From positions 76,990-140,989 of the forward strand of contig JAJVHY010000001.1 in NCBI GenBank assembly GCA_022072455.1: a DNA stretch of 64,000 nucleotides, given 5' to 3'. How positions within the stretch are numbered: position 1 is the first letter of the stretch; each line of letters opens with the position of its first letter. Shown in pieces: positions 1-64,000 of the stretch. This stretch comes from Verrucomicrobiia bacterium. GTDB lineage: Bacteria > Verrucomicrobiota > Verrucomicrobiia > Palsa-1439. The notes beneath the pieces were generated by a model. The model was not told where the DNA came from. It saw only the letters and a list, made by a program, of their open reading frames with translations, and did no database searches. The translations under genes were made by a program, and so were the position numbers.

Positions 1-1060
1 TGACCGGCTTCTCCAGCAACACGACTTCCCCATCCTGCAGACCAGCCGTGATCTCGCAGAAATTATAATCGGTGGCGCCGACCGTCACGACGCGTCGTTC
101 CGGAACCGTCCCGCGGCGGACATAAACAACTTTCTCCCGACCCTCCGCAAACACCGCTGACACCGGCACCGCCACCGTTCCCACCGCTGTCGCCACCGGA
201 AAAGTCAGGTTGGCATTCATGCCGGGCCGGATCCGGGCATCACCTTGCGTGATCAGCACCTCGACGCTGAAACCTTTGATCCCATTCCGCACCGTCGCGA
301 TGGGCGCAATCAACGTCACCCGCCCCGCCATCTTCGCGTCCACCAATGAATCCACGCGGATTTCCGCCGCCTGGCCCACCGCGATCCGCGTGATATCCAC
401 TTGCGACACATGCGACCGGATTACCAACGCATTCAAATCCGCAAAGGTCATCAACTCCGTCCCCTGCGAAACGCTCGTCGCCCCTGACACCACCTGGCCC
501 TTGCTCACCGGCAACGTCAACACCGTCCCATCAAACGGGGCCAGGATCCGCACCTTCTGCAATTTATCCTCGACCGTCTGCAACCGCCGCTGGGCGCGTT
601 CAAAATCATTCTGCGCGAGATCTTGCGCCGTCTTGGCGTTTTCAAAAACCTCTTTCGAGACGAGATTGCTCGTGAACAATTCCTGGTTGCGAACAAAGTC
701 GCGCCGCGATTTGGCGAGCTGCAATTTCGCCCCCTCAATTTCGGTCTGCGCTCCCTGCTTCTCCGTCAACAAGTCGGTATCATCCAGCGCCAACAACAAC
801 TCCCCCCGTTTGACAACCTGCCCTACCCCGACTTCGATGCGTTGAATCTTGCCGCTCACCTCGGCTTTGACCGCCACTTGATTCGCCGGATTGATTTCGC
901 CGACCGACTCGACCACCACCTTAATATCGCGCCGCTCCGCGCGCACGGAATCGCTGGCCGGCACCGCCGCCTTCGCCCCCGGTGGCTCTCCGCGGCGCAA
1001 CCCCAACCACGCCGCCGCCGCGACGGCGAGCACCGCCACTCCAATCAATACTTTCTTCAT
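1..1060 (-). CDS. Efflux transporter periplasmic adaptor subunit (membrane fusion protein, HlyD/MacA-like). Partial: the C-terminus lies beyond the left window edge.
   Basis: Reverse-strand ATG is at 1058-1060. I translated it as MKKVLIGVAVLAVAAAAWLGLRRGE... (signal/anchor), with a biotinyl-lipoyl-like hairpin (VKAEVSGKIQRIEVGVGQVVKRGELLLALD), a coiled-coil segment, and beta-barrel motifs (ILAPFDGTV, IRPGM). It is open to position 1 in that frame. It is absent from the ORF track because no stop lies inside the window. Confidence 0.7.
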   Translation of the reverse strand, partial: MKKVLIGVAVLAVAAAAWLGLRRGEPPGAKAAVPASDSVRAERRDIKVVVESVGEINPANQVAVKAEVSGKIQRIEVGVGQVVKRGELLLALDDTDLLTEKQGAQTEIEGAKLQLAKSRRDFVRNQELFTSNLVSKEVFENAKTAQDLAQNDFERAQRRLQTVEDKLQKVRILAPFDGTVLTLPVSKGQVVSGATSVSQGTELMTFADLNALVIRSHVSQVDITRIAVGQAAEIRVDSLVDAKMAGRVTLIAPIATVRNGIKGFSVEVLITQGDARIRPGMNANLTFPVATAVGTVAVPVSAVFAEGREKVVYVRRGTVPERRVVTVGATDYNFCEITAGLQDGEVVLLEKPV

Positions 1061-1359
1061 GTCGCACCGACTATAGAAGTGGGTGACGGCCCTGTCCACG
1101 ATTTACCGGTGCCCCTTCAGGCTCAGACTGGTTGCCAAAAGCATTTCCCTAATGGCCGTGCGCTCGCCGCCGCGAAGCTCGCAGAGACACTTCCGCTATT
1201 TTGGCGGAACGCGGCCGAGTGGACGGACGGCGCGGTGCACCGTGCCTTCCAGAGTCAGATTTCGGAAATGACTTTCCGCAATTGACCCGGAGCGTACTGG
1301 GAATTTCTTATTGCCGCGGCGACAAGATTCATCCGGCAGCGCCCTTTCCCAACAGAATC

Positions 1360-4300
1360 TCAAACTCTCTTGCGGCGGCGGGCTATTCCCAGCAGCACGG
1401 CCAATCCGAAACCAACAAGTCCAACCGTGGCCGGTTCGGGGATCAGAATCACGGCGATTTGGTTCCCGTTATAGTCATAATCGACCGTGTACCCCACCGG
1501 CAGGCCATTGGTCACACTGAACGTTCCAAACAAGTTGCCGTAACTCGCAATCACGTACGTCTCCCCCGTCACACCACCGACCGCCGTCAAATCCAGTGTG
1601 GCCCCCGCCAAAGTCAAGTCGCCCACGACGATCAGTTGATCGTTGCCGCCATCGCCGAACTCCGCTTGATACGTCCCGGTCAGCGTCAGATCGTTGCTGA
1701 ACACCAACGTCCCGATGCTCAACCCCGGCGTCAGATTGCCGGCGATGGTGGTGTTGCCCACCACGCTCCCAGTCCCGCGCAACGTGCCGGCAATCGTCTT
1801 CGCGCCCGCGCCGGTCACCACCCCGCTTCGCAGCGTCAACGTCCCGGCCACGTGCAATCCGCTCTGGAAATCCGCCGTCGCGGCCACGATCTCGGCCAGA
1901 CCGTTGTTGGTGAAGTTGCCCGCGATCGCCGCGACCGTGTTGCTGGCGAGGAAGGTGCCCGCGCTGCCTATCGTAATGTCAGCACCGCTGGCGTTGGCGT
2001 AGGCCGTCGGGCCGTTGACCATCACGAGGCGAACGTAGTTCGAGGGACTCCCGGCCACGGTGTCGAAGGTGTAGGTCTGGCTAACCGCGGCCGCGGTGTT
2101 GGAGGCATTGTTCAACTGGAACGTGTTGGCCCCGGCAAACCGAATTTTGCTGATCTGGTTGGCCACAGTGTTGGTCACGTTCGCAACACCTGTCGCGCGG
2201 AAACTGATCGTGCCATCGGTGATCGCGATGTCACCCGGCACTTGCGACGTAATCGTCGGCGCGGCGGTGAACTGATAGGTCGCATTGCGGTTGCTGATGG
2301 TGTTGCCCGTGGTGCCTGCGCCAATGGTCAGACCGGTGGCTTGAAGCACACCACCATCCTTGACCAGTACCGAATTGCTGTTGGCGCCGGCCAAGGCACC
2401 GACGGTTACGCCGGCGACGTACGCCGTGGCGTTGCTGACCAGCAGTTGATTGCCGGTGGCAGCGCTGCCGTTGCCGACGGTCAGGTTGCCGGCGAAGAAC
2501 TCAGCACTGTCCGCGACGGTCACACTGTTCGCCTTCCCCAGTACCCCGACGACGACGGTGCCGCCGTTGCTAAAGACCGAACCGCTGCCGGTCACGAGCA
2601 CACTGTTGTTGCTGCTGTTGACTGAACTGCTGCCCAGCCCGGTGCCGGAGGTCAGATTAATCACCTTGCCGCCATTGCTGACGAGGACGTTATCACCGAT
2701 CACGGTGCCGGTATCGCCCATCCGAATCGCATAGCCCCCCGAGTTACCGGTATTCGTCACGACCGCGCCACCGGTCACGATCAACTCGTTGTCGTAATAC
2801 ACCCCACCGCCGCCGGCCCCGAGTACGGTGTAGGACGCCGTCAACCCGGCATTGTCAGCCACAGTCACGTAGTTGCTGCTGGAAGACAGTCCCAACCACA
2901 GGGCGGTACCCGTTAACTGCGAGCCGGCACCGGTGACGAGAATTGACCCATTTGGTCCCGTGGACGAAGTGTCAAAGTAGCCGGGATAGATCGAGGTCAA
3001 GTAGACTTTCGCCTGATTGCTGATCACCAGCGAAGCGCCCGCGCTGATGGAGGCTAGCCCACCGGTCAAGGTCGAGTTGGGATCCGTGACGAGGATCGTG
3101 TTGGTGCCGGAATAGCGGAGCTGCGTCGCCACCACGTGACCACCGTCGCTGACGACCAGCGCGCCGTTGACACCACTCAGGCTGATCTGACCGGAATTGG
3201 TGAGGATGCCGCCGCCGGTGACGGTCAGGCTGTTGCTGTGCGCGGTGGCACCGTTGCCGATGACGATGGCATAAAAACCGCCCAGGTCCCACATGCCATT
3301 GGCAGTGACGAGGACGCGATTACTCGATCCGCCGTTACCGATGTAGCTGGTGCCGGCCGAGCCGCCGCTCTGGTTCTTCAGCGTGGCGTTGGTAATGGTC
3401 ATCGTATTATAGCTCGCGCCCGCAGCCGCGCCGATGGACATGGCGGCAATGCCATACTGATTGCTGGTGGTCAGGGTACTCGCCAACCCCGCGCTGCCAA
3501 GTGTGAGGCTGTTGCTGTTGGCCCCGCTGGAGTTGCCGACGATCACCGGGCTGTTCGCAAAGTACCGGCCACCGTCTTCGATGGTCACGGAGTTGTACTT
3601 GGCGCCACCAGACGAACCAATGTACAGCGAACTACCCCAGACATTCGCATTGCTCCACACCGACCCGCTGCCGGTAACGATAACCCGGTTGCTCTGGCCA
3701 CCGCTGCCCCCGACGATCATAATCCCGTCGTTCGCACCGGTCCCGCCGACAGTGACGAGGGCGCCGCTGTTGCTGATGATGATGCTGTTGCCACGGGTGC
3801 CGCCAGACCCAACGCCGAACCCATAGCCCGCCCCTGCCCCACCGCCGTGGAGGGCGTTCGACCAAACGGAGCCGGGATCGGTCACGAGCACCGTGTTGCT
3901 GCCGCCGAAGGCCCCGACCTGTGATGTCCCGCTCCGCATCAGAACCGATCCGCCGTCGGCAATGGTCATCTGGTTGCTGATGCCAGATCCATAACCAACT
4001 GTAAACGCCGTGCTGAAGGCCGCGCTGCTTTTCAGGACGGACCCGGTCCCGGTCACCGTCAACGTGTTGTTGCTGCCGGCGCCAAAACCGAGGTTAAAAG
4101 TGCCGGCACCACTATCCCGCATCGCCACCACCCCGCCATTGGTGATCAGGAGCGAGCTGTACGAACCGTTTTGCGCTCCGCCCCCCGTGCCGCCCCCAAC
4201 CGATGCCCAATAGATGTTACTCATCACGCCACCGTTGACGGTAAGCGAATTACTGATCGCGGTGAGGCCGTCGCTGCCAATGACCAGGAACGTCGCCAAA

Positions 4301-5301
4301 TCGCCGCGCAAATTCCACGTGGTGTTCGCCAGGACGGTCACCGAGTTGTTTGTCGCGCCAAACAGCGCGTTGCCATTATTGCCAATGTTAAGACCGCTGC
4401 TCCAGAGGTTGGCGTTGGTGACAACCATGGAGTTGTCACTGCCCCCACCTTTGCCGACGTTGACTGCGCCGTTGGAGACGGTGACCGCCGCGCCACTACC
4501 GCCGACGGTGTAATAGTTGTTACTGGCACCGGGCGCATTGCCGATCGTGATCGCCCCGCTTTGGAAGCTGCTGCCATCGCGAATCACCAACCCATTGCCG
4601 CGGGAGGCCCCGCTATTGCCGATCGTCACCGCCCCAATATTGGTGACGTTCGCCCCGGCCGTGATGGTTAAGCTATTCCCGGTAGCGGCCCCGGTGCCGA
4701 TGGTCAGCGCTTGATTGTTCAGTGACCAAACTCCGCCCAGACCGGGTCCGCTGAGGCTGCTGACGGTGGCATTGACGTTGGAGCTGCCATTGCCAATGGT
4801 CAATGCGCCCCCACTGAAAAGTTGACCGCCCTCGTTGAGGTAAATCGCGCCGTTGTTGCCGAGCCACGTGAACGAGGTGATGCCGGTGACCACACCGCCA
4901 TTGTCAACCTGCAACCGGCCGCCACTGCCCATCACGAAAGTGGTGTTCGTCAGGATTACGCCGGTCCCAGCCGTGTTATTCGTGACGATCAACCACGCGG
5001 CACCCAGCGCATTGGAAATGGCCAGTGTGCTGATTGTGGCTGTCAGCGACGAATCAAGAATGGTGGCAGCCGAGCCGCTAAACTGATTGGTCAGATAAGC
5101 CGCGTCAATACCAGCACTGCCGGGATAGGTGCTGACCGGTTGCCCCCAGAGAATGCCATTGGTCCAATACCCGGTCGAATCCGCGACGGTGTTTGTCCAA
5201 CTATAGGAAACCGCCTGCACTGGCAGCGCAAGAGCGAACATCGCCCCACAAATCAGCGCGAGTATCAAGCGACGTGTCCGCTGTAAATAAGTCTTCAACA
5301 T
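1360..5301 (-). CDS. Giant secreted beta-helical repeat protein with a C-terminal PEP-CTERM sorting signal (putative exosortase substrate; adhesin-like).
   Basis: The track ORF is 1360..5337. The likely start is the internal Met at 5299-5301 (MLKTYLQRTRRLILALICGAMFALALPVQA reads as a signal peptide). It has hundreds of Gly/Thr/Asn/Ser-rich beta-strand repeats. The C-terminus is ...DYDYNGNQIAVILIPEPATVGLVGFGLAVLLGIARRRKRV, i.e. PEP motif, TM helix and Arg cluster. Confidence 0.85.
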   Translation of the reverse strand: MLKTYLQRTRRLILALICGAMFALALPVQAVSYSWTNTVADSTGYWTNGILWGQPVSTYPGSAGIDAAYLTNQFSGSAATILDSSLTATISTLAISNALGAAWLIVTNNTAGTGVILTNTTFVMGSGGRLQVDNGGVVTGITSFTWLGNNGAIYLNEGGQLFSGGALTIGNGSSNVNATVSSLSGPGLGGVWSLNNQALTIGTGAATGNSLTITAGANVTNIGAVTIGNSGASRGNGLVIRDGSSFQSGAITIGNAPGASNNYYTVGGSGAAVTVSNGAVNVGKGGGSDNSMVVTNANLWSSGLNIGNNGNALFGATNNSVTVLANTTWNLRGDLATFLVIGSDGLTAISNSLTVNGGVMSNIYWASVGGGTGGGAQNGSYSSLLITNGGVVAMRDSGAGTFNLGFGAGSNNTLTVTGTGSVLKSSAAFSTAFTVGYGSGISNQMTIADGGSVLMRSGTSQVGAFGGSNTVLVTDPGSVWSNALHGGGAGAGYGFGVGSGGTRGNSIIISNSGALVTVGGTGANDGIMIVGGSGGQSNRVIVTGSGSVWSNANVWGSSLYIGSSGGAKYNSVTIEDGGRYFANSPVIVGNSSGANSNSLTLGSAGLASTLTTSNQYGIAAMSIGAAAGASYNTMTITNATLKNQSGGSAGTSYIGNGGSSNRVLVTANGMWDLGGFYAIVIGNGATAHSNSLTVTGGGILTNSGQISLSGVNGALVVSDGGHVVATQLRYSGTNTILVTDPNSTLTGGLASISAGASLVISNQAKVYLTSIYPGYFDTSSTGPNGSILVTGAGSQLTGTALWLGLSSSSNYVTVADNAGLTASYTVLGAGGGGVYYDNELIVTGGAVVTNTGNSGGYAIRMGDTGTVIGDNVLVSNGGKVINLTSGTGLGSSSVNSSNNSVLVTGSGSVFSNGGTVVVGVLGKANSVTVADSAEFFAGNLTVGNGSAATGNQLLVSNATAYVAGVTVGALAGANSNSVLVKDGGVLQATGLTIGAGTTGNTISNRNATYQFTAAPTITSQVPGDIAITDGTISFRATGVANVTNTVANQISKIRFAGANTFQLNNASNTAAAVSQTYTFDTVAGSPSNYVRLVMVNGPTAYANASGADITIGSAGTFLASNTVAAIAGNFTNNGLAEIVAATADFQSGLHVAGTLTLRSGVVTGAGAKTIAGTLRGTGSVVGNTTIAGNLTPGLSIGTLVFSNDLTLTGTYQAEFGDGGNDQLIVVGDLTLAGATLDLTAVGGVTGETYVIASYGNLFGTFSVTNGLPVGYTVDYDYNGNQIAVILIPEPATVGLVGFGLAVLLGIARRRKRV
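1435..1953. repeat. 519-bp segment that is nucleotide-identical to 5452..5970 (copy A; 3' coding end of PEP-CTERM gene 1).
   Basis: Direct line-by-line comparison of the two regions shows no mismatch (offset 4017 bp). This also explains the identical spurious plus-strand ORFs 1694..2002 and 5711..5974. Confidence 0.9.
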
Positions 5302-5373
5302 CTGTTGTGTCTCCCTCTCCTCATGACCGCACCTCAATCGGAACAGGACAATACCCCGCCCAACAACACAAGT

Positions 5374-8300
5374 CTACACCCGCATCCGCCGGAAATGACA
5401 AAATATCCCGAGCACGACAAGCCCCAGGACGACCAAAGCCAGCGCACCGGGTTCGGGGATCAGAATCACGGCGATTTGGTTCCCGTTATAGTCATAATCG
5501 ACCGTGTACCCCACCGGCAGGCCATTGGTCACACTGAACGTTCCAAACAAGTTGCCGTAACTCGCAATCACGTACGTCTCCCCCGTCACACCACCGACCG
5601 CCGTCAAATCCAGTGTGGCCCCCGCCAAAGTCAAGTCGCCCACGACGATCAGTTGATCGTTGCCGCCATCGCCGAACTCCGCTTGATACGTCCCGGTCAG
5701 CGTCAGATCGTTGCTGAACACCAACGTCCCGATGCTCAACCCCGGCGTCAGATTGCCGGCGATGGTGGTGTTGCCCACCACGCTCCCAGTCCCGCGCAAC
5801 GTGCCGGCAATCGTCTTCGCGCCCGCGCCGGTCACCACCCCGCTTCGCAGCGTCAACGTCCCGGCCACGTGCAATCCGCTCTGGAAATCCGCCGTCGCGG
5901 CCACGATCTCGGCCAGACCGTTGTTGGTGAAGTTGCCCGCGATCGCCGCGACCGTGTTGCTGGCGAGGAACTGACCACCCGCCCCAATCGTCACGCCGCC
6001 GTTCCGATATGCCGTGTGCCCGTTGACCATCTCCAACCGCGCGTAATTCGTCGCGCCCAAACCGGTATCGAATGTGTAGGACTGTCCAAACAACGTCGTG
6101 TTCGATGCCGCATTGAGCCGAAACGCATTTGCGCCGGCAAAGCTGATGTTCGAGAGTTGATTGCCACCGCCCCAGTTGGCGTAGACGTTGGCGTTGGTGA
6201 TCGCGCGGAAACTGATGACGCCATCGGTCAGCGCAATCTGGCCGGCCCCGTTGGGCGCAACGGTCGGCGCGTTGGTCGTGAACTGGAACGTGCCGGCAAG
6301 GTTGCTGATGGTGTTGCCGGTACTGCCAAAGAAATTACTCAACAAGTTGGCTTCGAGCAGACCGCCCGACACCAACAATGAGTTCCCCACCGCGCCGGCG
6401 CTGCCGACGACAACGTTGCTGCCATAATACGCGGCCCCGGCATTCACGAGAAGTTGGTTATCGGTCGCACCGTTCGCGCCAACGGTCGTCACGCGCACAT
6501 TCGTAACAACCACGCCGGAACCGAGGGTGAACAGATTGGATTGCGCCAAACCGTTGCCGACCGCGATATTACCGGCGCGGAGATTCCAGAGGACTGCGCC
6601 TTGCGCCGCGACAGCGTTGTTCGACGAACCACTGCCGACCTGCAAGCCCCCGGTCGCCAGCAACGCATTGGATGCCGTCAGCGAATTCTGGCTGCCGCCT
6701 AACGCGCCGATGGTCAACAGCGCGACGTTGGAGAACACGCTGACGGTCTCGCCGCCGATCACTTGCAAACTGTTGTTACTCGCGCTCCGCCCCGTGCCCA
6801 CCGTCACGGCACCAATGCCAATATAGGCGCCGCCGTTGGCGATCGTCAGCCGATTGCCGATGGTGTTGGTCATCCCAATGATGAATGTGCCGGTATTGGT
6901 CACCACCGAGCCGGCATCGGTCACGGTAACCGAGTTGTACCGGTTCACCGGGCCGGTACTGGTGCCGGTATTGGTGTAGCCATTACCAGCGAGGATGCCG
7001 CCGGTCTGCCACAAGCCGCCATTGGTGACGATGACTTGCATGTAGTTGTTGTTCGAGAACGCCGGGTTGCCGGATTCGCCGCCCAGGAACGCCATGCCGG
7101 TATTGATCCAGCGCGAACCGGGATCGGTCACGGTGATGGTGTTGCTGTTGACGCCGTAGAGCGGATTGGCGCCGGCCCGGCGGCCCATGTACGTATCAGT
7201 GCTGAAGACAGCGCCGCCATTTTCAATCAGTAACTTGCTTCGGGCACTGGCCCCGTTTACGCCCAAGCCGAGTTGCAGACTGCGGTCGCCGGTCACCCGC
7301 AGCACCGAATCGGTGCCGGTCACAATCGTGAACGCGCCGTCGCCCCGATCGCCGATCAGATAACCGCCATTGACGACCGAGCCGGCGAACAACACGCCGC
7401 CGTTACTGACAATCACCCCGCTGCCGCCATCAATTCCAAACTGGAAGTACCACTGCGTATTTGCAAAGTAATTCGACCAGACCGAGCCGGCCCCACTCAC
7501 GAGCGCAGTGACCGTGTTGGCAGCCGTGCTGCCCAGCATGACGGCCTTCGCGACGAGTTGACCGCTGTTGAGCACGTCGAGCCGTGCGCCGTTGCCGGTA
7601 AGATTGAGGTTGCTGGCGTTGGTGAAGACTGAACCGGGGCCGTCCACGAGAATTCTGCCATTGGCACCGACCGAAGCATTGCCGGTGGTGCTGTTAAAAA
7701 GTTTCGCGCCGTTGCTGACGACAATCGAGCCTCCCGCGCCGATGGCGAATGAACTTAAGCTGCTGGCAGTGGTCGCCACCAGGTTGGAACCGCCGAGCAT
7801 CACCCACTGGCCGCCGACGGTGAACGACCGATTCGACGCCACCAGAATCTGCGCCGCCAACGCCGTTGGCGCGTTGCTGGTGATCAACGTGCCGGCGTTG
7901 AAGTTGAAATGCGAGTTAGTGACCCCACCCGCGACGTTGTTGGTCACCAGCAGTTGATCCACTGCCAGCGTGCTGCCGGCATTCAGCGTCAACGTCCCCA
8001 ACCCGGTCGCCCCCACCACCAACCGCGCCGTGGTGGCCGCGTTGGTCACGGTTAATGCGGCCCCGCTGTCCAACTGCAACGCACCCACACCGCCGATCCA
8101 CACGTCGTCGGACGCCGTATTCACAAACGCGCCATTGCCCACCACGAGGGTGCCGTTGAGGCTCGTCACCCCGGCCTGTGTGTTCGTCAATCCATTCCGC
8201 ACCACGACCAGCCCGCCGGCAAACGCCAACTGCGCGCCGATATCGAGTGTGACCCCCTCGTTAAAGACCAGTGCCGCGCCCGGCCCGGCTCGGAACAAGC

Positions 8301-9420
8301 CCGCCCCCGAGACCGGCCCCGCCAACACCAACCGCGCCGCATTCGTCGCCAGCATCAACCCGTCGTTGACGATCCCGGTCGCCGCCACGACGAACACCCC
8401 GGTATTCGTCGCGACCACCGTCCCGTCATTCCGAAACGCGCCGGCCGTGACCTGATTGGTCCCGACCGCGCTCGTGCTCTCCCCGACCAACTGCCCGGCA
8501 TTGATCACATCTCCGGCCGTCGTCAACCAGTTCCGCAACCCGCCGCTGCTGCTCGTGTTCACCAGATAAATCGTGCCGGCGCTATTATTCGTGACCGCCG
8601 CCCCCGCGCCGCTGCCGGTCACACTCAAAATGTTCGTCACCCCCACTGCCGTCGTCGCATTGGAGATCGTGACCAGGCCGGCATTGACCAACTGGTTGGA
8701 AAAAACAGCGACGCGCGTATTGTTCGCGACGCCCCCGGCCACAAACGTGTGGATGGTCCCGGTATTGTAGAACGCATTCAAGCCACCGGCACCCGTGCCC
8801 ACCTGCACCACCAACCCGGTATCCCCCGCCGCTCCGGCATTGCTCAACAAAAACCGGATCGTCCCGGCATTGGTGACTTGCCGGCTGCTCGACCCGCTCG
8901 CCAACAGCAACCGCGCAAACCCACTCGCCGCGCCGTTGGTGATGTACGTCTCCGCCCCGTTGACGAATTCCCCCGCCACGTTCAACGTGCTCACCCCGGT
9001 GCCGCTGTTGAAACTCAGCGCCGCGTTGTCCACCATCGTCAGCGCGCCGTTCGAAAACGTGCCCACCGATCCCTGTGTGCCGATTCCAAACTGCACCACC
9101 GAATTGCTCCCCAACCAAGTCGCCCCCGTCACCCGGTACACATTGTTACTCAACAACAACGTGTGCTTCACGTTACCGGCAACACTGTTGGAAATGACGA
9201 GCGTGGCGTTCGTCGTCGTCAGCATGTTGTTGGTGATGATGATGAACGCAGAAATCGCGTTGGTGATGAACACATCATCCGCCGCCGTCGGCACCGAGCC
9301 CAATGACCAAGCCGTCGCGGTATTGCTGTAAAGCCGACTGACCGTACCCGTCCAAGAATTATTGCCAAGAACCGCCGGTGTGAACAGAACCGCCGCCACA
9401 AGTCCAAGAAGATAACGCAT
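5374..9420 (-). CDS. Giant secreted beta-helical repeat protein with a C-terminal PEP-CTERM sorting signal. Tandem paralog of 1360..5301.
   Basis: N-terminal signal peptide MRYLLGLVAAVLFTPAVLG. Same repeat architecture as the upstream paralog. The C-terminus ...IPEPGALALVVLGLVVLGIFCHFRRMRV is a PEP-CTERM. The last ~330 aa are near-identical to the paralog. Confidence 0.85.
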   Translation of the reverse strand: MRYLLGLVAAVLFTPAVLGNNSWTGTVSRLYSNTATAWSLGSVPTAADDVFITNAISAFIIITNNMLTTTNATLVISNSVAGNVKHTLLLSNNVYRVTGATWLGSNSVVQFGIGTQGSVGTFSNGALTMVDNAALSFNSGTGVSTLNVAGEFVNGAETYITNGAASGFARLLLASGSSSRQVTNAGTIRFLLSNAGAAGDTGLVVQVGTGAGGLNAFYNTGTIHTFVAGGVANNTRVAVFSNQLVNAGLVTISNATTAVGVTNILSVTGSGAGAAVTNNSAGTIYLVNTSSSGGLRNWLTTAGDVINAGQLVGESTSAVGTNQVTAGAFRNDGTVVATNTGVFVVAATGIVNDGLMLATNAARLVLAGPVSGAGLFRAGPGAALVFNEGVTLDIGAQLAFAGGLVVVRNGLTNTQAGVTSLNGTLVVGNGAFVNTASDDVWIGGVGALQLDSGAALTVTNAATTARLVVGATGLGTLTLNAGSTLAVDQLLVTNNVAGGVTNSHFNFNAGTLITSNAPTALAAQILVASNRSFTVGGQWVMLGGSNLVATTASSLSSFAIGAGGSIVVSNGAKLFNSTTGNASVGANGRILVDGPGSVFTNASNLNLTGNGARLDVLNSGQLVAKAVMLGSTAANTVTALVSGAGSVWSNYFANTQWYFQFGIDGGSGVIVSNGGVLFAGSVVNGGYLIGDRGDGAFTIVTGTDSVLRVTGDRSLQLGLGVNGASARSKLLIENGGAVFSTDTYMGRRAGANPLYGVNSNTITVTDPGSRWINTGMAFLGGESGNPAFSNNNYMQVIVTNGGLWQTGGILAGNGYTNTGTSTGPVNRYNSVTVTDAGSVVTNTGTFIIGMTNTIGNRLTIANGGAYIGIGAVTVGTGRSASNNSLQVIGGETVSVFSNVALLTIGALGGSQNSLTASNALLATGGLQVGSGSSNNAVAAQGAVLWNLRAGNIAVGNGLAQSNLFTLGSGVVVTNVRVTTVGANGATDNQLLVNAGAAYYGSNVVVGSAGAVGNSLLVSGGLLEANLLSNFFGSTGNTISNLAGTFQFTTNAPTVAPNGAGQIALTDGVISFRAITNANVYANWGGGNQLSNISFAGANAFRLNAASNTTLFGQSYTFDTGLGATNYARLEMVNGHTAYRNGGVTIGAGGQFLASNTVAAIAGNFTNNGLAEIVAATADFQSGLHVAGTLTLRSGVVTGAGAKTIAGTLRGTGSVVGNTTIAGNLTPGLSIGTLVFSNDLTLTGTYQAEFGDGGNDQLIVVGDLTLAGATLDLTAVGGVTGETYVIASYGNLFGTFSVTNGLPVGYTVDYDYNGNQIAVILIPEPGALALVVLGLVVLGIFCHFRRMRV
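5452..5970. repeat. 519-bp segment that is nucleotide-identical to 1435..1953 (copy B; 3' coding end of PEP-CTERM gene 2).
   Basis: Same comparison as copy A. The copies diverge immediately outside these coordinates (ccggttcgggg vs ccgggttcgggg on the left; gaaggtgcc vs gaactgacc on the right). Confidence 0.9.
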
Positions 9421-9762
9421 TTTACGAGAAAAAAGCCCCTTTCATATACCTCGTCTCACACAATGATAAAATATCTACGTCGCGCACCCGGGCATGTCAA
9501 GCCAAACGGGCCACGTCCGAAGATCAACCAGAACGGTTCCCCTCCAAAGTGGAACTGTGTTTCAAGTACGAACGCGAGAATAGCTTCTAAACACTGGAAG
9601 AGATTCTCGCCGATGCTTTCGGCGTAGACATTGCGGAGGATTTTCCGTGCCTCATTTCCTGAAGTGTTATTTTGGCGATGTCGCTGGTTGGGACTACCCG
9701 CCGGGGGGTTCAAAGGCCGGCTAGATTCATCGAAATCTCCGACGACATCAAAATGTGAGCGG
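9421..9762 (-). promoter_or_regulatory. Long (~340 bp), comparatively AT-richer leader/promoter region upstream of PEP-CTERM gene 2.
   Basis: Intergenic region between the rhomboid-like stop (TAA at 9763-9765, reverse strand) and the gene-2 ATG (9418-9420). No convincing ORF; the small ORF 9456..9713 (-) was rejected. Confidence 0.3.
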
Positions 9763-10469
9763 TTAAGGCGCTAAGCGCGTTGTGGTAGGCCACCGGAAAA
9801 TCAAGGCCAATCCGACTCCGGCAATCACCCCGCCGGCATGAGCGACGTTGTCAATTCGCGGTTCCAACCCGCCGATCACCAAGTCCGCCAGCACGATCAG
9901 ACCCAACACCCGCAACAAGTGCCGGCGCGCCGCAGCCAAGATCGCTCCGCGCAACCGGTACACCGTCACCCCAAACGCGCCGACCAGTCCAAATACCCCG
10001 CCACTCGCGCCACCGCCAACCGCGCCTGCATCGCCGCGCCGAGTGTGCCCCAGGATTCGACGCCCTCGTAAAACGCAATCGCCGCCGGCCACTGTTGCGT
10101 CCCGGTCAACGACCACAACCGCCACAAACGGATCTCACCACGCAACGCCCCCGGCACCTCCGCCGTGTCGGGCGGCTCCGCGGCGCCGCACCGCGCCACG
10201 CGACGCCACCGTTGCGCCGCCGGTAACCGTCCGGCTTTTGCACACCGCACCGCTTGCCGGTTGGCGAGCCGGGGCAACACGATCAGGACCAGAAACAAAC
10301 CCCACGCCCACGCCGCAGCACCGGTAAACAACGCCGCCACTGCCGCCACGAACACGACGAGATGCCGGAGAATCGGCACGACCAACCAGCGCGACGCTTC
10401 GCGCAGCAGCAGCAGTGCCGGCAACGCCGTCAGGATCACCAACGGATAGACCCAAAGCCGGTCGGTCAC
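9763..10469 (-). pseudogene. Rhomboid-family intramembrane serine protease, apparently split by a frameshift (real or a sequencing artefact).
   Basis: ORF 9763..10125 (-) carries the catalytic GxSG motif (GGGASGGVFGLVGAFG) and the His motif (NVAHAGGVIAGVGLALIF) about 51 residues apart, i.e. TM4-TM6 of a rhomboid. The overlapping ORF 9966..10469 (-) in another frame encodes hydrophobic helices of TM1-TM2 type. Their combined length (~235 aa) equals a normal rhomboid core. Only 2 bp separate its start from the upstream L,D-transpeptidase stop. Confidence 0.4.
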
Positions 10470-10927
10470 GGGAGAATCGTCACGTCATCGCCGATTTCGA
10501 GCAGGTCGTAGAGGCGCGCGATGTGTTCGGCTGGCACCGCGATGCAGCCGTGCGTCCACGTGACGTTGGGACATGGCCCGTGGATGCCGACTTCGCCGCC
10601 GAGCGCCGTTTTCCAAGGCGGACATTTCCGCGTGGCGATGGCCTGCCGGATTTCGTCGGCTTCAGCGGGCGAGATGAGCCGGTCACGCACGCCGCGGTCG
10701 GCGTCTTCCGCGGTGGGATAACTCAAGCCGAGAAACCGGTGATACTTACTGTCGGGATTCTTGTAGCAAACGTAGAACTCGCCCTCGGGTGTGGCGAGAT
10801 CGCCTTCACGGATTTTGTCGGCGGGATTTTTGCCGAGCACGGCCGGCAGTCTCAGCACTTCCTCGTCGCCATCGTACACGATCAATATGCGCGCGTGTTT
10901 GGTGATGACCACGTGCCGGGCGCTCAT
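10466..10927 (-). CDS. L,D-transpeptidase (YkuD/ErfK) catalytic-domain protein.
   Basis: 153 aa. Conserved His/Cys catalytic pair context (GIHGPCPNVTWTHGCIAVPAEHI). The start overlaps the upstream stop (tcat at 10924-10927, i.e. ATGA on the reverse strand). Confidence 0.65.
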   Translation of the reverse strand: MSARHVVITKHARILIVYDGDEEVLRLPAVLGKNPADKIREGDLATPEGEFYVCYKNPDSKYHRFLGLSYPTAEDADRGVRDRLISPAEADEIRQAIATRKCPPWKTALGGEVGIHGPCPNVTWTHGCIAVPAEHIARLYDLLEIGDDVTILP

Positions 10928-11205
10928 GACAACCGGTCAATCTGTGCCGCCAACTCGAAATCTTTCTGCGTCAATCCCCCGGCGCTGTGGGTCGTCAGGA
11001 TGATTTTGACGTGTTTGTACCGGGACAACTGCACGTCGGGATGATGATCCAGCGCGTCGGCGACCGGCGCGAGTTTCGCGATGAATTGCGTCGCCGCAGT
11101 GAACCCGGCAAAGACGAATTCCTTCGTGATGGTGTTGCCCTCGCGCGTCCAAGTGCCGAGACGCCCGGCGATTTCGGCGTCGGAGAGTTGGGGCGAGGTT
11201 GTCAC
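10924..11205 (-). CDS. phhB: Pterin-4-alpha-carbinolamine dehydratase (4a-hydroxytetrahydrobiopterin dehydratase, PCD/DCoH family).
   Basis: PCD signature ...EFVFAGFTAATQFIAKLAPVADALDHHPDVQLSRYKHVKIILTTHSAGGLT. The track ORF (to 11325) has a low-complexity N-terminal extension. GTG at 11203-11205 overlaps the upstream TGA (GTGA) and is the more plausible start (~93 aa). Confidence 0.7.
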   Translation of the reverse strand: MTTSPQLSDAEIAGRLGTWTREGNTITKEFVFAGFTAATQFIAKLAPVADALDHHPDVQLSRYKHVKIILTTHSAGGLTQKDFELAAQIDRLS

Positions 11206-12188
11206 GGCGCGAGTTTGCGGTCGAGGGCCGGGATGGGATTGATTTGGCGTTCCGTCTCGACGGGGGGCGCGGGGACTGGGACCGGCGCGCTGGAGCCGAC
11301 CATCGGCCGGTTGGACTTGAGCCACGCCGCCGCCGCCAGGCGGATTTGGAGGACCGCGAGCGGTTGCGGTGAGACGCCATGGTTGAAATAGATCGTCGCG
11401 TCCACCCGGTAATTGTCATCACTCCAAACCAGCAGCCGGCGCTGGGCAAAGGCCGCGAGTTTTTTGGCGACGGAATCATTGCCCAACCCCAACCCACCCA
11501 AACCCGCTGTGGAGTTTTCGGGGCCGGCATCGCGTTGATCGGTGGGCGGACCAAATTGCGCCTCCAACTGCGTCTGCACGGTGGCCAGTGGAACGAGCCG
11601 TTCGCGCATCACCAAGGTGAAATCCTTGAGGACGCCATCGTAAAAATGCGCCGTGAGACGCTGGATCTCATCCGCCGGATGCGCGACGTAAATTTCCGGC
11701 TGCATCCCGCGGGTGTTCTGCAACACCAGATTGAAGCGGTGCTCCAATTCGTCACGGCGCGTCTCAAGGCGGATGCCGGCAAATTGAACCAGTTCGGTTG
11801 CCACCGCCTGATCGGGATTGAAGATCGGCGCCGCGGACTTGGAGTGGTTGTTGGTCGGCACCGGCAACGATTGGGCGTCGTCCGTCAGATAAATCGGCGT
11901 GCGTTCAAACGGTTCGCTGACCAGGTAGAACCAGAATGGCGAGAACAAGGCCAGCCCCAGAATAATCCCCGCCGTATACAGCACCGGCCGGGGAATCGGA
12001 TCGAACACCCGCTGCAAGGCGTGCCGGTGTTTCTTGTGCAATACCTCGTCCGCCTCCTCCTCCAGGCGCCGGTGCGATTGCTTGGGCAACAACATCATGA
12101 CGCCACACTTGGGACACTGCACCTCTTTCAACGGTCCCACGGACGGAACAGTCAGATGCGCCTGGCAATTTTTACAGCGAAGTTCCAT
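11202..12188 (-). CDS. Zinc-ribbon (CxxC...CxxC) membrane-anchored protein of unknown function.
   Basis: The track ORF 11202..12902 has a ~238-aa N-terminal extension that overlaps the divergent FHA gene and looks like a GC-rich artefact. The internal Met at 12186-12188 gives MELRCKNCQAHLTVPSVGPLKEVQCPKCGVMMLLP (zinc ribbon), then one TM helix (LYTAGIILGLALFSPFWFYLV) and a ~250-aa extracytoplasmic domain. Confidence 0.5.
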   Translation of the reverse strand: MELRCKNCQAHLTVPSVGPLKEVQCPKCGVMMLLPKQSHRRLEEEADEVLHKKHRHALQRVFDPIPRPVLYTAGIILGLALFSPFWFYLVSEPFERTPIYLTDDAQSLPVPTNNHSKSAAPIFNPDQAVATELVQFAGIRLETRRDELEHRFNLVLQNTRGMQPEIYVAHPADEIQRLTAHFYDGVLKDFTLVMRERLVPLATVQTQLEAQFGPPTDQRDAGPENSTAGLGGLGLGNDSVAKKLAAFAQRRLLVWSDDNYRVDATIYFNHGVSPQPLAVLQIRLAAAAWLKSNRPMVGSSAPVPVPAPPVETERQINPIPALDRKLAP

Positions 12189-12263
12189 CGGGCCGCCAGT
12201 GTACCGACCCGCCGGCAAAAATCCACGTGAAATCTTCGCCAATGTGCTACACTCCGCCCCGGC
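12189..12263. promoter_or_regulatory. Divergent promoter region between the zinc-ribbon operon (-) and the FHA/kinase operon (+).
   Basis: 75-bp non-coding gap between divergent start codons. No motif was scored; this is positional inference only. Confidence 0.3.
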
Positions 12264-13154
12264 ATGTATCGGCTGACTTTTCAGTCCCGCGACGCAACCC
12301 GCGCCCCGTTCACCGGCGACGCGGCCCCCGTCACCATTGGCCGCGCGGCCGGCTGCACCCTCCAACTCACCGCGGCCGGCCTCCACGACCACCACGCGAC
12401 CCTCGACCGCCGGGCCGACGGCTATTACCTCCGCGACCTTGTTGGCAGTCGCACCGTCCGCGTCAACGATCAGGCGATCAACGACCACCGGCTCAGCAGC
12501 GGTGACGAGATCGAGATCGGCGCTGTCCGCATGCACTTTCACATCATCCACGACACCCCCGGCAGCCGCCGCGCGTTCGACATCTGGCAAGCCGTGGCCG
12601 GCGCTGCCGTGCTCCTCCTGGTGCTCGGTCAAATCGGGTTCTTGGGCTGGATCTTCGCGCAACCGCATCCGCGCAACATGAAACTCGACATCGTCAAAGG
12701 CAAACAAGCCAAAGCCCTGAACGCCGCCCCGGTCGTCCCGCCGCCCACTGAGCCGGTCCCGCTTGCACCACTCGTCCCGCTCACCCCCGCTCCCGCCGTT
12801 GCCGCCCCACCGCCTGTCTTGAACCGGCAACTCAAAATCACCCGCGTTGACCGCGTGGAAGGCCGCGCCGACGTCACGTGGCGCATCCAAATCAAAGCCC
12901 AAGTCCGCGACCGGCAGCTCGATTCATCCGCCGTCCAGATCATCGTCCACTGCTACTCCGCGGGAAACCAGTTGATCGCCACACAGGAAGCGCCGCGCCC
13001 AGCCGCGTGGGAAAATTTCTCCAGCAAACAAATCCCGGTCCGCGTCAACCTCGCCCCAGCCCGCTGCGCCGGCTGCGTGGTGCGCACGTACTACCGGCAA
13101 CAATTACAGGACATCTGGGCGTCGGCGCCAGCACTGGCGACACCCGCCCCGTAA
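12264..13154 (+). CDS. FHA-domain protein with a central TM segment and a Pro/Ala-rich linker.
   Basis: N-terminal FHA signature (VTIGRAAGCTLQL...HATLDRRADGYYLRDLVGSRTVRVNDQAI...LSSGDEIEIGAVRMHF), then a TM helix (AVAGAAVLLLVLGQIGFLGWIF) and a PPPTEPVPLAPLVP linker. Confidence 0.75.
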   Translation: MYRLTFQSRDATRAPFTGDAAPVTIGRAAGCTLQLTAAGLHDHHATLDRRADGYYLRDLVGSRTVRVNDQAINDHRLSSGDEIEIGAVRMHFHIIHDTPGSRRAFDIWQAVAGAAVLLLVLGQIGFLGWIFAQPHPRNMKLDIVKGKQAKALNAAPVVPPPTEPVPLAPLVPLTPAPAVAAPPPVLNRQLKITRVDRVEGRADVTWRIQIKAQVRDRQLDSSAVQIIVHCYSAGNQLIATQEAPRPAAWENFSSKQIPVRVNLAPARCAGCVVRTYYRQQLQDIWASAPALATPAP

Positions 13155-13161
13155 CAATCTT

Positions 13162-14604
13162 ATGGCCGAAAACCTCGTTGGTCGGACTCTGGGTGCCTAT
13201 CAGATCGAAGCCGAAATCGGCGTCAGCCGGTGGGGCGGTGTTTACCGGGCCACCCAAAGCTCGATGAACCGCACCGTCGCCCTCAAGACCGTCTCCGCCG
13301 AAATGGCCGCTGTCTCGGGCCGCACCACGCATTTCCTCGAAGAAATGCAGGCCGCCGCCCAGATCTCCCACAGCAACATCGTCACCATCTACGAAGCCGG
13401 CTGCATCGACGGCATCAACTTCTGCGCGATGGAATACATCAACGGCCCCGCCCTCGCCGATTTCCTCCGCAACGGCAAAGTTGTCGACGAACAACACCTC
13501 CTCCAAACCATACACAGCGTCGCCCGCGCCCTCGATTTCCTCTGGCAAAAGAAAATCCCCCACCAACCCCTCGAAGCCAAAAATATCCTCGTGGACGCCC
13601 GCGGCACTGTCAAACTCATCAACGTCCTCCCCCTCGACAACATGCCGGTCGAATCCATGAAAGACGATATGCTCACCGTCGGCCTCGTCCTCGCCAACCT
13701 CGCCAACAGCATCAGCCCCGTCACCAAACGCACTGGCGAACTCGTCGAACGCATGGTCGCCGCCGCCGGCCGCAAACCCTTCATCTCCCTGGCCGATCTC
13801 GCCCAAACCGCCGCCGACCTCGAACGCGAACTCTTCCCGCCGCCGTCCGCGGCCGGAGCCGCCACCCCCGCGCCCGAGAAAAAGATCAACAAAGTCGGCC
13901 TCGTCCTCGCCATCCTCGTCGGCATCGCTTCGGCCAGCGGATTGTATTGGTGGCGCACCGCCGCCCTCCGCCAACCCCCACCGGTCACCCGGCCCGCCGA
14001 CTTCGGCACCATGGCCCGCGTTCCCGGCGGCACCGTCGGCAAAAAGAACGTCAAAGACTTCTTCCTCGACCGCTACCCGGTCACCATCGGCGACTACAAA
14101 ATATTCCTCGACGCCGTCACCGCCGGCGTCACCCTCAAGGAACACACCTTTGCCCCCCGCAAAAAAAATCACACTCCCGACAACTGGGACAAAATCCTCG
14201 CGGGCATCCAACAGGGCCGCCCCTTGGATGTCGGCAATCGCCAGCTCTGGCTCACGTGGGATTCCCCGGTCATCGGCGTGGATTGGTACGACGCCTACGC
14301 CTACGCCAACTGGCGCGGCAAGCGGTTGCCCAGTGACGAAGAATGGGACCGCGCCACCCGGCAATCCACTCAGACACCCGCGCCGGCCCCCACCAATCAA
14401 ACCGAAGTCTACGCCAACCCGGCCGATAAAAGTCCGGACGGCATCAGCGGACTCACCGGCAAACTCAGCCAATGGATCGGCACCTCCCCGACCCATTCCA
14501 CCGCCATCATCCGCGGCGGCAGACAATCCCGCACCGAAATCAACCGCGAAACCCGGTCCGACACCGTCGGATTCCGTTGCGCGGCGGACAAAGAAGTCAA
14601 GTAA
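13162..14604 (+). CDS. Ser/Thr protein-kinase-like domain (degenerate; predicted pseudokinase), TM helix, and C-terminal FGE-sulfatase (formylglycine-generating-enzyme-like) domain.
   Basis: Kinase subdomains are recognisable (G-rich loop IGVSRWGGVY, VALK, HSNIVTIYEAG) but the catalytic loop reads HQPLEAKNILVD instead of HRDxxxxN, and no DFG is found. TM helix VGLVLAILVGIASASGLYWW. The C-terminal FGE domain has ...GVDWYDAYAYANWRGKRLPSDEEWDRA...GFRCA. Confidence 0.75.
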   Translation: MAENLVGRTLGAYQIEAEIGVSRWGGVYRATQSSMNRTVALKTVSAEMAAVSGRTTHFLEEMQAAAQISHSNIVTIYEAGCIDGINFCAMEYINGPALADFLRNGKVVDEQHLLQTIHSVARALDFLWQKKIPHQPLEAKNILVDARGTVKLINVLPLDNMPVESMKDDMLTVGLVLANLANSISPVTKRTGELVERMVAAAGRKPFISLADLAQTAADLERELFPPPSAAGAATPAPEKKINKVGLVLAILVGIASASGLYWWRTAALRQPPPVTRPADFGTMARVPGGTVGKKNVKDFFLDRYPVTIGDYKIFLDAVTAGVTLKEHTFAPRKKNHTPDNWDKILAGIQQGRPLDVGNRQLWLTWDSPVIGVDWYDAYAYANWRGKRLPSDEEWDRATRQSTQTPAPAPTNQTEVYANPADKSPDGISGLTGKLSQWIGTSPTHSTAIIRGGRQSRTEINRETRSDTVGFRCAADKEVK

Positions 14605-14691
14605 CGGCCAAAATTGTCGCGCCAAATCTCAGCTTTGCGCGACCTGCCCAGCGCCGGCTGACCGGGCACACCCAGTGCTCACCTAGACGAC

Positions 14692-15063
14692 ATGCACCAT
14701 ATCAAAATCGTCACCCAGCGGCACCGCGACAGCGAAATCATCCATGTGACTGGCGGTCTGGACGACACCAACTTTGCCAACCTGGCCGGTCTGCTCACCA
14801 CCCATCTCCGAGACGGACGGCGCACCGGCGCAGTCCCGCAATTTGTGGTTGAGTGCAGCGAAGTCAACTACATCGGCAGCGTCGAACTCAAAGCCCTCCT
14901 CGATCTCGCGCACATCGCCCGCTCCCACGGTGGCGACATCAAACTCGCCCACCTCGCCCCGACCATCGAACAAGTCGCCAACCTCATCGCCAACGGCGAC
15001 CCCCTCGAATGTCACCCCGACGTCAACACCGCCCTTGCCGCCTTCGAACAAGTCCCGGCGTAA
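14692..15063 (+). CDS. STAS-domain protein (anti-sigma-factor antagonist, SpoIIAA-like).
   Basis: 123 aa with the STAS pattern (IHVTGGLDDTNFANLAGLL...FVVECSEVNYIGSVELKALLDLAHIARSHGGDIKLAHL). Confidence 0.65.
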   Translation: MHHIKIVTQRHRDSEIIHVTGGLDDTNFANLAGLLTTHLRDGRRTGAVPQFVVECSEVNYIGSVELKALLDLAHIARSHGGDIKLAHLAPTIEQVANLIANGDPLECHPDVNTALAAFEQVPA

Positions 15064-15066
15064 TCG

Positions 15067-16074
15067 TTACCGGTACGTCAACAACTCAACCCACTCCCGG
15101 CCGCTCACACTCAACCGCCACCCGCTGCCGGCGCGTTCGAGCAGTTGCCGGCAGGCGGTGCTTTCTGCCACCGCGCCATCCACGCGCTGTAAAACCGGTT
15201 GGCCGCGCTGCAATTGCCGCTGCGCCGCGGCGCCAATCTCCTCCGCCGACCGCGGCCACACCGCCACCGGCATCCCCCAACCCGTCACCGCCACTTCATA
15301 TGCGACTGGCGCGGCCTGATTGCCGCGCAATTGTTCCGGATGCCTCTCGACCCACCGGAGCGGGCGCGCCCCAACCAACACCGTAAACGCCACCGGCTGG
15401 CGCGCCACATACTCCGCGAAATTCAACTTTCGATTCGCCGCGTACGCCCGCAAAAATGCCGCGGGATCCAGTCCCACCAAATTCCGCCCATTAAAATTCC
15501 CAAACGGCGGCGCCTTGGGATCGCGTTTCGCGTACCACGCGCGAAAATTCGGATTCAACATCAGATTGATCTCGAAGTGCAAATGCGCCCGGTCCGGCGT
15601 GATGCCTTCCTTGGTATTCGTCGACCGTCCCACCCGGCCGAGCACCTGCCCCTTTTGCACCGACTGCCCAACGGCCAACCCGCCGGCCACATCCCGCAGA
15701 TGCGCGTACAACGTGAAAACTTCCACCCCATCCCACACATGCTCCAGCACCACATACCGGCCGTAATTTGAGAGACCGGGTTTGCTGTTGATGAACGCCA
15801 CCGTACCCTCGCCCACCGCGTGGACTGGGTCAATGGATTCACCGCGCGCATCGCGCTGCAAACATTTGATGTCAATCCCCTCGTGAAACCGCCGGCCGCC
15901 CCGGCGGACACACCCAAACGAACCGGACTCGACGGTGCCTTCGACGGTCGGCTGATAAAAATCCGCGTCCCGCCCCCGCAGCAACGCGTCATTGGCCGTC
16001 GGCAGACACAAATCCACCGCTCCCGCGTGAGTCGCGCTCACCAGCAACAGAATGACCCAGCCCCCGATCTTCAC
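15067..16074 (-). CDS. M23-family metallopeptidase (LytM-like peptidoglycan endopeptidase), secreted.
   Basis: Signal peptide MKIGGWVILLLVSATHAGA. M23 motifs FHEGIDI, YGRYVVLEH and TPDRAHLHFEI. GTG start overlaps the upstream stop (GTGA at 16071-16074). Confidence 0.8.
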   Translation of the reverse strand: MKIGGWVILLLVSATHAGAVDLCLPTANDALLRGRDADFYQPTVEGTVESGSFGCVRRGGRRFHEGIDIKCLQRDARGESIDPVHAVGEGTVAFINSKPGLSNYGRYVVLEHVWDGVEVFTLYAHLRDVAGGLAVGQSVQKGQVLGRVGRSTNTKEGITPDRAHLHFEINLMLNPNFRAWYAKRDPKAPPFGNFNGRNLVGLDPAAFLRAYAANRKLNFAEYVARQPVAFTVLVGARPLRWVERHPEQLRGNQAAPVAYEVAVTGWGMPVAVWPRSAEEIGAAAQRQLQRGQPVLQRVDGAVAESTACRQLLERAGSGWRLSVSGREWVELLTYR

Positions 16075-16553
16075 GGCCGCAATCGCACATCTCCGGTATC
16101 GCGGGGCCGCCCGGCCAACTTATTCAACGCCGCCACCACTTCCTTCGTCACCTCTTCGGGCATGTGGCCCACGAACACCAACCGGCCATCCAAAATGGCG
16201 CGCTCCACCTCCACTGTTGCCGCGATCTTGTCGTCCACCAGCACGGCCAGCATTTGCCCGCGCAACCGCAACGTCACCTCCGCGAGCTTCGACCGACCGG
16301 GGACATCAAATTGCACGATCACGGTGTTCCCTTCGGGCGATACTTCGAGCCACGCCGCGTCAACATCGCGTTCGCTGAGGCTCGGGTAGGGGTTGATTGA
16401 GAGAGGCAACCCGGTTTCTGGTGCCCGGACAGTTCGCGCCCAAGCCGTCGGTAGATTCCCCGGCACTTGTTCATGAATCCGGAGCGTGTGCACCGGCCCC
16501 GCGCACCCCGTCAACGCCGCCGCTGCCAAAAATAAAAAAATAAATCGCCGCAT
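16071..16553 (-). CDS. Lipoprotein of unknown function.
   Basis: Lipobox MRRFIFLFLAAAALTGCA. 160 aa. Translationally coupled to the downstream M23 peptidase. Confidence 0.5.
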   Translation of the reverse strand: MRRFIFLFLAAAALTGCAGPVHTLRIHEQVPGNLPTAWARTVRAPETGLPLSINPYPSLSERDVDAAWLEVSPEGNTVIVQFDVPGRSKLAEVTLRLRGQMLAVLVDDKIAATVEVERAILDGRLVFVGHMPEEVTKEVVAALNKLAGRPRDTGDVRLRP

Positions 16554-16642
16554 GCGCCCGCTCTTCTACGCCGGCCATTTCCTGAACGCAAGCAAACGAA
16601 ACACTCGCCATCCCGCGCGGGCTGTGCTACAAATTGCCGCAC

Positions 16643-19600
16643 ATGAAAGTGGATCCCCGTTTCCTCAAGGAGGAAGGCGCCGAGGTTTTCACCGGCAACG
16701 AATTGTTGATCAAAGGCGCTCTCGAAGTCGAGGGGGGGACGCATTTGCTCACCGGTTATCCCGGCTCGCCCGTGGCTGGCTTTTTCGACTCGATGGAATC
16801 CATCGCCGCCCTGCTCAAAGGCAAGGGCATCCGCGCTTGCATCGCCAACAACGAGGCTCTCGGCGCGGCCATGCTGAACGGCTCGCAAATGGGACCGCTG
16901 CGCGGCATTTGCGCGATGAAATCCGTCGGGCTCCACGTCGCGGCGGATGCGTTGGCGCTCGGCACGCTGGCCGGCGCGCATCCCGACGGCGGCGCGCTGG
17001 TAATTGTCGGCGACGATCCGTGGAGTGATTCCACCCAGGTTCCGGCCGATTCCCGGTATTTGTGTAAGCATATCTTCATGCCGGTCATGGAACCGGCCAC
17101 CAACCAGGAACTCAAAGACTGGATTGATCTCGGCTTCAAACTTTCGCGGGAAGCCAATGTCTTCATCGGCTACCTCGTCACCACCAATCAGGCTGACGGC
17201 GGCGGCAGTGTGTCGTGCCGGCGCAATCATTTTCCGGAACTCAACGCGATCAACAAGTTCAGCATTGATACCGCCGCGATTGATTTCGAACGCACCGTCC
17301 TCCTGCCGCCGCGCACTTGGCTGCGCGAACAAGGGATGCCGGAACGATTCAATCGCCTTTTCGCCAGCGCCCGCCGGCATGGCGTCAATCGCATAATCAA
17401 CGCCCGCGAAAATCCTCGCTGGCGCGCCGAGATCGGGTTCGTCGCCACCGGGCTGGGCTTCTCGTACCTCCAACACGCGCTCCACGAACTCGGCGTAGCC
17501 GACCAGGTACCCATTCTCAAACTCGGCATCAGTTATCCAATTGACCCGCAACTTGTCGAAGAATTTACCCAGCAAGTCCGCAGCATCTTCGTCGTCGAAG
17601 AACGCCGCGGGTTCATGGAAGAGCAGATCAGCGAGATCGTCAGCAAGCTGAACCAAAACGCCACGAGCGCCAATCGCACGAACGTCTGGGGCAAAGAATT
17701 CCCCGCCGGCCTCGCCGGCATCCCGGCGACGCGCGGGTTCAATCCGAGCATCCTGATTGAACGCCTCGCACCCCTCGGCAAGTTTTTCCACGACCCGAAT
17801 CTCAGTCTGAACGAAGCTCGCATCGAATGCGCCGTCGAACTCGTCCAGAAGACCGGGACGTTCGACATCCAGATTCCACCCCGCACGCCGACGTTCTGTC
17901 CCGGCTGTCCGCATCGTGACAGCGCGAGCGTGTTGATCGAGATGAAGAAGCAGTTCCGCGACGAGAAGTACATGCGGCGGGAACACAAGCGCGGGCCGGT
18001 CGATGTCGTGTTCCATGGCGATACCGGCTGCTACACGATGTTGATGTTCGAGCCGACCAAAGATCTGATGCACAATTATTCCGGCATGGGTCTCGGTGGC
18101 GGCACCGGGGCCGGCATCGATCCGTTCATCACGAACAAACAGGTCGTGTTTCTCGGGGACTCCACTTTCTTCCACTCCGGCATGCTCGGCATCTCGAATG
18201 CCTTGAAGCAAGGCCAGGACATCACCTACATCATCCTCGACAACGCCACGACCGCCATGACCGGCCATCAGCCCACCCCGTCGATGGACGTGGATATCGT
18301 CGGCGAGCCGACCTACAAGCAGGGCATTGACGGCATCGTCGAAGCGATGCTTGGGCAGGGCGTCCATGTCGTCCGCGCCAATCCCGCCTACCGGGAAACG
18401 TGGCGCGGGCTGCTCGAAGAAACCATTCTGCGTGACGGCGTGAAAGTAATCGTCGCCGACAAGGAATGTGGCATCACCTATCACCGGCGCGAGACCCGGC
18501 AGGAACGTCAGGAGATTCGCGAGAGCGGTTTCCTTCACGAGAAACGCTACGTCAACGTCAACCCGGACGTCTGTGAACACTGCCTCGAATGCACGCTGGC
18601 GACCGGTTGCCCTGGCCTCACGTTTGTCGAGACGCCGTTCGGCGCGAAAGTGCAGACCGACCTGTCGTGGTGCGTGGCCGACACAGCCTGCACGAAGATT
18701 TACGCCTGCCCGTCCTTCGAGGAAATCACCATCGTCCGCACTCAGAAACCACCCGCGCCGATTGACTCGATTGACCTCAACAACTTGCCAGTGCCTCAAC
18801 CCCGGCAATTCGATGACGTGTGGCACTGTCATCTCGCCGGCGTCGGCGGCCAAGGCATCGGCGTCTGCACGGCGACGATTGTGCGCGCGGGTTTCAAGCA
18901 GGGCTACAACGTTTTATTCTGCGACAAGAAGGGGCTGGCGATTCGGAACGGCGGGGTTTTCTCGCAAGTCACCTTCACGAAGAACGGCAGCCATGCCTCC
19001 GTGCTGATCCCGTACGGCCAAGCCGATCTTGTCATCGGTGTGGACCCGCTCGAAGCCTGCCGGAGCCTCGACCCGAAGGGCAACCTCCGCGTCGGCTCAC
19101 CGGAACGCACCAGCGCAGTCGTCAATTCATTCAAGACCCCGACGATCCTCACGCTCCTTGGTAAAGATAATTTCAACGTCGCCGAAGTCGAAGCGACGAT
19201 CCAGAAGTACACCCGCCCCGACGACTACTTCGGCCTCAACGTCGCTGGCATCAGCGAGCATTTCTTCGGCACGAAGCTCTACGCCAACGTCGTCATGCTC
19301 GGCATCGCGTTCCAACGCGGCCTGCTCCCGATCTCGCTCGATAACATCGAGTGGGGCTTGCGCGAAACCATGGGCAGCGCTGCCGCCGACAATCTCAAGG
19401 CGTTGTCGCTTGGCCGCAAACTCGTCCTCGAACCCGACCTCGCCCACAAACACGAGTTGCACGAGACATACGAAGAATTCGTCAGCGAACGCATGGACGT
19501 CCTCAAGCGCAACCACCGCTGGGGCCGCCGCTGGGCGCTCGATTTCGCCCAACTCGTCCGCCGCAGCGAGCAGAACATCAAGCTCGGCGACCAAACCGCC

Positions 19601-20299
19601 CGCGACCTCGTCTGGCGTTTGTACGACTTGGTTGAATTCGGCACCGGCGACTTCGCGAAGCAATACCTCGACCTTGTTGAAAAAGTGTATGCACAGGATT
19701 CAGCCGACCGGGATTACGCCGCGACCAAGGCCGTCATCTGGAATTTGCACAAGGCGATGATCATCAAAGACGAGGTCTACGTCGCCCACCTCTTAACGAG
19801 CGAAGAAAAGACCCGCCGCGACAACCACCGCTACCACGTCGATGCCAAGCGCGGCGACAAAATCATCTACCACCACATCAACCGGCCCGAATTCAACATC
19901 CTCGGCCGCGATATCCGGTTCAAGATGAGCCCGGAGAAGTGGCAGTTTAATCTACTGAAACACATGCGCTGGCTCCGGAAGTGGATGCCCGCCTGGCACC
20001 GCCGCGAACGCGAATTCCGCGACTGGTACATCGGCTTGGTGGAAAACTTCGTGCAATCAGCGATCAGCCATCAGCCGTCAGCCAACGCCGAAGCCGAACG
20101 AAGTGAGACACGGTCCTCCGCAACCCGAGAGCAGACAGCCGAAAGCTATAGCCGCTGGACAGCGGCGCTCCGCTGCGTCGAGCCGGTCAAAGGCTACCGC
20201 GAAGTCCGGTATCCGAAGATGGAAGAAGCGAAGCGGAAGGTGGAGACGTTGTTGAATTCAAACACTCCGGCCACGACAAAACAGTCCGTGCTTGTCTAG
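16643..20299 (+). CDS. Indolepyruvate:ferredoxin oxidoreductase family protein (fused alpha/beta 2-oxoacid:ferredoxin oxidoreductase).
   Basis: ~1218 aa. The IOR N-terminus reads MKVDPRFLKEEGAEVFTGNELLIKGALEVEGG...TGYPGSP (the track ORF starts at TTG 16634; ATG 16643 is preferred). It has a TPP-binding region, a ferredoxin-like Cys cluster (CEHCLECTLATGCPG) and a C-terminal beta-like domain. The long antisense ORF 16511..18853 is judged an artefact. Confidence 0.85.
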   Translation: MKVDPRFLKEEGAEVFTGNELLIKGALEVEGGTHLLTGYPGSPVAGFFDSMESIAALLKGKGIRACIANNEALGAAMLNGSQMGPLRGICAMKSVGLHVAADALALGTLAGAHPDGGALVIVGDDPWSDSTQVPADSRYLCKHIFMPVMEPATNQELKDWIDLGFKLSREANVFIGYLVTTNQADGGGSVSCRRNHFPELNAINKFSIDTAAIDFERTVLLPPRTWLREQGMPERFNRLFASARRHGVNRIINARENPRWRAEIGFVATGLGFSYLQHALHELGVADQVPILKLGISYPIDPQLVEEFTQQVRSIFVVEERRGFMEEQISEIVSKLNQNATSANRTNVWGKEFPAGLAGIPATRGFNPSILIERLAPLGKFFHDPNLSLNEARIECAVELVQKTGTFDIQIPPRTPTFCPGCPHRDSASVLIEMKKQFRDEKYMRREHKRGPVDVVFHGDTGCYTMLMFEPTKDLMHNYSGMGLGGGTGAGIDPFITNKQVVFLGDSTFFHSGMLGISNALKQGQDITYIILDNATTAMTGHQPTPSMDVDIVGEPTYKQGIDGIVEAMLGQGVHVVRANPAYRETWRGLLEETILRDGVKVIVADKECGITYHRRETRQERQEIRESGFLHEKRYVNVNPDVCEHCLECTLATGCPGLTFVETPFGAKVQTDLSWCVADTACTKIYACPSFEEITIVRTQKPPAPIDSIDLNNLPVPQPRQFDDVWHCHLAGVGGQGIGVCTATIVRAGFKQGYNVLFCDKKGLAIRNGGVFSQVTFTKNGSHASVLIPYGQADLVIGVDPLEACRSLDPKGNLRVGSPERTSAVVNSFKTPTILTLLGKDNFNVAEVEATIQKYTRPDDYFGLNVAGISEHFFGTKLYANVVMLGIAFQRGLLPISLDNIEWGLRETMGSAAADNLKALSLGRKLVLEPDLAHKHELHETYEEFVSERMDVLKRNHRWGRRWALDFAQLVRRSEQNIKLGDQTARDLVWRLYDLVEFGTGDFAKQYLDLVEKVYAQDSADRDYAATKAVIWNLHKAMIIKDEVYVAHLLTSEEKTRRDNHRYHVDAKRGDKIIYHHINRPEFNILGRDIRFKMSPEKWQFNLLKHMRWLRKWMPAWHRREREFRDWYIGLVENFVQSAISHQPSANAEAERSETRSSATREQTAESYSRWTAALRCVEPVKGYREVRYPKMEEAKRKVETLLNSNTPATTKQSVLV

Positions 20300-20386
20300 C
20301 GTCTGGTAGCCGGGTTGCTATCACGGTCGTGGCAACGACTATTGTCAACCGCAGGAAGGTTTCTAACCTCGAAATAAAGCAACCCG

Positions 20387-21142
20387 ATGGACAGGCAAAA
20401 GACAATCGAAGTCGAGTATCACAAGCGACCCGAATACAAAGCCCGGTTAAATTCAGCGAGTTGCATACTCAACATTGGAAAAGAATTACAGAGTCAGTCC
20501 ATGCAGTTTGCGCATCGGACAACGAGAGTTCTTTTCTACTTGAACATGGTTCTACGTGTATGTCCGAGGACTATCCACGAGAATGTTCGTAATTACGTCA
20601 TTCGCAAAATCCAAATTCAACAACGGAAGGCTCTCTTCGGTGGGTACGGATATCTGTTTCAAGCATCGGCTGTCTTCTCCGCCTTTGCTCTAAATGGATT
20701 TCTTGATTATTGCGCCACAAATCCAACTGGAAACATGCCTGAGACTCAAAATAAGCCCAACGGAGAATTTATGCCGTACCGTCAGAAACTGGAGGTGCTC
20801 TACAGACACTACTGCATAGATATCGAACCCGACTGGAACAAGGAGCCATTTATCTGGTTCGACGACTGTTTATCCCGCAAGAAGAACGACACTGTAATGC
20901 GAGACAGAATTGCCCACCCATTGCCAAGTCATGCACCAAACCATTTAAAGAAGACATTTACGGTTGCCCAAGAGGTGGATGTCGCAATGTTTCTGACGGG
21001 CAAATCAAAGTTCGACTGGGAGTATGACGCCGAAAAGGCGAGCAAACTCTATGAAGCGGTAAGTGAATTCATTCAGCAGGTTAACTCTGGCGCCGCTTTA
21101 CCCTTTCTGCCTGAGGGTTTCACCGCATCTGCGAAATCTTGA
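20387..21142 (+). CDS. Hypothetical protein encoded in an AT-richer islet. No recognisable family.
   Basis: 251-aa ORF. Its codon usage and composition (many A/T-ending codons, Lys/Asn/Ile/Phe-rich) contrast with the flanking genes. I recognised no motifs. The start is uncertain (Met1 or the internal MQFAHRTTR). Confidence 0.45.
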   Translation: MDRQKTIEVEYHKRPEYKARLNSASCILNIGKELQSQSMQFAHRTTRVLFYLNMVLRVCPRTIHENVRNYVIRKIQIQQRKALFGGYGYLFQASAVFSAFALNGFLDYCATNPTGNMPETQNKPNGEFMPYRQKLEVLYRHYCIDIEPDWNKEPFIWFDDCLSRKKNDTVMRDRIAHPLPSHAPNHLKKTFTVAQEVDVAMFLTGKSKFDWEYDAEKASKLYEAVSEFIQQVNSGAALPFLPEGFTASAKS

Positions 21143-21272
21143 TTCAGATGTAACTCTGGTGAAGGTGCGACGTCGGCATTTTCATTTTAGTAAATCACAT
21201 CAGCCTAAGCGCAGCGACTCAGTCTGAACACACTCGTTGCCCCGTTGCCAACGCGCGGCGCACCTGTTTTAA

Positions 21273-21782
21273 CTCCGCTCCCTGCAGGCGACCATCCTTC
21301 ACACCGACGGCGAGTGTTCGGGCAATCCCGGTCCCGGCGGGTGGGCCGTCATCGTCCGCGTGGGCGCTCACGTCCAGGAACTTTTAGGGAGTGAACCGGC
21401 CACCACCAATAACCGGATGGAATTGCGCACGGCGATTGAAGGGTTGCGCGCGTTGGGCCAATTGCACGCAGTCGAAGTGTTCACCGATTCGGTGTACCTC
21501 AAGGACGGCATCACCAAATGGAAGCGCAACGGTTGGCGCACCGCGGCGAAAGAGCCGGTCAAGAACACGGATCTCTGGCGCGAATTGGACGAAGTCACCG
21601 GGCCGCATCACATCCAGTGGCGTTGGCTCAAAAGCCACGCCGGTCATCGCGATAACTGGCGTTGTGACCAACTCGCCCGCGAACAGATTGCCCGTCTCCG
21701 GCAGCCGTTCCCGACGCCCCCTGCCAAACTAGCCTCACCGGCAAAGCCCGCCGTGCCGGTCCAATGTGAGTTATCGTTCTAG
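21273..21782 (+). CDS. rnhA: Ribonuclease HI.
   Basis: In-frame translation ...LQATILHTDGECSGNPGPGGWAVIVRVGAHVQELLGSEPATTNNRMELRTAIEGL...FTDSVYLKDGITKWKRNGWRTAAKEPVKNTDLWRELD...HIQWRWLKSHAGHRDNWRCDQLAR matches RNase HI catalytic blocks (TDGxC, NNRMEL, DS, HxG..N..D). The frame is open only from the TAA at 21270-21272, with no ATG upstream of the catalytic Asp. The start is probably CTG 21282 or another non-canonical codon. The track ORF (GTG 21360) would lack the catalytic N-terminus. Confidence 0.75.
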   Translation, partial: LRSLQATILHTDGECSGNPGPGGWAVIVRVGAHVQELLGSEPATTNNRMELRTAIEGLRALGQLHAVEVFTDSVYLKDGITKWKRNGWRTAAKEPVKNTDLWRELDEVTGPHHIQWRWLKSHAGHRDNWRCDQLAREQIARLRQPFPTPPAKLASPAKPAVPVQCELSF

Positions 21783-21902
21783 CACTCCTTGGAGGGCTAC
21801 GCTCCCTCGTGACCGCAACCCCCGAACGGACTCGACGGAGCGCGTCGTTCCACCAACCTCGCCGCACTTGCCTCATCGCGCAGCATCACCTAATCTCGCC
21901 CC

Positions 21903-22172
21903 ATGCCTGAGTACCTGTTGACGAAGGACGCCGTGACGCCGTTCGAAGATCTGACGGCCGGTGCCGATCCCGAAAAAGTCGTCGCGTGGAAGCGTAGTAG
22001 CAAACTCGACGCGGCCAGGTGCGGCTACGATTGGATCGTGGTGCGCTCGGAGTCAACGAACGACGCCCGGCGGAAAGTCGAATTGCCGCTAGAAGCCGCC
22101 CGGCTGGAATTGAGCCGGGTATTCACAATACCGGCATTCGCCGCCTGGGTTCGCGCCGCCGCGATTGTATAA
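21903..22172 (+). CDS. Small hypothetical protein (89 aa).
   Basis: ORF with local codon bias, directly upstream of the nucleoside hydrolase (17-bp gap). No motifs recognised. Confidence 0.3.
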   Translation: MPEYLLTKDAVTPFEDLTAGADPEKVVAWKRSSKLDAARCGYDWIVVRSESTNDARRKVELPLEAARLELSRVFTIPAFAAWVRAAAIV

Positions 22173-22189
22173 TAACGAATGTATTGCTG

Positions 22190-23155
22190 ATGAAGACCAA
22201 CCAATTGCCACAGCTTACCGATGCGCGTCGCTTGGCCCGGCTGGAGCCGCCCACCGGCAAGGTGCGCATGGTTCTCGACACCGACACGTACAACGAGATC
22301 GACGACCAGTTTGCGTTGGTGTACGCGCTGCTCTCACCGGAGCGCGTGCAGTGCGAGGCGGTCTATGCGGCGCCGTTTCATAATGACCGGTCGAGTGGCC
22401 CCGCCGATGGCATGGAGAAGAGCTACGCAGAGATCGGTCGCGTGCTGGAACGGTTGGGCAAGACACCGGCCGGCTTCGCCTTCAAAGGCGCGACCCACTG
22501 GCTGGGATCTGTGGACAAGCCGGTTCGCAGTCCGGCCGTTGACAATCTGATCGCCCGCGCCAAGGCCGCCGGTGACGAGCCGTTGTACGTGGTTGCGATC
22601 GCGGCCATCACGAATGTCGTCTCCGCGATCCTGCTCGCGCCGGAGATCATGGAGAAGATTGTGGTCGTCTGGCTCGGCGGTCAGCCGCAACACTGGCCCC
22701 GCGCCACCGAGTTCAACCTCGAACAGGATGTCTTGGCGGCGCGGGTGCTCTTCGATTGCGGGGTGCCGCTCGTGCATGTGCCGTGTCTGTCGGTGGCCGA
22801 ACAATTGCGCACGACGCAGGCCGAGTTGGCGCGCTTCATGAAGGGCCACAATACGATTGGCGATTACCTGTATCAGATTTATTCGGATTACTTCCCCGAT
22901 CACTTCGCGCGCTCAAAGGTCATCTGGGATCTCAGCGCGGTGGCGTGGTTGATCAATCCGGCCTGGCTGCCGAGTGCGTTGGTGTTCAGCCCGCTGCTGC
23001 GACGCGACTGGCGCGATTTACCGCACACCCCCGGGATGCGCCGCGAACATACGTGGAGTCACGACTCCGCGCGACACCTCATCCGGGAAATCCGCGCCGT
23101 GCAGCGCGACGCCATTTTTGGCGATCTCTTCCGCAAGATTGCGCAACACCCATGA
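22190..23155 (+). CDS. Inosine-uridine-preferring nucleoside hydrolase family protein.
   Basis: Internal Met at 22190 (MKTNQLPQL...). N-terminal Asp cluster LDTDTYNEIDDQFALVYAL (DxDxxxDD fingerprint), ~321 aa. The track ORF 22019 start adds an Arg-rich extension that looks spurious. Confidence 0.75.
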   Translation: MKTNQLPQLTDARRLARLEPPTGKVRMVLDTDTYNEIDDQFALVYALLSPERVQCEAVYAAPFHNDRSSGPADGMEKSYAEIGRVLERLGKTPAGFAFKGATHWLGSVDKPVRSPAVDNLIARAKAAGDEPLYVVAIAAITNVVSAILLAPEIMEKIVVVWLGGQPQHWPRATEFNLEQDVLAARVLFDCGVPLVHVPCLSVAEQLRTTQAELARFMKGHNTIGDYLYQIYSDYFPDHFARSKVIWDLSAVAWLINPAWLPSALVFSPLLRRDWRDLPHTPGMRREHTWSHDSARHLIREIRAVQRDAIFGDLFRKIAQHP

Positions 23156-23778
23156 GCGAGACGGTCACCGTCAGCAAGCTTTCGAACCGGCAATTCATCG
23201 AGCAATACGCCAAGCCCGGTTGCGTCGGGCTCGTCGGCGGCACGACGCTCATCGAGAAAATGATCCGCCGCGCCGGCCGGCATCTTGATGAGAACAGGCG
23301 GTGGAGCTTGTGGTCGCACGCGCTCATCTTCGAGGGCAAACGCGTCGATGGCCACCAGTGGGTCATTGAGTCTGACCTCGATATCCACAGCAAACACATC
23401 CGCCTCGGCGTGCAGGAAAACCGGGCGGACAAATATTTCGACACCGAAACCTTCCCTTCCCTCGCCGTCCTCGATTTCGGGCTGAATGAACAACAGACCA
23501 ACGCCGTGCTCGGCTCCGCGCTTTCAATGGCGGCGAACCGGGCGCGTTACTCCTTGCGCGAACTCATCGGCACCGCAGTAGCATTACGCAACCCGTGGAT
23601 TCGCGAACGCAAGAACCTGTTGGCCCGCCGGCGCTCGATGTATTGCTCCGGTTTTGTGCAGTATGTCTTTCAACGGGCCGGGATCGATCTCGTGCCGGGC
23701 GTCCATCCCTCGCACAATTCGCCCGAGGACATTTCCCGGACGCCCGTGCCGCACACGACGTATTTGTTGCGGCGTTAA
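23152..23778 (+). CDS. Hypothetical protein, possibly a permuted papain-like (YiiX/C92-like) hydrolase.
   Basis: ATG at 23152 overlaps the upstream stop (ATGA). 208 aa, MSETVTVSKLSNRQFIEQYAKPG... A Cys in the context RRRSMYCSGFVQYVF resembles papain-fold nucleophile motifs. Weak. Confidence 0.35.
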   Translation: MSETVTVSKLSNRQFIEQYAKPGCVGLVGGTTLIEKMIRRAGRHLDENRRWSLWSHALIFEGKRVDGHQWVIESDLDIHSKHIRLGVQENRADKYFDTETFPSLAVLDFGLNEQQTNAVLGSALSMAANRARYSLRELIGTAVALRNPWIRERKNLLARRRSMYCSGFVQYVFQRAGIDLVPGVHPSHNSPEDISRTPVPHTTYLLRR

Positions 23779-23828
23779 CTGTAGCCGAGGCGTGAGCCTC
23801 GGCCGAAGCTTACGCTTCGGCTACAGAC
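23779..23828. terminator. Nested GC-rich hairpins between convergent genes (putative bidirectional terminator).
   Basis: ctgtagccgaggcgtgagcctcggccgaagcttacgcttcggctacag. The outer arms are ctgtagccgaggc / gcttcggctacag. The inner hairpins are GCCGAGGC-gtga-GCCTCGGC and CGAAGC-ttac-GCTTCG. No clear U-tract. Confidence 0.45.
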
Positions 23829-23831
23829 ACC

Positions 23832-26153
23832 TCATCGTATTTCCACCTCGTACCACAACGTCTTGCACTCCGGTCCGATTTGGAAATACCCATTGTTCAC
23901 TATGGCCACTTGGCCGATCCGTTTTCCGCGTTCATCCAAAACCCACACCCGGGCCGCGCCCGGCATCTCGATTCTGGCCGCGACGCCTTGCACGAGTGAC
24001 GGCGCCTTACCCCAATTGAGTCCGACGGAATTTTTCTCCGCGTTCTTCCACAGCATGCCGGTGTTCTCCGCGCTGCCGGTGGCGGTGATAAGCCAATGGT
24101 TTGGGTGCATCTCCGTGAAGGCGATCACACTCCACTTGGTCAACGGCCGGACCGCGATGTCGCCGAGTTTATATTCGTTACCGCCGCTATAGCCGATGAC
24201 CGCGCGCGAGCGCGGCGTGTTCACCGTGACGACGCCACGCTCCCAAGCGAACGCGCCGGTATTGGTAAGCGCCGGCGGTTGGATGCCGGTGTCGCCAATG
24301 CCCCACGCGTGATTGGTCGGCAAGGTGGCGATTTCCTTTTCCTTGTTTGGACGGGCTGCGACCAATTCATTGCCGGGCGGCACATCGCCGCGGACGAACA
24401 TCGCAACCGCCGCCGGCAGCGTCGCCATCTGGGTAGGATGCTGGTCAATGTCAAAGAAGCCGGTGATCTGGCGCGCGTCCCAGTTGTCTTTGCGGTGTGA
24501 ATACGCAAACGCGAACACTGCGTCCCAGTCTTGCCAGCCGGCGTAAGCTGCCAACAACGGGAAGGCTTCACTGTTGTGGCTGTTCGGCGCCGGATGATTG
24601 TACTCAGTCACGCAGAACGGCTTGCCGGCGACGCGCTTGGTCGCGAGCCCCGGCAACGTGCCGCCAAGGGAATCGACCATGCTCTTGTTTTCCACAGTCC
24701 AGTTGTCTTGGTCCCACGCCTTGCCGGGAAAATGCGGGTGCTTCCAGTACGCGTGCGCATCCACCGCGTCGAGTCGCGCCTGAATTGCCGGCGTGCTGCA
24801 ACCGACGATAGTGCCGATGATGTTGGCGTGAACTTTCAGATCATCTTTCAGATACCGGTACATCGTCTGCCAATAGCGGTCTTCGGTCTCCCAGAGAAAA
24901 CGGAACCAATCGCGTTTTCCTTCGGCAGTACCGCCGCCGAACGCGACCGAGCCCAGCGTCTCACAACCGATTTGTCCGCCCGGCCGCAGCGAGATGTCGC
25001 TGAACCAAACGCTGCCAATCCGTTGACCAAGGTTGCCGAGATTGACACGCGCGTTGGTGTCCGACTGCGACGCCAGAAAGGTAAACCGGAGGGTCTGCCA
25101 GTTCGTCGTCAGCTTGGCGTGAGTGCTCAGACCGATGGCATGCCACGGGGCGTGTGCCTGCATCAGATCCACAGAAATATCACACGGCTTGTCCGCCTTG
25201 GTGCGGAAGGTCAACGTGTAGAGTTGGCCCTGTTTGACATTCAGCCGTGGAAAATTGTACTGCACATGCCAGCCTTCGCGGCCGGTCGCGGTGACGGTGA
25301 TCTGGCCATTGGACACGGTCGCCTGCGCGCCTTGATGCTGCTCCAAGTACCACCACGTGCTCAGCATTTCATTGCCCAGTGGTTCATCGACGGCTTTCCA
25401 CGCGGTGCGGAGTTTTTCGGTCGTGGTGTAGCGGTTCTTGAGCCAATCGTTCCATTGTCCGCGCAACTTGCCGGCATAGCTCTCCGGTAAATGGTCAAGC
25501 CGGCCCCCGAGTGCGGCGTGGATGAGGCCGTTCTCGTTGTTGATTTCAACCATGGCGACGGCGGGATCGTGCGTGTACGGGAGACCGGTGTAGGCGTTGG
25601 TGTTCGTAAGGAGTTGCCGGGCGTAGTCCTTTTGGAGGTCGAGCATGGCTGGGTCGAAGAAGCCGAGAATGTGTTGGTCTTTCAAATCCATTTTCTCAAT
25701 CCGGTAATTGCGGAGGACGAGGAGATTGATGTTGGCGTAGATGCCGTGTCGCTTGAGTTGCGCGATGAGGTAGTCGAGCCGGTCGAGCGCGGCGGGATCG
25801 AGCTGGCCGCCTTTGAGCAGCGGCGACCAACCTTCGGAGTCCATGTGGTGGAAACGGACACAGTTGATGCCGAACTTCGCCATGCGCGCGGCGATCTTGT
25901 CGGCATCGGCATGCGTCGGGAATACAGCCGGGGCGACGAGGTTGACACCGAAGAATTTTACCCGCCGCTTGCCGGCGTAGAAATGACCGTCACGCGCGAC
26001 GACGAAGCCGTCTTGGCCGGCGGGTTTCACGAGCCAGTCGCTGACGTTGACGATGTTCGTGCTGGCGTCGTCCCACGGGAGGACGAACGGGAAAAGTGGT
26101 TCGGCGGCATGCGTGAGCAGAGGAAAGAACAGGAGGAAGAGACTCAAGCGCAT
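23832..26153 (-). CDS. Secreted glycoside hydrolase, GH5-like (cellulase-superfamily TIM barrel) with additional beta-sandwich domains.
   Basis: Internal Met at 26151-26153 gives the signal peptide MRLSLFLLFFPLLTHAAEP. Motifs GINCVRFHHMD, VEINNENG (acid/base Glu context) and FCVTEYNH (nucleophile Glu context). ~773 aa. The track ORF start (26357) overlaps the next gene and is rejected. Confidence 0.6.
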   Translation of the reverse strand: MRLSLFLLFFPLLTHAAEPLFPFVLPWDDASTNIVNVSDWLVKPAGQDGFVVARDGHFYAGKRRVKFFGVNLVAPAVFPTHADADKIAARMAKFGINCVRFHHMDSEGWSPLLKGGQLDPAALDRLDYLIAQLKRHGIYANINLLVLRNYRIEKMDLKDQHILGFFDPAMLDLQKDYARQLLTNTNAYTGLPYTHDPAVAMVEINNENGLIHAALGGRLDHLPESYAGKLRGQWNDWLKNRYTTTEKLRTAWKAVDEPLGNEMLSTWWYLEQHQGAQATVSNGQITVTATGREGWHVQYNFPRLNVKQGQLYTLTFRTKADKPCDISVDLMQAHAPWHAIGLSTHAKLTTNWQTLRFTFLASQSDTNARVNLGNLGQRIGSVWFSDISLRPGGQIGCETLGSVAFGGGTAEGKRDWFRFLWETEDRYWQTMYRYLKDDLKVHANIIGTIVGCSTPAIQARLDAVDAHAYWKHPHFPGKAWDQDNWTVENKSMVDSLGGTLPGLATKRVAGKPFCVTEYNHPAPNSHNSEAFPLLAAYAGWQDWDAVFAFAYSHRKDNWDARQITGFFDIDQHPTQMATLPAAVAMFVRGDVPPGNELVAARPNKEKEIATLPTNHAWGIGDTGIQPPALTNTGAFAWERGVVTVNTPRSRAVIGYSGGNEYKLGDIAVRPLTKWSVIAFTEMHPNHWLITATGSAENTGMLWKNAEKNSVGLNWGKAPSLVQGVAARIEMPGAARVWVLDERGKRIGQVAIVNNGYFQIGPECKTLWYEVEIR

Positions 26154-26239
26154 GCCGGAGCAATACTCCGATTCCTGACTGACCGGCAAGCGGATCTTCC
26201 GCAGATGACAGACCGCCGAAATTCCGCTACACACACACC

Positions 26240-27220
26240 ATGAGCCAAAAAACGACCGTCGCTTGCCTGCGCGAAGTCGGCATCCCGGAACAAGTGGTGC
26301 GGATCGAGGAATGGGAATTACCGGCACTCCAACCGGGCCAGATTCTCGTCGAGCCACTCATCTCCCCTATCAACCCGGCTGATTTGAATATTTTGACCGG
26401 CACTTACGGCAGCAAGCCCACCTTGCCGGTCGTACTCGGCAATGAAGGCGTCGGCGTGGTGACGGCGGGCAGCTTGCCGGCAGGGCAGCGGGTCCTCGCG
26501 CCGATGCAACTCGGCTGGTGGTGTACCGCCCGGATTCTGAACGCGGCGGAGGTCTTCCCCATTCCGGCCGAGATCCCGGCCGAAGTCGCCGCGATGCTCG
26601 CGGTCAATCCGCCGACGGCTTACCGGATGTTGATGGATTTCGTCGAACTCAAGCCCGGCGATTGGCTCATCCAAAATGCCGCAAACTCCGGCGTGGGCCG
26701 GTGCGTGATCGCGATCGCCAAGGCCAAAGGGTTTCACACCATCAACGTCGTCCGCCGCAAGGAACTCATCCCGGAGTTGGAAGCATTGGGCGCCGACCTC
26801 GTGCTCACCGACGAAACGCCCGTCGCGAAGCAAATCACGGGGAAAGAAATCAAACTCGCCCTGAACGCCGTCGGCGGCGAGAGCGCCCGGCAAATTGCGA
26901 AAACGCTCGCGCCCCACGGCACGCACGTGACTTATGGCGCGATGGGCCGCGAGCCCTTGCGCCTCGACAACGGCCTCTTGATCTTCCGTGATATCCGGTT
27001 CCGCGGCTTTTGGGTCAGCGACTGGTACCGGCACGCGACGCGCGCGGACATCATCGCGATGTTCACCGAACTCCGGCCACTGATTCACGCCGGCAAGTTC
27101 AATGTCCCGATTGAACAAACGTATCCGCTGGTCAAAATCCGCGAAGCCCTCGCACATGCCGCCCGCGCCGAGCGCACCGGTAAAATTCTTCTTTCGATGA
27201 AAGCCGCGGCACCGGCTTGA
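26240..27220 (+). CDS. MDR-superfamily NAD(P)H-dependent enoyl reductase/quinone oxidoreductase (trans-2-enoyl-CoA reductase-like).
   Basis: ISPINPADLNILTGTYGSKPTLPVVLGNEGVGVV resembles the MECR/ETR substrate-domain motif. The Rossmann segment is IQNAANSGVGRCVIAIAKAKGFHTINVVRR. Confidence 0.65.
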   Translation: MSQKTTVACLREVGIPEQVVRIEEWELPALQPGQILVEPLISPINPADLNILTGTYGSKPTLPVVLGNEGVGVVTAGSLPAGQRVLAPMQLGWWCTARILNAAEVFPIPAEIPAEVAAMLAVNPPTAYRMLMDFVELKPGDWLIQNAANSGVGRCVIAIAKAKGFHTINVVRRKELIPELEALGADLVLTDETPVAKQITGKEIKLALNAVGGESARQIAKTLAPHGTHVTYGAMGREPLRLDNGLLIFRDIRFRGFWVSDWYRHATRADIIAMFTELRPLIHAGKFNVPIEQTYPLVKIREALAHAARAERTGKILLSMKAAAPA

Positions 27221-27253
27221 CGCCCTGATTGTCGTCCCCCCATACTCGCGCCC

Positions 27254-28621
27254 ATGACTACACCCTTGCGGGCCGGCGCAGCAAAAACCAACATCTCACC
27301 CGCGCTGGGCATTCAGATTGCCGGCGACATTGGCCGTTACCGGCCTTGCACGGGCGTGGCCGACCCCATCTACGCTCGGGCGTTGGCGCTCGAAACGGAG
27401 GGCCGTAAGTTCTGCCTGCTGTCGCTGGATTTGCTGGCGATTGATGATGCTTGGACGGAGGAAATTCGCCGGCGCGCAGCCCAGACGTATGGGTTGCCGG
27501 CGGAGGCGGTGATGATTCACGTCACCCAAAACCACGGCGCGCCGTGCTTGGGGAATCATTTTTGCCGGGATTCGTGCCGGTTGATTCCCGAAAAACATGC
27601 GTGGTTGCGCGGCGGCGATCTCCGGTACAACGAGCCGGCGGCTGCTGGTGCATTGGACGCGATGGGGCGCGCGTTGGGGCAGCTCACGCCGGTCACCGTT
27701 GCGGCCGGGCGCGCCATCGACGGCCGGGTCGCGTTCACGCGCCGGTATGTGATGCGCGACGGCACCGCGCTTTGCCAGCCACCGATTTGCGACCCGAACA
27801 TTTTACAGGTGGAAGGCCCGGCCGACCCCGAAGTCAGCGTCGTCACGTTGACCGCGGCGAACGGCCAAGTGGTGGCGGCGTTGTTGCATCACACCTGTCA
27901 TCCCTGCAACGGATTTTGGGGGAATGAAGCGATGCCCGACTGGCCGGGCGCGTGGTGTACGGAAATGGAGGCGCACTTCGGCCCCGGCTGCACGCCGCTG
28001 GTTGTCAACGGCTGCTGCGGCAACATCATTCACCGCAACTATCTCAATCCCGACGAGCCGGAACTCAAGGATTACCGGCTGCTCGGCCGCCAACTGGCCG
28101 AATCCACCAAACGGGCGTTGGCGCGGTTGACGCCGATTCCCGCCGCGCCGGTCAGGTGGGCGAGTGAAATCCTGTCGCTGCCCCGCCGGCCAGTGCCCAC
28201 TGATGTGCTGGCCAAGGCACAGCAACTTCTCCGCGCCAATCCGGAACCGATTTGGAAGGACGAAATTCGCGTGACCTGGGAATGGGTGTACGCGGTGGGC
28301 ATTGTGGACATCGCCGAGGAGCAATCCCGGCCGTTCCCGTATGAATTGCAGGGATTGCGGATCGGTGACTTCGCGTTGCTGGCAGTCGGCGGGGAACCGT
28401 TCGCCGAAACGCAGTTGGGCATCAAGCGCGAGTCGCCGTTCGCGTTCACCCAACTCGCCCACATGAGCAACGGGTTTGTCGGCTACATTCCGACGAAACG
28501 CGCGCTGGCCGGCGGCGGGTACGAGACAAACATCGGCCGCGGCTCGCGGTTGCACGCCGACTGCGCGGAGTTGATCGAGCAGGCCGGGGTGAAGTTTCTC
28601 CAGAAATTGAGGCAGCCATGA
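27254..28621 (+). CDS. Neutral/alkaline ceramidase-like family protein (paralog 1 of 3).
   Basis: 455 aa with ceramidase-N-domain-like blocks (AAKTNISPALGIQIAGDIGRY; LLSLDLLAID; HVTQNHGAP; VNGCCGNIIHRN; GYIPTKRALAGGGYE). 4-bp ATGA overlap with the next paralog. Confidence 0.5.
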   Translation: MTTPLRAGAAKTNISPALGIQIAGDIGRYRPCTGVADPIYARALALETEGRKFCLLSLDLLAIDDAWTEEIRRRAAQTYGLPAEAVMIHVTQNHGAPCLGNHFCRDSCRLIPEKHAWLRGGDLRYNEPAAAGALDAMGRALGQLTPVTVAAGRAIDGRVAFTRRYVMRDGTALCQPPICDPNILQVEGPADPEVSVVTLTAANGQVVAALLHHTCHPCNGFWGNEAMPDWPGAWCTEMEAHFGPGCTPLVVNGCCGNIIHRNYLNPDEPELKDYRLLGRQLAESTKRALARLTPIPAAPVRWASEILSLPRRPVPTDVLAKAQQLLRANPEPIWKDEIRVTWEWVYAVGIVDIAEEQSRPFPYELQGLRIGDFALLAVGGEPFAETQLGIKRESPFAFTQLAHMSNGFVGYIPTKRALAGGGYETNIGRGSRLHADCAELIEQAGVKFLQKLRQP

Positions 28622-29982
28622 CAACAGCACTTCGGGTCGGCGCGGCGAAGGCAGATATTTCACCCGTCAACGGCATCCAGATTGCCGGCGACATCGGACG
28701 ATACCGGCCTTGCACGGGAATCATTGCGCCGATTTATGCGCGGGCATTGGTGCTGGAACAAGCTGGCCGGCGCTTTTGCGTGCTCACGTTGGATTTGTTG
28801 TCCATTGATGATCCGTGGGCCAAGGAGGTTCGCCGGCGGGTGGCCGCCAAGTTCGGAATTCCACCGGCGGCGTTGTTGATTCATCCGACGCAAAATCATG
28901 CGGCCCCGGCACTCGGCCATTACGAATGCCGGGATTCGTGCCGGATCATCCCGGAGAAATATCCGTGGCTCCGCGGCGGCGACCCGCGTTACAACGAACC
29001 CGCCGTTGCCGGCATCCTCGCAGCCATCGGTGAAGCGCTCGCGAAGTTGTCCCCGGTCACAATCGCCGCCGGGCGCGCCATTGATAATCGCGTGGCGTTC
29101 AACCGCCGTTATGTGATGCGCGACGGCACAGCTCTCTGCCAACCAGCAGTATGTGACCCCAACATCCTGCACGTCGAAGGACCGATTGACCCGGAAGTTG
29201 GTGTTGTCACTTTTACCGGCGGAAATGGGCAGGTCGTCGCGGCGTTGTTGCATCACACCTGTCATCCCTGCACTGGTTTTGCCGGGAATGAAGCCCATCC
29301 CGATTGGCCCGGCGCTTGGTGCAATGAGATGGAGACGCACTTCGGGTCGGCTTGCACGCCCTTGGTCATCAATGGTTGTTGTGGGAATATCATCCACCGG
29401 AATTTTCTGAATCCGGACGAAGAGTTAAACCAAGATTATCGGCTCTTTGGGCGGCAACTGGCCGAGTCCACTGAAGTTGCGTTGCATAATATGGCGCCGA
29501 TCAGCGGCGCGCCGTTGGGCTGGGCCAGTGAAGTGGTCCCGGTCCCGCGCCGGCAACTGTCACCGGAATTGCTGGCAGAGGTCAGCCAACTCCTGCGCGA
29601 CCATCCGGAACCGCTTTGGAGCGATAACATCCGGGTCAACCACGACTGGGTATATGCCGTCGGGATTACGGATCTCGCGGAACTGATCCAGGCCGAACCC
29701 AACGAACCCTACGAAATTCAAGCAGTGCGGGTTGGCGAGTTTGCGTTGCTTGGGTTGATGGGTGAGCCGTTTGTCGAAGCGCAACTCAACATCAAACGCG
29801 AGTCGCCATTTGCCTTCACCCAAGTCGCCCACATGTGCAACGGCTACGTCGGCTACATTCCCACCCGGCATGCGTTGGCGCGAGGTGGCTACGAAACGCG
29901 AACCGGGTGGAGTTCCCGGCTGGCTCCCGAAGCGCTCGAAATGATTGGGAGCACGGCGGGGCGGCTGCTCCGCTCGCTATGA
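28618..29982 (+). CDS. Neutral/alkaline ceramidase-like family protein (paralog 2 of 3).
   Basis: 454 aa, with the same blocks as paralog 1 (AAKADISPVNGIQIAGDIGRY; HPTQNHAAP; INGCCGNIIHRN; GYIPTRHALARGGYE). Confidence 0.5.
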   Translation: MTTALRVGAAKADISPVNGIQIAGDIGRYRPCTGIIAPIYARALVLEQAGRRFCVLTLDLLSIDDPWAKEVRRRVAAKFGIPPAALLIHPTQNHAAPALGHYECRDSCRIIPEKYPWLRGGDPRYNEPAVAGILAAIGEALAKLSPVTIAAGRAIDNRVAFNRRYVMRDGTALCQPAVCDPNILHVEGPIDPEVGVVTFTGGNGQVVAALLHHTCHPCTGFAGNEAHPDWPGAWCNEMETHFGSACTPLVINGCCGNIIHRNFLNPDEELNQDYRLFGRQLAESTEVALHNMAPISGAPLGWASEVVPVPRRQLSPELLAEVSQLLRDHPEPLWSDNIRVNHDWVYAVGITDLAELIQAEPNEPYEIQAVRVGEFALLGLMGEPFVEAQLNIKRESPFAFTQVAHMCNGYVGYIPTRHALARGGYETRTGWSSRLAPEALEMIGSTAGRLLRSL

Positions 29983-30884
29983 AGCGCAGCGTTTGGCCCT
30001 ACGTCCTGCTGACGCTGGCACCGCTGTTCTGGTCCGGCAACGTCGTTCTCGCGCGCGCGGTGCGCGGTGACATTGCGCCGATGGCATTGATCGTCTGGCG
30101 GTGGACAATTGCGTTGGCAATTTTGCTGCCGCTGACAGGAGCGGAGCTATGGCGGCAACGCCGCGCCCTCCGCGCGCATTGGAGAATTCTCGGAGTGTTG
30201 GGGTTTCTGGGGACATTTCTTTACCAAGCCTTGTCGTATCAGGCGCTGACGGCCACGACAGCCCTCAACGCGTTGTTGATCACGGCCACTGCGCCGTTGT
30301 TAACGGCGTTGCTCCACTGGCTCGTCTACCGGGAAACCATCACGCGCCGGTTGGGCGTGGCGATTTGTCTGTCGCTGGTGGGAGTGGGAATCGTGATCAG
30401 CCGGGGTGATGTTCAACTTCTGCTGGGGCTGCGGTTGAACCCCGGCGACCTGCTGATGCTGGCGGCCACGCTGGTGTGGGCAGGGTATTGCATTCTTCTC
30501 GAACGCTACCGGCCAGCGGGGGTCAGCTCGACCGGCTTGGTCAGCGTGTTGGCGTTGGTGGGGTTGGTGTTTGCCTTGCCGGTTTATCTCTGGCAAAGCG
30601 GCGGCGGAGTTGGATTCACCATGGTGTGGCCAAATATCCTGACCCTGCTGTACATGGGCGTGTTTGCGTCCGTGCTGGGCTACTTATGTTGGAACGAAGG
30701 CGTGCGGCGCGGTGGCGCGAATCTGGCGGGATTGTTTTACAATCTATTGCCGGTCTTTGGCGTGGGCTTGGCGATCGTGTTTCTCGGTGAGGATTTTACC
30801 TTGTACCATGGCATCGGCGCGGCGCTGGTCTTTGGTGGAATCGTGTTGGGAACGCACGCTCACCACAATTCCGGTTCGGCGTAA
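29979..30884 (+). CDS. EamA/DMT-family transporter (10-TMS drug/metabolite exporter).
   Basis: Internal Met at 29979 overlaps the upstream stop (ATGA). Two EamA-like halves with ~10 hydrophobic helices (..PLFWSGNVVLARAV.., ..LVWAGYCILLERY..). Confidence 0.7.
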   Translation: MKRSVWPYVLLTLAPLFWSGNVVLARAVRGDIAPMALIVWRWTIALAILLPLTGAELWRQRRALRAHWRILGVLGFLGTFLYQALSYQALTATTALNALLITATAPLLTALLHWLVYRETITRRLGVAICLSLVGVGIVISRGDVQLLLGLRLNPGDLLMLAATLVWAGYCILLERYRPAGVSSTGLVSVLALVGLVFALPVYLWQSGGGVGFTMVWPNILTLLYMGVFASVLGYLCWNEGVRRGGANLAGLFYNLLPVFGVGLAIVFLGEDFTLYHGIGAALVFGGIVLGTHAHHNSGSA

Positions 30885-30951
30885 ACACGCACCGGTATTT
30901 CCGGCCGGTGCCCGCCCGGGTTGCTGACTCTACACCGGGCACGGAAATGGT

Positions 30952-32229
30952 ATGCTGGGAACTCCGATGAATATCCTCTACCTTCACTCGCATGATACCG
31001 GCCGGTTCATCCAGCCGTACGGTCACGCCATCCCGACACCGCACCTGCAGCAACTCGCGGAAGAAGGCGTGTTGTTCCGGCAAGCCTTCTGCGCCGCACC
31101 GACATGTTCGCCGAGCCGGGCGGCATTGCTGACCGGCCAATATCCGCATTCCTGTGGGATGCTCGGTCTGACGCACCGGGGATTTGCAATCACCGACTAC
31201 GGTCAGCACCTCGTGCAGGCGTTGAAGAAACACGGTTTCCAGACAGCATTGGCGGGAGTTCAACACGAAGCCAAGCCGGTTGATCGCATCGGCTACGATC
31301 AATTGCTTTGCCCGGACCGCAGCCAGGCCGCGCAAGTCGCCCCGGCCGCGGTCCCCTTTCTCGAAGCGAAACCACAGTCACCGTTCTTTCTGGCGGTCGG
31401 CTTTAGTGAGACGCACCGGGTCTTTCCACCCGCCGAGGCCGACCCACGCTATTGTTTACCGCCGGCGTTTCTGCCGGATACGCCGGCGGTGCGGGCGGAC
31501 GTGGCTGCCTTCAAGACAAGTGCACGGCACATGGATAACGGTGTTGGGCGAGTGCTCGAAGCGTTGCAGCGCACCGGGTTGGCGGACGACACGTTGGTCA
31601 TTTCCACCACGGATCACGGCATTCCGTGGCCCAGCGCCAAATGCACACTCACCGACCAAGGCATCGGCGTGAGTCTAATCATGCGTGGACCGGGCGGGTT
31701 TACCGGCGGGAAGGTGGTGGACGCGCTGGTCTCACAAATTGATCTGGTGCCGACGATTTGTGAATTGCTCGGCATCGAGCGGTTCCCGTGGTTGCAGGGT
31801 GTGTCGTTGTTGCCGGCACTCGGCGGCAAGGAAGTGCGCACCGAGGTTTTTGCAGAGGTGACATTCCACGCCTGTTATGAACCGCAACGATGTGTGCGGA
31901 CGAAGCGGTGGAAATACATCCGGTTTTTCGACGATTATCCGGCGCTGGTCGCCGGGAATATCGACCGCAGTCCGAGCAAGACGTTGTGGTTGGAGCACGG
32001 CTGGAAGGAGCGCCCCCGAGCCGCCGAACAGTTGTACGATTTGGTTTTCGATCCCGGTGAAACAAATAACCTGGCCGGCCAACAGCCCGAAATTCTCCGA
32101 GACTTGCGCGCCCGACTCGACCGCTGGATGCGCGAGACGAATGATCCGTTGTTGAATGGCCCGGTTCCCCCACCACCCGGTGCAACAATCACGCCGCGCG
32201 AAGCCGTGCATCCCGACGGCAAGCCATAA
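30952..32229 (+). CDS. Sulfatase (arylsulfatase family, formylglycine-dependent).
   Basis: Canonical signature CAAPTCSPSRAALLTGQYPHSCG (C-x-P-S-R), N-terminal MNILYLHSHDTG, and metal-binding/active-site blocks (TTDHGIPW). The start is ATG 30952 or 30967. No obvious signal peptide. Confidence 0.9.
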   Translation: MLGTPMNILYLHSHDTGRFIQPYGHAIPTPHLQQLAEEGVLFRQAFCAAPTCSPSRAALLTGQYPHSCGMLGLTHRGFAITDYGQHLVQALKKHGFQTALAGVQHEAKPVDRIGYDQLLCPDRSQAAQVAPAAVPFLEAKPQSPFFLAVGFSETHRVFPPAEADPRYCLPPAFLPDTPAVRADVAAFKTSARHMDNGVGRVLEALQRTGLADDTLVISTTDHGIPWPSAKCTLTDQGIGVSLIMRGPGGFTGGKVVDALVSQIDLVPTICELLGIERFPWLQGVSLLPALGGKEVRTEVFAEVTFHACYEPQRCVRTKRWKYIRFFDDYPALVAGNIDRSPSKTLWLEHGWKERPRAAEQLYDLVFDPGETNNLAGQQPEILRDLRARLDRWMRETNDPLLNGPVPPPPGATITPREAVHPDGKP

Positions 32230-32269
32230 TCCCGGACGAATACGAACGCGCCGGCACCCATGATTTAAC

Positions 32270-33265
32270 TCACCACAGTTCCGGTTCGGCGAAAACGCTC
32301 TGCGAAACTTCGGCAGCAGTGGAATACCGGACGGTCACGGCGCCGCGCGCGGCGATGCGCTCGACGTGTTCGAGGCAGGCGACCATTTCCGCTGTGACCG
32401 GCGCGCGCATGTCGTTGCGTTCCAGAAAACAGTCATGCACGCCCAATGGCACACAACTGCTGCGGCCAGTCACGCGCACCAATTCGGCGTGGAAATCAAG
32501 CAGGTTCTGCCGCGACACAGGCTGGCGGTGGAGATAGAGTTGCCGGATGTCTTGGTCGGCGACGAGCGGAACTTCAACAAGGCGGTCGAGGTAAGGGCCG
32601 GGGCCGGGCAGGATTGAATCGCGTTGCACCCGATAGGGCCGGGTGAGTGGGGTGATGTTTTCGCCCCATTCCAGGAGTTCGTACCAGCACGGATGATGCG
32701 AGATTTCGGGAATGCCAGGCGGGATCACCTGCCCGGCAAAACTCGTGGTGAATCCGCACTTTTCAAGAAACGCTTGGATGGCGGGGTTTGTGGCTGAATA
32801 ACCGGCACAGAACGTCACCGGTCGCGCCAGGTCGTGCTCGGCAAAAGCCGCCACACTATTCCCGATGATGACTGCTTGCTCTGTCTGCGGATAGCCGGTG
32901 AGCAGCACGTCGTACCCACCGCCATTCTCACCGGTCGTCCCGCGCGGCTCCGCGCGGGGGGTCAGACCGAGCGCTTCAATGAACGAATCGAACAGATGCG
33001 TATGCAAGCCGATATCCGTTCGCGGCTGGCGAGCGCGCAACTTTTGCAGGTACGGCACGAACACCGCACCGCATTCGCGTTTTGCGCCAGAGCCAATGAG
33101 GTGGATGGGATTAAACATATGCGTCCACACCACCTGCGGACACCGGTCGGTCAGCAACTCGAACCCCTCGACGCATTGCTGGGCGCGGTCAGCTCCCATA
33201 CAAAAGCCTTCAAAATTCGAGTAGACGACGATGTGTAAAACCGCTGGTGATTTTTTGCTCGACAT
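32270..33265 (-). CDS. Hypothetical protein. The only minus-strand gene inside the plus-strand catabolic array.
   Basis: 331-aa ORF with good GC3 bias. No motif assigned with confidence (HTHLFD-containing; possibly carbohydrate esterase/deacetylase-like). Confidence 0.4.
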   Translation of the reverse strand: MSSKKSPAVLHIVVYSNFEGFCMGADRAQQCVEGFELLTDRCPQVVWTHMFNPIHLIGSGAKRECGAVFVPYLQKLRARQPRTDIGLHTHLFDSFIEALGLTPRAEPRGTTGENGGGYDVLLTGYPQTEQAVIIGNSVAAFAEHDLARPVTFCAGYSATNPAIQAFLEKCGFTTSFAGQVIPPGIPEISHHPCWYELLEWGENITPLTRPYRVQRDSILPGPGPYLDRLVEVPLVADQDIRQLYLHRQPVSRQNLLDFHAELVRVTGRSSCVPLGVHDCFLERNDMRAPVTAEMVACLEHVERIAARGAVTVRYSTAAEVSQSVFAEPELW

Positions 33266-33342
33266 GCCTGGGGCCTTTCAATAGAGACGCATATCTCTTG
33301 ATAAAATATGAACGCATCCGATTGTCAAAACCATTTTGCGTG

Positions 33343-33936
33343 ATGCCACCCAGGATCTACATCCTCGGTGATTCGATCTCCCTGGGCTATACGCCAGAAG
33401 TCGCCACTCTACTGGCCAACCGCGCCATAGTCACGCACAACCCCGGCAACGCCATGTTCTCCGCATTCGGCCGGCGCTCCCTGCCCGATTGGCTCGGTTC
33501 TTCCCGGTACGATGTGATCCATTTCAACTGGGGCATCTGGGATTTGCACCGACTCCAGCCGTCAGCCGACCCGCTCGAACCGAGCGTGAACGCCTTCCTT
33601 CGCGAGGGCGTCCGCCGCACCACGCCCGAGCAGTATGCCGCGAACCTCGAAGCCATCATCGCCATTCTCAAAAACACCGGCGCAAAACTCATTTGGGCCA
33701 CGACCACCCCGTTGCGTGACAATGGCGAACTGTGTTGCATCCCGGTGGAGGTCGTGCACTATAATTCCGTTGCCCACCGGATCATGACGGCACACCACAT
33801 CCCGATCAACGACCTGTACTCGCGCGCCTTGCCGGAACTCGACCGGCTGCTGTCGCCCGACGGCTGTCATTTCACTGCGGATGGCTACCGGTACCTTGGG
33901 GCGTGCGTGGCCGGTGAAATTGCGAAAGTTCTATGA
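33343..33936 (+). CDS. SGNH/GDSL-family hydrolase.
   Basis: Internal Met at 33343. Block I IYILGDSISLGY (GDS), block V DGCHFT (DxxH). ~197 aa. Confidence 0.65.
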   Translation: MPPRIYILGDSISLGYTPEVATLLANRAIVTHNPGNAMFSAFGRRSLPDWLGSSRYDVIHFNWGIWDLHRLQPSADPLEPSVNAFLREGVRRTTPEQYAANLEAIIAILKNTGAKLIWATTTPLRDNGELCCIPVEVVHYNSVAHRIMTAHHIPINDLYSRALPELDRLLSPDGCHFTADGYRYLGACVAGEIAKVL

Positions 33937-35102
33937 CAACCGGCCGCCACGAATTTGCGGACCGCTGGCAGGCCAACGCGCAGTTGGCGTGGGACACCTT
34001 GGCGATGAAACCCACCCGGGGCATCGGGACGTGGGAGTTTCAGACGATGCAATGGTCACAATTGGAGGAGCTGTCCGGCAATCTGCCCGGCAGTTATCCC
34101 CAAGAGCCGGTTCGCGTGTACCGGGAATTCATGCTCAAGGGCGGCGTCTCGTATCTCGACCAGTGGATACCGGAGAATCCGTTGTCCATGAAAGATCAGG
34201 GCTATACCGCCGACACCGCGCGCAGCGCGACCGGCGGCGCGGAGGCAATCGTCTGCGACGGAATGCCGATTGATTCGCCTGAAGACGTCGTCGCGCACAT
34301 GGAGAAGTATCTCATCCCGCGCTGGCAACACCACCTCCAAGCAATCGAACTCGACCCCGACGCCGTCGTCCGCAAACTCATTGACGAGGAACTCGCCGTC
34401 CAGCGTCTCTTCGGCCCGAACATGCTGAAAGGGCCGTACGTTTTCAGTTTCCCGGCCTTCCGCTATTTCGAGTACGGCTACCAAAACTATTTCATGGCCT
34501 ACGCACTCTACCCGGAAATCATCGAACGCGACTTCAAACTCGCCGCCGATTGCTCCGCCGCCTACAACCGGTGCGTCGCACGCGCCATCCTCGAGGCCGG
34601 TCTGCCGCGAATGCTACGCCTCGACCACGACATGGCGGATTCGCGCGGGATGCTGGTGGATGTGCACTCGCTGGATCGGATTTGGTTTCCGCATTTTGTC
34701 CGCGCCATCCAACCGTTCTTCGACGCCGACATCCGACTGATCTGGCATTGCGACGGCAACCTGATGGACATGGTGCCGCGTCTGCTCGAAGTCGGCATCA
34801 GCGGTTTCCAAGGCTTCCAATACGAAGACGGCATGGATTACCCGGCGATCTGCAAGATGAAAGACAGCGCCGGCAACCCGCTCTTCATTATCGCCGGCGT
34901 TTCGGTGACCCGGACGCTGCCGCACGGCACCGCTGCCGCTGTCCGCGACGAACTGCGATGGCTCGTCGAGAACGGCCCACCGGTCGGCCTCTTGCTGGGC
35001 TGCACCAGTTCGATCACGCCCGGTGTGCCGCTCGAAAATCTGCGCGCCCTCATTGACGGGTTCCGGTACTATCGCGAACACGGTCGTCAAGGAATTTCAT
35101 GA
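33933..35102 (+). CDS. Uroporphyrinogen-decarboxylase (URO-D)/MtaA-like family protein, paralog A.
   Basis: 389 aa. ~50-60% identical by eye to the ORF at 42971..44089 (shared blocks DQWIPENPLSM, FMAYALYPE, LDHDIADSRG, IWHCDGNLM, GFQGFQYEDGMDY, FRYYREHGR). The family assignment is by pattern and is tentative. Confidence 0.5.
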   Translation: MTTGRHEFADRWQANAQLAWDTLAMKPTRGIGTWEFQTMQWSQLEELSGNLPGSYPQEPVRVYREFMLKGGVSYLDQWIPENPLSMKDQGYTADTARSATGGAEAIVCDGMPIDSPEDVVAHMEKYLIPRWQHHLQAIELDPDAVVRKLIDEELAVQRLFGPNMLKGPYVFSFPAFRYFEYGYQNYFMAYALYPEIIERDFKLAADCSAAYNRCVARAILEAGLPRMLRLDHDMADSRGMLVDVHSLDRIWFPHFVRAIQPFFDADIRLIWHCDGNLMDMVPRLLEVGISGFQGFQYEDGMDYPAICKMKDSAGNPLFIIAGVSVTRTLPHGTAAAVRDELRWLVENGPPVGLLLGCTSSITPGVPLENLRALIDGFRYYREHGRQGIS

Positions 35103-36028
35103 AAACCACCCTCGCCGCCGCCCAAATCCTCTGCGCCAACTCCCGCGTCATGCAGCGCCTCGCCCACGACCCCGTGCAGCGCAACGAACATTTCAAAAAG
35201 TACAACATCAACGCCTCGACGTTCGACGAAGCCTACGTTCGCGCGCACGGCGAAGAATATCTGACCTACCTCGAACAACAAGTCCACGCCGTCGCGAACC
35301 GCAACATTGACCTGCTCCTGTTGCCGGAGTTTTGTTTCCAACCGGCGGTCGTCGCCGGTGTGCATCCGACGATCCCGGTCAATCCGACCGCCCGCGCCGA
35401 TGCGCTCCGTGTATTCACCTGGTCCGGCCAACTCTTCACCCGCTGGCTCCGCCGGCAAGCCAAACAGACCGGGATGCTGCTGGCTGCCGCCAGTTTCACC
35501 GTCCGCGCCGGCAAGATCTACAATACCGGTCTGCTGGCCGACGAACGCGGCGATCTCGTCCTCCGGTACGAGAAAATTCATCTGCCGTATGACGAGAAGG
35601 AGACGGTCGAATTCGGCCGCAAGTACACCGTGGCCGACACGCGGCTGGGGCGGATTGGGTTTGCGATCTGTTACGACATTCAGTATCCCGAAGACACGGC
35701 CTGCCTCGCCACGCTGGGCGTGCAGATCATCCTGCATCCGTCGGCCGGATACGCGATACCGGGTGAACCAGACGACATGGCGCAGGCGCGGCTCCGTGTA
35801 CGGGCGACCGACACCCATGCGGCCTTGGTTTACGCCTGTTTTGCCAACGACAACACCGGCTGCCGGGATTCCGCGGTCATCGCGCCCAACGGCGAAGTGA
35901 AAGCCTGCGTGACCGGAACGGCGGTGGGGTTTGCGGTTGGCGAAGTGGCCATCGAAGCCCCGGCCGATTGGATCGCGAAACGGCGCGACCACCGGCGGCC
36001 GCAGACTTACCGGCTTTTACTCAAGTGA
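35099..36028 (+). CDS. Carbon-nitrogen hydrolase (nitrilase-superfamily amidase).
   Basis: Catalytic triad contexts LLLLPE (Glu), RYEKIHL (Lys) and GFAICYD (Cys). ATGA overlap with the upstream gene. Confidence 0.8.
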   Translation: MKTTLAAAQILCANSRVMQRLAHDPVQRNEHFKKYNINASTFDEAYVRAHGEEYLTYLEQQVHAVANRNIDLLLLPEFCFQPAVVAGVHPTIPVNPTARADALRVFTWSGQLFTRWLRRQAKQTGMLLAAASFTVRAGKIYNTGLLADERGDLVLRYEKIHLPYDEKETVEFGRKYTVADTRLGRIGFAICYDIQYPEDTACLATLGVQIILHPSAGYAIPGEPDDMAQARLRVRATDTHAALVYACFANDNTGCRDSAVIAPNGEVKACVTGTAVGFAVGEVAIEAPADWIAKRRDHRRPQTYRLLLK

Positions 36029-36066
36029 CGCCAACTTTTCAAAAACTCTGCACGCCCGGCCAGAAC

Positions 36067-37944
36067 ATGTTCTGCATCTGGGCGGCCCCATACGCGCCCC
36101 CCATCGGCGGCGCCCCCGCCCAAGTCTTCTTCGGCGAATGGACCGGCACGACCAATGGCGCGGACTTGATCGCGCAGGAAGTGGACTCCGACCGGCAGAC
36201 GATTCTCGGGTTCGACGGGATTGATTCGACGCAATGCCTGTGCGTGGACCCGTACCGGCCCATTCTGTGGTTGCACGACCGGCTGGCGTTGCGCGCGATC
36301 GACCGACTCACGCTCGAAGCCAACGTCGTCTGCCAATTCCCAATGCAGTACAGCATGGATGTGGACCGGCAAAAGCGCGTTTGGTTTGCACAAACCCGGT
36401 CGCTCCACTGTTTCGATCCCGCGACGGGCGAACTCACCCCCTACCCTGACGTCACGCCCGACGAATTTTTTTATGCGCCCGGCACCCACATGTCGCTCGG
36501 GGTCGCGCCGGACGGACGCATCTGGACGAGTCAGCATCCGATTGCGTGTTTGGCAGTGTTTGACCCGGTGACTCGGAAAACGCGCGTCGTTTGGGGAACT
36601 CCCGGCAAGTCGGAAGACCCGCGGCGCGTCGTGGCGGCGGTTGGCCTGCCGGTGATCATCGGCGATCTGGTCTGGGCCGGTAACGTCTTCGCGGATGCGC
36701 GGACGGCTGAACTCGTCGACCCGCCATTCAGCGGTTACACCTTGTTGACACGCGGCAACTGGCAACGAACGCCCACCGCGTTGTTGGATTGCGGCGGCCG
36801 GGCGTTGGTCCGGCAAAAGCGGCGTATCGGCTGGCTCGAAGCCAAAAGTGGACGCTTCGATTTGATCGGCGATTTGCCGGCAGATGCCCCCCTCCGGGAC
36901 GATTGGTCGTTGCACGGAGAGCGGACGCTGGTGGCCGGGGAAATGCGGGTGGATCTCGTCGCGCAGAAAACGACGCGCGTCCAACTGCGCGGGCCGTACC
37001 AACATCCGCAGGGAATGTTCCAGTGGAACGTCGGGCCGGACGGGAAATTCTACGGGAGTTGTTACAGCCATGAAATGTGGGAAGTGGATCAAGCCGGCAA
37101 CTTCAAGAACCACGGCGACATCGTCCACGTTCACGGCGGCGAATTGCATTTCTTCACGAATTGGCAAAACAAGATGTTCGTCGCGAGCTACACGCACTCG
37201 GTGTTGACGCGCGTGGACGTGACGCAGCCGACAGACAATTGGGGCACGGAAGCGGCCAACAATCCCCGGCATATTTTGAACCTGAATCGGGAGCACGACG
37301 GGCAGCATCGACCGAGCGCGATCGTGGCGACTCACGACGACAAGATTTTTTACATCAGCCGCGCGGATTATTGCACGCGCCGGGAAGGCGTGTTGGCGGC
37401 GGTGAACGCGGTGACGGAGCAAGTGTTGCACATCGAAGACCCATTGGTGGCCGGCGAGCAGCCGTGGAGTCTGGCCGCGTCGCCGACGCGCCGGGAGATT
37501 TATATCGGGACAAACCGGGCGACGTTCGTTGTTTGGGACACCGAGGCGATGAAGATCAAGCGTACGATCCGCATCCCCCCGCGGCCCGGCGACGGCGCGA
37601 TGACTTCGGCGATGTGTGAAGTCGGGACGATTCGGTTTCTGGGCGCGGTTGGCGATTTGGTTGTCGGCAACATTTTCGGCGGTGGGTTCGAGATGTTCAC
37701 GTATCACGCGGATACCGGCGTGCTGGACTTGCCGGTGGCGCATCCGCAGGGGCGGGTGTTTGGGATTTTTCCCGCGCCCCGCCGGCAGGCGTTGCTGTTG
37801 CGGATCAACGGCGCGCTCTACGAATTTGACGGCACCACCAGACTGCTTTACCCGGAACCATTGCCGGGATTTGAAACCATCGAAGGGCCGAATGGTCGAC
37901 TCTACATCGCGGACAAATTGAGCATTTATGCAGAAACCAATTGA
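36067..37944 (+). CDS. Beta-propeller-like repeat protein of unknown function (paralog 1 of 3).
   Basis: Start at the internal Met 36067 (the track ORF start overlaps the upstream gene). Recurrent blade-like DG[KR][FI][YW] elements (DGRIWTSQ, DGKFYGSCY). Weaker similarity to the next two genes. The antisense ORF 36007..37743 is judged an artefact. Confidence 0.55.
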   Translation: MFCIWAAPYAPPIGGAPAQVFFGEWTGTTNGADLIAQEVDSDRQTILGFDGIDSTQCLCVDPYRPILWLHDRLALRAIDRLTLEANVVCQFPMQYSMDVDRQKRVWFAQTRSLHCFDPATGELTPYPDVTPDEFFYAPGTHMSLGVAPDGRIWTSQHPIACLAVFDPVTRKTRVVWGTPGKSEDPRRVVAAVGLPVIIGDLVWAGNVFADARTAELVDPPFSGYTLLTRGNWQRTPTALLDCGGRALVRQKRRIGWLEAKSGRFDLIGDLPADAPLRDDWSLHGERTLVAGEMRVDLVAQKTTRVQLRGPYQHPQGMFQWNVGPDGKFYGSCYSHEMWEVDQAGNFKNHGDIVHVHGGELHFFTNWQNKMFVASYTHSVLTRVDVTQPTDNWGTEAANNPRHILNLNREHDGQHRPSAIVATHDDKIFYISRADYCTRREGVLAAVNAVTEQVLHIEDPLVAGEQPWSLAASPTRREIYIGTNRATFVVWDTEAMKIKRTIRIPPRPGDGAMTSAMCEVGTIRFLGAVGDLVVGNIFGGGFEMFTYHADTGVLDLPVAHPQGRVFGIFPAPRRQALLLRINGALYEFDGTTRLLYPEPLPGFETIEGPNGRLYIADKLSIYAETN

Positions 37945-39721
37945 TCACGGAATTGCAGTTTACAGTGGCACCTGCTTATCCATGAAGCCGTGGCGCGACC
38001 CGGCCACGGGACGCGATTATGTGTACGTGGGCATCATCAGCACCACGTCGCTCGTGGTGCAGATCGATGTGGCCACAGGGCGGTCGCGGTCGTTCTACCT
38101 GCCGCCGCCGTGCGAGGGGCCGCGGGGAATGGCGCTTACCCTGGACGGCGATCTGCTCGTCACCAGCACGAGCGGGCATTTGTGCCGGATTAATCCGCAG
38201 ACCGGCAAGGTCTGGGTGACCGCCACCGCCGGCAAGTGGCTCTGGACCATTGACCGGGGCATGGATGGAAAGTTCTACCTCGGGGCATCACCCGACTCGC
38301 AACTCTACCGGTATGACGCCACGTCGGAGCAACTCGAAGACCTCGGATCACTCGGCTTCGGCCAGGCGTACCTGCGCAGACTCGTCGGCGGCGATGACGG
38401 CTACGTCTATTGTTCACTAGGCAGCTCGGCGTCGCAGATTGCGGCGTATCACATCGCGACCGGACGAATCACAGGGTTGCTGCCGAAGTCGGAGATCCGA
38501 CCGTACTTTCTCGACGTCTTCGGGCGGGCCGATGACGGCCAGATTTATGTGGTGACCAATCGCAATCACGCTTTTCGCATCGCGCATGGCGCGCTGTTTC
38601 CGGCCGGTGACCCGGAGGAAGTGAAGCAGCGGCTGCGGCTGCACTCGTACTGGGTCGGCTGCCACGCGTTGCCGGATGGGCGGCCGGTGCGGCCGTTGGA
38701 CCCGGACGCGATCCGCGTCGGTGACAAAATCATCCGGTACAAGTACAAGACCGGCGGCGCGAACATTTTTCATCTGGCCGAAGGCCCGCATCAGACGGTG
38801 TATGGCAGCACCATCATGCCGTTGTATCTGCTCCGGTATACACCCAAGACGAAACGCTTGGAGAACCTCGGCCGCGGCGCGCCGGACAATGGTGAGGCCT
38901 ACTCGTTCGGCCACTGCGACGGCAAATTGTATTATGCGAATTATCCATCCGGAAATCTGATGGTCTACGATCCGGCCAAGCCGCTTCACAACGACCCGCC
39001 AGGTGAGATGAAGTGGAAGACCAATCCCATCTGGCTCGGCAACCTCGGCATCGGCAATTGCCGGCCACGCGCGCTGTGCATTGACGCGAGGAAACGCATC
39101 TGGGTTGGTGGCGTACCGGAGTACGGATACCGGCATGGCGGGCTGGCGTGTTACGACATTCGCCGGAAGAAGCTTTCCATCTTCGACAAGATCATCCCGG
39201 ACCAGAGCATTGACGCGTTGGCGGCAACGGACGACGTCTTGTATGGTGGGACCAATATCGGCCGGGGTGGCGGCATGGAAGTGGTGGCGAAGGAGTCGTT
39301 TCTTTTCGCATGGGACACACGGGCGCATACGGTGCGCTGGAAACTCAAGTTGTTCCCCGGGATGCGAAGCATGAGCAACCTCCTCTACCGCGACGGAAAA
39401 CTGTACGGCACGAGCGGATTCAAGTTTTTCTGTTTCGATCCACAGAAACGCGCACTGGATTATCTGATTGATTCCGCGATCTCCGGCCCGCGCGAACACT
39501 CGCTCTGTTTCGGCCCTGACGGCAATCTCTACGGCATCACCTGGATGGTGCTGTTCCGCTGGCGGCCAGCGACCGGGCAGATTGAGGAGTTGTACCGGTG
39601 CAAGGGCGCCGACGCCAAAGCGTATCCCGGCGGTTCCCTGTTCCACCGCGGCGCAATCATCATCGGGGGCCGGTACTATTTCTCCTGCGGCCCGAAAATC
39701 ATGTCGCTACCACTTCCATGA
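37928..39721 (+). CDS. Beta-propeller-like repeat protein of unknown function (paralog 2 of 3).
   Basis: 597 aa. Repeated DGKFY / DGKLYY / DGKLYG / DGNLYG blade motifs. ~60% identical to the next gene (e.g. MPLYLLRYTPKTKRLENLGRGAPDNGEAYSFGH, ITWMVLFRWRP, FHRGAIIIGGRYYFSCG). Confidence 0.6.
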   Translation: MQKPIDHGIAVYSGTCLSMKPWRDPATGRDYVYVGIISTTSLVVQIDVATGRSRSFYLPPPCEGPRGMALTLDGDLLVTSTSGHLCRINPQTGKVWVTATAGKWLWTIDRGMDGKFYLGASPDSQLYRYDATSEQLEDLGSLGFGQAYLRRLVGGDDGYVYCSLGSSASQIAAYHIATGRITGLLPKSEIRPYFLDVFGRADDGQIYVVTNRNHAFRIAHGALFPAGDPEEVKQRLRLHSYWVGCHALPDGRPVRPLDPDAIRVGDKIIRYKYKTGGANIFHLAEGPHQTVYGSTIMPLYLLRYTPKTKRLENLGRGAPDNGEAYSFGHCDGKLYYANYPSGNLMVYDPAKPLHNDPPGEMKWKTNPIWLGNLGIGNCRPRALCIDARKRIWVGGVPEYGYRHGGLACYDIRRKKLSIFDKIIPDQSIDALAATDDVLYGGTNIGRGGGMEVVAKESFLFAWDTRAHTVRWKLKLFPGMRSMSNLLYRDGKLYGTSGFKFFCFDPQKRALDYLIDSAISGPREHSLCFGPDGNLYGITWMVLFRWRPATGQIEELYRCKGADAKAYPGGSLFHRGAIIIGGRYYFSCGPKIMSLPLP

Positions 39722-41475
39722 AGAACCTCCAAGATCACGGCGTCGCGGTTTACAACGGCTATTGTCGGTCCTACAAAGCCTGGCGCGATCACATGACCGG
39801 CCGGGATTACGTCTACGCCGGCATCTTCGGTACGCCTTCGCTGATCGTGCAACTTGACGTCGTCACCGGCCGCTGCCGGCAATTTGCGCTGCCGAAGGGT
39901 TGTTATGGTCCGTGGGGATTGGAGTTCACAGTGGAAGGCCATGTGCTGGCCACCAGTTGCGAAGGCAAGCTGTGCCGGCTGAATCCGCGAACCGGCAAAC
40001 TCTGGGTCACCGCGAAGACCGATCAGTGGTTGTGGGATATCACCCACGGCGCTGACGGTAAATTTTACCTCGCCACGTCGCCTGAAGCCCATCTGATCCG
40101 GTACGACGCGGCGACAGAAAAGATTGAAGACCTCGGCCGGATGGATCCAAAACTAAAACACCTGCGTTCGGTCGTTGGTGGTGACGACGGGTATGTTTAT
40201 GGCGGCCTCGGTATCGAACGCACGCAGGTTGTGGCGTATCACATCGCCACTGGTCGCACGACCGCGTTGCTGCCGAAAGCTGACTGCGGAAGAGATTTTG
40301 CCAGCGTTGGCCGCCGGGAAGATGGCAAGATTTACGCGCGCGCCGTCACCGGTAATACCTACCGGCTGGCGCACGGTGCGGCGTTCCCGGCGAAGAAGGC
40401 GAATTTTGCGGCGCCGACTCTGCCGGATGGCCGCGCGATTTCGGTGATTGATCCGGAGATCATTTGCGTGGGCGACCGGCGTTATCCGCTCCAATACAAG
40501 TCCGACGGCACCGGCATTTTTCACCTCGCCGCCGGGCCAAATCAAACGGTGTACGGCAGCACGATCATGCCGCTGTACCTATTCCGCTACACGCCGAAGA
40601 CGAAGAAGCTGGAGAATCTGGGACGCGGCGCGCCGGACAATGGCGAGGCGTATTCGTTTGGGCACGTGGACGGCAAGCTCTACTACGGCTGTTACAGTTT
40701 CGGCAGTCTGATGTGTTACGACCCGGCCAAGCCGTGGAACGGCGACATGAAGTGGAAAACCAATCCCCGGTTGGTCACCAACCTCGGCGTTGGCCATAAT
40801 CGCCCGCGCGCGATGTGCATTGACGCGCAGAAACGCATCTGGATCGCCGGCAACCCCGAATACGGCGCGCACCACGGCGGGCTTGGTTGCTACAACACGA
40901 TCGCCAAGAAATACGTCAACCAACCAGTCGTCATCCCGGATCAAAGCATCTGGGCACTGGCCGCCAACGAAACCGGGGATGTCATCTACGGCGGAACAAC
41001 CATCGGGCGCGGTTCAGGAACAGACCCGGTCACGAAGGAAGCGCACCTGATCGCATGGGACGCGCGCCGTCGAAAACTGTTGTGGAAGCAGGCAGCCGTA
41101 CCGGGTGCGGTGGAATATTCCAATTTGCTTTTCCGTGACGGCAAACTCTACGGCACAACCAGCAAACCGTTCACATTCTTCTGTTTTGATCCGCAGAAAC
41201 GCGCGATGGACTACCTCCTGCCATCGGAGATTTCCGGCGTCCGCGAACAATCCATGTGTTTCGGGCCTGACGGCAACATCTATGGCATCACCTGGATGGT
41301 GTTGTTCCGCTGGCGGCCGGAGTCCGGGCAGATCGAGGAACTGTACCGGTGCACGGGCCGGGCTGCCAAACCGTTTGGCGGTTCGTTGTTTCATCGCGGC
41401 GCCATCATCATTGACGGCCGGTATTATTTCTCGTGTGGCGCCAAAGTCATGTCCTTACCGGTGGACTGTCTATGA
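39718..41475 (+). CDS. Beta-propeller-like repeat protein of unknown function (paralog 3 of 3).
   Basis: Internal Met at 39718 overlaps the upstream stop (ATGA). 585 aa, collinear with the previous paralog. Confidence 0.6.
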   Translation: MKNLQDHGVAVYNGYCRSYKAWRDHMTGRDYVYAGIFGTPSLIVQLDVVTGRCRQFALPKGCYGPWGLEFTVEGHVLATSCEGKLCRLNPRTGKLWVTAKTDQWLWDITHGADGKFYLATSPEAHLIRYDAATEKIEDLGRMDPKLKHLRSVVGGDDGYVYGGLGIERTQVVAYHIATGRTTALLPKADCGRDFASVGRREDGKIYARAVTGNTYRLAHGAAFPAKKANFAAPTLPDGRAISVIDPEIICVGDRRYPLQYKSDGTGIFHLAAGPNQTVYGSTIMPLYLFRYTPKTKKLENLGRGAPDNGEAYSFGHVDGKLYYGCYSFGSLMCYDPAKPWNGDMKWKTNPRLVTNLGVGHNRPRAMCIDAQKRIWIAGNPEYGAHHGGLGCYNTIAKKYVNQPVVIPDQSIWALAANETGDVIYGGTTIGRGSGTDPVTKEAHLIAWDARRRKLLWKQAAVPGAVEYSNLLFRDGKLYGTTSKPFTFFCFDPQKRAMDYLLPSEISGVREQSMCFGPDGNIYGITWMVLFRWRPESGQIEELYRCTGRAAKPFGGSLFHRGAIIIDGRYYFSCGAKVMSLPVDCL

Positions 41476-42974
41476 AACTGGTGGCCCTCGGGCTGGTGAT
41501 GATGGCGACCGCGGTCACAGCCGAAGTGACATTGCATCCGGTATTCTCAGAGAATGCGGTCTTGCAACAGGGCGTCCCGCTGCCGGTCTGGGGGACGGCG
41601 GCAGATGGTGAAAAGGTGACGGTGAAATTTGCCGGTCAGGAAGCGACCGCCACCGCACAGGCGGGACGCTGGCAGGTGGAATTGAAACCACTCACGGCCG
41701 GCGGACCGTTCGCATTGACGGTGACCGGTGCAAACTCGATCACGTTGACCAACATTCTCGTCGGCGAGGTGTGGCTCTGCAGCGGTCAATCGAACATGGA
41801 ATGGCCGTTGCGGGGTGCCGCCACCGGCAAAGAAGACGCTGCACAGGCGAATGATCCGCAGTTGCGATTATTGACGGTGCCGTACCGCCGGAAAATGGAG
41901 CCGCAGACGACACTGGAAAAAGCAACCTGGCACGCGGCCACACCGCGAACCGTCATCGATTTTTCCGGGCTGGCCTACTATTTCGGCCGGGACTTGCGCG
42001 CGGCGCGCCAAGTGCCGGTGGGATTGATTGTGGCAGCGGTCGGCGGTACGACTGTGGAAGCGTGGATGCCGCCCGTGGCATACCAGACCGAACCGTTCCT
42101 AAAACCGATTTTCGCAGACTATCAAAAGCGCTTGGCGGAGTACCCACGACTACTCGCCGAGTTCCAGCGTCAGCAGCCCGAATTGATGGCCAAGCACGAG
42201 TTGGCCGTCGCGGCGGCCAAAGAAGCCGGGCGCCCGATTCCACTCAAACCGGTGGCCCCAGGCGACCCGACCCAGAACAACCTTTGGCCCGCCGGGATGT
42301 ACAACGGCATGATCGCGCCTTTGCTCCCGTTCCCGATCCGCGGGGTGATCTGGTACCAGGGCGAGAGCTGTCACGACCGCGACAAGTATCGCCAGTTGTT
42401 TGGCACGATGATCCGTTATTGGCGGCAAGCGTGGCCGGGCGGGGCTTTCCCATTTCTCTACGTGCAACTCGCCGCCTATTTTCACAATGGCAATCTCCCT
42501 TTTGTTCAAGAAGCGCAGTTCCGAACGCTGGCCGATGTGACGAACACCGCGATGGTCGTCACGACCGATTGCGGTGACCCACACGACATCCATCCCAAGC
42601 AGAAAGAGCCGGTCGGCGCGCGGTTGGCATTGGCGGCGCGGGCGCTGGCCTATGGCGAGAAAATCGAGTACTCCGGACCGCTGTATGCCGGAGTAAAGTT
42701 CGATGGGCCGCGCGCGGTCATCTCGTTCACGCACCTGGGTGGCGGACTGGAGGCGCGCGGCGGCGAGTTGAAAGGTTTCACAATTGCCGGCGCGGACAAG
42801 AAATTTGTGCCGGCCACGGCCACGGTTGACGGCGACCACGTGATCGTCACGAGCCCGGCCGTCGCGGAACCGATCGCAGTCCGGCATGGCTGGTCGAGTG
42901 TGCCGGACGTGAATCTCTACAACCGCGCCGGGCTGCCCGCGGCGCCGTTCCGAACCGATGGAGCGACAAATTGA
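41472..42974 (+). CDS. Sialate O-acetylesterase-like (SASA/DUF303) carbohydrate esterase, secreted.
   Basis: Internal Met at 41472 (ATGA overlap). Signal peptide MKLVALGLVMMATAVTA. GQSN catalytic-Ser block VWLCSGQSNMEWP. ~500 aa. Confidence 0.75.
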   Translation: MKLVALGLVMMATAVTAEVTLHPVFSENAVLQQGVPLPVWGTAADGEKVTVKFAGQEATATAQAGRWQVELKPLTAGGPFALTVTGANSITLTNILVGEVWLCSGQSNMEWPLRGAATGKEDAAQANDPQLRLLTVPYRRKMEPQTTLEKATWHAATPRTVIDFSGLAYYFGRDLRAARQVPVGLIVAAVGGTTVEAWMPPVAYQTEPFLKPIFADYQKRLAEYPRLLAEFQRQQPELMAKHELAVAAAKEAGRPIPLKPVAPGDPTQNNLWPAGMYNGMIAPLLPFPIRGVIWYQGESCHDRDKYRQLFGTMIRYWRQAWPGGAFPFLYVQLAAYFHNGNLPFVQEAQFRTLADVTNTAMVVTTDCGDPHDIHPKQKEPVGARLALAARALAYGEKIEYSGPLYAGVKFDGPRAVISFTHLGGGLEARGGELKGFTIAGADKKFVPATATVDGDHVIVTSPAVAEPIAVRHGWSSVPDVNLYNRAGLPAAPFRTDGATN

Positions 42975-44089
42975 AAACTGAAAATACACAGTTGGCCTTG
43001 GATGCGATTTTAGGCAAGCCCACGAAAGGAATTCCGTCGTGGTTGATCAACCCGATGGAGCACACGGTGATAGATCGCCTCGCCGGTAAGCCGCTGGGGA
43101 CCTACCGGCAGGCGCCGGTGCCGACGTACTTGGCGATGCAGAAAGCCATCGGGACCGGCATGGTGGATCAGTGGATTCCGGAAAATCCACTGAGCATGGG
43201 AGCCGAGGGGTATTCGGCCGATACACACCGGACAGCGACCATGGGGGTCGAGGAAATCATCTGTGATGGGATCCGAATTGACTCACCGGAAGCGGTCATT
43301 GAACACCTCGAAAAGTTCGTTTTTCCCTACTTGGAGAACGCGACGGTCGATGCCGACGCGCATGTCCGGTCGTTAATCACCGCTGAAGCTGCCGTGCAAA
43401 CGGTGTTGGCGCCGGAGATTTTGAAAGTCCCGTATGGAGTCGTCGAGTTCCCCTACCTGCCCTATTACACCTACGGCTACACGAATTTTTTCATGGCCTA
43501 CGCGCTCTACCCGGAGGTGATGGAACGGCTTTTCGCACGGCAAGCCGACCGGGCGGTACGCATCAATCGTGCCGTCGCGCGCGCGTACGTGGAAGGTGGA
43601 TTGCCGCCGTTGTGCCGGTTGGATCACGACATCGCTGATTCGCGCGGGACATTGGTGGACGTGACGTCGCTGGACCGGATTTGGTTTCCGCATTTCGCGC
43701 GTGCCATTGAGCCGTTGCTCAAGGCGAACGTCAGATTGATCTGGCACTGCGACGGCAACCTGATGGCGATGGTGCCGCGTTTGCTCGCAGTCGGCTTGGG
43801 TGGATTTCAAGGGTTTCAGTACGAAGATGGGATGGATTACGAAAAGATTTGCGCCCTGAAGACGCGCGACGGGGCCCCGTTGCTGATCATTGCCGGCGTG
43901 TCGGTGACGCGGACGTTGCCGTTCGGCACGCCGGCCGATGTTCGGAAGGAAATGCAGTGGCTCGTGGAACATGGCCCGGCCACGGGATTGTTTCTGGGCG
44001 GCAGCAGTTCGATCGCCCCCGGGGTGCCGTGGGACAACCTCGTGGCACTGGTGGAGGGTTTTCGGTATTACCGGGAACACGGCCGATGA
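42971..44089 (+). CDS. URO-D/MtaA-like family protein, paralog B.
   Basis: TTG start overlaps the upstream TGA. 372 aa, collinear with 33933..35102. Confidence 0.5.
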   Translation: MKTENTQLALDAILGKPTKGIPSWLINPMEHTVIDRLAGKPLGTYRQAPVPTYLAMQKAIGTGMVDQWIPENPLSMGAEGYSADTHRTATMGVEEIICDGIRIDSPEAVIEHLEKFVFPYLENATVDADAHVRSLITAEAAVQTVLAPEILKVPYGVVEFPYLPYYTYGYTNFFMAYALYPEVMERLFARQADRAVRINRAVARAYVEGGLPPLCRLDHDIADSRGTLVDVTSLDRIWFPHFARAIEPLLKANVRLIWHCDGNLMAMVPRLLAVGLGGFQGFQYEDGMDYEKICALKTRDGAPLLIIAGVSVTRTLPFGTPADVRKEMQWLVEHGPATGLFLGGSSSIAPGVPWDNLVALVEGFRYYREHGR

Positions 44090-44895
44090 GTTTGATTCAG
44101 ACAATCCAAGACATCCCGTATGCCAAATACGGCGACCGCAAGCTGTTGTTGGATCTGTACTTACCGGCGCCGGCTAAGCAACCACGCCCGGCCGTTCTTT
44201 GTGTTGTCGGCGGCGGCTGGCGGTTTTCGGACAAGACCGGTTACGTCGAAGCCGGCACGGCATTGGCGCAGACCGGTTACGTCGCCGCCGCACTGACGTA
44301 CCGGGTCAGCAGTGAAGTCATCGCCCCCGGCAATGTCCACGACTGCAAAGCCGCCGTGCGTTGGCTGCGGGCCAACGGGACGAAGTACGGGATTGACCCG
44401 GCGCGCATCGGTGCGATGGGCAGTTCGGCAGGCGGGCACTTGGTGGCGTTGTTGGGCACGACCAATGGCTGCCCAGAACTTGAAGGCACCGGCGGGAACC
44501 CCGGCCAATCGAGCGCCGTCCAGGCAGTGTGCGATTTCTGCGGGCCCTCGGATTTGACGCGCATCGCCCAGCCGGAGATTCGCAAACAGTTCGCGCTGCT
44601 CTACGAGGTGACCGCTGCCTATCTCGGTGGTCCGGTCGAGGAACGCACGGCATTGGCGCATCTGGTCAGCCCATTGCATCACGCGTCGCCGGCAACTGTA
44701 CCGATGTTGATCATTCATGGTACCAAAGATGAAGTCGTCCCGGTTGACGAGAGCATCATTTTGTATGACGCACTGAAGAAAAACAGAACGGACGTCACCC
44801 TCCACCTGGCCAAGGGGGCGAACCACGGGTTGCCGTGGGAAACGCATGCGCAGAAAGTCCTGGCCTTTTTTCGGAGAACTCTTGAAAGGAGATAA
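44086..44895 (+). CDS. Alpha/beta-hydrolase-fold esterase/lipase.
   Basis: Internal Met at 44086 (ATGA overlap). Oxyanion-hole context VVGGGW, nucleophile elbow GSSAGGHL, C-terminal His context ANHGL. ~269 aa. Confidence 0.75.
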   Translation: MSLIQTIQDIPYAKYGDRKLLLDLYLPAPAKQPRPAVLCVVGGGWRFSDKTGYVEAGTALAQTGYVAAALTYRVSSEVIAPGNVHDCKAAVRWLRANGTKYGIDPARIGAMGSSAGGHLVALLGTTNGCPELEGTGGNPGQSSAVQAVCDFCGPSDLTRIAQPEIRKQFALLYEVTAAYLGGPVEERTALAHLVSPLHHASPATVPMLIIHGTKDEVVPVDESIILYDALKKNRTDVTLHLAKGANHGLPWETHAQKVLAFFRRTLERR

Positions 44896-44898
44896 CCC

Positions 44899-46368
44899 AT
44901 GGCAGATTTAACTCCCGGCGAGAAACGCTGGACAATTATTCACGGCGGCGAAAAACAGGCACTCGCCGAACTGCATCGCGGCGTCGCGATGTTTTTGAAC
45001 TACGTGCTACCGGTGCGCGGCGCGACGGAAGTGGATCTGAAAAGCTGGAAGCCACTCGGTTCACCCGACCGCCGGTATCAACCGCCGGTCGAACACGCGA
45101 TCGTGATCGGCACGAGGACGAGCAACCGAATCATCGCGGACCTGCTGGCGCGCCATGCCGTGCCGGCGCCGACGGCGGCCCAGGGATTCACCTTGTGGAT
45201 CGGGAATTACCGGGAGAATCGGCTCATCGTCGTGGCGGGGTTTGATGCGGCCGGTCTGTATTTTGGCGTGCAAGAACTGCTGGCGATGTTGTCGGACAAT
45301 TACGCACCGCTCGACAAGCCGCAGCAACGCCGCGAATCACTGGTGAAATTAGCGGACACATCGCGCGTCGAAGCACCAGTCGTGAAGGAACGCGGCATCT
45401 GGACATGGGGCTACGTGATCTACGATTACCGGCGGTTTCTCGACAACATGGCGCGGTTGAAGTTCAACATGCTGACGATTTGGAACTCCGAGGCGCCGGT
45501 CAATCTTACGGAGATTTGTGACTACGCCCACGCGCGCGGCATCAAGGTCATCGCCGGCTTCAACTGGGGTTGGGGCTACAAGCGCGATATTTCGAGCTCG
45601 GACGGCCGGGCGTTCATCAAGAAACTCGCGCTTGATGCGTACCGCGAAGAATACCTGAGCACTCCGCTCGACGGGATTTATTTCCAGACCGAGACGGAGC
45701 ACAAGACGCAAGAGATCAATGGCCGGTCAGTCGCGGCGTGGTGTTGCGACATGGTCAACGAAATCTCGAACGAGTTTTACGCGATCAACCCGCAGCTCTC
45801 GATTCAGTTTGGGCTGCACGCGACTTCGATCCGGTCACACTACACCGATCTGGCCGGTCTCGACCCGCGCATCATCATCACTTGGGAAGATGCCGGCGCG
45901 TTGCCGTATTCGTACCAGCCCAATCCTGAGTTTGATGACAGTTACGAGAATACGCTCGCGTACTCGAAACAACTCGCCGCCTTCCGCCCCGGCACGCCGT
46001 TCGCACTGGTGCCGAAGGGTTGGCTATCGTTGCGTTGGAACGATGAGTTCGCGAAACACGGCCCGTTGCTGCTCGGCGAACGCGACTCGGCGTATCTCCG
46101 CGAGCGCCTCGAAGCCCGGCAAGGCGAGTTAAATGCGATTAATTCCGGTTGGTTTCGTCATTTTCCACTGGCCGCGCGGTTTTACCGGGAAGTTTCCGGG
46201 ATCAACTCCAACGTCTGGGCCACGGCCTTGATCGAGGACGTGATGTTTGACGCGAAAATCCAACCCAGCATGTCCTTGCTCGGCGAGATGCTATGGAATC
46301 CGCACCAACCCGACAATGAAATCCTCGCGCGCGCCATGCGTCCGTACGTAACTCCCACAACCGTCTAG
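44899..46368 (+). CDS. Hypothetical protein, possibly a TIM-barrel glycosidase-like enzyme.
   Basis: 489 aa. KFNMLTIWNSE and HARGIKVIAGFNWGWGY are reminiscent of glycoside-hydrolase beta-strand ends. No family assigned. Confidence 0.35.
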   Translation: MADLTPGEKRWTIIHGGEKQALAELHRGVAMFLNYVLPVRGATEVDLKSWKPLGSPDRRYQPPVEHAIVIGTRTSNRIIADLLARHAVPAPTAAQGFTLWIGNYRENRLIVVAGFDAAGLYFGVQELLAMLSDNYAPLDKPQQRRESLVKLADTSRVEAPVVKERGIWTWGYVIYDYRRFLDNMARLKFNMLTIWNSEAPVNLTEICDYAHARGIKVIAGFNWGWGYKRDISSSDGRAFIKKLALDAYREEYLSTPLDGIYFQTETEHKTQEINGRSVAAWCCDMVNEISNEFYAINPQLSIQFGLHATSIRSHYTDLAGLDPRIIITWEDAGALPYSYQPNPEFDDSYENTLAYSKQLAAFRPGTPFALVPKGWLSLRWNDEFAKHGPLLLGERDSAYLRERLEARQGELNAINSGWFRHFPLAARFYREVSGINSNVWATALIEDVMFDAKIQPSMSLLGEMLWNPHQPDNEILARAMRPYVTPTTV

Positions 46369-46376
46369 ATGCTGCC

Positions 46377-47687
46377 ATGAATTACCGAATGCCAAAAAGT
46401 TTCCAATGGGGCGTGGCCTCGGCCGCCTATCAAGTCGAAGGCGGCTGGAATGCCGGCGGACGCGGGCCGTCCATCTGGGACACGTGGTGCCATAAAAACA
46501 ACCGCGTCTCCGGTGACAATGCGTGTTTCAGCTATCAGCGGTGGCGGGAAGACGTCCAACTGTTGAAGAACCTCGGCGTGCAAGCGTACCGGTTCTCGAT
46601 CAGCTGGCCGCGCGTGTTGCCGACGGGGCGCGCGCCAATCAACCAGCGGGGATTGGATTACTACGACCGGCTGGTGGATGCATTGTTGCAGAACAAGATC
46701 AAGCCGTTCGTGACGCTGTATCACTGGGACTTGCCACAGGCACTGGAAGATACCGGCGGGTGGCAGTCACGCGAAACGGCGTACGCGTATGCCGATTATG
46801 CGCGGTTGATGGTCGAACGGCTGGGTGACCGGGTGACGAACTGGATGACGTTCAACGAAATCCCGACCGGCATCGGCAAAGGCTACGAACTCGGCATCTA
46901 CGCGCCCGCCTTGAAAGTGAAACCGAAAGCGCTCGCGCTGATTTATCATCACGTCCTCGTCGCGCAAGGTCTCGGCATCCGCGCCATGCGCGCGGCGCGG
47001 CCGGGGCAAATCATCGGCATCGCGCATGACCCGTTCACACCGGTGCCGGTAATTGAAGACGCCGCGCACATCAAAGCCTGCGCGGTCGCCTACGAACGAC
47101 TCAACGCGTATTTGATGGACCCAATGTTCCGCGGGACGTATCCGAAATTCCTGCCAGTGTTCCCCGAAGTGAAGACCGGCGATATGAAACTGGTTTCCGA
47201 ACCACTGGACTTCGTCGGCTTGAACATCTACTCCGGCCTCTACACCGAACCTGGCAAGGACGGCTACCAATTGGTGAAATTCCCGACGCACTACCCGACT
47301 TCCGAAGGCTTGGACTGGCTGCGATTCATCCCGCAAGCACTCTACTGGGCCACACGCCATGTGGACGAGCGCTACGGCGTGAAAGCCATCTACATCACCG
47401 AAAACGGTTGGTCGAGCGACCGGCAGCGCGATGTCGCCGATTGGTGTAACGACGTTGACCGGATTCTTTACCTGCGTTGCTACCTCCGCGAACTGCACCA
47501 CGCGATCTCGGAAGGCATCCCGGTGCGCGGGTATTTCCTGTGGTCGTTGCTCGACAATTTTGAATGGGCGAGCGGTTACTCGAAAGGGCTGGGCTTGTAC
47601 TACGTGAACCACAAGACGGGTGAACGCCGTCCGAAACGCAGTGCCGGCTGGTACAAAACTGTCGTGCATGCCAATACCGTCGTATGA
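46377..47687 (+). CDS. bglA: GH1-family beta-glucosidase/beta-glycosidase.
   Basis: N-terminal FQWGVASAAYQVEGG, acid/base TFNEI, nucleophile YITENGW, C-terminal LWSLLDNFEWASGY. Confidence 0.9.
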   Translation: MNYRMPKSFQWGVASAAYQVEGGWNAGGRGPSIWDTWCHKNNRVSGDNACFSYQRWREDVQLLKNLGVQAYRFSISWPRVLPTGRAPINQRGLDYYDRLVDALLQNKIKPFVTLYHWDLPQALEDTGGWQSRETAYAYADYARLMVERLGDRVTNWMTFNEIPTGIGKGYELGIYAPALKVKPKALALIYHHVLVAQGLGIRAMRAARPGQIIGIAHDPFTPVPVIEDAAHIKACAVAYERLNAYLMDPMFRGTYPKFLPVFPEVKTGDMKLVSEPLDFVGLNIYSGLYTEPGKDGYQLVKFPTHYPTSEGLDWLRFIPQALYWATRHVDERYGVKAIYITENGWSSDRQRDVADWCNDVDRILYLRCYLRELHHAISEGIPVRGYFLWSLLDNFEWASGYSKGLGLYYVNHKTGERRPKRSAGWYKTVVHANTVV

Positions 47688-48829
47688 AATACAAACCGAA
47701 CTGGCCGGAAACACAGGCGCGGTTGATCAAGTTGTGGAATTGTGAGCCGACTGACCGGCCGTGCATTGCGACGGCTGTTTCCCGCCGGGTCGCGGCCGTG
47801 GCCCGACCGGCGGATCACTATGACGACTTTGACTGGGGACAGGAACCACCGGCCAGCGATGAAGCCCGTTGGCTTGATGCGGATTGGGTCACCCGGCATG
47901 CGCTTGGAACCATGACCAACACGTGGTGGGGCGGCGAGGCCATCCCGTCGTATTTGTTGATGGCCGGCTGGCTCGCGTCACTGGGAGGCCGGCCGCAGTT
48001 CGATCTGCGGACGATTTGGTTCGATCAGTTTCCGGTTGATTTCACCAAACCCCACCCGTTCCACCATCAACCCAACGACCGGTGGTATCAGCGGTTCGCG
48101 CAGTTGTATCTGACGCTGGCCAAAATCGCCGGCAAGGATGATTTCCTCCTCGGCGGTCCGGGCATTTTGCCGGCCCATGATCTTCTGTCCATGCACATGG
48201 GAACGCAAAATTTTCTCCTCGCCTTGATGGACGAGCCGGGGTGGATGCGGCAGGCGATTGTTGAGGGCGCGCAGGAACTGATCCACGTGCGACGGGACCT
48301 GCGCCGGCAAATCGAGGGAATACACGATTTCTGGTATGGCAACGCCGGCTGGATGGCGTTCTGGGCACCGCAGCCTTACATCCCGACGCAATCAGATGTG
48401 TCGTGCATGTTGTCGCCGGAGCTGTTCGAGGAATTTGTGATCCCGGAACTCGATCTGCTCGGAAACGAATTTGGCGCGATGTGGTATCACCTGGATGGGA
48501 GCGATGCGCTGCAGCATCTGCCACGGTTGCTCTCGTTGCCGTACCTCCGCGTCGTGCAGTACGTGCCGCGGCCAATCGAGCCACCCAATGGCGTCGCTCA
48601 TTTGCCGATGTACCGGCAGATTCAGGCGGCGGGCCGGATCGTGCACATTCAAGTCACGCCGGACCAAGTCGAACCACTCTGCCGTGCACTTGATCCCAGC
48701 CGGCTGATGTTGGAAGTGTCGTGGCTGTGCCAAACACCTGCTGAAGCCACCGAACTACTGGCAGCAGCGAAACGCTGGTCGTCCGCCAGATGTCAACTGC
48801 CGCCTTTTCATTTGACCAGCCAAAGCTAA
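47684..48829 (+). CDS. Hypothetical protein, possibly URO-D-like fold.
   Basis: 381 aa. ATGA overlap with the GH1 gene. A WYHLDGSDALQHLPRLLSLPYLRVVQY block parallels IWHCDGNLM..LLEVGISGFQ of the URO-D-like paralogs. Weak. Confidence 0.4.
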   Translation: MKYKPNWPETQARLIKLWNCEPTDRPCIATAVSRRVAAVARPADHYDDFDWGQEPPASDEARWLDADWVTRHALGTMTNTWWGGEAIPSYLLMAGWLASLGGRPQFDLRTIWFDQFPVDFTKPHPFHHQPNDRWYQRFAQLYLTLAKIAGKDDFLLGGPGILPAHDLLSMHMGTQNFLLALMDEPGWMRQAIVEGAQELIHVRRDLRRQIEGIHDFWYGNAGWMAFWAPQPYIPTQSDVSCMLSPELFEEFVIPELDLLGNEFGAMWYHLDGSDALQHLPRLLSLPYLRVVQYVPRPIEPPNGVAHLPMYRQIQAAGRIVHIQVTPDQVEPLCRALDPSRLMLEVSWLCQTPAEATELLAAAKRWSSARCQLPPFHLTSQS

Positions 48830-48882
48830 TCGGAATATTCTGCGTCAGGTCGCCCGGTAAAATATCAACCAGAGGTATCGCC

Positions 48883-49602
48883 ATGCCGTTAAGCCCGCAA
48901 CAAGTCGCAACTTATCACCGTGACGGGGTCTTGCCGTTGGGGCGAGTGATCGAGCCAGTTCTGGTCGAAGAAGCCCGCACCCATCTCGAAGCGCTCCGCG
49001 CGAAGAACCTGATGGATAACCCCTCCGCCGGAACTGCTCGTCGAACCTTCCGGATGCTTGACACCCGAAAACGCGACCCGTGGTTTCAGACCATCTTCAC
49101 CCACCCTGCTGTTCTCGACGCCGCAGAAGCGGTGCTGGGCCCTGACATCCAACTCTTTCAGGACAATATTTTCTACAAACCCGCGCGCGACGGCGACGCC
49201 ACCGCGTGGCATCAAGACAACATCTGGTGGCAAGCCAATCCGCCCAACATGCTCACCATCTGGATCGCGCTGGACGACGTGGATGCCTCCAACGGTGCCG
49301 TGCAATACATTCCCGGCAGTCAGACCAATCTGATCGAACCTGAGACCCCGGTTCAAGATGTCAACGGCCTCCAATACAAAGCCCTCTCGCCAGCCCAGAT
49401 CAAACAGATCGAACAGCAGCAGTCGGTGACATTCGTCGTCCCGGCTGGTCATGCGGTGATGCATCACTGCCAAACCTTGCACGGCGCACCGCCCAATAAC
49501 TCCGACCGGCTTCGCCGTGGTTACACCGTTCATCTAGCCCAAACCGGCGTCGTGAAACTCGACCCGTCAACCAATCCAGTCCTCAGGGGCCGCCCCGCAT
49601 AA
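48883..49602 (+). CDS. Phytanoyl-CoA dioxygenase (PhyH)-family Fe(II)/2-oxoglutarate oxygenase.
   Basis: Internal Met at 48883. ATAWHQDNIWWQANPPNMLTIWIALDDVDASNGAVQYIPGSQ (HxD ... ) and a distal His (AVMHHCQTLHGAPPN). Confidence 0.7.
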   Translation: MPLSPQQVATYHRDGVLPLGRVIEPVLVEEARTHLEALRAKNLMDNPSAGTARRTFRMLDTRKRDPWFQTIFTHPAVLDAAEAVLGPDIQLFQDNIFYKPARDGDATAWHQDNIWWQANPPNMLTIWIALDDVDASNGAVQYIPGSQTNLIEPETPVQDVNGLQYKALSPAQIKQIEQQQSVTFVVPAGHAVMHHCQTLHGAPPNNSDRLRRGYTVHLAQTGVVKLDPSTNPVLRGRPA

Positions 49603-49607
49603 CCACC

Positions 49608-50732
49608 ATGAATCACAGCGCCCGGGTGGCGGATTTGCTGGAGCGGATGCGCTCTGCCGAGGGCTTGGCACCGGTGGATCTCGAGCGATTTTGGGCAGAT
49701 CAGGACCGGGCTTTGGCCGCCCCCTTTGGTGCGGATATTCCCCAAGTTCCGCTCGGCATAATGATGGGCCGCGAATGTGTTTTCGATGAGCTGGCAATTC
49801 CAGAAACACCGGCCAACTGGCATAAGTTAATTCACGACGCCGAATGGTACGCCGAGACGGCGCGGGCTTACAATGACAAGGCGGAACGAATCGTCGGACG
49901 CCGACTTCTGACAGAACGCATGCCGGCTCCACAGCTGGCCACAAAACAACTCCACGATATTTTCGAATCGCGGTACGTCTGGCACAACGAATCGTATTGG
50001 CTCGAACAATCCGTCCACGGCGAGGACGAACTCCAACGCCTGCTTGATCGGGTGGACCAGCGGCTCGCCAACTTGCGTGAGTTTCTCGCCCTACCTCCCG
50101 GCGTTGCACCCTACCGCCACCAACGTGGCCCGGTCACTTTTGCGACCTCGATTTTCGGCGTGGAAGACCTGCTCTACCTCATTCTTGACAATCCATCACT
50201 CGCCGGCCGGTTCCGCGACACGATCCTGCGTGCGATGCTCGGTCTCGCGGAAGTTTACGACGAGGCCGCCGGCCAGTCGCCGCATGGGTTTTCATTTTTC
50301 GACGACAATTCGTGTCTGCTCACTCCGGAAATGTATGAATTCTTTGGCTATCCGATTTTACAGGCGATTTTTGCGAAGTACGCCCCCGCTCCCGGTGACC
50401 GGCGTTACCAGCACTCCGACTCGCCGATGGGCCATCTCTTGCCAATCCTAGCGCGCCTGAACTTCACCGCCGTCAACTTTGGCCCAACGCTCACTGTCTC
50501 CGAAATCCGGCACCACCTGCCCCACACGGTTATCGAAGGTCAACTCGCGCCATTCACTTTCAGCCGAAACGAAGAAGAAAAAATCGTCCGCGAATTTTTC
50601 CGGGACTTCGACCAAGCCCGCGCCAAACGCGGCCTGATCTTTGCCACTGCCGGCTCCGTCAACAACGGCTCACGGCTGACCGGCATGCGTTTGCTGATGG
50701 CCGCAATTCAAAAATACGGCAGGTACGACTAA
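49608..50732 (+). CDS. Hypothetical protein (possibly URO-D-like fold).
   Basis: 374 aa. No confident motif. QHSDSPMGHLLPILARLNFTAVNFGP parallels the HxDG...L block of the other URO-D-like genes. Confidence 0.4.
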   Translation: MNHSARVADLLERMRSAEGLAPVDLERFWADQDRALAAPFGADIPQVPLGIMMGRECVFDELAIPETPANWHKLIHDAEWYAETARAYNDKAERIVGRRLLTERMPAPQLATKQLHDIFESRYVWHNESYWLEQSVHGEDELQRLLDRVDQRLANLREFLALPPGVAPYRHQRGPVTFATSIFGVEDLLYLILDNPSLAGRFRDTILRAMLGLAEVYDEAAGQSPHGFSFFDDNSCLLTPEMYEFFGYPILQAIFAKYAPAPGDRRYQHSDSPMGHLLPILARLNFTAVNFGPTLTVSEIRHHLPHTVIEGQLAPFTFSRNEEEKIVREFFRDFDQARAKRGLIFATAGSVNNGSRLTGMRLLMAAIQKYGRYD

Positions 50733-51466
50733 TGAACCTGCCGCATTTGCTGAAACAGTGGCGGACCAGACAGGACGGCATTCGCGTCGTCGCCTTCGGG
50801 TCGAGCAATACGGAGATTGGCTGGCACAGCGATGGCCACCACGGCTGGCCGTGTTGGCTCTCGTGCATCTTCCGCGCCTCTGTCGGCAGGCACGTCCAAA
50901 TGCTGAACGCCGGCATCGGCGGCGATACGGCGGCCGGTCTGCTCAAGCGGATCACCCGCGACGTTCTGCCGATTCAACCCCACCTCGTCATCATCACAAT
51001 TGGCGGCAACGACTACTTTCAACAGCACCCACTCGCCGAGTTTGAGACCAACCTCCGCCAACTCGAATCCATCTTGCATCGGACTGGGGCGGTAGTCGCG
51101 TTTCAGACTTACTACGCGTTACTGCCGGACGCCGGCGCTGGCGCCGGCAACTACGACATCGGCTTCAGCGCGTATATGGATGTTGTCCGCACCGTCGCGT
51201 CAACGACGGAGGCCGGCTTGATTGACCAGTTTGCGTGGTTCACGGCCTGGCAACAAACTGATCTGGCCTCATATCGGACCATCATGCGCGATGGGGCGCA
51301 CTTGAAACCCGTCGGCAACGCGCTCTTCGGCACCTTGGCCGGACGCGTCTGCGGTTGCTGGGATCCGGCAGTACCGGCGGACTTGCCGGTAGCTGATTTC
51401 TTAGCGACGCTCGAAAAGTGTGGTGCGCCACGTCGCAATCTCGAACTACAATGGGAAAAACCATGA
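50732..51466 (+). CDS. SGNH-family hydrolase.
   Basis: Block I VVAFGSSNTE, block III IGGNDY, block V DGAHL. 244 aa. Confidence 0.6.
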   Translation: MNLPHLLKQWRTRQDGIRVVAFGSSNTEIGWHSDGHHGWPCWLSCIFRASVGRHVQMLNAGIGGDTAAGLLKRITRDVLPIQPHLVIITIGGNDYFQQHPLAEFETNLRQLESILHRTGAVVAFQTYYALLPDAGAGAGNYDIGFSAYMDVVRTVASTTEAGLIDQFAWFTAWQQTDLASYRTIMRDGAHLKPVGNALFGTLAGRVCGCWDPAVPADLPVADFLATLEKCGAPRRNLELQWEKP

Positions 51467-52260
51467 ATAACCAAATCACAGTCACCGACGCCCAACGCCA
51501 GCAATACGCTGCCGATGGCTACTTCATCACCGATGTCGTGTTCGACGAAGCAACGCTCGCCGGCATCCGGCAGGAGTTCAAACGCATGTGGGCCGAAGAA
51601 ATCGAAAAAGCGAAACAGTCCGGCGAGAAACTCGCACTCGACTGGGCGATGTACCGGCCGCACATGGCGCAGCTTGATCATCGCAGCCCGACCTGCCACG
51701 CGTTTTGTCATCACCCAGTCTTCGCCGACCTCTGTCGCCAAACCATCGGCCCCGATGCCGACCTCGTCTGGAATCAAGCCATTGTCAAAGCCGCGATGCC
51801 GAAGCAACGCAATGCCGATACTTGGGACAACGTCTTTGGCTGGCACCAGGATATTTGGTACGCGCTCAACAACGTCAAAGGCGCAAAAGAAATCTACAAC
51901 ATGGACGTACTCCGCGAACCGAATAACGCCATCACCTGCTGGTGCGCCATCAGTCGCACGACCGTGGACAACGGCACGCTTTGGGTCGTGCCAGGCGCGC
52001 ACAAGAACGGCCTCATTCACCACAACATGCACGAAGCCCGAAAGGAATGGCAGGCGCAATTGGATACAGCGTACCGCATCCCGGTCGTCCTCCGCCCCGG
52101 TCAGGTGCTCGTCTTCAACAAATACCTCCCGCACTGCAGCGGCACGAACAACTCCGACGAAACGCGCATGGCCTACCAAATCGGCTACACCGCGCCGGGC
52201 CTCTACCTCAAACCATCCGCCGACAACGCCCCATTGATGCGGGCTGGAAAATTGTCATGA
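51463..52260 (+). CDS. Phytanoyl-CoA dioxygenase (PhyH)-family oxygenase, second copy.
   Basis: Internal Met at 51463 (ATGA overlap). FGWHQDIWYAL..., CWCAISRTTVDNGTLWVVPGAH. Confidence 0.7.
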   Translation: MNNQITVTDAQRQQYAADGYFITDVVFDEATLAGIRQEFKRMWAEEIEKAKQSGEKLALDWAMYRPHMAQLDHRSPTCHAFCHHPVFADLCRQTIGPDADLVWNQAIVKAAMPKQRNADTWDNVFGWHQDIWYALNNVKGAKEIYNMDVLREPNNAITCWCAISRTTVDNGTLWVVPGAHKNGLIHHNMHEARKEWQAQLDTAYRIPVVLRPGQVLVFNKYLPHCSGTNNSDETRMAYQIGYTAPGLYLKPSADNAPLMRAGKLS

Positions 52261-53513
52261 GCGCCCTCCTCTGCGGCGCCGCCGAAGCCGACTTCACCCC
52301 CGCTCCCGGCCTGCAACTGCTCGGGCAGATGCACCAACGCATTGCGAAATACAAACGCGATCCGCTCACCGCCAACGCCATCGCCTTCCGGCAAGGCCGC
52401 GAGACCGTGGTGCTGGTGTCTGTCGACATCTGCATGCTCAATGACGCGTTCGTCCGCCGGGTCCAAAAACGTTTCCCGCACCGGCTGTTATTACACAGCA
52501 CACACACGCACGTCGCGCCCACCGTGTTTGATTTACTGACGGCCCAGGCCGATCCGCATTTCGTCCGGGCCGTCGAAGCCGCGATCCTCGCTTCCGCCAA
52601 ACACGCCATCAAGAATTTGAAACCCGCCGAACTCTTCAGCGGCACCGGCCAGATGGACCAAATGGGCTGGAACCGCCGCGCCATGTTTCGCGATGGCACA
52701 AGCCGGATGTACAGCAATTCCACGCAACGTGGTTTCATCGGCCTCGAAGGCCCGCGCGACCCGGCCCTGCCGGTCTTGTACATCCCCGGTCAGGCCGTCC
52801 TCGTCAATTTTGCCACTCATCCGAATTGCCTCGAAGGCGATTCCTTCTACAGCGCCGACTTGCCGGGGGAAGTCCGCCGGCAACTCAAAGCTGCGCTGGG
52901 TGAAAAGGTCGTGGTCGTCTATCTCACCGGCGCTGCCGGCAACACCGCCCCGAGTATTCTCGATCCGTTCGAGCCGAAACAACCATGGCGCGGTGAAGCC
53001 GGTGTCAGACGTTCCGGCCAATACCTTGCCGGCGAAGCCTTGACAGTCATCGCCAGCGCGGTGCAGCCGATGAAATCGCCGCGATTACGCGTTGTCCAAA
53101 CACAACTGCCGATCCCGGTTCGTCCCTGGCCAAAGGCCGGCTCGATTACCGATCCATTCCCGCGCCTCGCCAAATGGAAGCCGGCCCGAAAATATTACGA
53201 AGATTCCCAAGCCAATTGGCCGCCCCCCGCCGCGCCGGTAATGCTGAATGTCATCCGCATCGGCGATACGGTGATCTGCACGAACCCAGCCGAGCTGTTT
53301 GTCGAGTTCGGTTTGGAAATCCGCCGCAACTCCCCGGCGCGCGTCACATTCATCAGCGAACTCACCGACGGCTACTGCGGCTACGTCTGCACCAAGAAAG
53401 CGTATTCGCGCGGCGGGTATGAAACATGGCCGGCCCCGACGAGCAAGCTCGCGCACTCGGCCGGGCCGCAGTTCGTCGCAGCAACGCGCAAGTTGTTGAA
53501 GCGCGCTTTTTAG
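52257..53513 (+). CDS. Neutral/alkaline ceramidase-like family protein (paralog 3 of 3).
   Basis: Internal Met at 52257 (ATGA overlap; the track ORF start 51942 overlaps the upstream gene). Blocks collinear with 27254/28618 (LLGQMHQRI..., LLHSTHTHVAP, SELTDGYCGYVCTKKAYSRGGYE). Confidence 0.5.
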   Translation: MSALLCGAAEADFTPAPGLQLLGQMHQRIAKYKRDPLTANAIAFRQGRETVVLVSVDICMLNDAFVRRVQKRFPHRLLLHSTHTHVAPTVFDLLTAQADPHFVRAVEAAILASAKHAIKNLKPAELFSGTGQMDQMGWNRRAMFRDGTSRMYSNSTQRGFIGLEGPRDPALPVLYIPGQAVLVNFATHPNCLEGDSFYSADLPGEVRRQLKAALGEKVVVVYLTGAAGNTAPSILDPFEPKQPWRGEAGVRRSGQYLAGEALTVIASAVQPMKSPRLRVVQTQLPIPVRPWPKAGSITDPFPRLAKWKPARKYYEDSQANWPPPAAPVMLNVIRIGDTVICTNPAELFVEFGLEIRRNSPARVTFISELTDGYCGYVCTKKAYSRGGYETWPAPTSKLAHSAGPQFVAATRKLLKRAF

Positions 53514-54229
53514 TCGGACAGCGTTTCGGAGTTCTGCCGGTTGTAGACCTGATAGTATTTATCGAACCATTCGCGCGGGGTCTTTGGATCAGACGGCAAA
53601 TCGGACAAAGGACTGCGCCGGGCGATCAGCGCGGTAAGGAGGCCGCTACTAAAGTAACCGCTGTAATGACTGCGAAGCGAGATCCCCTGATTGTCCACTG
53701 CGATTATTTTAGCAGTGATGTTCTGAGGCAGCGCGCCGGCCACTCTGGCCCATTCCGGGAGATCAATGAGGAAAACAATTGCAGCAACATCGGCGTGTCG
53801 ATTCAGAATCTGTTTCAGGGCCGCACTGGAGCAGCCCGACACCATCGGTTCGTCGGGATCAAACTCGACTACCTCAGAGCCAGCAATCGTGACTCCTTTC
53901 TGCTGCTTCAATTCGGCCTGGAAGGCTTCCCACCGGTAATCCCGTGGCACGTCCACGCCCACCGGATCGTGATCTGTAACGATGATGAGCCGGCCTTGAT
54001 GATGAACGGCATCGAGTGTTTCCCTGGCCAACGCTTCGCCGATGCCCGCAGCCGCGCCGATGATGGGAGCGCGGTCGATCTTGTGTGTGGCCGGCTGGAG
54101 TCGCCGCCAAATGGAAGCCAGCGCGATCACAAGTACCAGAGTGGCGACGACGACTAGAATTTTCCGTTGCACGAGGTCAGTTGGGGTATGACGCACCGGG
54201 GTATTGGTTGTCATACCATTGAGTTTCAC
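53510..54229 (-). CDS. Hypothetical membrane-anchored protein, last gene of the PEP-CTERM/pseudopilin operon.
   Basis: 239-aa ORF with an N-terminal TM helix (ILVVVATLVLVIALASIW). The true start is probably downstream of 54229 to avoid overlap with the DUF1559 gene. Confidence 0.4.
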   Translation of the reverse strand: MKLNGMTTNTPVRHTPTDLVQRKILVVVATLVLVIALASIWRRLQPATHKIDRAPIIGAAAGIGEALARETLDAVHHQGRLIIVTDHDPVGVDVPRDYRWEAFQAELKQQKGVTIAGSEVVEFDPDEPMVSGCSSAALKQILNRHADVAAIVFLIDLPEWARVAGALPQNITAKIIAVDNQGISLRSHYSGYFSSGLLTALIARRSPLSDLPSDPKTPREWFDKYYQVYNRQNSETLSD

Positions 54230-55283
54230 CGCCGTTAGAGGACACGTTCAAAACTCCCTTGCCATCGGTCCAGAACAGACCACCGGGCGTGCCGTTGGGC
54301 CCGGTTCTATGCATATCCTTGCTGTACTGCAGTAACGTCGTTTTGGTGACGCGATCAACGTGGCCATCCACAAAGAGCACGTTCATGCCCAGATTGTGCC
54401 AAGCCGCGACAAAGGCATTGCAGTCGTTTCGCAACCAAATTCGTGGGTCAGGGTTGACGCCGGTCCAAGCGATGTTCCACGCATTCGTCACCTGCAAAGG
54501 AGTCAGTCCGGTGGCTCCTCCATAGGGAAGCGTGTACCCCCACGCGCCGCCGTTCGCCTGCCCCCATGGGTTCGCCAAGCCAAATGACGAACCATCGAGG
54601 GGAATTTCGCCGAGCAGCATTGCCGAGCTGCCGTAATTGAGGTCGCTCATGTTGACACGCCGCGACCAATTCTGGGGACTGGTGGGACCCGCACCACAAC
54701 TACTGGCGCCGCCGCAGCGCCAGGTCAGCGGGAAAAGATCGAGGTTCATCTGATAGTTGCTCGCCGAGAGCCGGTAACCGCCGCCAGGATAGCGCCAGGC
54801 GTTCGCCGGGCATTGGAGCAGCTTCGAGTAGGATGCATAGGTCGAGGTGACGCTCGAAGGACAACACCCGCCAATGCCACACGTATTGCATGCAATCCGC
54901 TTTTGCAGCACGCTCAACGGGCAACCCAAATACGGTGCAATCACGTAGTTCCAGCCGCCGGCGTTCTTGGTTGGGTCGGAGCTGGTGACGCAATACGCCG
55001 TGCCTTGATAGGTGGGACAGTACGATTCGCCGTTAGCGCCGGGCGCGTTGGTGCAAGCGCATTCGGGGTTAGCATAGGGATAGGCGCCATTATTGTCGTT
55101 CAAGTATCCCGAGAAACCCACGCCGAGTTGGCGTTCGTTATTGGCGCACTGTGCGTCTTTGCTGCGCGCCTTGGCTGTGGCGAGCGCCGGCATGAGCAGG
55201 GCCGCCAAAACGGCGATAAGAGTGACCACCACCAACAGTTCCACAAGCGTAAAGCCCCTTTGGAACAACGGTCGCTTTTTCAT
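54177..55283 (-). CDS. Prepilin-type N-terminal cleavage/methylation-domain protein with DUF1559 (H-X9-DG) C-terminal region.
   Basis: Internal Met at 55283: MKKRPLFQRGFTLVELLVVVTLIAVLAALLMPALA (class III signal with the G-F-T-L-V-E motif). Cys-rich middle. C-terminal NVLFVDGHVDRV. Confidence 0.8.
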   Translation of the reverse strand: MKKRPLFQRGFTLVELLVVVTLIAVLAALLMPALATAKARSKDAQCANNERQLGVGFSGYLNDNNGAYPYANPECACTNAPGANGESYCPTYQGTAYCVTSSDPTKNAGGWNYVIAPYLGCPLSVLQKRIACNTCGIGGCCPSSVTSTYASYSKLLQCPANAWRYPGGGYRLSASNYQMNLDLFPLTWRCGGASSCGAGPTSPQNWSRRVNMSDLNYGSSAMLLGEIPLDGSSFGLANPWGQANGGAWGYTLPYGGATGLTPLQVTNAWNIAWTGVNPDPRIWLRNDCNAFVAAWHNLGMNVLFVDGHVDRVTKTTLLQYSKDMHRTGPNGTPGGLFWTDGKGVLNVSSNGGETQWYDNQYPGASYPN

Positions 55284-55284
55284 G

Positions 55285-55974
55285 TCACCGTCCGAAATTC
55301 GCAATGTCGTCCACCGCGCTGAGCCGGTTGGTCCACATCGGATTATACCACGGGTAAATATTGTAGCCGCACACCCCGGTCAAAATGAAAACGCCCCCCG
55401 GAATATATGTGAAATGATCTGGGCCAAACGACCACAAGTCGAAGCTGGCGACGTTCACTTGTCCACCGCGCACAGAGCCAACGTTCTGAGCGTTAGTACT
55501 CAGGCATGGATTCATGTTGGTGAAGGCCGTGCTGGGTGAGTTGTAATAAATGAATGGCGTCCCCCAAGCATCGCAAATGTTGATCGGGGCGACACCGGTA
55601 ATGCCCGTCAACGCGTCGGAAATGCCGGATAGATTTTTCTGCAACTGGTTGGGAGGAAATTTCAGATAGGCTTTTTGACCGCCGACACTGGACAGCGAGG
55701 TGTAGAGCAGCCAATTGTTGGTGGCCTGCCAAAATCCATTCGCTGAAAGCCGAATCGGAGTGGTGACGGGATAATAACCCCAGTCGCTCTTATAACTATC
55801 CAGCGCGGCTTCGATGGCACCGATCTGACTCTGAGTCGCCGTGATCGCCATCCGTTTCTGCGCATAACTGGAGATGCCAATGGTAACTGCGGCCAAGAGC
55901 AAAACGATGAGAATCACCGTCATCAATTCGATCAGTGTGAACCCCCGCCGGCAAAAGTCGCGCCGGCTGGTCAT
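55285..55974 (-). CDS. Type II secretion/type IV pilus-like pseudopilin (GspG-like).
   Basis: Internal Met at 55972-55974 overlaps the giant-gene stop (ATGA). MTSRRDFCRRGFTLIELMTVILIVLLLAAVTIGISSYAQKRMAITATQSQIGAIEAALDSYKSDWGYYP is the prepilin leader plus the conserved Glu at position 5 of the mature pseudopilin. Confidence 0.7.
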   Translation of the reverse strand: MTSRRDFCRRGFTLIELMTVILIVLLLAAVTIGISSYAQKRMAITATQSQIGAIEAALDSYKSDWGYYPVTTPIRLSANGFWQATNNWLLYTSLSSVGGQKAYLKFPPNQLQKNLSGISDALTGITGVAPINICDAWGTPFIYYNSPSTAFTNMNPCLSTNAQNVGSVRGGQVNVASFDLWSFGPDHFTYIPGGVFILTGVCGYNIYPWYNPMWTNRLSAVDDIANFGR

Positions 55975-58900
55975 TGTGCCGTTCCTGAATGCGAGCGCCT
56001 CCGCCGCGCGATCCACATCGTCAGCATTCCGCCCAGACACAACAGCAACATGCTCGGCTCAGGCACCACGCTTACCGGCGTCTGACCCGAAACAACTCCA
56101 AACTCCATCACATATCCGCCCGGCACGAATGTCGAACTCGCCACCGTTTGCACGTATGCGAGTGTTCCGCCTCCGTGCACGACAAAAGTCGCGTTCGCCA
56201 GCCGGCCATCGAAGTTGCCGGCTTGGTCGGTGTAGAAACCGCCGCGGAAAACATTCGTGACGCCGTCCACCAGCGCCGTCTGTATGTACAAATCCACCAC
56301 ATTCACGCCGGTCAGGTTGGCCGTGAACGGCGCAGCATTCGTGAGCCGCAGCACGTCATTGAAACTGCTGTAGCTCGCCAGATTCAAACTCGTAAACTCA
56401 AAACTGAAATCCATACCCAACGTCGGGTCCACTGCCCCGGCCGTTAACACCCCCGGACTGCTTCCCGGCGCGACCCGCCCTGCCCCGCTCAACGCCCGGG
56501 CAATTACGCCCGTCCCACCCAACGTCGTCCCGCCCGCCAAAACAAACGCACCATCGCCGGCTACCTGACCATTCACCACCAGCGTCCCGGCATTCACCGT
56601 CGTGGCGCCGCTGTACGTGCTGTTGCCGGCCAATACCAACGTGCCGTTGCCCGTCTTGCTCAATCCGCCGTTCGACAAAGCCCCGAGCAACGTCGCTGTC
56701 CGCACCACTTGCACCGTGCGCACGCCGCTGTTCAAATCAATCGCGTTGGCAAAGTAAACATCCCCATTCGCGGTGCTGGAACCGAAGATCAACGCACTCC
56801 CATTCGGCACGAATGCGCCCGCGCCCCACATCAACGGCGCGCCGCCGCTCAGGTTCACGACCAGACTTCCGCCGGCCGCGCTGAACCCGCCGCTGCCCGT
56901 CCATTGCACCGCCCCGGCCACCGTCCCGGTTGCCCGCACGAAATTGCCCGCGGTCTCCAGCACGCCGCCGGTCAACTTCAGATTGCTCGCCGTCGGCAAC
57001 CCCACGCCATCCGTCGCCCGCAACGTGCCGCTCACGATTTCCGTGATGCCGCTATACGTATTGGCGCCGGTCAGCGTCAGCATGCGCGGGCCTTGTTTGA
57101 TCAGACCCAGTGTGCTGTCCGAACCGCTGATCACGCCGTTGGCGATCATGTTGTTGCTCGCGGTATTGAAGCCGCGTGAACCGCCCTCCAACACCTGCGG
57201 CAGATTGATGGTCTGCGTGTTCGCGCTGAGATTGACCACGTTGCCGACGAGATTGACCGCATTCGTCCCCGCCGCCATGCCGTTGAGCACGAACGCCCCG
57301 GCGCTATTGGTGAACACGATCCCGGCAAAGCGCGTGTTCGACGCAAAATTGTTCGTGTTATTGACCTTCGTATTCCCGTCGAAAAGCAATCGATCAAACT
57401 CAACCGGGGCCGGGCCGCTGCCCCCACCCCAGTTCGCCGCGTTGGTCCACCACGTGTCGCCCATGGGCGACCCCGGATTCCAGCCGCCGTTGGTGCCGCC
57501 GATGGTCAACGTCACAAACCCGCCCGCCACCCCGAAATTGTAGATCCGATTGTTCGCCTGATTGCCGACAGTGAACGCGGTGACCCCGGTCCCGCCGATG
57601 CTGCCGGTATATTGAATGAGGTTGTACACGCCCGCCGCGTCGAAGCGCACCGTCGAGTTGTTCGTGTACAGCAGCACCGTCCCGCCATTGATGGTCAAGC
57701 CGCCGGAGTCGGTGACGCTCAGTTTGTCGTTGTTCATGCCGCTCGTGAGAAATTCAAACGGCAAATAGCCGCCGTTCAACGTCAAAACGCCCATCGTCAG
57801 CGTGTCGAGGCTGTCGTTGCCGGCGGTGAGCGTGCCGGCATTGAGCGTCACGTGGCCGGCAATCGTCCCGGTGCCGCTGATGAATCCGCCCGCGCCGGTC
57901 ACCGGACCGGCGACGCCCGTGCCGCTGCTGTTGTTCACCACGAAGTTCCCGTCGCTGTTGACCGTCACCGGCGCCAAGCTCCCCAAGCCGACGCCCGCGC
58001 TGTTGGCAATCGCGAGCGTCCCGGCATTGACGGCGACCGGCGCGGAGAAGGTGCTGTTGCCGGATAGAGTCACCGTGCCGCCCTCTTGTTTGATGAGTTG
58101 GCCGGCGTCACCGACGATTGGACCATTGAGGTTGAAGGTGTTGCCAGCCTCGGCGCTGAGGCGGATCATCCCGCCGATCAACGTGTTCGTGACGGTCGCG
58201 CCGAGCGTGGCGTTGTTGCCCTTGAGAGCGGAATTCGTCACCAAGTTGATGCCCTGGAAGAATTGGTGAGTGCCGTTGCCGAGTTGCAGCGTGGCGTTGT
58301 TGACGCCGTCGCCGACGACAAACGCGGTGCCGTTGCTGTAGGTGCTGCCGGTCAGACCGAGGGTGCCGGCATTGAGCACGACGCGGTTGCCGGCGGTGGT
58401 GGTGATCAGCGAGGTGGCCCAGAACTGGCCGCCATTCAAGACCAGCGCATTGGTGCGGGCGGTGCCGACGCCAATGGTGACGGTGCTGATGTTGGTGACG
58501 ATCCCGCCGGCCCCGATCACCAACTGGTTGTTTGTCGCAACACCCGTCGTCGCGCTCCCGATCGTCAGCGAATTATTCCCGAGCGTCCAAACACTCACAG
58601 CGGTGCTGCCGCTGATGGTCGCTGTATTATTGTTCGCATTCGCGCTGATGCCATTGCCAATGATGACGGCCCCAGCGGAACTGACGCTGCCGCCGTTGGC
58701 GATCACGAGGCTGTCCCAACTTTCCTGTTCGCCGACCGTCAACGAACCGACGTTGCGCAGAACCGCACCGCCGACCACTCCATTGCCGTCCACAAGCAAT
58801 TGATTGGAGCCGATCAACGAGCTGCCACCGCTACCGGAGCCAATCCGGAAATGTTGGGCCGCGTTGTCCCAAACCGAAGTTCCACCACCACTGCCGCCGC

Positions 58901-61900
58901 CCACAATAATTACTGCGTTGGACCGCGCACCATTCGCACCGATTGTCGTTACCGAGGAGCCGCCGCGCGCCACTTTGCCGCCGTTGGTCACGATCAACGA
59001 GTTGTTATAGGCATTGACCGAATTCACTCCGACGTTGATCTGTGCATTGGTCAAGACCGCGCTGCCGGTAATGCCGATGCCATCCACCACCAACGAATTC
59101 GATACCCCGCCAGCGCCCGACCCGACATAAACAAAACGCCCACCGACGTCCCAGCGACTCGGGCTGGCGGCGGTGCCGCCACCCATAATTTGGACGGTGT
59201 TGCTGCCAGCAGCAAACCCGACGTACGCGTCCGCCGTGGCTGCGGTCGTGCCAAACACTCGCCCGCCGTTGGAAATCACCAATGAGTTGAGCGCCGCACC
59301 GTTCGTTCCGACCACCAAGCTACCGTTCACAAACAAGCTGCCGCTGTTCTGAACAGTCAGCGAGTTGCCGATCACGTTGCCGGCGCCGACCGTGAGCGCA
59401 GCGGCGTTCGTCCAATACGAGCCCGTGCCGGTAATGAGCGCCGCTTGATTGCTCCAGCCCCGGCCCAGTGTGTAGGCAATGGAACTCGCAACCGTTCCGT
59501 TGCTGACAGTGAGCGAGTTGGTGCCGATCGCCGAGAGATTCGCCAACGTCAATGTCCCGCCCGAGCCATCCACGAGCACCTGCCCGGTAAATGTATTCGA
59601 GCCTTGGAGGACCAGGTTGTACGCGCCGCCCATTGTCAGTTGGCCAGCGCCGGTGATGTTGCTCGCCAAGATGGCGCTACCGGGCCCCGGTCCGCGAAAC
59701 GCAGTGTCAGCGGCGAGATTGAGCGCGTTGCTGATGATGAAGAGACCGCCGCCCTGTTGGTAAAGCAACGGCGTGGTACCGGCGAACTGGATGGTACCGC
59801 CCGTGAGCGTATTGGTGCCAGTCGAAGCACTGGCGAGGACAATCTGGTTGAGTTGGAAGGTGCCAGCCGTGTCGTTCGATGACGTGTAGCTCGTGGCGCC
59901 GGTCCCGCCAAACTTCAGAATCCGGGCCGGATCGGATGTCGGGCCGGCGAGGTTATTCGTCCAATTCGCGCCAACGCTCCAAGCGCCGGTCGCGCCATTG
60001 CTCCACACAAAGTCGGGCGTGATGCTCAGAGCGGAATAAGTCAGGTAGAGGTTCGCCCCAACCAAGGCCACGCCCCAACTCCCCGGTGCCGGCGCTCCAC
60101 CGATATTGAACGCGTTGGTGTTGACCTGGAAGTCTGATGAGTTGAATCCTGTCTGACTGCCAAAATTCACGAACGCCAGAGTGTAATCGTTGGAAGCGTT
60201 GAAATTAACGGCTGCAGCGGAGTTGCTCATGGAATCGAGATTGACGATGAACGGGTTGCCGTTCGGATTGATCGTCAGCGCGCCGGTGACGTTGAGTAAA
60301 TCCCAGCTTGTGCCGGCGGTGCCGGTGAAGTTTGTCACTTCCAACTGAAAGAAACTGCCGCCATGCCACGTCACATTATCAACTGTGAGCAGGCCGGGAC
60401 TGTTACCGGGCGCGAGCGTGGCGCCGTTGGTGATGACCACACTTTGGCCGCCGCCGGTCAGGAGCGTACCGACTCCCTTGAGCGTGGCATTGCTGCGGAT
60501 CAATAAACCATTGGCGAAGATTTGCGTCCCGACGAGGCTTTGCAGTGTCGCGCGTTGCACGCCGTCGCCGACCGTGAAGACCTGATTGCTGACAAAGGCA
60601 TTCGCCACGCTCAGCGTGCCGCCGTTGAAAAGGATTCGATTCAGGCTGTTGGTGAGCCGCAGGGTGCCGATGTTGGTGATGGCGGCGGTGCCCTCCAAAC
60701 GCAGGACGTTGCCGGTGGTGGCGTTGGCGCCGACCGTGAGCGCGCCGGCCAGCATGTTCCACGTCGTGCCGCTCAGGACGGTGACGGTGTTATTGGAAGA
60801 ATTGGCGCTGCCGATGGTCAGGCCGCCGCTCACGACATTGGCGTTGCTGACCGTCATGGTGTTGAAATCGTTTCCGGCCCCCGCGCCAACTGTGATGAGG
60901 CCGATATTGGAGAACGTGGCACTGGTCACAGTGACCATGTTACTGTTGTTGCCCATACCGAACTGCGACACACCCACGTTGAGCGCGCCGCCGTTGTAAA
61001 ACGTGGCGGCATTCGTGACATCCAGCCAGTTGCCACCGTTATTCGTCACGGCACTACCGGTATGGCTGGCGAGTGCAAAAGCAGAGCCGGTGCTGTACCA
61101 AAGCGAATTCGTGCCGGTCACACGGATGATGTTGTTCCCAGCATAGGTCAGGCTGCCCAGCCCGGTAAACCCGGTGTTCGTGACCACCCCGCCATTGGTG
61201 ACGAGGAATAGATTGTTCGAGCTTGGTGCGGCACCGGACGTGCCACCGCCGATCTGGAAAGCACCCATGACGAGCAAGCCGCCATCGGTCACGGTGACAA
61301 TGTTGCTGCCTCCACCGTTGCTCCCCGAGTTGTAGCCCAGCACCAAGTTCCCAGCTCGGAACACGGAACCGGTTCCGGTCACAGTCAGTTGATTATTGGC
61401 AGTCCAACCCGACTTCCAGCCCAGCGCCCACTGACCGGCGAAGTTCGCCGCGCCGCCATTGCTGATAATCAGGTTATTCGCGTAGCCTCCGGCACCGGAT
61501 GCGATGGCCACTCGGAGGAGACTGTTGGAACCGGTGACCCAGATCGTGTTCGAACTTCCCCCAGTAAACTCAATCTGCCCGGACGATCCGAATTGACCGC
61601 CATCGGCCACCATGAGCGAGTTGCCGGAGCCGCTAAATGTCATCGTCGTGGTGTTGCTGAATGCGCCGCCGGTGGTAATCAGCATCAAATTACTCGTGCC
61701 GCCAATGATCTGGCGCGCGCCGGTCCCGCGCGTAGCCAACCACCCACCATTTGTCACGATCAAGCTGTTGCCGGTCGTCCCACCGACGGTGACGGTGCCA
61801 AAGTTGGTAACGATCCCGCCATTGATGGTCAGGACGTTACCGGTTGCGGAGCCAGATCCGACCGTCAGACTCCCGGCATTGCCGTCCCAAACCGTGTCGG

Positions 61901-63560
61901 CCAGTACCGTGAGTAGATTATTCGACGATCCGTTGCCGACTGTAGTGGTTGCGCCCGCCTTGGTACTGACGACTTCGTTGCTTAGGCGGAGCGTGGTGTT
62001 TCCGCCGCTGACGGTGAAATTTCGCGTAGTCAGATTGCCACCGGCCAGCGTTAGCGTCCCAGCGGTTACCGTAACTCCTCCGCCCACGGTGTAGTCATTG
62101 GTAAGAGTCAGCATCGCGCTCCCAGATTTTTGCAGACTGCCCATGCCGGATATCCCGTGCGCGTAGGTGAGATTGGCAGTGGGAGAAAGGATGACGGTAC
62201 CGTTGTTGATGGTGATATCGCTGGACCACAAGCCCGCATTGGAGAGGACCAACGTTCCGGCGCCTATCTTGGTCAGTCCACCGCCGCCAGAAACCTCCAC
62301 GGCGATCGTCCCGGTGTTGCCGCTGATCATGTACAGCAGCGCTTCGGCAGTACCGAACGCCAGCGAAGCGGGCGCGCCGCCGTTGGTGATGCTGGCGCTG
62401 AGAATCATCCCAGCGGTCGTGCCGTCGCCAATCGTGAGTGTGTTGCCGTTGAGATTGATGTTGGCCACGCTCTTGAGCGCGTACGCCTGTTGATTGGCCA
62501 ACAACGTGGTGGAGACCCCGTTGCTGACGATGTTGGCTGCGCCGAAACTGGTTGTATACATCGCGTTCGTCAGACCGTTCGCGCCGTTGGACACGAAGTC
62601 ACCGCCTTTGGCGTTGGTGACCAGCCAAGGGGCCAGGATGCCGTTGATGAGGTTCGTGCCGTCGGTGAAGAAGATCTTCTCACGCACCCCCAGGCTATTC
62701 GCGGGAAGAACGATCAGAGTTCCCAAGCCTGTGCGTGCCAGTGTGGCGGCGTTCAGGGTATTGGTGACGTTGGCGGTCGCATTGTTTAACTGCAAGGTGG
62801 CCCCGCCGGTGACGGTCAGATTGCTAATGGTCGTGGTGGTGTTGACGGCACCGGCGTTCACGTTCAACGTGGCCGTCACAATCGAAAACGATCCAGCGTT
62901 CGACGGCGCCACTGTGCCGATCTCGATGGGGCCTGTGCCCAACACCGTCCCGCCGCCGCTGCCGGTTAGCGTGCCGTTATTGATCACCAACCCGCTGCTG
63001 AAGCTGTTGGCTCCGTCGGCCAGTGTCAGCGTATAATCGCCGACTTTCGTCCACAGGGCGTCGGCGCCGCTGACGCGACCGTTGATGGTCGTCGTATAAC
63101 CAACGGTCCACGTCTGGGTCGCGCTCAAAACGATGTCATTGTTGAACGTTACGACCGCCGCATCGAAGGTACTAAAGAAGCCACCGGCGCCATTCGTCAA
63201 CGCTCCGGAACCGGGCATGAAAACGACGCGGCCATTGACGGTTGGGCCGAACGTCAGCGAGTTGGCAGAGACACTGAACACCGTCACGGTGGCGATTGGA
63301 GCAAGGCTGACACCTGTGTTGAAAACCGCGTCATTGCCGTTGGTCCAAGTGCCCGGCGTCGTCGTCCCGATGCTGAGGCTCGACCAAGCATTGGAAGATA
63401 CCGACCATCCCACGTTGGTGGATGTTCCCTGAATGCCACCGGCGATTCCGGTATCCCAATATTGCGTCGCCGCCCTCGTCCCCGGCCCGGCTGAACTGCA
63501 GAACGCAGCCCACGCCACCAGGACTATGCGGAAGAACAGCGGCAGTTGGATACGATTCAT
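55971..63560 (-). CDS. Giant (2529 aa) secreted PATR (autotransporter-associated beta-strand) repeat protein with a C-terminal PEP-CTERM signal.
   Basis: Signal peptide MNRIQLPLFFRIVLVAWAAFCSSAG. Dozens of G-x-L-x-x-x-G/NTYSG-type repeats (LTLTGANTYSGITEIVSGTL; LVLAGNSTYSGATTVNAGTL). The C-terminus ...VPEPSMLLLCLGGMLTMWIARRRRSHSGTAQ is a PEP-CTERM. Confidence 0.85.
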   Translation of the reverse strand: MNRIQLPLFFRIVLVAWAAFCSSAGPGTRAATQYWDTGIAGGIQGTSTNVGWSVSSNAWSSLSIGTTTPGTWTNGNDAVFNTGVSLAPIATVTVFSVSANSLTFGPTVNGRVVFMPGSGALTNGAGGFFSTFDAAVVTFNNDIVLSATQTWTVGYTTTINGRVSGADALWTKVGDYTLTLADGANSFSSGLVINNGTLTGSGGGTVLGTGPIEIGTVAPSNAGSFSIVTATLNVNAGAVNTTTTISNLTVTGGATLQLNNATANVTNTLNAATLARTGLGTLIVLPANSLGVREKIFFTDGTNLINGILAPWLVTNAKGGDFVSNGANGLTNAMYTTSFGAANIVSNGVSTTLLANQQAYALKSVANINLNGNTLTIGDGTTAGMILSASITNGGAPASLAFGTAEALLYMISGNTGTIAVEVSGGGGLTKIGAGTLVLSNAGLWSSDITINNGTVILSPTANLTYAHGISGMGSLQKSGSAMLTLTNDYTVGGGVTVTAGTLTLAGGNLTTRNFTVSGGNTTLRLSNEVVSTKAGATTTVGNGSSNNLLTVLADTVWDGNAGSLTVGSGSATGNVLTINGGIVTNFGTVTVGGTTGNSLIVTNGGWLATRGTGARQIIGGTSNLMLITTGGAFSNTTTMTFSGSGNSLMVADGGQFGSSGQIEFTGGSSNTIWVTGSNSLLRVAIASGAGGYANNLIISNGGAANFAGQWALGWKSGWTANNQLTVTGTGSVFRAGNLVLGYNSGSNGGGSNIVTVTDGGLLVMGAFQIGGGTSGAAPSSNNLFLVTNGGVVTNTGFTGLGSLTYAGNNIIRVTGTNSLWYSTGSAFALASHTGSAVTNNGGNWLDVTNAATFYNGGALNVGVSQFGMGNNSNMVTVTSATFSNIGLITVGAGAGNDFNTMTVSNANVVSGGLTIGSANSSNNTVTVLSGTTWNMLAGALTVGANATTGNVLRLEGTAAITNIGTLRLTNSLNRILFNGGTLSVANAFVSNQVFTVGDGVQRATLQSLVGTQIFANGLLIRSNATLKGVGTLLTGGGQSVVITNGATLAPGNSPGLLTVDNVTWHGGSFFQLEVTNFTGTAGTSWDLLNVTGALTINPNGNPFIVNLDSMSNSAAAVNFNASNDYTLAFVNFGSQTGFNSSDFQVNTNAFNIGGAPAPGSWGVALVGANLYLTYSALSITPDFVWSNGATGAWSVGANWTNNLAGPTSDPARILKFGGTGATSYTSSNDTAGTFQLNQIVLASASTGTNTLTGGTIQFAGTTPLLYQQGGGLFIISNALNLAADTAFRGPGPGSAILASNITGAGQLTMGGAYNLVLQGSNTFTGQVLVDGSGGTLTLANLSAIGTNSLTVSNGTVASSIAYTLGRGWSNQAALITGTGSYWTNAAALTVGAGNVIGNSLTVQNSGSLFVNGSLVVGTNGAALNSLVISNGGRVFGTTAATADAYVGFAAGSNTVQIMGGGTAASPSRWDVGGRFVYVGSGAGGVSNSLVVDGIGITGSAVLTNAQINVGVNSVNAYNNSLIVTNGGKVARGGSSVTTIGANGARSNAVIIVGGGSGGGTSVWDNAAQHFRIGSGSGGSSLIGSNQLLVDGNGVVGGAVLRNVGSLTVGEQESWDSLVIANGGSVSSAGAVIIGNGISANANNNTATISGSTAVSVWTLGNNSLTIGSATTGVATNNQLVIGAGGIVTNISTVTIGVGTARTNALVLNGGQFWATSLITTTAGNRVVLNAGTLGLTGSTYSNGTAFVVGDGVNNATLQLGNGTHQFFQGINLVTNSALKGNNATLGATVTNTLIGGMIRLSAEAGNTFNLNGPIVGDAGQLIKQEGGTVTLSGNSTFSAPVAVNAGTLAIANSAGVGLGSLAPVTVNSDGNFVVNNSSGTGVAGPVTGAGGFISGTGTIAGHVTLNAGTLTAGNDSLDTLTMGVLTLNGGYLPFEFLTSGMNNDKLSVTDSGGLTINGGTVLLYTNNSTVRFDAAGVYNLIQYTGSIGGTGVTAFTVGNQANNRIYNFGVAGGFVTLTIGGTNGGWNPGSPMGDTWWTNAANWGGGSGPAPVEFDRLLFDGNTKVNNTNNFASNTRFAGIVFTNSAGAFVLNGMAAGTNAVNLVGNVVNLSANTQTINLPQVLEGGSRGFNTASNNMIANGVISGSDSTLGLIKQGPRMLTLTGANTYSGITEIVSGTLRATDGVGLPTASNLKLTGGVLETAGNFVRATGTVAGAVQWTGSGGFSAAGGSLVVNLSGGAPLMWGAGAFVPNGSALIFGSSTANGDVYFANAIDLNSGVRTVQVVRTATLLGALSNGGLSKTGNGTLVLAGNSTYSGATTVNAGTLVVNGQVAGDGAFVLAGGTTLGGTGVIARALSGAGRVAPGSSPGVLTAGAVDPTLGMDFSFEFTSLNLASYSSFNDVLRLTNAAPFTANLTGVNVVDLYIQTALVDGVTNVFRGGFYTDQAGNFDGRLANATFVVHGGGTLAYVQTVASSTFVPGGYVMEFGVVSGQTPVSVVPEPSMLLLCLGGMLTMWIARRRRSHSGTAQ

Positions 63561-63658
63561 TGCAAGACGTCAGCTCACCGATTGTTTCACTTCGCCCTCA
63601 TATTACATACGTCTCGAAGATTTGGCGTTCCGCTGGTGATTATGATAAGGAAACGAAC

Positions 63659-64000
63659 ATGTCACGAATGCCGAAGAATTCAGCCTCGGGACGGGAAACA
63701 TTCTGGTTCGCCATTCCCGGTCTGCGGTACCTCGGCCGCTCCTACACCGAAACCGCTTGGCCGCCGCTACCGCCCCACCTCTATCCCCCCAGTACAATGG
63801 GGCTGTTCTTCATCGCAAAAGGCAAACAGAATTTCCGGGTTGACCAAAAAGATTACCTCGTGCACGGAGGGGAAATCTTCGTCGTCTTTCCGAACGAGTG
63901 CCACAGCTCGGGCGGCGTGGCGATGGAGAAAAACCTCTTCTACTGGATGCAGATCGACCTCCCCATCGTCTGCCCCGCTCCCCAACCACTGCCGGACGTC
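63659..64000 (+). CDS. AraC/XylS-family transcriptional regulator, N-terminal cupin-like effector domain. Partial at the right edge.
   Basis: Own translation MSRMPKNSASGRETFWFAIPGLRYLGRSYTETAWPPLPPHLYPPSTMGLFFIAKGKQNFRVDQKDYLVHGGEIFVVFPNECHSS..., open to the window end. Cupin-like pattern typical of AraC N-domains. The family call is weak. Confidence 0.4.
   Translation, partial: MSRMPKNSASGRETFWFAIPGLRYLGRSYTETAWPPLPPHLYPPSTMGLFFIAKGKQNFRVDQKDYLVHGGEIFVVFPNECHSSGGVAMEKNLFYWMQIDLPIVCPAPQPLPDV

Follow-up and report, generated by a model that had tools for sequence, protein, structure and literature searches.

A 521-bp identical tract in two tandem, otherwise diverged PEP-CTERM genes of a Verrucomicrobiae MAG: a probable case of recent gene conversion

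Genes A and B, two tandem PEP-CTERM-type genes (Table 1), shared an identical internal tract of 521 bases. Recent homologous gene conversion in a recombining PEP-CTERM multigene family very probably explains this tract: the stretch would be identical because one gene recently overwrote the folded end-domain of the other. The host is an uncultured soil/freshwater-type bacterium, represented by a Verrucomicrobiae MAG; the window refers to the whole stretch of 64,000 nucleotides that was analysed.

Table 1. Features of the A/B locus, with positions in the window.
Feature	Positions	Strand	Description
Gene A	1360..5301	-	1313 aa; GenBank MCG3146640.1, PCFJNLEI_00074; exact match P0003
Gene B	5374..9420	-	1348 aa; GenBank MCG3146641.1, PCFJNLEI_00075; exact match P0004
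Spacer, B stop to A start	5302..5373	-	72 bp
Copy 1 of the 521-bp tract	1433..1953	-	A codons 1117-1289 + 2 nt; FLASNT...IPEP; probable donor
Copy 2 of the 521-bp tract	5450..5970	-	B codons 1151-1323 + 2 nt; probable recipient
Sub-module 1 of A	1954..2376	-	GGxLxA..GNTISN..YQFT..ITDGTISFRA..FAGANTF.LN..YTF..NY..VNG.TAY..TIG
Sub-module 1 of B	5971..6393	-	Nearest relatives P0014, P0015, 67-68%
A tail after PEP	1360..1432	-	ATVGLVGFGLAVLLGIARRRKRV + stop; TM helix + basic cluster; diverged from B tail
B tail after PEP	5374..5449	-	GALALVVLGLVVLGIFCHFRRMRV + stop

In the self-comparison of the window, the two copies of the tract formed a maximal exact run, a direct repeat with an offset of 4017 (521/521 nt and 173/173 complete codons identical); this identity was read from the MAG's own record, its sole source, and is that of an assembly consensus. 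An earlier note on this DNA had claimed perfect identity over 519 bp (1435-1953 and 5452-5970); no mismatches were found there, but the true exact run was two bases longer. The note had also placed the tract before PEP, with distinct tails; the TM/Arg tails did differ, but the tract took in the PEP tripeptide. The abrupt edges that it described were confirmed, as same-register identity fell immediately to 0.2-0.45 beyond the tract. Within the two ORFs, the tract ran from codon position 1 of Phe in FLASNT to position 2 of the final Pro codon in PEP, and the 174 residues that it encoded, FLASNT through IPEP, were identical (A aa 1117-1290, B aa 1151-1324). Given a flank identity of ~69%, a 521-nt identical run had P ~1e-84. 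There was no third copy within the 64-kb window, where the only other exact repeat of ≥30 nt was one 34-mer, and scanning genome contigs with the cassette gave no match. The two copies enclosed a segment of 3496 bp, spacer included.

Genes A and B were both intact and in frame, with start codons and signal-peptide-like N-termini. Gene B was composed of a signal-peptide-like N-terminus, a G/N/T/S-rich body of beta-helix type, a conserved C-terminal module of ~310 aa and a PEP-CTERM tail, and gene A had the same architecture. Mechanical ORF calling had started gene A at TTG 5337; the real start is ATG 5301 (1313 aa), in agreement with GenBank record MCG3146640.1, with GGAGAGGGAG directly before it. 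Scans for sigma-70 promoters, terminators and sigma-54 motifs were at chance level only.

The PEP-CTERM signal closes the protein with a PEP tripeptide, a TM helix and a cluster of basic residues, and proteins carrying it occur as many paralogs per genome, with lineage-specific expansion, especially in Verrucomicrobia (PMC1569441). With TIGR02595 (cutoff 16), A scored 23.6 bits as full protein and 27.5 on its tail, and B scored 19.3 bits on the tail alone, with no match of the full protein at E < 0.01. With PF07589 (cutoff 20.7), A scored 20.3 as full protein and 24.4 on a 339-aa fragment; matches to this model were found in 12 of 13 family members at E ≤ 1, some under the curated cutoff. In both C-termini, PEP was followed by a hydrophobic TM helix and, last, by a basic cluster (A, IPEP-ATVGLVGFGLAVLLGIA-RRRKRV; B, IPEP-GALALVVLGLVVLGIFCHF-RRMRV), and both N-termini, judged by eye, were signal-peptide-like (MLKTYLQRTRRLILALICGAMFALALPVQA and MRYLLGLVAAVLFTPAVLG). 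Cysteine was low (0.1%), and N (9-10%), T (11%) and S (8-11%) compared with 3.5, 5.9 and 3.9%, respectively, in the other proteins of the window. By HMM, motif layout, and N-terminus and composition, A and B would both class as PEP-CTERM sorting-signal proteins. The TIGR04393 repeat (cutoff 23 bits) scored 23.7 in B and 21.6, just under the cutoff, in A. No exosortase was found among the scanned ORFs of the window; surface localisation and exosortase processing of both proteins are presumed.

The claim that the genes differ over most of their length was true of the first ~1000 residues (~25% identity), but homology reached ~150 codons upstream of the tract, with an amino acid identity of 50-55%. 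Over the ~190 aligned codons directly upstream, ~58% of the conserved residues used the same codon and third-position identity was ~0.5. Nucleotide identity in the tract flanks was 0.5-0.69 (12/21 nt on the side preceding the tract, ~50% on the other), and past PEP the tails shared 11 of 24 residues. At synonymous sites the flanks look saturated. The tract was an internal patch, with old, diverged, homologous in-frame sequence on both sides and identical synonymous sites inside. This pattern is the signature of recent non-reciprocal homologous exchange, and not of purifying selection or of recent whole-gene duplication; it supports the proposal of recent gene conversion in the earlier note. 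Extreme purifying selection on the domain, with no recombination, would agree with the module being the best-conserved part of the family, but all synonymous sites in 173 codons were identical, yet the tract domain of every other paralog was 51-86% identical at the protein level. Synonymous-site identity refutes selection alone, which retains practically no credibility.

At least 10 paralogs in the same MAG carried all or part of the ~310-aa module, among them _00074 (A), _00075 (B), _00650, _00971, _00973, _02077, _02432, _03553, _03947 and _04116. According to segment identity matrices and sliding profiles (protein level for same-MAG paralogs), they were mutual mosaics, with phylogenetic incongruence of adjacent segments and breakpoints near conserved motifs. 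Sub-module 1 of A had 57% amino acid identity to that of B and 86-91% to that of paralog _00973. Even between diverged members, conserved motifs formed identity islands of 17-28 nt. A one-off illegitimate or microhomology domain replacement, or a segmental duplication-insertion, without a family-wide process, would be in line with the little identity of the present-day flanks, and with tract edges that fall on a domain boundary and on PEP, which is the outcome expected if only domain-precise swaps survived selection. Such a single event is nevertheless unlikely: both junctions lay at exactly homologous in-frame positions in conserved motifs and were free of indels, duplication scars and foreign sequence, exchanges elsewhere in the family were numerous and differed in their breakpoints, and the identity islands extended to its diverged members.

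In a related metagenome, another tandem pair was 92% identical in its 5' region. The scan of metagenome contigs with the family alignment recovered relatives that were 41-65% identical and no informative tandem pairs. The genome-contig scan with the neighbouring IOR-like gene recovered taxon and synteny but no orthologs of A and B, and the closest syntenic relative (L015) was without the pair. IOR identity to a sister genome, the ELA754 MAG, was 93%. The encoding-contig index gave no exact-protein matches for A, B or paralog P0007. Relatives' contigs were short and cut off inside family genes, an echo of the assembly collapse that the earlier note had suggested for the tract.

This last observation, with the source being a MAG and the identity being read from one assembly, bears on a possible assembly or polishing artefact, in which similar cassettes were made identical by multi-mapping short reads or graph simplification, or the loop between the repeats was mis-resolved; genes of this family appear hard to assemble. 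Polishing may have erased a few true differences, but it can do so only where sequences are near-identical beforehand, whereas the flanks were 60-69% identical and the transition was nucleotide-sharp. The de Bruijn topology X-Bbody-R-(Btail+spacer+Abody)-R-Atail-Y is a single Eulerian path, both ORFs were intact and in frame, and other paralog pairs within the window were not homogenised. Most family-bearing contigs of the MAG were 138-566 kb long (one was 27 kb), which suggests good assembly. An artefact is therefore quite improbable, and it would still need cassettes far more alike than the remainder of the genes, so that conversion would be implied anyway.

A surface-type multigene family with mosaic members also recalls programmed variation through pilE/pilS- or vlsE-type cassettes, a site-specific shufflon or a diversity-generating retroelement. 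Systems of the pilE/pilS, vlsE and msp2 type have a single expression site, whose variable region receives sequence by recombination from silent, partial donor cassettes. In contrast, A and B were each a complete gene with a start codon and a signal-peptide-like N-terminus, and hence there were no silent cassettes; the exchanged part was the conserved region and not the variable one. The window scan found neither a recombinase nor a reverse transcriptase at the locus or close to it, and no inverted repeats there. Programmed cassette variation was rejected on these grounds (complete genes, conserved region exchanged, no dedicated enzymes found) and is very improbable.

The earlier note had spoken of shuffling of surface proteins and of a homogenised sorting/anchor domain. 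The former is supported by the mosaic paralogs of the same MAG. The latter was incorrect, as the TM/Arg anchor was untouched and homogenisation had affected PEP and the conserved, folded beta-helix unit at the C-terminal end; for this reason the present event lowered diversity rather than creating it.

Under gene conversion, A and B would be old paralogs, in tandem on the same strand, that belong to a large Verrucomicrobiae family of envelope proteins with Sec export, a beta-helical fold and PEP-CTERM sorting. Sub-module 2 is conserved best within this family and therefore keeps nucleotide identity islands, e.g. at FLASNT and GTLVFSN, in which homologous recombination, presumably of RecA type, could start and resolve. 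A very recent non-reciprocal exchange would have transferred sub-module 2 in full (521 bp) to the neighbouring gene, probably from A into B, leaving each gene its own variable body, sub-module 1 and membrane-anchor tail. Comparable exchanges with other breakpoints, also between unlinked loci, would have turned the family into a mosaic. RecA could have exchanged the tract only with low efficiency if the B cassette had by then diverged as far as the other paralogs (69-86% aa). As the 521-bp direct repeats are 4 kb apart, occasional deletion or amplification is to be expected, and with it population variants of both kinds; the predicted 4,017-bp deletion would leave a fusion of B body and A tail, with loss of A.

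The ~310-aa C-terminal module consists of sub-module 1 followed by sub-module 2, with PEP, TM helix and Arg cluster directly after. In the structure prediction, the tract (sub-module 2) was one confidently modelled beta-helical unit, and the model had a helix at 316-338. Structure comparison superposed the C-terminal unit of the model on the IcsA autochaperone region and also on a C-terminal fragment of the IcsA passenger. As modelled, sub-module 2 is similar in fold to the autochaperone region with which autotransporter passengers end, which would suit an autochaperone-like role of the module and an adhesin role of the A and B proteins. Apart from the PEP-CTERM motif, Pfam gave no domain in the module at E ≤ 1, and the PDB sequence search with the family profile gave no significant similarity to any solved structure. 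The exhaustive HMMER library search returned 1,563 representative clusters at E ≤ 1e-3, while word-indexed protein search with the cassette returned two distant matches only. The module is thus a widespread conserved domain for which Pfam has no model; its predicted fold is like that of an autotransporter passenger end. Speculatively, and with a rather low likelihood, it is an undescribed domain that couples autochaperone-like beta-helix folding to exosortase processing; the domain-precise span of homogenisation, FLASNT to PEP, would in that case result from selection on neighbouring co-expressed paralogs to offer one identical interface to a shared sorting/anchoring partner, and motif-anchored recombination would amount to modular shuffling of body/anchor combinations across >1,500 representative clusters.

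The exchange is an ordinary but clean case of bacterial surface-protein families staying mosaic. As gene conversion, it provides a clean, datable case in which PEP-CTERM families of Verrucomicrobiae evolve through intragenomic recombination of conserved end-modules. Such recombination is already known for pathogen adhesins, and among the papers searched no report was found for the PEP-CTERM sorting system or joining PEP-CTERM with gene conversion. The passenger-end-like module hints at a possible way of handling beta-helical passengers in the exosortase pathway. At exact repeats of this kind MAG assemblies break or may be mis-polished.

Among known systems, the bab outer-membrane adhesin paralogs of Helicobacter pylori (babA/babB/babC, Hop family) have near-identical termini and a divergent middle, and intragenomic recombination and gene conversion yield chimeras, with 3' exchanges in the homologous C-terminal region (PMC4552749, which cites Pride & Blaser 2002 for their concerted evolution). 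The recombining family of A and B would be analogous. However, bab proteins have a C-terminal beta-barrel anchor, dispersed loci and phase-variable CT repeats, whereas A and B have a PEP-CTERM anchor, are in tandem, had the beta-helix end-domain converted, and come from a Verrucomicrobiae MAG of environmental origin; repeats of the phase-variation kind were not seen at A/B. With PEP-CTERM/exosortase (EpsH, Xrt) proteins, A and B share the C-terminal signal, the N-terminus, low Cys, and high Thr, Ser and Asn. The literature on these proteins covers the 24-residue signal, to which A and B add the ~310-aa module ahead of it. The right-handed beta-helix fold predicted for A and B is that of type Va autotransporter passengers (IcsA, pertactin, Ag43, Ssp, TibA); the NCBIfam 'T5SS/PEP-CTERM-associated repeat' occurs in the body, above its cutoff in B and just under it in A, and there was a weak match to the autotransporter EprS. 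Classical autotransporters have a C-terminal 12-stranded beta-barrel translocator domain; A and B, unlike them, had no match to the Autotransporter-barrel Pfam model and ended in PEP-CTERM right after the beta-helix. In the concerted evolution of duplicated bacterial genes such as tufA/tufB, amoCAB and psbA, the hallmark of conversion is identity that covers synonymous and non-synonymous sites alike (PMC6053082). In those cases whole core-function genes are homogenised, whereas in A and B it was one domain of highly diverged genes.

Genes A and B, the adjacent giant PEP-CTERM surface-type protein genes, lay 72 bp apart on a 167-kb contig of the 'Verrucomicrobiae bacterium' MAG; the mechanical ORF of gene A started from a TTG at 5337. 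Both proteins had signal-peptide-like N-termini, bodies very rich in G, N, T and S and poor in Cys, and C-termini in which IPEP is followed by a hydrophobic helix and a cluster of Arg residues, features which match the published criteria defining PEP-CTERM proteins (PMC1569441). The tail of A passed TIGR02595 within the full-length protein and that of B only if scanned alone (19.3 bits; cutoff 16), and matches of both proteins to the NCBIfam 'T5SS/PEP-CTERM-associated repeat' were at or near threshold. No exosortase gene was found among the ORFs scanned in the 64-kb window. The sigma-70-like sequence upstream of B was unlisted by a consensus promoter scan, which gave promoter-like sites at chance level only.

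Table. Positions of genes A and B and of other features of the window
Feature	Position	Strand	Remarks
Gene A	1360-5301	minus	1313 aa from ATG, GGAGAGGGAG upstream; MCG3146640.1, PCFJNLEI_00074
Gene B	5374-9420	minus	1348 aa; MCG3146641.1, PCFJNLEI_00075
TTGACA-17 nt-TAGATA, sigma-70-like	9472-9500	minus	seen by eye; ~50 nt upstream of B's ATG
Rhomboid-like membrane protein, beside B	9763-10469	minus	appears internally deleted or frameshifted
Rhomboid-like, second ORF	9763-10125		120 aa, different frame; GASGG and AHAGG motifs retained
Rhomboid-like, N-terminal ORF	9966-10469		167 aa
FHA-domain protein	12264-13154		beside the kinase
Ser/Thr protein kinase fused to FGE-sulfatase-like domain	13162-14604	plus
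Paralog pair	27254-28621/28618-29982		one member with weak ceramidase-like match
Paralog pair	33933-35102/42971-44089
Paralog pair	37928-39721/39598-41475
Ceramidase-like ORF	51942-53513
Prepilin-type N-methyl gene (T2SS-G/DUF1559-like)	54177-55304	minus	after PATR giant
Prepilin-type N-methyl gene (T2SS-G/DUF1559-like)	55285-56040	minus	after PATR giant
Giant PATR-repeat protein	55971-63560	minus	2529 aa; without the C-terminal module of A and B

Direct comparison of the assembled sequence gave a maximal exact run of 521 bp (1433-1953 and 5450-5970; offset 4017). The 519 bp of perfect identity described in the earlier note (1435-1953 and 5452-5970) were identical, but the true run was longer; its placement in the last ~170 codons before PEP agreed with the 173 complete codons found, except that the run reached into the last Pro codon of PEP. 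The tract began with position 1 of the FLASNT Phe codon and ended with position 2 of that Pro codon (CCG in A, CCC in B), and same-register identity dropped immediately beyond it, to 0.2-0.45. At the protein level, 174 residues were identical (A 1117-1290, B 1151-1324). As had been claimed, the two genes differed over most of their length (protein identity ~25% in the first ~1000 residues, 50-55% in the ~150 residues ahead of the tract), and the PEP-TM-Arg tails were diverged beyond the identical residues. BLAST of the window against itself, a search for further copies that the earlier note had proposed for the genome, returned no third copy in the 64 kb, where one 34-mer was the only further exact repeat of 30 nt or more.

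Within the tract, all complete codons (173/173) were identical between A and B, whereas in the ~190 aligned codons directly upstream a common codon was used at 64 of 111 conserved residues (58%), with a third-position identity of ~0.5 that looked saturated. Given ~69% identity in the homologous flanks, the chance probability of a 521-nt identical run was ~1e-84. This contrast between tract and upstream codons ruled out both selection alone and a recent whole-gene duplication. The pattern is that expected of a recent non-reciprocal patch, and the identity at silent sites inside diverged homologous flanks thus supports the earlier reading of recent gene conversion.

It is unlikely that an assembly or polishing artefact lay behind the exact identity to an extent that would change this conclusion: polishing erases differences only between already near-identical sequences, whereas the flanks were ~65% identical and the edges nucleotide-sharp; moreover, the repeat graph had one consistent path, both ORFs were intact, and other paralog pairs in the window were untouched. 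Three such pairs, two of them in tandem, had ~70% nt identity and no long identical tracts. Genes around them were of glycoside hydrolase, sulfatase and esterase types.

Exhaustive HMMER search with the last 259 residues of A matched 1,563 representative proteins, A and B among them, at E<=1e-3; 25 of these reached E<=1e-30. Alignment of 13 family members (P-numbered below) delimited a C-terminal module of ~310 aa (mean column identity 69%) with two parts, sub-module 1 (GGLLEAN...GNTISN...YQFT...ITDGTISFRA...FAGANTF.LN...YTF...NY...VNG.TAY...TIG) and sub-module 2 (FLASNT...GTLVFSN...GY.vDY.Y...QIA.V.IPEP), which are separable since some metagenome relatives carry just one. Pfam had no model for either sub-module, and no solved structure matched the module by sequence; this conserved module of an under-studied protein family deserves a family definition. 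In an AlphaFold2 model from the family alignment (mean pLDDT 81.9, pTM 0.79), residues 141-310 had pLDDT 88-97 and coincided almost exactly with the conversion tract (143-316 in the same numbering); sub-module 1 had pLDDT 54-82.

In sub-module 1, the neighbours of A were P0007 and P0011, P0007 being the nearest relative of the A/B tract, or cassette (86%, second half), whereas those of B were P0014 and P0015, with cassettes only 56-69% identical. The cassette is therefore somewhat likelier to have belonged originally to A, with B receiving a copy.

Eight more matches (_00650, _00971, _00973, _02077, _02432, _03553, _03947 and _04116; prefix PCFJNLEI) occurred on other contigs of the same MAG, not all of them to the full module (_02077 matched the cassette half only), and segment similarities among these paralogs were incongruent. 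A and _00973 shared 91% identity along 119 sub-module 1 residues, but only ~69% in the first half of the cassette and again 86% in the second. On different contigs, _00971 (P0010) and _00650 (P0013) were 37% identical in sub-module 1, 89% in the second half of the cassette and 95% in the TM tail (90% across the terminal 118 residues, which start near GTLVFSN and include the TM/Arg tail), which looks like exchange between unlinked loci; similarity switched near the invariant GTLVFSN motif. _00971 and _04116 shared a 151-residue block at 91%, and P0011 and P0015, from one metagenome, were 87-95% identical in the middle of the cassette only. Rank reversals between segments ruled out site-to-site rate differences as the cause of mosaicism and indicate, at the protein level, repeated exchange whose breakpoints differed and in many cases lay close to the best-conserved motifs. 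FLASNT is a plausible junction site: in DNA comparisons of A with two diverged relatives it was the longest exact run (17-18 nt).

Five close family members with DNA came from a single JGI metagenome (3300050184). Contig L038 (1-6813; 6.8 kb) had three consecutive genes, the first and last incomplete at contig ends; genes 1 and 2, the two examined, carried complete modules, 76% identical and with no long identical run between them. In the tandem pair of contig L039, 432 nt (5172-5603 and 7713-8144, running to the contig end) were 92% identical right after diverged signal peptides, so the window is not the only case of neighbours that are partly homogenised or partly duplicated. Metagenome family genes coincided with contig breaks, which would be compatible with the assembly collapse mentioned in the earlier note, and L038 suggests that conserved modules break short-read assemblies. 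On contig L037 (14161-22961), a giant PATR gene and then an N_methyl gene followed P0009, in the same order as in the window.

When used as a scan query, the neighbouring IOR-like gene placed the organism with peat, lake and soil MAGs of the Verrucomicrobiia (closest 93% identity). The closest relative, L015, kept the rhomboid-YkuD-PCD-FHA-kinase-M23-IOR order, with a tRNA-like gene (judged by translation) and a candidate integrase-like ORF at the B/A position, so the A/B pair lies at a synteny break, and no orthologous pair was recovered; ARAGORN found no tRNA in the window. The rhomboid-like counterpart in L015 (2501-3733) was a single 410-aa ORF. The kinase/FGE-sulfatase-like and FHA arrangement was kept in related Verrucomicrobiia MAGs.

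Passenger folding in type V secretion is nucleated by a C-terminal cap, the autochaperone region, and the fold suggests that the module may play an equivalent role; autotransporters have a beta-barrel, whereas A/B-type proteins lack one and are thus not autotransporters. A programmed cassette system was rejected, as both genes were complete and the conserved part had moved; no recombinase, RT or inverted repeat was found near A/B. Overall, the earlier observation was confirmed with small corrections and its interpretation was supported; the 100% identity is that of the sequence as assembled. Synonymous-site identity is accepted as the hallmark of gene conversion (PMC6053082). Within the literature searched, 'PEP-CTERM' and 'gene conversion' did not occur together in any paper, so the setting is new and the mechanism is not: it is an ordinary evolutionary mechanism, unusually clean and domain-precise here, and corresponds in its workings to interlocus gene conversion of the kind found in bacterial multigene families. 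Among described systems, the nearest analogue is the bab/Hop adhesin family of H. pylori, whose members are nearly identical at their termini and divergent in between, with chimeras formed via intragenomic recombination that includes the homologous 3' region (PMC4552749).

Follow-up and report, generated by a model that had tools for sequence, protein, structure and literature searches.

A conserved FHA-pseudokinase gene pair in Verrucomicrobiota and its proposed role as an inner-membrane scaffold

What might be the function of a membrane protein that joins a kinase-like domain to an FGE-like domain and is encoded immediately downstream of an FHA protein? Such a pair, followed by a STAS gene, is found in the 64,000-nucleotide stretch of Verrucomicrobiia bacterium DNA analysed here (the window). 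The reading that we favour, with no great margin of confidence, is that the pair represents a conserved Verrucomicrobiota inner-membrane module in which a dead kinase docks the FHA protein, forming a phospho-independent scaffold or signalling complex.

Locus layout and gene neighborhoods

The three open reading frames and the domains that the original prediction had recognized are real and lie exactly where it placed them. Together with a divergently transcribed neighbor, they make up the following locus.

11202..12188, minus strand: zinc-ribbon membrane protein 'UpZn', 328 aa, divergently transcribed
12090-12188: UpZn zinc ribbon (aa 1-33)
11916-11984: UpZn transmembrane segment (aa 69-91)
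11304-11792: UpZn periplasmic alpha+beta domain (aa 133-295)
12189..12263: divergent intergenic region of 75 bp between the zinc-ribbon and FHA genes
12264..13154, plus strand: bitopic FHA protein, 296 aa
12264-12548: FHA domain (aa 1-95)
12582-12659: transmembrane segment of the FHA protein (aa 107-132)
aa 136-185 of the FHA protein: disordered Pro-rich linker
12831-13133: periplasmic beta-sandwich of the FHA protein (aa 190-290)
13162..14604, plus strand: bitopic pseudokinase with periplasmic FGE-like domain, 480 aa (from Pfam, PDB alignments, family alignment, motif census and translation)
13183-13845: pseudokinase domain (aa 8-228)
13561-13584: HQPLEAKN, the remnant of the catalytic loop
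13621-13629: NVL, the equivalent of DFG
13885-13953: transmembrane segment of the pseudokinase protein (aa 242-264)
13993-14589: FGE-like domain (aa 278-476)
14692..15063, plus strand: soluble single-domain STAS protein, 123 aa (Pfam STAS, 5.8e-9)
14869-14880: position of the STAS phospho-acceptor Ser (YIGS)

The FHA protein, the pseudokinase and the zinc-ribbon protein each contain exactly one transmembrane segment. The close placement of the FHA gene 5' of the pseudokinase gene, with 7 nt between stop and start, agrees with the original prediction and extends far beyond the window: at all 32 family loci, the gene immediately preceding that of the pseudokinase encodes an FHA protein, compared with 1 of 52 control kinase loci, and the distance between the two ranges from a 4-nt overlap to approximately 35 nt. 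This unbroken adjacency argues for a functional link between the pseudokinase and the FHA protein. The divergent zinc-ribbon gene accompanies the pair in 17 of 22 loci. The genes that flank this three-gene core differ from locus to locus. The core of the module would consist of two translationally coupled single-pass proteins, with the zinc-ribbon protein as a frequent third member. This third conserved partner had gone unmentioned in the original prediction. A contig scan with a single protein recovered one locus, its patterns being over-specific.

With respect to the STAS protein, which the original prediction grouped with the pair in one signalling cluster, the outcome is the opposite. The pairing of the FHA protein with the pseudokinase stands, but the STAS gene is present at only 5 of 24 testable loci, a lack of co-conservation that the prediction itself had named as speaking against the cluster. 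Pfam assigns the STAS domain (36.1 bits against 22.6), but TIGR00377, at 37.1 bits, stays under its cutoff of 53.45. All 6 of 6 orthologues retain the Ser position, and the Asp before it is lost. Wherever the STAS gene occurs at these loci, it is accompanied by an M23-peptidase/lipoprotein block, and at locus L018 this block abuts the pseudokinase gene directly, with no STAS gene. The STAS gene is probably a frequent neighbor by descent and not a component of the module.

The original prediction went further and interpreted the FHA protein, the pseudokinase-FGE protein and the STAS protein as one partner-switching cascade with sulfatase maturation or sensing of sulfated substrates as the input. 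Consistent with such a cascade, the STAS gene starts 87 bp after the pseudokinase stop, on the same strand and with no terminator-like site detected in the gap; its phospho-acceptor Ser position is conserved as noted above; the gene is again a neighbor in deep branches, where pseudokinase identity is 42-67%; and pFGE-type domains are able to bind sulfatases (PMC7279497). The scan for promoters and terminators is uninformative on co-transcription either way, given that terminator-like sites are no commoner than in shuffled sequences, and no sigma-70-like promoter was detected in the 75-bp divergent region by a scan that may not cover the promoter type of this phylum. Against the cascade, in addition to the scarcity of STAS genes and the arrangement at L018, neither an anti-sigma kinase (HATPase_c, RsbW/SpoIIAB-type) nor a PP2C phosphatase is encoded among the approximately 40 ORFs of the window or at the annotated loci L002-L005, and a Pfam survey of the window yielded no sigma factor. 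The search for a partner Ser/Thr kinase or phosphatase, which the prediction had recommended, likewise came back empty, with no active Ser/Thr kinase and no PP2C among the window ORFs. Furthermore, the earlier claim of a window rich in sulfatase-type genes does not hold: Pfam detects one Sulfatase gene among the approximately 40 ORFs (30952-32229), 16 kb away, and none is adjacent to the module in the four annotated related loci, so that no link to sulfatases emerges in the window or at those loci. Finally, the FGE domain is missing entirely from 13 family loci, and the phosphothreonine pocket of the FHA domain is not conserved (see below). We regard the partner-switching cascade as quite improbable.

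The kinase-like and FGE-like domains

The 480-aa protein matches the Pfam Pkinase profile with an E-value of 1.3e-21, and alignment to solved kinases confirms the earlier proposal that its kinase domain is a true pseudokinase, from which the catalytic Asp and the DFG motif have been lost. In the window protein, HRD is replaced by HQP (P136), the Lys of HRDxK by Glu and DFG by NVL, with Asn in place of the Asp. Across the family, the HRD-Asp is found in none of 30 members and the DFG-Asp in four, and the beta3-Lys is present in 18, with R or Q in the remainder. The window protein retains the beta3 Lys (K42) and the alphaC Glu (E61); H134 and D169 are invariant in the family, as is W24-G25 of the glycine loop (GxSxWG). 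The Pfam match ends at profile position 140 of 263, past the DFG site, and the similarity of the family to solved kinase structures stops at approximately profile position 166-182. Because the Pfam and PDB alignments both end at about 140-180, no activation loop or APE motif is aligned. Judging by these alignments, the C-lobe is reduced, with loss of the G-helix and the activation loop, and the family is predicted to be catalytically dead. We accordingly rejected its assignment to the active Hanks-type Ser/Thr kinases, from which it departs by the absence of the HRD-Asp, the loss of the DFG-Asp in most members and the missing activation segment. A role in defense was also considered and rejected: PADLOC returned generic matches to the kinase N-lobe alone (PD-T4-6 and Mad6, aa 10-153), and the FHA, STAS and zinc-ribbon proteins gave no match.

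The C-terminal domain matches FGE-sulfatase (PF03781) with an E-value of 1.6e-22, the match covering only profile positions 29-144 of 255. It had been described as complete; in fact, besides this partial coverage, it shows three deletions and spans 199 aa compared with approximately 222 in its relatives. FGE depends on a pair of Cu(I)-binding cysteines in its active site, and its paralogue pFGE lacks catalysis and binds sulfatases (PMC7279497). The Cu-binding Cys pair, a check proposed in the original prediction, is absent from the domain in all members (0/27): no Cys pair occurs between the RGG and GFRC motifs in 27 of 27 sequences, the window sequence of this segment being RGGRQSRTEINRETRSDTVGFRC. 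When the family profile was compared with solved structures, SUMF2, CalU17 and FGE were recovered at 1e-17 to 3e-30, the best PDB match being pFGE/SUMF2 (3.4e-30). Like pFGE/SUMF2, which acts by binding (PMC7279497), the window ectodomain combines an FGE fold with a lack of catalytic cysteines; however, pFGE/SUMF2 is a soluble protein of the eukaryotic ER, whereas the window domain projects into the periplasm from a bacterial transmembrane pseudokinase and has been trimmed further. These comparisons support the view that the FGE fold, located outside the membrane, has no catalytic role and would serve for binding. In the long forms, sequence identity is similar for the FGE-like domain (53.5%) and the pseudokinase (51.7%), which suggests that the former matters in these proteins. 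The short forms, at the 13 loci without it, are scattered among long forms in the tree, and the domain appears to be dispensable in many lineages.

Public databases name the 480-aa protein 'Hercynine oxygenase' or 'SUMF1/EgtB/PvdO family nonheme iron enzyme', and the significant FGE-sulfatase match could be taken to support its being an EgtB/hercynine oxygenase, a sulfatase-maturing FGE or an unusual active kinase. We consider any of these to be extremely unlikely. The EgtB profile TIGR03440 reaches 53.9 bits, the cutoff being 360, and aligns with aa 296-439, that is, with the FGE-like part alone; the N-terminal half has a kinase fold in place of a DinB-like iron-binding domain; the FGE-like domain is devoid of the Cys pair; and each of the three catalytic residues of a kinase has been lost or varies, with the activation segment missing. 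Proteins misnamed in this manner would make ergothioneine or FGE enzymes seem more numerous in Verrucomicrobiota than they are.

The FHA protein and its proposed complex with the pseudokinase

The 296-aa protein is recognized by the Pfam FHA profile (6.7e-12) and conforms to the FHA beta-sandwich fold. FHA domains contact pThr through a set of residues that comprises an Arg (R70 in Rad53), a Ser (S85) and an Asn (N107). In the window protein, the Arg is kept (R27), and the Ser and Asn are replaced by H41 and R63. Arg, Ser/Thr and Asn are kept together in only 3 of 25 orthologues, the canonical Ser occurring in 13 of 26 and the Asn in 9 of 26, whereas G26, R27, H44 and N68 are invariant. This pattern suggests that the fold is constrained and the pocket is not.

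We hypothesize that the dead kinase offers the FHA domain a platform to dock on, most likely without the involvement of pThr, as in the case of EssB/YukC and EssC. The resulting scaffold would be akin to that pair or to a variant of MviN-FhaA. The YukC pseudokinase binds the FHA domains of YukB without phosphorylation, and these FHA domains lack the pThr-contacting residues (PMC9600267). EssB/YukC resembles the window pseudokinase in crossing the membrane once, with a pseudokinase at the cytoplasmic N-terminal end and the C-terminal domain on the extracytoplasmic side, and the trait of a single-pass pseudokinase that is gene-paired with an FHA domain of apparently degenerate pocket is shared as well. 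There are also differences. The FHA domains of EssC/YukB reside on an FtsK/SpoIIIE ATPase, whereas here the FHA domain belongs to a 296-aa single-pass protein of its own, with no ATPase; EssB/YukC belongs to type VIIb secretion in Bacillota, whereas the present pair comes from Verrucomicrobiota, which are diderm, and has an FGE-like ectodomain; and the window pseudokinase, unlike EssB/YukC, still scores as Pfam Pkinase. No WXG100 or other Ess or T7SS genes were found in the window or at L002-L005.

Under the scaffold model, the FHA protein would present its FHA domain in the cytoplasm and, beyond the transmembrane helix and the Pro-rich linker, a beta-sandwich in the periplasm; the pseudokinase would place its dead, C-lobe-reduced kinase fold in the cytoplasm and, beyond its own helix, usually an FGE/pFGE-like domain in the periplasm. 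The periplasmic domains may bind envelope ligands or proteins, and a periplasmic event would thereby be coupled to protein assembly in the cytoplasm, with a presumably envelope-related output. What counts against this model is that the FHA domain keeps the phosphate-contacting Arg and is closest to the phospho-dependent GarA and FhaA.

Indeed, the best solved relative of the FHA family profile is Mycobacterium tuberculosis FhaA (2e-10), the matches including 3OUN, its complex with the intracellular domain of Rv3910 (MviN); a PDB search with the single FHA-domain sequence found nothing, the family profile being needed to obtain these matches. Structurally, the domain is nearer to the actinobacterial GarA and FhaA than to YscD. 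MviN (ActPs3 family) is a membrane pseudokinase with an attenuated activation loop, as in the present family, and with an extracytoplasmic binding domain, and it recruits FhaA after phosphorylation by PknB. By analogy, an active Hanks kinase whose gene lies elsewhere might phosphorylate a Thr in the pseudokinase or its juxtamembrane tail, to be bound by the FHA domain, which would switch an envelope process, for example cell-wall synthesis. The invariance of Arg27 and the presence of M23 peptidase and YkuD L,D-transpeptidase genes nearby, in the window and at some other loci, are compatible with this scheme. However, the Ser and Asn of the pocket are poorly kept among orthologues and are His41 and Arg63 in the window; the family alignment contains no Thr or Ser among the (nearly) invariant residues of the cytoplasmic pseudokinase part, in contrast to MviN, in which phosphorylation of the tail by PknB is needed; the window encodes neither an active kinase nor a PP2C phosphatase; and the MurJ lipid II flippase, to which MviN is fused, is neither fused nor adjacent here. 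The degenerate pocket and the obligate adjacent gene pair further set the present family apart from MviN-FhaA. A phospho-acceptor may lie in the poorly conserved juxtamembrane linker. We consider this phospho-dependent scheme a possibility of clearly lower probability than phospho-independent docking, albeit the most serious of its competitors.

The FHA and zinc-ribbon proteins also call to mind larger trans-envelope machines for secretion or motility, such as EssB-EssC, YscD of T3SS or GltG/GltJ-like systems, of which the three proteins could be structural subunits. In the gliding motor of Myxococcus, GltG is an FHA protein and GltJ a zinc-ribbon protein, both single-pass. All three proteins of the present module likewise combine a small cytoplasmic adaptor domain with a periplasmic domain; Pfam Yop-YscD_cpl scores above its cutoff on the FHA protein, which also gives a weak match to NCBIfam GltG (4e-4); and the succession of transmembrane segment, Pro-rich linker and C-terminal domain in the FHA protein is TonB-like. 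On the other hand, GltG reaches 19 bits, far short of its cutoff of 650, Pfam TonB_C was not detected, and genes for an ATPase, a secretin, WXG100 or other machine components were not found beside the module in the window or at four annotated loci. Fold searches with the ectodomains of the FHA and zinc-ribbon proteins returned generic matches alone. We consider it unlikely that the module is part of such a machine.

If the proposed docking is true, the pair would be a third, independent FHA-pseudokinase example, after MviN-FhaA and EssB-EssC, and the first in a diderm phylum. Bacterial pseudokinases have been little studied, and the pair provides a concrete, testable case of signalling by a dead kinase.

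A wider superfamily of pseudokinase-FGE-like proteins

The FHA-paired family appears to belong, as one branch, to a large superfamily of uncharacterised pseudokinase-FGE-like proteins, which form over 100 clusters when grouped at 50% identity and have so far been named from Verrucomicrobiota alone. The family profile matches end to end an out-group of Verrucomicrobiota proteins in which a receiver (REC) and a PATAN (DUF4388) domain precede the pseudokinase, the transmembrane segment and the FGE-like ectodomain, and which share the 'xWG' loop, the dead catalytic loop and the DFG to N change. In this out-group the adaptors are fused N-terminally in cis, with no FHA domain in 146 representatives, whereas in the window family the FHA domain is encoded in trans. 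The fusion of REC and PATAN to the same core fits a scaffold that takes up protein-interaction adaptors.

A bolder generalization, which we put forward as speculation and with little confidence, is that the pseudokinase-TM-FGE-like proteins constitute an unrecognised class of 'receptor pseudokinases', in which the ectodomain reads a periplasmic cue and the dead kinase relays it to interchangeable adaptors without phosphotransfer. The cue could be, for instance, the CxPxR motifs of unmatured sulfatases or an envelope glycan, and the relay might proceed by conformational change or oligomerisation to the FHA protein in trans or, in the paralogues, to REC-PATAN in cis.

Only seven families of bacterial pseudokinases are listed in a 2025 atlas and review. 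Among those compared by motif or taxonomy, none appears to accommodate the window family, with its H-x-P in place of HRD, its invariant Trp-Gly in the glycine loop and its occurrence in Verrucomicrobiota. The GLW family was considered and set aside: its definition has GLW in place of HRD and Leu/Trp in place of the beta3 Lys (PMC12599244), whereas the window family has H-Q/x-P at the former site and K/R/Q at the latter. The same domain order of kinase fold, transmembrane helix and extracytoplasmic FGE-sulfatase domain is seen in bacterial Ser/Thr kinases that carry FGE-sulfatase at the C-terminus, for example in the 'Proteo1' architecture of the bSTK Atlas. Those kinases are described as canonical (active), whereas the window family and the more than 100 related clusters lack the catalytic residues.

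Architecture and conservation of the FHA-pseudokinase module

The original prediction placed an FHA protein, a kinase-like protein and a STAS protein in one signalling cluster, and its ORF coordinates agree exactly with those in the sequence of this Verrucomicrobiae MAG. With the gene divergent to the FHA gene, the features are:

11202-12188, - strand, zinc-ribbon membrane protein (328 aa), invariant CxxC...CxxC
12264-13154, + strand, FHA protein (296 aa; Pfam FHA 6.7e-12, Yop-YscD_cpl 1.8e-8)
13162-14604, + strand, pseudokinase-FGE-like protein (480 aa; Pfam Pkinase 1.3e-21, FGE-sulfatase 1.6e-22)
14692-15063, + strand, STAS protein (123 aa; Pfam STAS 5.8e-9)

The FHA stop and the pseudokinase start are 7 nt apart, 87 nt separate the pseudokinase stop from the STAS start, and the STAS gene ends 3 nt from a convergent M23-peptidase gene. 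By hydropathy, the FHA protein and the kinase-like protein each cross the membrane once, at aa 103-134 and aa 242-264 respectively, and the STAS protein has no TM segment. The 87-bp gap contains a 7-bp inverted repeat (14616-14643, GTCGCGC ... GCGCGAC, 14-nt loop, no T tract) that could be a regulatory site or a chance occurrence.

The Pkinase match of the 480-aa protein spans only profile positions 1-140 of 263. In alignments with PknB, PknA and other solved kinases, HQPLEAKN corresponds to HRDxKxxN and N154 to the DFG Asp. The family, about 65 full-length relatives with 40-100% identity, has a sharp boundary; among 30 aligned members, the HRD Asp is kept in none (Pro in 26), the DFG Asp in 4 (Asn in 24) and the beta3 Lys in 18, and His134, the glycine-loop Trp24-Gly25 and the alphaF-like Asp169 are invariant. 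With the family profile, the likeness to solved kinases stops at about position 166-182, leaving the activation segment and the APE motif without an aligned counterpart. The predicted death of the kinase domain is thus borne out by the HRD and DFG counts, and the loss is ancestral. Judged solely by the motif or taxonomy details available from published descriptions, the family matches neither the GLW pseudokinases, described as proteobacterial with GLW in place of HRD (PMC12599244), nor ActPs1-3 (actinobacterial), nor CP1 and DLHK (cyanobacterial or proteobacterial).

Synteny was compared across four annotated loci, one genome locus and 80 metagenome loci, comprising family loci (L001-L033) and controls with ordinary kinases (L034-L085). 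An FHA gene lies immediately upstream of the pseudokinase in 32/32 family loci, with spacing from a 4-nt overlap to about 35 nt, versus 1/52 control loci, and this adjacency upholds the proposed FHA-pseudokinase link. The divergent zinc-ribbon gene is present in 17 of 22 testable loci (absences confirmed by HMM) and a downstream STAS gene in 5 of 24. STAS is invariably accompanied by an M23-peptidase/SecDF-head-lipoprotein block, which in one family locus (L018) directly adjoins the pseudokinase without a STAS gene; the M23-lipoprotein pair adjoins the module in 7/24 related loci, more often than STAS. In the window, this pair (M23 peptidase and lipoprotein with a SecDF P1-head-like domain) occupies 15067-16553 (-). 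A Pfam survey of the window's ORFs detected neither an active kinase nor a PP2C or an anti-sigma kinase, and turned up a single sulfatase (30952-32229). Together, the synteny counts and the gene survey define a conserved unit of FHA protein and pseudokinase, which the zinc-ribbon protein often joins and to which neither STAS nor sulfatases belong. Accordingly, the core of the original observation is confirmed, though not its description of the window as sulfatase-rich; of the interpretation, the pseudokinase and its FHA link stand, and the STAS partner switch and the tie to sulfatases find no support.

The zinc-ribbon protein has no Pfam match, and no Pfam model covers its family. It has one TM helix, a periplasmic domain modelled with confidence in the predicted structure, and a strongly conserved periplasmic family motif, RFNLxLQNTRGMxPEIY. 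In the public record its start is placed 30 codons late (298 aa versus 328 aa in orthologues), which cuts off the invariant zinc ribbon.

The FGE-like ectodomain

The ectodomain had been described as a complete FGE domain, which does not hold: the Pfam match spans profile positions 29-144 of 255, the window copy is trimmed (199 versus about 222 aa) by three deletions common to its closest relative, and the Cu(I)-binding Cys pair required for FGE activity (PMC7279497) is present in 0/27 family members. The top solved match to the family ectodomain profile (3.4e-30) is pFGE/SUMF2, a sulfatase-binding FGE paralogue without catalysis (PMC7279497). The domain is a non-catalytic module. Public records name the protein 'Hercynine oxygenase'; an EgtB identity was rejected, since the EgtB model reaches 53.9 bits where its cutoff is 360.

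A short form of about 270 aa, ending past the TM helix, occurs in 13 related loci; in one of these (L004) the following gene runs in the other direction, which shows that the short form is not a split gene. Short and long forms are interleaved in at least two clades of a neighbor-joining tree of the pseudokinase domain, built without bootstrap, which suggests that the ectodomain was lost more than once. In long forms, ectodomain and pseudokinase are equally conserved (53.5% and 51.7% identity).

Proposed docking of the FHA domain

The evidence best supports a membrane scaffold whose dead kinase domain would physically dock the FHA domain independently of phosphorylation, with three periplasmic domains that would supply envelope contacts and with a presumed output. 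A precedent comes from type VIIb secretion, where the YukC pseudokinase docks the YukB FHA domains without phosphorylation and these domains do not conserve the pThr residues (PMC9600267); the same holds for the FHA family studied here. Across 25-26 FHA orthologues, Gly26, Arg27, His44 and Asn68 are invariant, the pocket Ser is kept in 13 and the pocket Asn in 9, and Arg, Ser/Thr and Asn occur together in only 3. Furthermore, no Thr or Ser is found among the invariant or near-invariant residues of the cytoplasmic part of the pseudokinase in the family alignment. This combination means that selection keeps the FHA fold and the gene pairing but has not kept the canonical phosphopeptide pocket. 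The main rival, a switch of the M. tuberculosis MviN-FhaA type dependent on a kinase encoded elsewhere, draws on the closeness of the FHA domain to FhaA and on the invariant Arg, but is at odds with the degenerate pocket and with a pseudokinase that has no conserved Thr.

Relatives of the pseudokinase and other genes of the window

When 1.84 billion representatives were searched exhaustively with a profile, 12,717 matches reached E<=1e-30. The best 150 of these include about ten family representatives, the rest being mostly N-terminally extended proteins of 560-1000 aa that match end to end over kinase, TM and FGE regions; several combine Response_reg, DUF4388 (that is, PATAN; bioRxiv 2021.06.11.447907), kinase-like and FGE-sulfatase domains. 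The catalytic loops of the extended relatives read HEE, HSP, HSL, HRR or FGP. Among 125 aligned representatives, the DFG Asp position is Asn in 96 and the HRD Asp position Pro in 47, and K+D+D are retained in only 19. Both representatives with organism names belong to Verrucomicrobiota, and an FHA domain is present in none of 146 representatives. Dead kinases fused to an FGE fold thus make up a widespread, unstudied architecture with apparently interchangeable cytoplasmic adaptors, of which the window carries the FHA-in-trans branch. Outside the window, four Verrucomicrobiota paralogues (P0163, P0164, P0165 and P0172) consist of receiver, PATAN (DUF4388), pseudokinase, TM and FGE-like regions; they fall within a set of pseudokinase-FGE proteins, apparently undescribed so far, that numbers more than 100 clusters.

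Several other genes of the window deserve mention. Three giant Gly/Asn/Thr-rich repeat proteins are encoded at 1360-9420 (-) and 55971-63560 (-): one of 1325 aa with a PEP-CTERM-like sorting signal slightly under the Pfam cutoff, one of 1348 aa that has no Pfam match but ends in a tail of similar appearance, and one of 2529 aa with autotransporter PATR repeats. A 167-aa ORF at 9966-10469 (-), which has no Pfam match but a codon bias like that of genes (GC3 0.81), lies directly downstream of a YkuD L,D-transpeptidase gene, overlapping its end by 4 nt. The gene at 16634-20299 (+) encodes a fused 2-oxoacid:ferredoxin oxidoreductase-like protein (1221 aa; TPP_enzyme_C + POR + DUF6537). Finally, 23832-54157 is a long run of glycan/lipid hydrolase genes, mostly on one strand, encoding GH1, a GH42-like protein with CBM4_9, a SASA esterase, GDSL lipases, ceramidase-like proteins, a BD-FAE esterase and the one sulfatase, together with several ORFs of 370-660 aa without a Pfam match.

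Follow-up and report, generated by a model that had tools for sequence, protein, structure and literature searches.

A GC-poor patch holding a single orphan ORF lies immediately upstream of an RNase HI gene (rnhA) without an ATG start codon, in a 64,000-nucleotide stretch of DNA (the window) from a Verrucomicrobiia bacterium. Is the patch an insertion that damaged its neighbor, or did the two oddities arise separately? A sequence-only reading of the window had taken the patch to be a small horizontally acquired insertion whose integration may have clipped or replaced the start of rnhA. Comparison with related genomes makes another account the probable one. The orphan ORF (ORF251) is a real gene and appears to be old, lineage-restricted cargo of a gene-turnover slot between two conserved genes, IOR and P205. 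The rnhA gene appears to be separate cargo of this slot, whose start mutated from ATG to CTG and which is probably decaying.

The compositional anomaly itself was confirmed. The GC content of positions 20300–21272 is 47.4%, against a mean of 60.6% over the 64 kb (sd 0.024 for segments of the same size; z = −5.6); it is the lowest in the 64 kb, the runner-up being 0.545. Tetranucleotide distance is maximal at 20301–21200 (z = 5.6; the runner-up in the 64 kb is 2.8). In other words, the ~950-bp patch between IOR and RNase HI is significantly GC-poor, and both measures deviate by ~5.6 sd. The anomaly extends to the coding sequence of ORF251 (20387..21142, + strand; 251 aa, 29 kDa, pI 9.0, GC 46%). 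GC3 is 0.52 in ORF251 versus 0.72–0.78 in the adjoining genes, and the mean log-probability of its synonymous codons is −1.38 versus −0.91 to −1.18 in 12 reference genes. Amino-acid composition and codon choice each account for about half of the GC deficit. The description of the patch as encoding one 251-aa protein with odd codon usage and no recognizable motif thus stands, the motif libraries having returned nothing.

Two spacers flank ORF251. The 87-bp spacer between IOR and ORF251 (20300..20386, + strand) has a weakly similar 89-bp counterpart in the related genome L003. No terminator was called on its + strand, so co-transcription of ORF251 with IOR is possible. Terminator and promoter scans performed at shuffle level. 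An AT-rich, non-conserved spacer on the 3' side (21143..21221, + strand) forms the right end of the compositional islet, and GC climbs from about 21200. Downstream of the ORF251 stop there is no homology to the related genomes L001 or L003. RNA folding of 21143–21320 gave no significant structure (z = 0.03), and no Rfam family was found.

ORF251 is a real gene under purifying selection, as its dN/dS of 0.12–0.21 shows. Purifying selection together with full-length conservation at saturated synonymous sites indicates that it is neither spurious nor very young. Its family has three distinct members only among about 15 billion proteins. The relatives found in 5.8 billion clusters were P0001 and P0002 only, and a HMMER scan of 1.84 billion representatives with a profile of the three sequences recovered only P0002 and a fragment, P0123. 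The fragment sits on contig L051, which is 100% identical to window positions 19210–21952. ORF251 found no match in JGI metagenomes, in IMG/VR, or among phage and plasmid records.

The three carriers are the window, L001/L002, and L003, all related Verrucomicrobiae. ORF251 always lies just 3' of IOR, on the same strand and about 90–600 bp past the IOR stop, and the gene downstream of it is different in each carrier. Among the three sequences, 46% of positions are invariant. GC3 of ORF251 is 0.46–0.52 across the carriers versus 0.74–0.78 in the flanks. Between the window and L001, ORF251 has a dN of 0.26, compared with 0.22 in P205 and 0.24 in the IOR C-terminus. ORF251 is therefore as diverged as its flanks, which argues for old accessory cargo and not a recent insertion; because dS is saturated, "old" rests here on dN only. 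ORF251 is absent from L135, whose IOR is 92% identical at the amino-acid level, from L004 and L132, and from about 30 further species. The idea of a small horizontal insertion thus held in part: the composition is foreign, the cargo is one accessory orphan at a variable site, and the closest relatives L135, L004, and L132 lack the islet. It is neither recent nor private to the window, however, because L001/L002 and L003 carry ORF251 at the same place with similar GC3.

Two points count against this reading of the origin of the gene. The absence from L135, L132, and L004 fits a gain of ORF251 in the window lineage equally well. For GC to have stayed low over such divergence, the donor must have been very AT-rich or selection must have been at work.

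Where does ORF251 reside? Its left neighbor IOR (16634..20299, + strand) encodes a fused indolepyruvate:ferredoxin oxidoreductase of 1221 aa. IOR is a conserved left anchor, 70–92% identical in amino acids among relatives, and synteny upstream of it is conserved in these genomes. The conserved right anchor is P205 (23152..23778, + strand), which directly follows IOR in L004, L010, L021, and L023 with spacers of 29–185 bp. In the window, the slot between the anchors holds four cargo genes, namely ORF251, rnhA, ORF89, and a nucleoside hydrolase. ORF89 (21903..22172, + strand) is a small near-orphan; 5.8 billion proteins yielded a single homologue, 63% identical. The nucleoside hydrolase gene (IU_nuc_hydro; 22190..23155, + strand) is absent from L135 and L004, and its stop overlaps the P205 start (ATGA).

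The content of the slot differs in almost every related genome, and at least eight different contents occur among the relatives examined. The slot contains a REP-associated (RAYT-like) Y1 transposase together with ORF89 in L135, an S1/P1 nuclease in L005, a leucine-rich-repeat (LRR) protein and rnhA in L049, a tetratricopeptide-repeat (TPR) gene of low GC3 in L007, and a uracil-DNA glycosylase (UDG) in L003. In L132 it contains rnhA alone, with an ATG start, 17 bp after IOR. The 3' flank of IOR is a gene-turnover slot. The variable contents of the slot include rnhA too, so there was no stable IOR-rnhA junction for the islet to insert into.

The IOR tail is mosaic, and the left recombination breakpoint probably lies within its last ~17 codons (20248..20299, + strand; ...KQSVLV*), where the tail groups with the ORF251 haplotype. 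Positions 20149–20190 are 98% identical to L135, whereas 20248–20299 are 56% identical to L135 and 79% to L003, whose IOR is covered over ~100 nt only, with the first 36 nt aligning poorly.

Chromosomal gene-turnover hotspots are accessory islets between conserved core genes. The IOR-P205 slot resembles them in that the anchors are adjacent in several species and elsewhere split by differing, often GC-poor cargo; it is also patchy, with a transposase inside in one relative. It differs in holding one to five ordinary-looking genes, without integrase, tRNA, att repeats, or phage genes, and in having one breakpoint inside the 3' end of an anchor gene.

The rnhA gene (21282..21782, + strand; 166 codons) is a clear RNase HI. 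It matches PF00075 with E = 1.9e-38 and 132.3 bits (cutoff 25.8; profile positions 3–140 of 141) and NF001236 with 185.6 bits (cutoff 160; positions 5–144 of 151). The catalytic set aligns with the homologues: D (HTDG), E (NNRME), D (FTDS), H (HAGH), and D (RCD). Its reading frame has a TAA at 21270–21272 and the catalytic Asp codon at 21306–21308. The report that no ATG precedes the catalytic block was correct, and there is no GTG or TTG between these two points either. The first canonical start in the frame is a GTG at 21360, and the NCBI record gives a 121-aa product from an ATG at 21417, which lacks the first catalytic Asp. The frame had been said to open four codons upstream of the block at the TAA. 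This is right in the sense that the fourth codon after the TAA is a CTG (21282..21284, + strand) at the place of the relatives' ATG; the Asp itself lies 11 codons after.

This CTG occupies the place of the start codon. The codon aligned to it is ATG in 17/17 close homologues, by protein and codon alignments. The N-terminus is collinear with that of the relatives, and at the start a single substitution, A to C, which turns ATG into CTG, is all that differs. Further evidence comes from the ~60 bp upstream of the CTG (21222..21281, + strand), a conserved rnhA 5' flank that contains the TAA and aligns with L045, L048, and L049, where rnhA sits in different contexts. The core of this flank reads CGTTGCCAACGCGCGGCGCACCTGTTTTAAC at 21243–21275, and its equivalent in relatives reads TGTTATGAAC or TGTTAAGAA. 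The retained 5' flank and the collinear N-terminus indicate that rnhA was not clipped. As judged from these alignments, then, the proposal that an insertion clipped or replaced the rnhA start does not hold, and the CTG appears to have arisen by point mutation. The rnhA loci recovered by scanning metagenomes were all at ≤62% identity and did not help in comparing flanks. An 11-codon TTG uORF ending at the TAA was the sole candidate for an in-frame upstream start or a coupling uORF, and was judged meaningless. A conserved TTGCCA-N17-TATGAA was rejected as a promoter because it fails the scanner's −10 rule (last base not T); it is kept as a conserved 5' element.

The body of rnhA carries further changes. 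These lineage-specific lesions (all on the + strand) are G to E (21312–21314), a 12-bp deletion between AAATGG repeats (21515/21516 junction), G to S (21633–21635), P to R (21648–21650), and E to W through a double change of GAG to TGG (21657–21659). The deletion removes four residues of the KWLxxWKRNGW segment, including a Trp present in 118 of 119 homologues. The window protein deviates at 4 of the 49 columns that are at least 95% conserved, while 117 of the 119 homologues deviate at none or one. The closest rnhA is that of L132 (80% amino-acid identity, dS 0.30), and no other pair has an omega as high as that of these two (0.33). Relative-rate counts favor the window branch in 24/24 comparisons (e.g. 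15 vs 6), with single tests marginal (chi-square about 3.9). Nonsynonymous and synonymous changes are 20/14 on the window branch vs 12/14 on that of L132, a difference that is not significant (Fisher p = 0.43). No frameshift or stop was found in the 166 codons, and no second RNase H within the window.

The CTG start, the 12-bp deletion, and the changes at near-invariant residues suggest that rnhA is weakly expressed or decaying. Most likely this copy is translated poorly and its function is being lost. Compared with bacterial RNase HI of the E. coli RnhA type (PF00075; NF001236), the window protein is a full-length match with the DEDD set plus His, and it shares its length and N-terminus with the relatives. 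The gene departs from that type in its CTG, in the loss of four residues of the WLxxW segment, and in substitutions at three further near-invariant positions. It resembles early-stage pseudogenes, in which the start is lost before the frame is disrupted, in that the start is lost, an upstream element is changed, an in-frame slippage deletion has occurred, and conserved-site changes are in excess. It is unlike them in having no frameshift or premature stop, intact catalytic residues, and a branch dN/dS rise that is not significant.

The following history would account for the locus. An AT-rich, foreign source probably supplied ORF251 before the three carrier lineages split, and purifying selection has since kept it in the carriers. 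In most relatives recombination would have removed or swapped it, if the direction of gain and loss is as assumed, and one breakpoint would fall within the last ~17 codons of IOR. Having no mobility machinery of its own, ORF251 is probably read through from IOR. The rnhA gene is cargo in its own right, and its 5' flank is intact. Its initiator ATG became CTG, and the gene also shows a changed −10-like element, the 12-bp deletion by slippage, and radical substitutions at several near-invariant sites.

Could rnhA be fully functional instead? The CTG would then serve as a rare non-canonical start, perhaps with readthrough from IOR/ORF251, and the substitutions would be neutral or adaptive. The 166 open codons, the intact D, E, D, H, D set, and an NCBIfam equivalog score above its cutoff all fit this reading, as does the N/S of the window branch, which corresponds to an omega of roughly 0.5, below 1. 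CTG is also annotated as a start in some bacteria. However, in E. coli CUG initiates at only 1–2% of the AUG level (bioRxiv 10.1101/063800), and non-AUG starts are especially inefficient where a leader or Shine-Dalgarno sequence is lacking (PMC8459731); no Shine-Dalgarno sequence precedes the CTG at 21282. The uniform ATG of the close homologues also argues against it, as does the outlier position among the 119 homologues, with its four changes at highly conserved columns including the Trp loss and GAG to TGG. A functional rnhA is therefore possible but rather unlikely.

What does ORF251 do? One suggestion is that it works together with IOR, whether as accessory subunit, maturation factor, or regulator; such a functional tie would explain the constant position. 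The same-strand placement behind IOR in all three carriers, the lack of a called terminator between the genes in the window, and an IOR tail that co-varies with the presence of ORF251 are in keeping with such a tie. Yet the ~30 related species that keep IOR without ORF251 include the closest relative at 92%, unrelated genes occupy the position elsewhere, and the codon usage of ORF251 is unlike that of IOR. The tie is improbable. Little credence is likewise given to a bolder proposal, in which ORF251 would found a new family coupled physically and functionally to IOR, as a swappable 3' module with the last ~17 IOR codons whose low GC and rare codons are selected (e.g. throttling expression), or would be a toxin or defence effector of a new type.

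A toxin, defence, or other accessory role had been suggested for the cargo, and one version of it, a HEPN-like RNase of low expression in an accessory slot, gets some encouragement from the sequence. The motif R172-DRIA-H177 (R172-x4-H177) is invariant in 3/3 ORF251 sequences and fits the permissive Rx4-6H pattern of HEPN RNases. A predicted helical N-terminal half was also counted for this reading, and patchy distribution with low GC is common for defence cargo. Against this, Rx4H is a short pattern whose chance occurrence in 251 aa was judged likely, and nearly half of the columns are invariant anyway. No conserved antitoxin or immunity partner lies beside ORF251, the downstream gene being a varying one. 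ORF251 matched nothing in Pfam, NCBIfam, PHROGs, or PADLOC, and profile searches of Pfam and all PDB sequences returned nothing even at E ≤ 10; no HEPN family was matched in Pfam, PADLOC, or PDB at E ≤ 1–10. AlphaFold2 reached a pLDDT of 43 on the full length and 39 on the C-terminal 171 residues, which are the conserved part; neither model is good enough to search for a fold or usable for this reading. With the PADLOC, PHROG, phage, and plasmid scans all empty, no test supports a toxin or defence role, and a HEPN-like effector must be considered quite improbable.

Other leads on function were discarded. The single line for murein transglycosylase MltF (13.7 bits) was meaningless, and a metal site was dropped because Cys/His invariance was not above the 46% background. 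Hydropathy indicated no transmembrane segment (maximum 1.23). ORF251 resembles ORFan genes in being short, restricted to a narrow clade, atypical in codons and GC, and devoid of a confident predicted structure, but differs from them in its clear purifying selection and its full-length conservation between lineages saturated at synonymous sites.

A recent ~950-bp horizontal insertion from a distant AT-rich donor between IOR and rnhA, removing the rnhA start, is very improbable. It draws on the strongly atypical composition, on L132, where the closest rnhA follows IOR after 17 bp with an ATG and no islet, and on L135 and L004, which also lack ORF251. However, L132 alone lacks the ~60-bp rnhA 5' flank that the window shares with L045, L048, and L049, so L132 is the derived state at that junction. 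There the TAA that stops IOR falls within GTTTAAGAAC, a run similar to the rnhA flank, in keeping with a deletion. The rnhA start differs by a single A to C at a collinear position, and ORF251 occurs in L001 and L003 at the same place with the same GC, diverged like its flanks. Searches for an integrase, tRNA, repeats, and phage or plasmid relatives found none. The earlier statement that integrase, tRNA, and clear direct repeats are missing agrees with these searches: there is no tRNA in the 64 kb, no integrase or transposase in 20300–23151, and no tRNA/tmRNA site with direct repeats at the islet flanks, which show only chance-level repeats of 12–22 nt. An inverted pair at 20328/21225 (20 nt, 75% complementary) was rejected as chance level, its right arm being conserved rnhA flank. 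The patch is thus like a genomic island or integrative element in its deviating GC, tetranucleotides, and codons and in its absence from L135, L004, and L132, but unlike one in lacking integrase, tRNA site, and flanking repeats and in being present in L001/L002 and L003. On these comparisons the recent-insertion model appears largely refuted.

That the CTG and the deletion are sequencing or consensus artefacts of a metagenome-assembled genome (MAG), in which single-base errors do occur, is extremely unlikely, because an independent Logan assembly (L051) is identical over 2743 bp with every rnhA lesion included, so that neither the junctions nor the CTG can be blamed on a single assembler, and because five non-synonymous lesions and an in-frame 12-bp deletion are unlikely all to be frame-preserving errors.

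As a whole the case is ordinary to mildly interesting, and what it offers in practice is chiefly a correction and a lesson in method. A GC-poor orphan beside an ATG-less gene mimics an insertion scar, while comparison gives two unrelated events: an old accessory gene sitting in a slot prone to recombination, and a start codon changed by point mutation. For the group, a small gene-turnover slot 3' of IOR is documented in uncultured Verrucomicrobiae, and ORF251 brings to notice an unannotated protein family of which three members are known. For the organism, the public 121-aa "Ribonuclease H" annotation is a truncated call of a gene that starts at CTG and may be decaying. The condition of this rnhA would matter for physiology should the organism have no other RNase HI.

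The interval 20300-21272, directly 3' of the fused indolepyruvate:ferredoxin oxidoreductase gene (IOR; 16634..20299, + strand), has a GC content of 47.4%, compared to 60.6% for the whole window (z = -5.6; standard deviation of 2.4% among same-length stretches). The next-lowest stretches of the window, at 54971-55943 (0.545) and 8951-9923 (0.553), are both much milder. Tetranucleotide profiling also singled out this place (20301-21200, z = 5.6; runner-up 2.8), and the two profiles together bear out the AT-richer islet of the sequence-only reading. The same holds for its single ORF with atypical codon usage. ORF251 (20387..21142, +; 251 codons), the sole ORF of the islet, has a synonymous-codon log-probability of -1.38, compared to -0.91 to -1.18 for reference genes, when scored by the usage of 12 neighbouring genes, and its GC3 is 0.52 versus 0.72-0.78 in the adjoining genes. 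Recoding the protein with host-typical codons yields 53.6% GC rather than the actual 46.2%, indicating that about half of the GC deficit stems from amino-acid composition and about half from codon choice. The sequence is identical across 19210-21952 in L051, a contig of an independent Logan assembly.

ORF251 is a real protein-coding gene. A search of 5.8 billion protein clusters returned only two relatives, P0001 (70% identity) and P0002 (59%), both alignable from end to end with the N-terminus included, and pairwise dN/dS values of 0.12-0.21 place the gene under purifying selection. The three-sequence profile, run with HMMER and no word index against 1.84 billion representatives, added only P0123, a fragment encoded on L051; the Logan assembly calls ORF251 merely as this 123-aa C-terminal fragment. 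No match was found in JGI metagenome contigs, IMG/VR, or phage and plasmid records. Searches of Pfam, NCBIfam, PHROGs, PADLOC and PDB sequences were equally empty, permissive thresholds included. The protein (29 kDa) is basic, with a pI of 9.0, and lacks transmembrane segments. AlphaFold2 returned pLDDT values of 43 for the full length and 39 for the conserved C-terminal half, which do not justify a fold comparison. An invariant R172-x4-H177 resembles a loose HEPN pattern, but it lacks profile support and stands among 46% of positions that are invariant, so it is no more than a lead. ORF251 is one of the taxonomically restricted orphans, and its family is uncharacterised, with three members.

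How old is ORF251 at this place? The sequence-only reading had taken the islet for a small, horizontally acquired insertion. However, every carrier has ORF251 just 3' of IOR and codirectional with it. In L001/L002, the IOR C-terminus is followed by a 185-aa gene, the ORF251 homologue, SseB, Peptidase_MA_2 (opposite strand), a gene like the haem-dependent N-demethylase alpha subunit (HODM-like, PF11927), and finally P205 (23152..23778, + in the window). In L003, which spans just the last ~100 nt of IOR, an 89-bp spacer and the ORF251 homologue are followed by a uracil-DNA glycosylase (UDG) gene. The GC3 of ORF251 is 0.46-0.52 in all carriers, compared to 0.74-0.78 in the flanks. Between the window and L001, dN is 0.26 in ORF251, compared to 0.22 in P205 and 0.24 in the IOR C-terminus; in other words, ORF251 diverged in step with its flanks. 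These findings argue against a recent insertion, with the caveat of the short IOR tail in L003, and the shared place and GC are what the sequence-only reading itself had named as signs of an ancestral gene.

The stretch between IOR and P205 is a variable slot between conserved anchors. None of 41 IOR-anchored loci fetched from species-representative genomes has an ORF251 or an rnhA gene within 10 kb. Gene order on the upstream side of IOR is well conserved, whereas the downstream content differs in almost every species. P205 follows IOR straight away in L004, L010, L021 and L023 (spacers of 29-185 bp). IOR is followed by S1/P1 nuclease in L005, by CbiM in L027, and by PQQ beta-propeller (PQQ_2) genes in L008, while the sister locus L049 has an LRR gene (opposite strand), rnhA and then a PQQ_2 gene. 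In L007, a gene for a 546-aa tetratricopeptide-repeat (TPR) protein (11479-13119; GC3 0.54 versus 0.77 in IOR) precedes P205, so low-GC cargo is recurrent in the slot. Relative to loci where IOR and P205 adjoin, the window holds an additional 2.86 kb of cargo, namely ORF251, rnhA (21282..21782, +), the small gene ORF89 (21903..22172, +) and a nucleoside hydrolase gene (22190..23155, +), of which only ORF251 is compositionally odd. In its behaviour, the slot resembles a small gene-turnover hotspot of the chromosome, whereas the integrase, tRNA and att repeats that define an integrative island are missing there. As the sequence-only reading had noted, marks of mobility are absent: the islet region holds no tRNA, Rfam family, integrase or repeat beyond chance.

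The closest relative found, L135 (IOR 92% aa identical, dS 0.65; P205 92%), has no ORF251, rnhA or nucleoside hydrolase. Its slot holds a RAYT-like Y1 (IS200-type) transposase (5210-5836; PF01797, E = 1.7e-6) and an ORF89 homologue, followed by P205 and the 841-aa gene (opposite strand). A GC-rich palindrome, GGGGCAGCC...GGCTGCCCC, occupies the spacer ahead of the transposase (5170-5209), and L004 has a long inverted repeat, CCGGTGTAGCC...GGCTACACCGG, in its 185-bp IOR-P205 spacer (1979-2163); the turnover of the slot may be driven by REP-like elements. The unusual C-terminal insertion of the window's IOR is common to L135. This low-complexity insertion (20055-20160, VQSAISHQPSANAEAERSETRSSATREQTAESYSRW) is 10 residues shorter in L135 and absent from L132, L004, L005 and L001; it is a derived marker joining the window and L135. 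The IOR tail is mosaic, being 98% identical to L135 at 20149-20190 but only 56% at 20248-20299, where it is 79% identical to the ORF251 carrier L003. The switch points to a probable recombination breakpoint close to 20248, although the segments are short and the exchange may have been a gain in the window or a replacement in L135.

ORF89 is a second near-orphan with no Pfam match. Its one homologue among 5.8 billion proteins (63% identity), that of L135, also lies in the IOR-P205 slot, and the gene evolves fast (dN 0.24, dS 0.51). The stop codon of the nucleoside hydrolase gene overlaps the P205 start (ATGA, 23152-23155), which suggests translational coupling despite the lack of the hydrolase in both L135 and L004. 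Several Poribacteria genomes (L031, L033, L034, L036, L038-L040) also have homologues of this hydrolase (52-58% identity), encoded on the opposite strand at a distance of 7-10 kb upstream of IOR. P205 is a conserved partner 3' of IOR across the clade and has no Pfam domain; the L135 homologue gives only a faint NlpC/P60 match (E = 0.016). In L133 (6001-7645) and L134 (747-2391), rnhA (68% identical) is immediately followed by a gene for a zinc alcohol dehydrogenase that is 85% aa identical to the product of window gene 26240-27220 (+). The loci are rearranged relative to one another: in the window, rnhA and this gene bracket ORF89, the nucleoside hydrolase, P205 and the 841-aa gene (opposite strand); L135 lacks the dehydrogenase at the corresponding place.

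The anomalous 5' end of rnhA had been described correctly. In the RNase HI frame, a TAA is present at 21270-21272 and no ATG, GTG or TTG occurs from there to the catalytic Asp codon at 21306. The proposal that an insertion clipped or replaced the start fails, since the islet ends at ~21221 and the native 5' flank is intact. Conservation extends over about 60 bp 5' of rnhA (core CGTTGCCAACGCGCGGCGCACCTGTT, 21243-21268) in L045, L048 and L049, whose rnhA neighbours are very different (adenine glycosylase, nucleoside phosphorylase, LRR protein); the window therefore keeps rnhA's own flank. The TAA sits inside the conserved element (TGTTTTAAC in the window, TGTTATGAAC or TGTTAAGAA in relatives). 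If this element were a TG-extended -10 box, the window would have lost the A at its second position. A 9-bp palindrome, GTTGcCAAC (21244-21252), also present in L048 and L049 and replaced by ATTGCCAAC in L045, could be an operator instead of or besides a -35 box. In L132, rnhA begins with ATG 17 bp after IOR and lacks this flank; IOR ends there in GTG TTG GTT TAA GAAC, while its stop is TAG in the window, L003, L005, L004 and L135. Judged by this junction, which looks like the last IOR codon joined to the rnhA flank, L132 is probably a deletion derivative.

What happened to the rnhA start is a point mutation. Seventeen close RNase HI homologues begin with MQ(A/T)x-I-(I/L)-HTDGGC and the window reads L-QATILHTDGEC, with the CTG at 21282 falling in their ATG column. 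The public annotation (P0005, 'MAG: Ribonuclease H [Verrucomicrobiae bacterium]') starts at an internal ATG (21417-21782, 121 aa) and omits the first catalytic Asp, so its product could not be active. Further lineage changes relative to homologues include GGG to GAG (G to E, adjoining the catalytic Asp), G to S, P to R, GAG to TGG (E to W), and a 12-bp deletion between AAATGG repeats that removes four residues, among them a Trp kept in 118 of 119 homologues. The window gene deviates at 4 of the 49 columns that are at least 95% conserved among these 119, of which 117 deviate at no more than one. With the closest rnhA, that of L132 (80% aa identity, dS 0.30), omega is 0.33, the highest of all pairs. 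All 24 Tajima-type relative-rate comparisons gave counts in favour of the window branch (e.g. 15 versus 6), and polarised N/S counts are 20/14 on the window branch and 12/14 on that of L132, a difference that is not significant (p = 0.43). These statistics point the same way and are not decisive.

A functional gene started from CTG is a possible but rather doubtful reading. It is consistent with the secure assignment (PF00075, E = 1.9e-38; NF001236, 185.6 bits, cutoff 160) and the presence of all catalytic residues; the gene fits RNase HI on these counts but fails on the start codon and one conserved helix segment. CUG initiation in E. coli is 1-2% of that of AUG (bioRxiv 10.1101/063800), and initiation at near-cognate codons is particularly inefficient where a leader or Shine-Dalgarno sequence is missing (PMC8459731). 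Neither the window nor its relatives have a Shine-Dalgarno sequence ahead of the rnhA start. It is somewhat likelier that the gene is weakly translated and in the early phase of decay. No other RNase H is encoded inside the 64-kb window.

ORF251 would have come from an AT-rich source, entered the slot before the split of the three carrier lineages, and been only partly ameliorated; alternatively, its low GC may be under selection. Its patchy distribution could reflect loss or replacement via homologous recombination that is anchored on one side at the IOR 3' end. Since the 87-bp spacer gave no terminator call, ORF251 would be co-transcribed with IOR. The islet seen in the sequence-only reading stands, but its interpretation as an insertion scar is largely wrong, which leaves genome dynamics of an ordinary kind and one uncharacterised three-member protein family.
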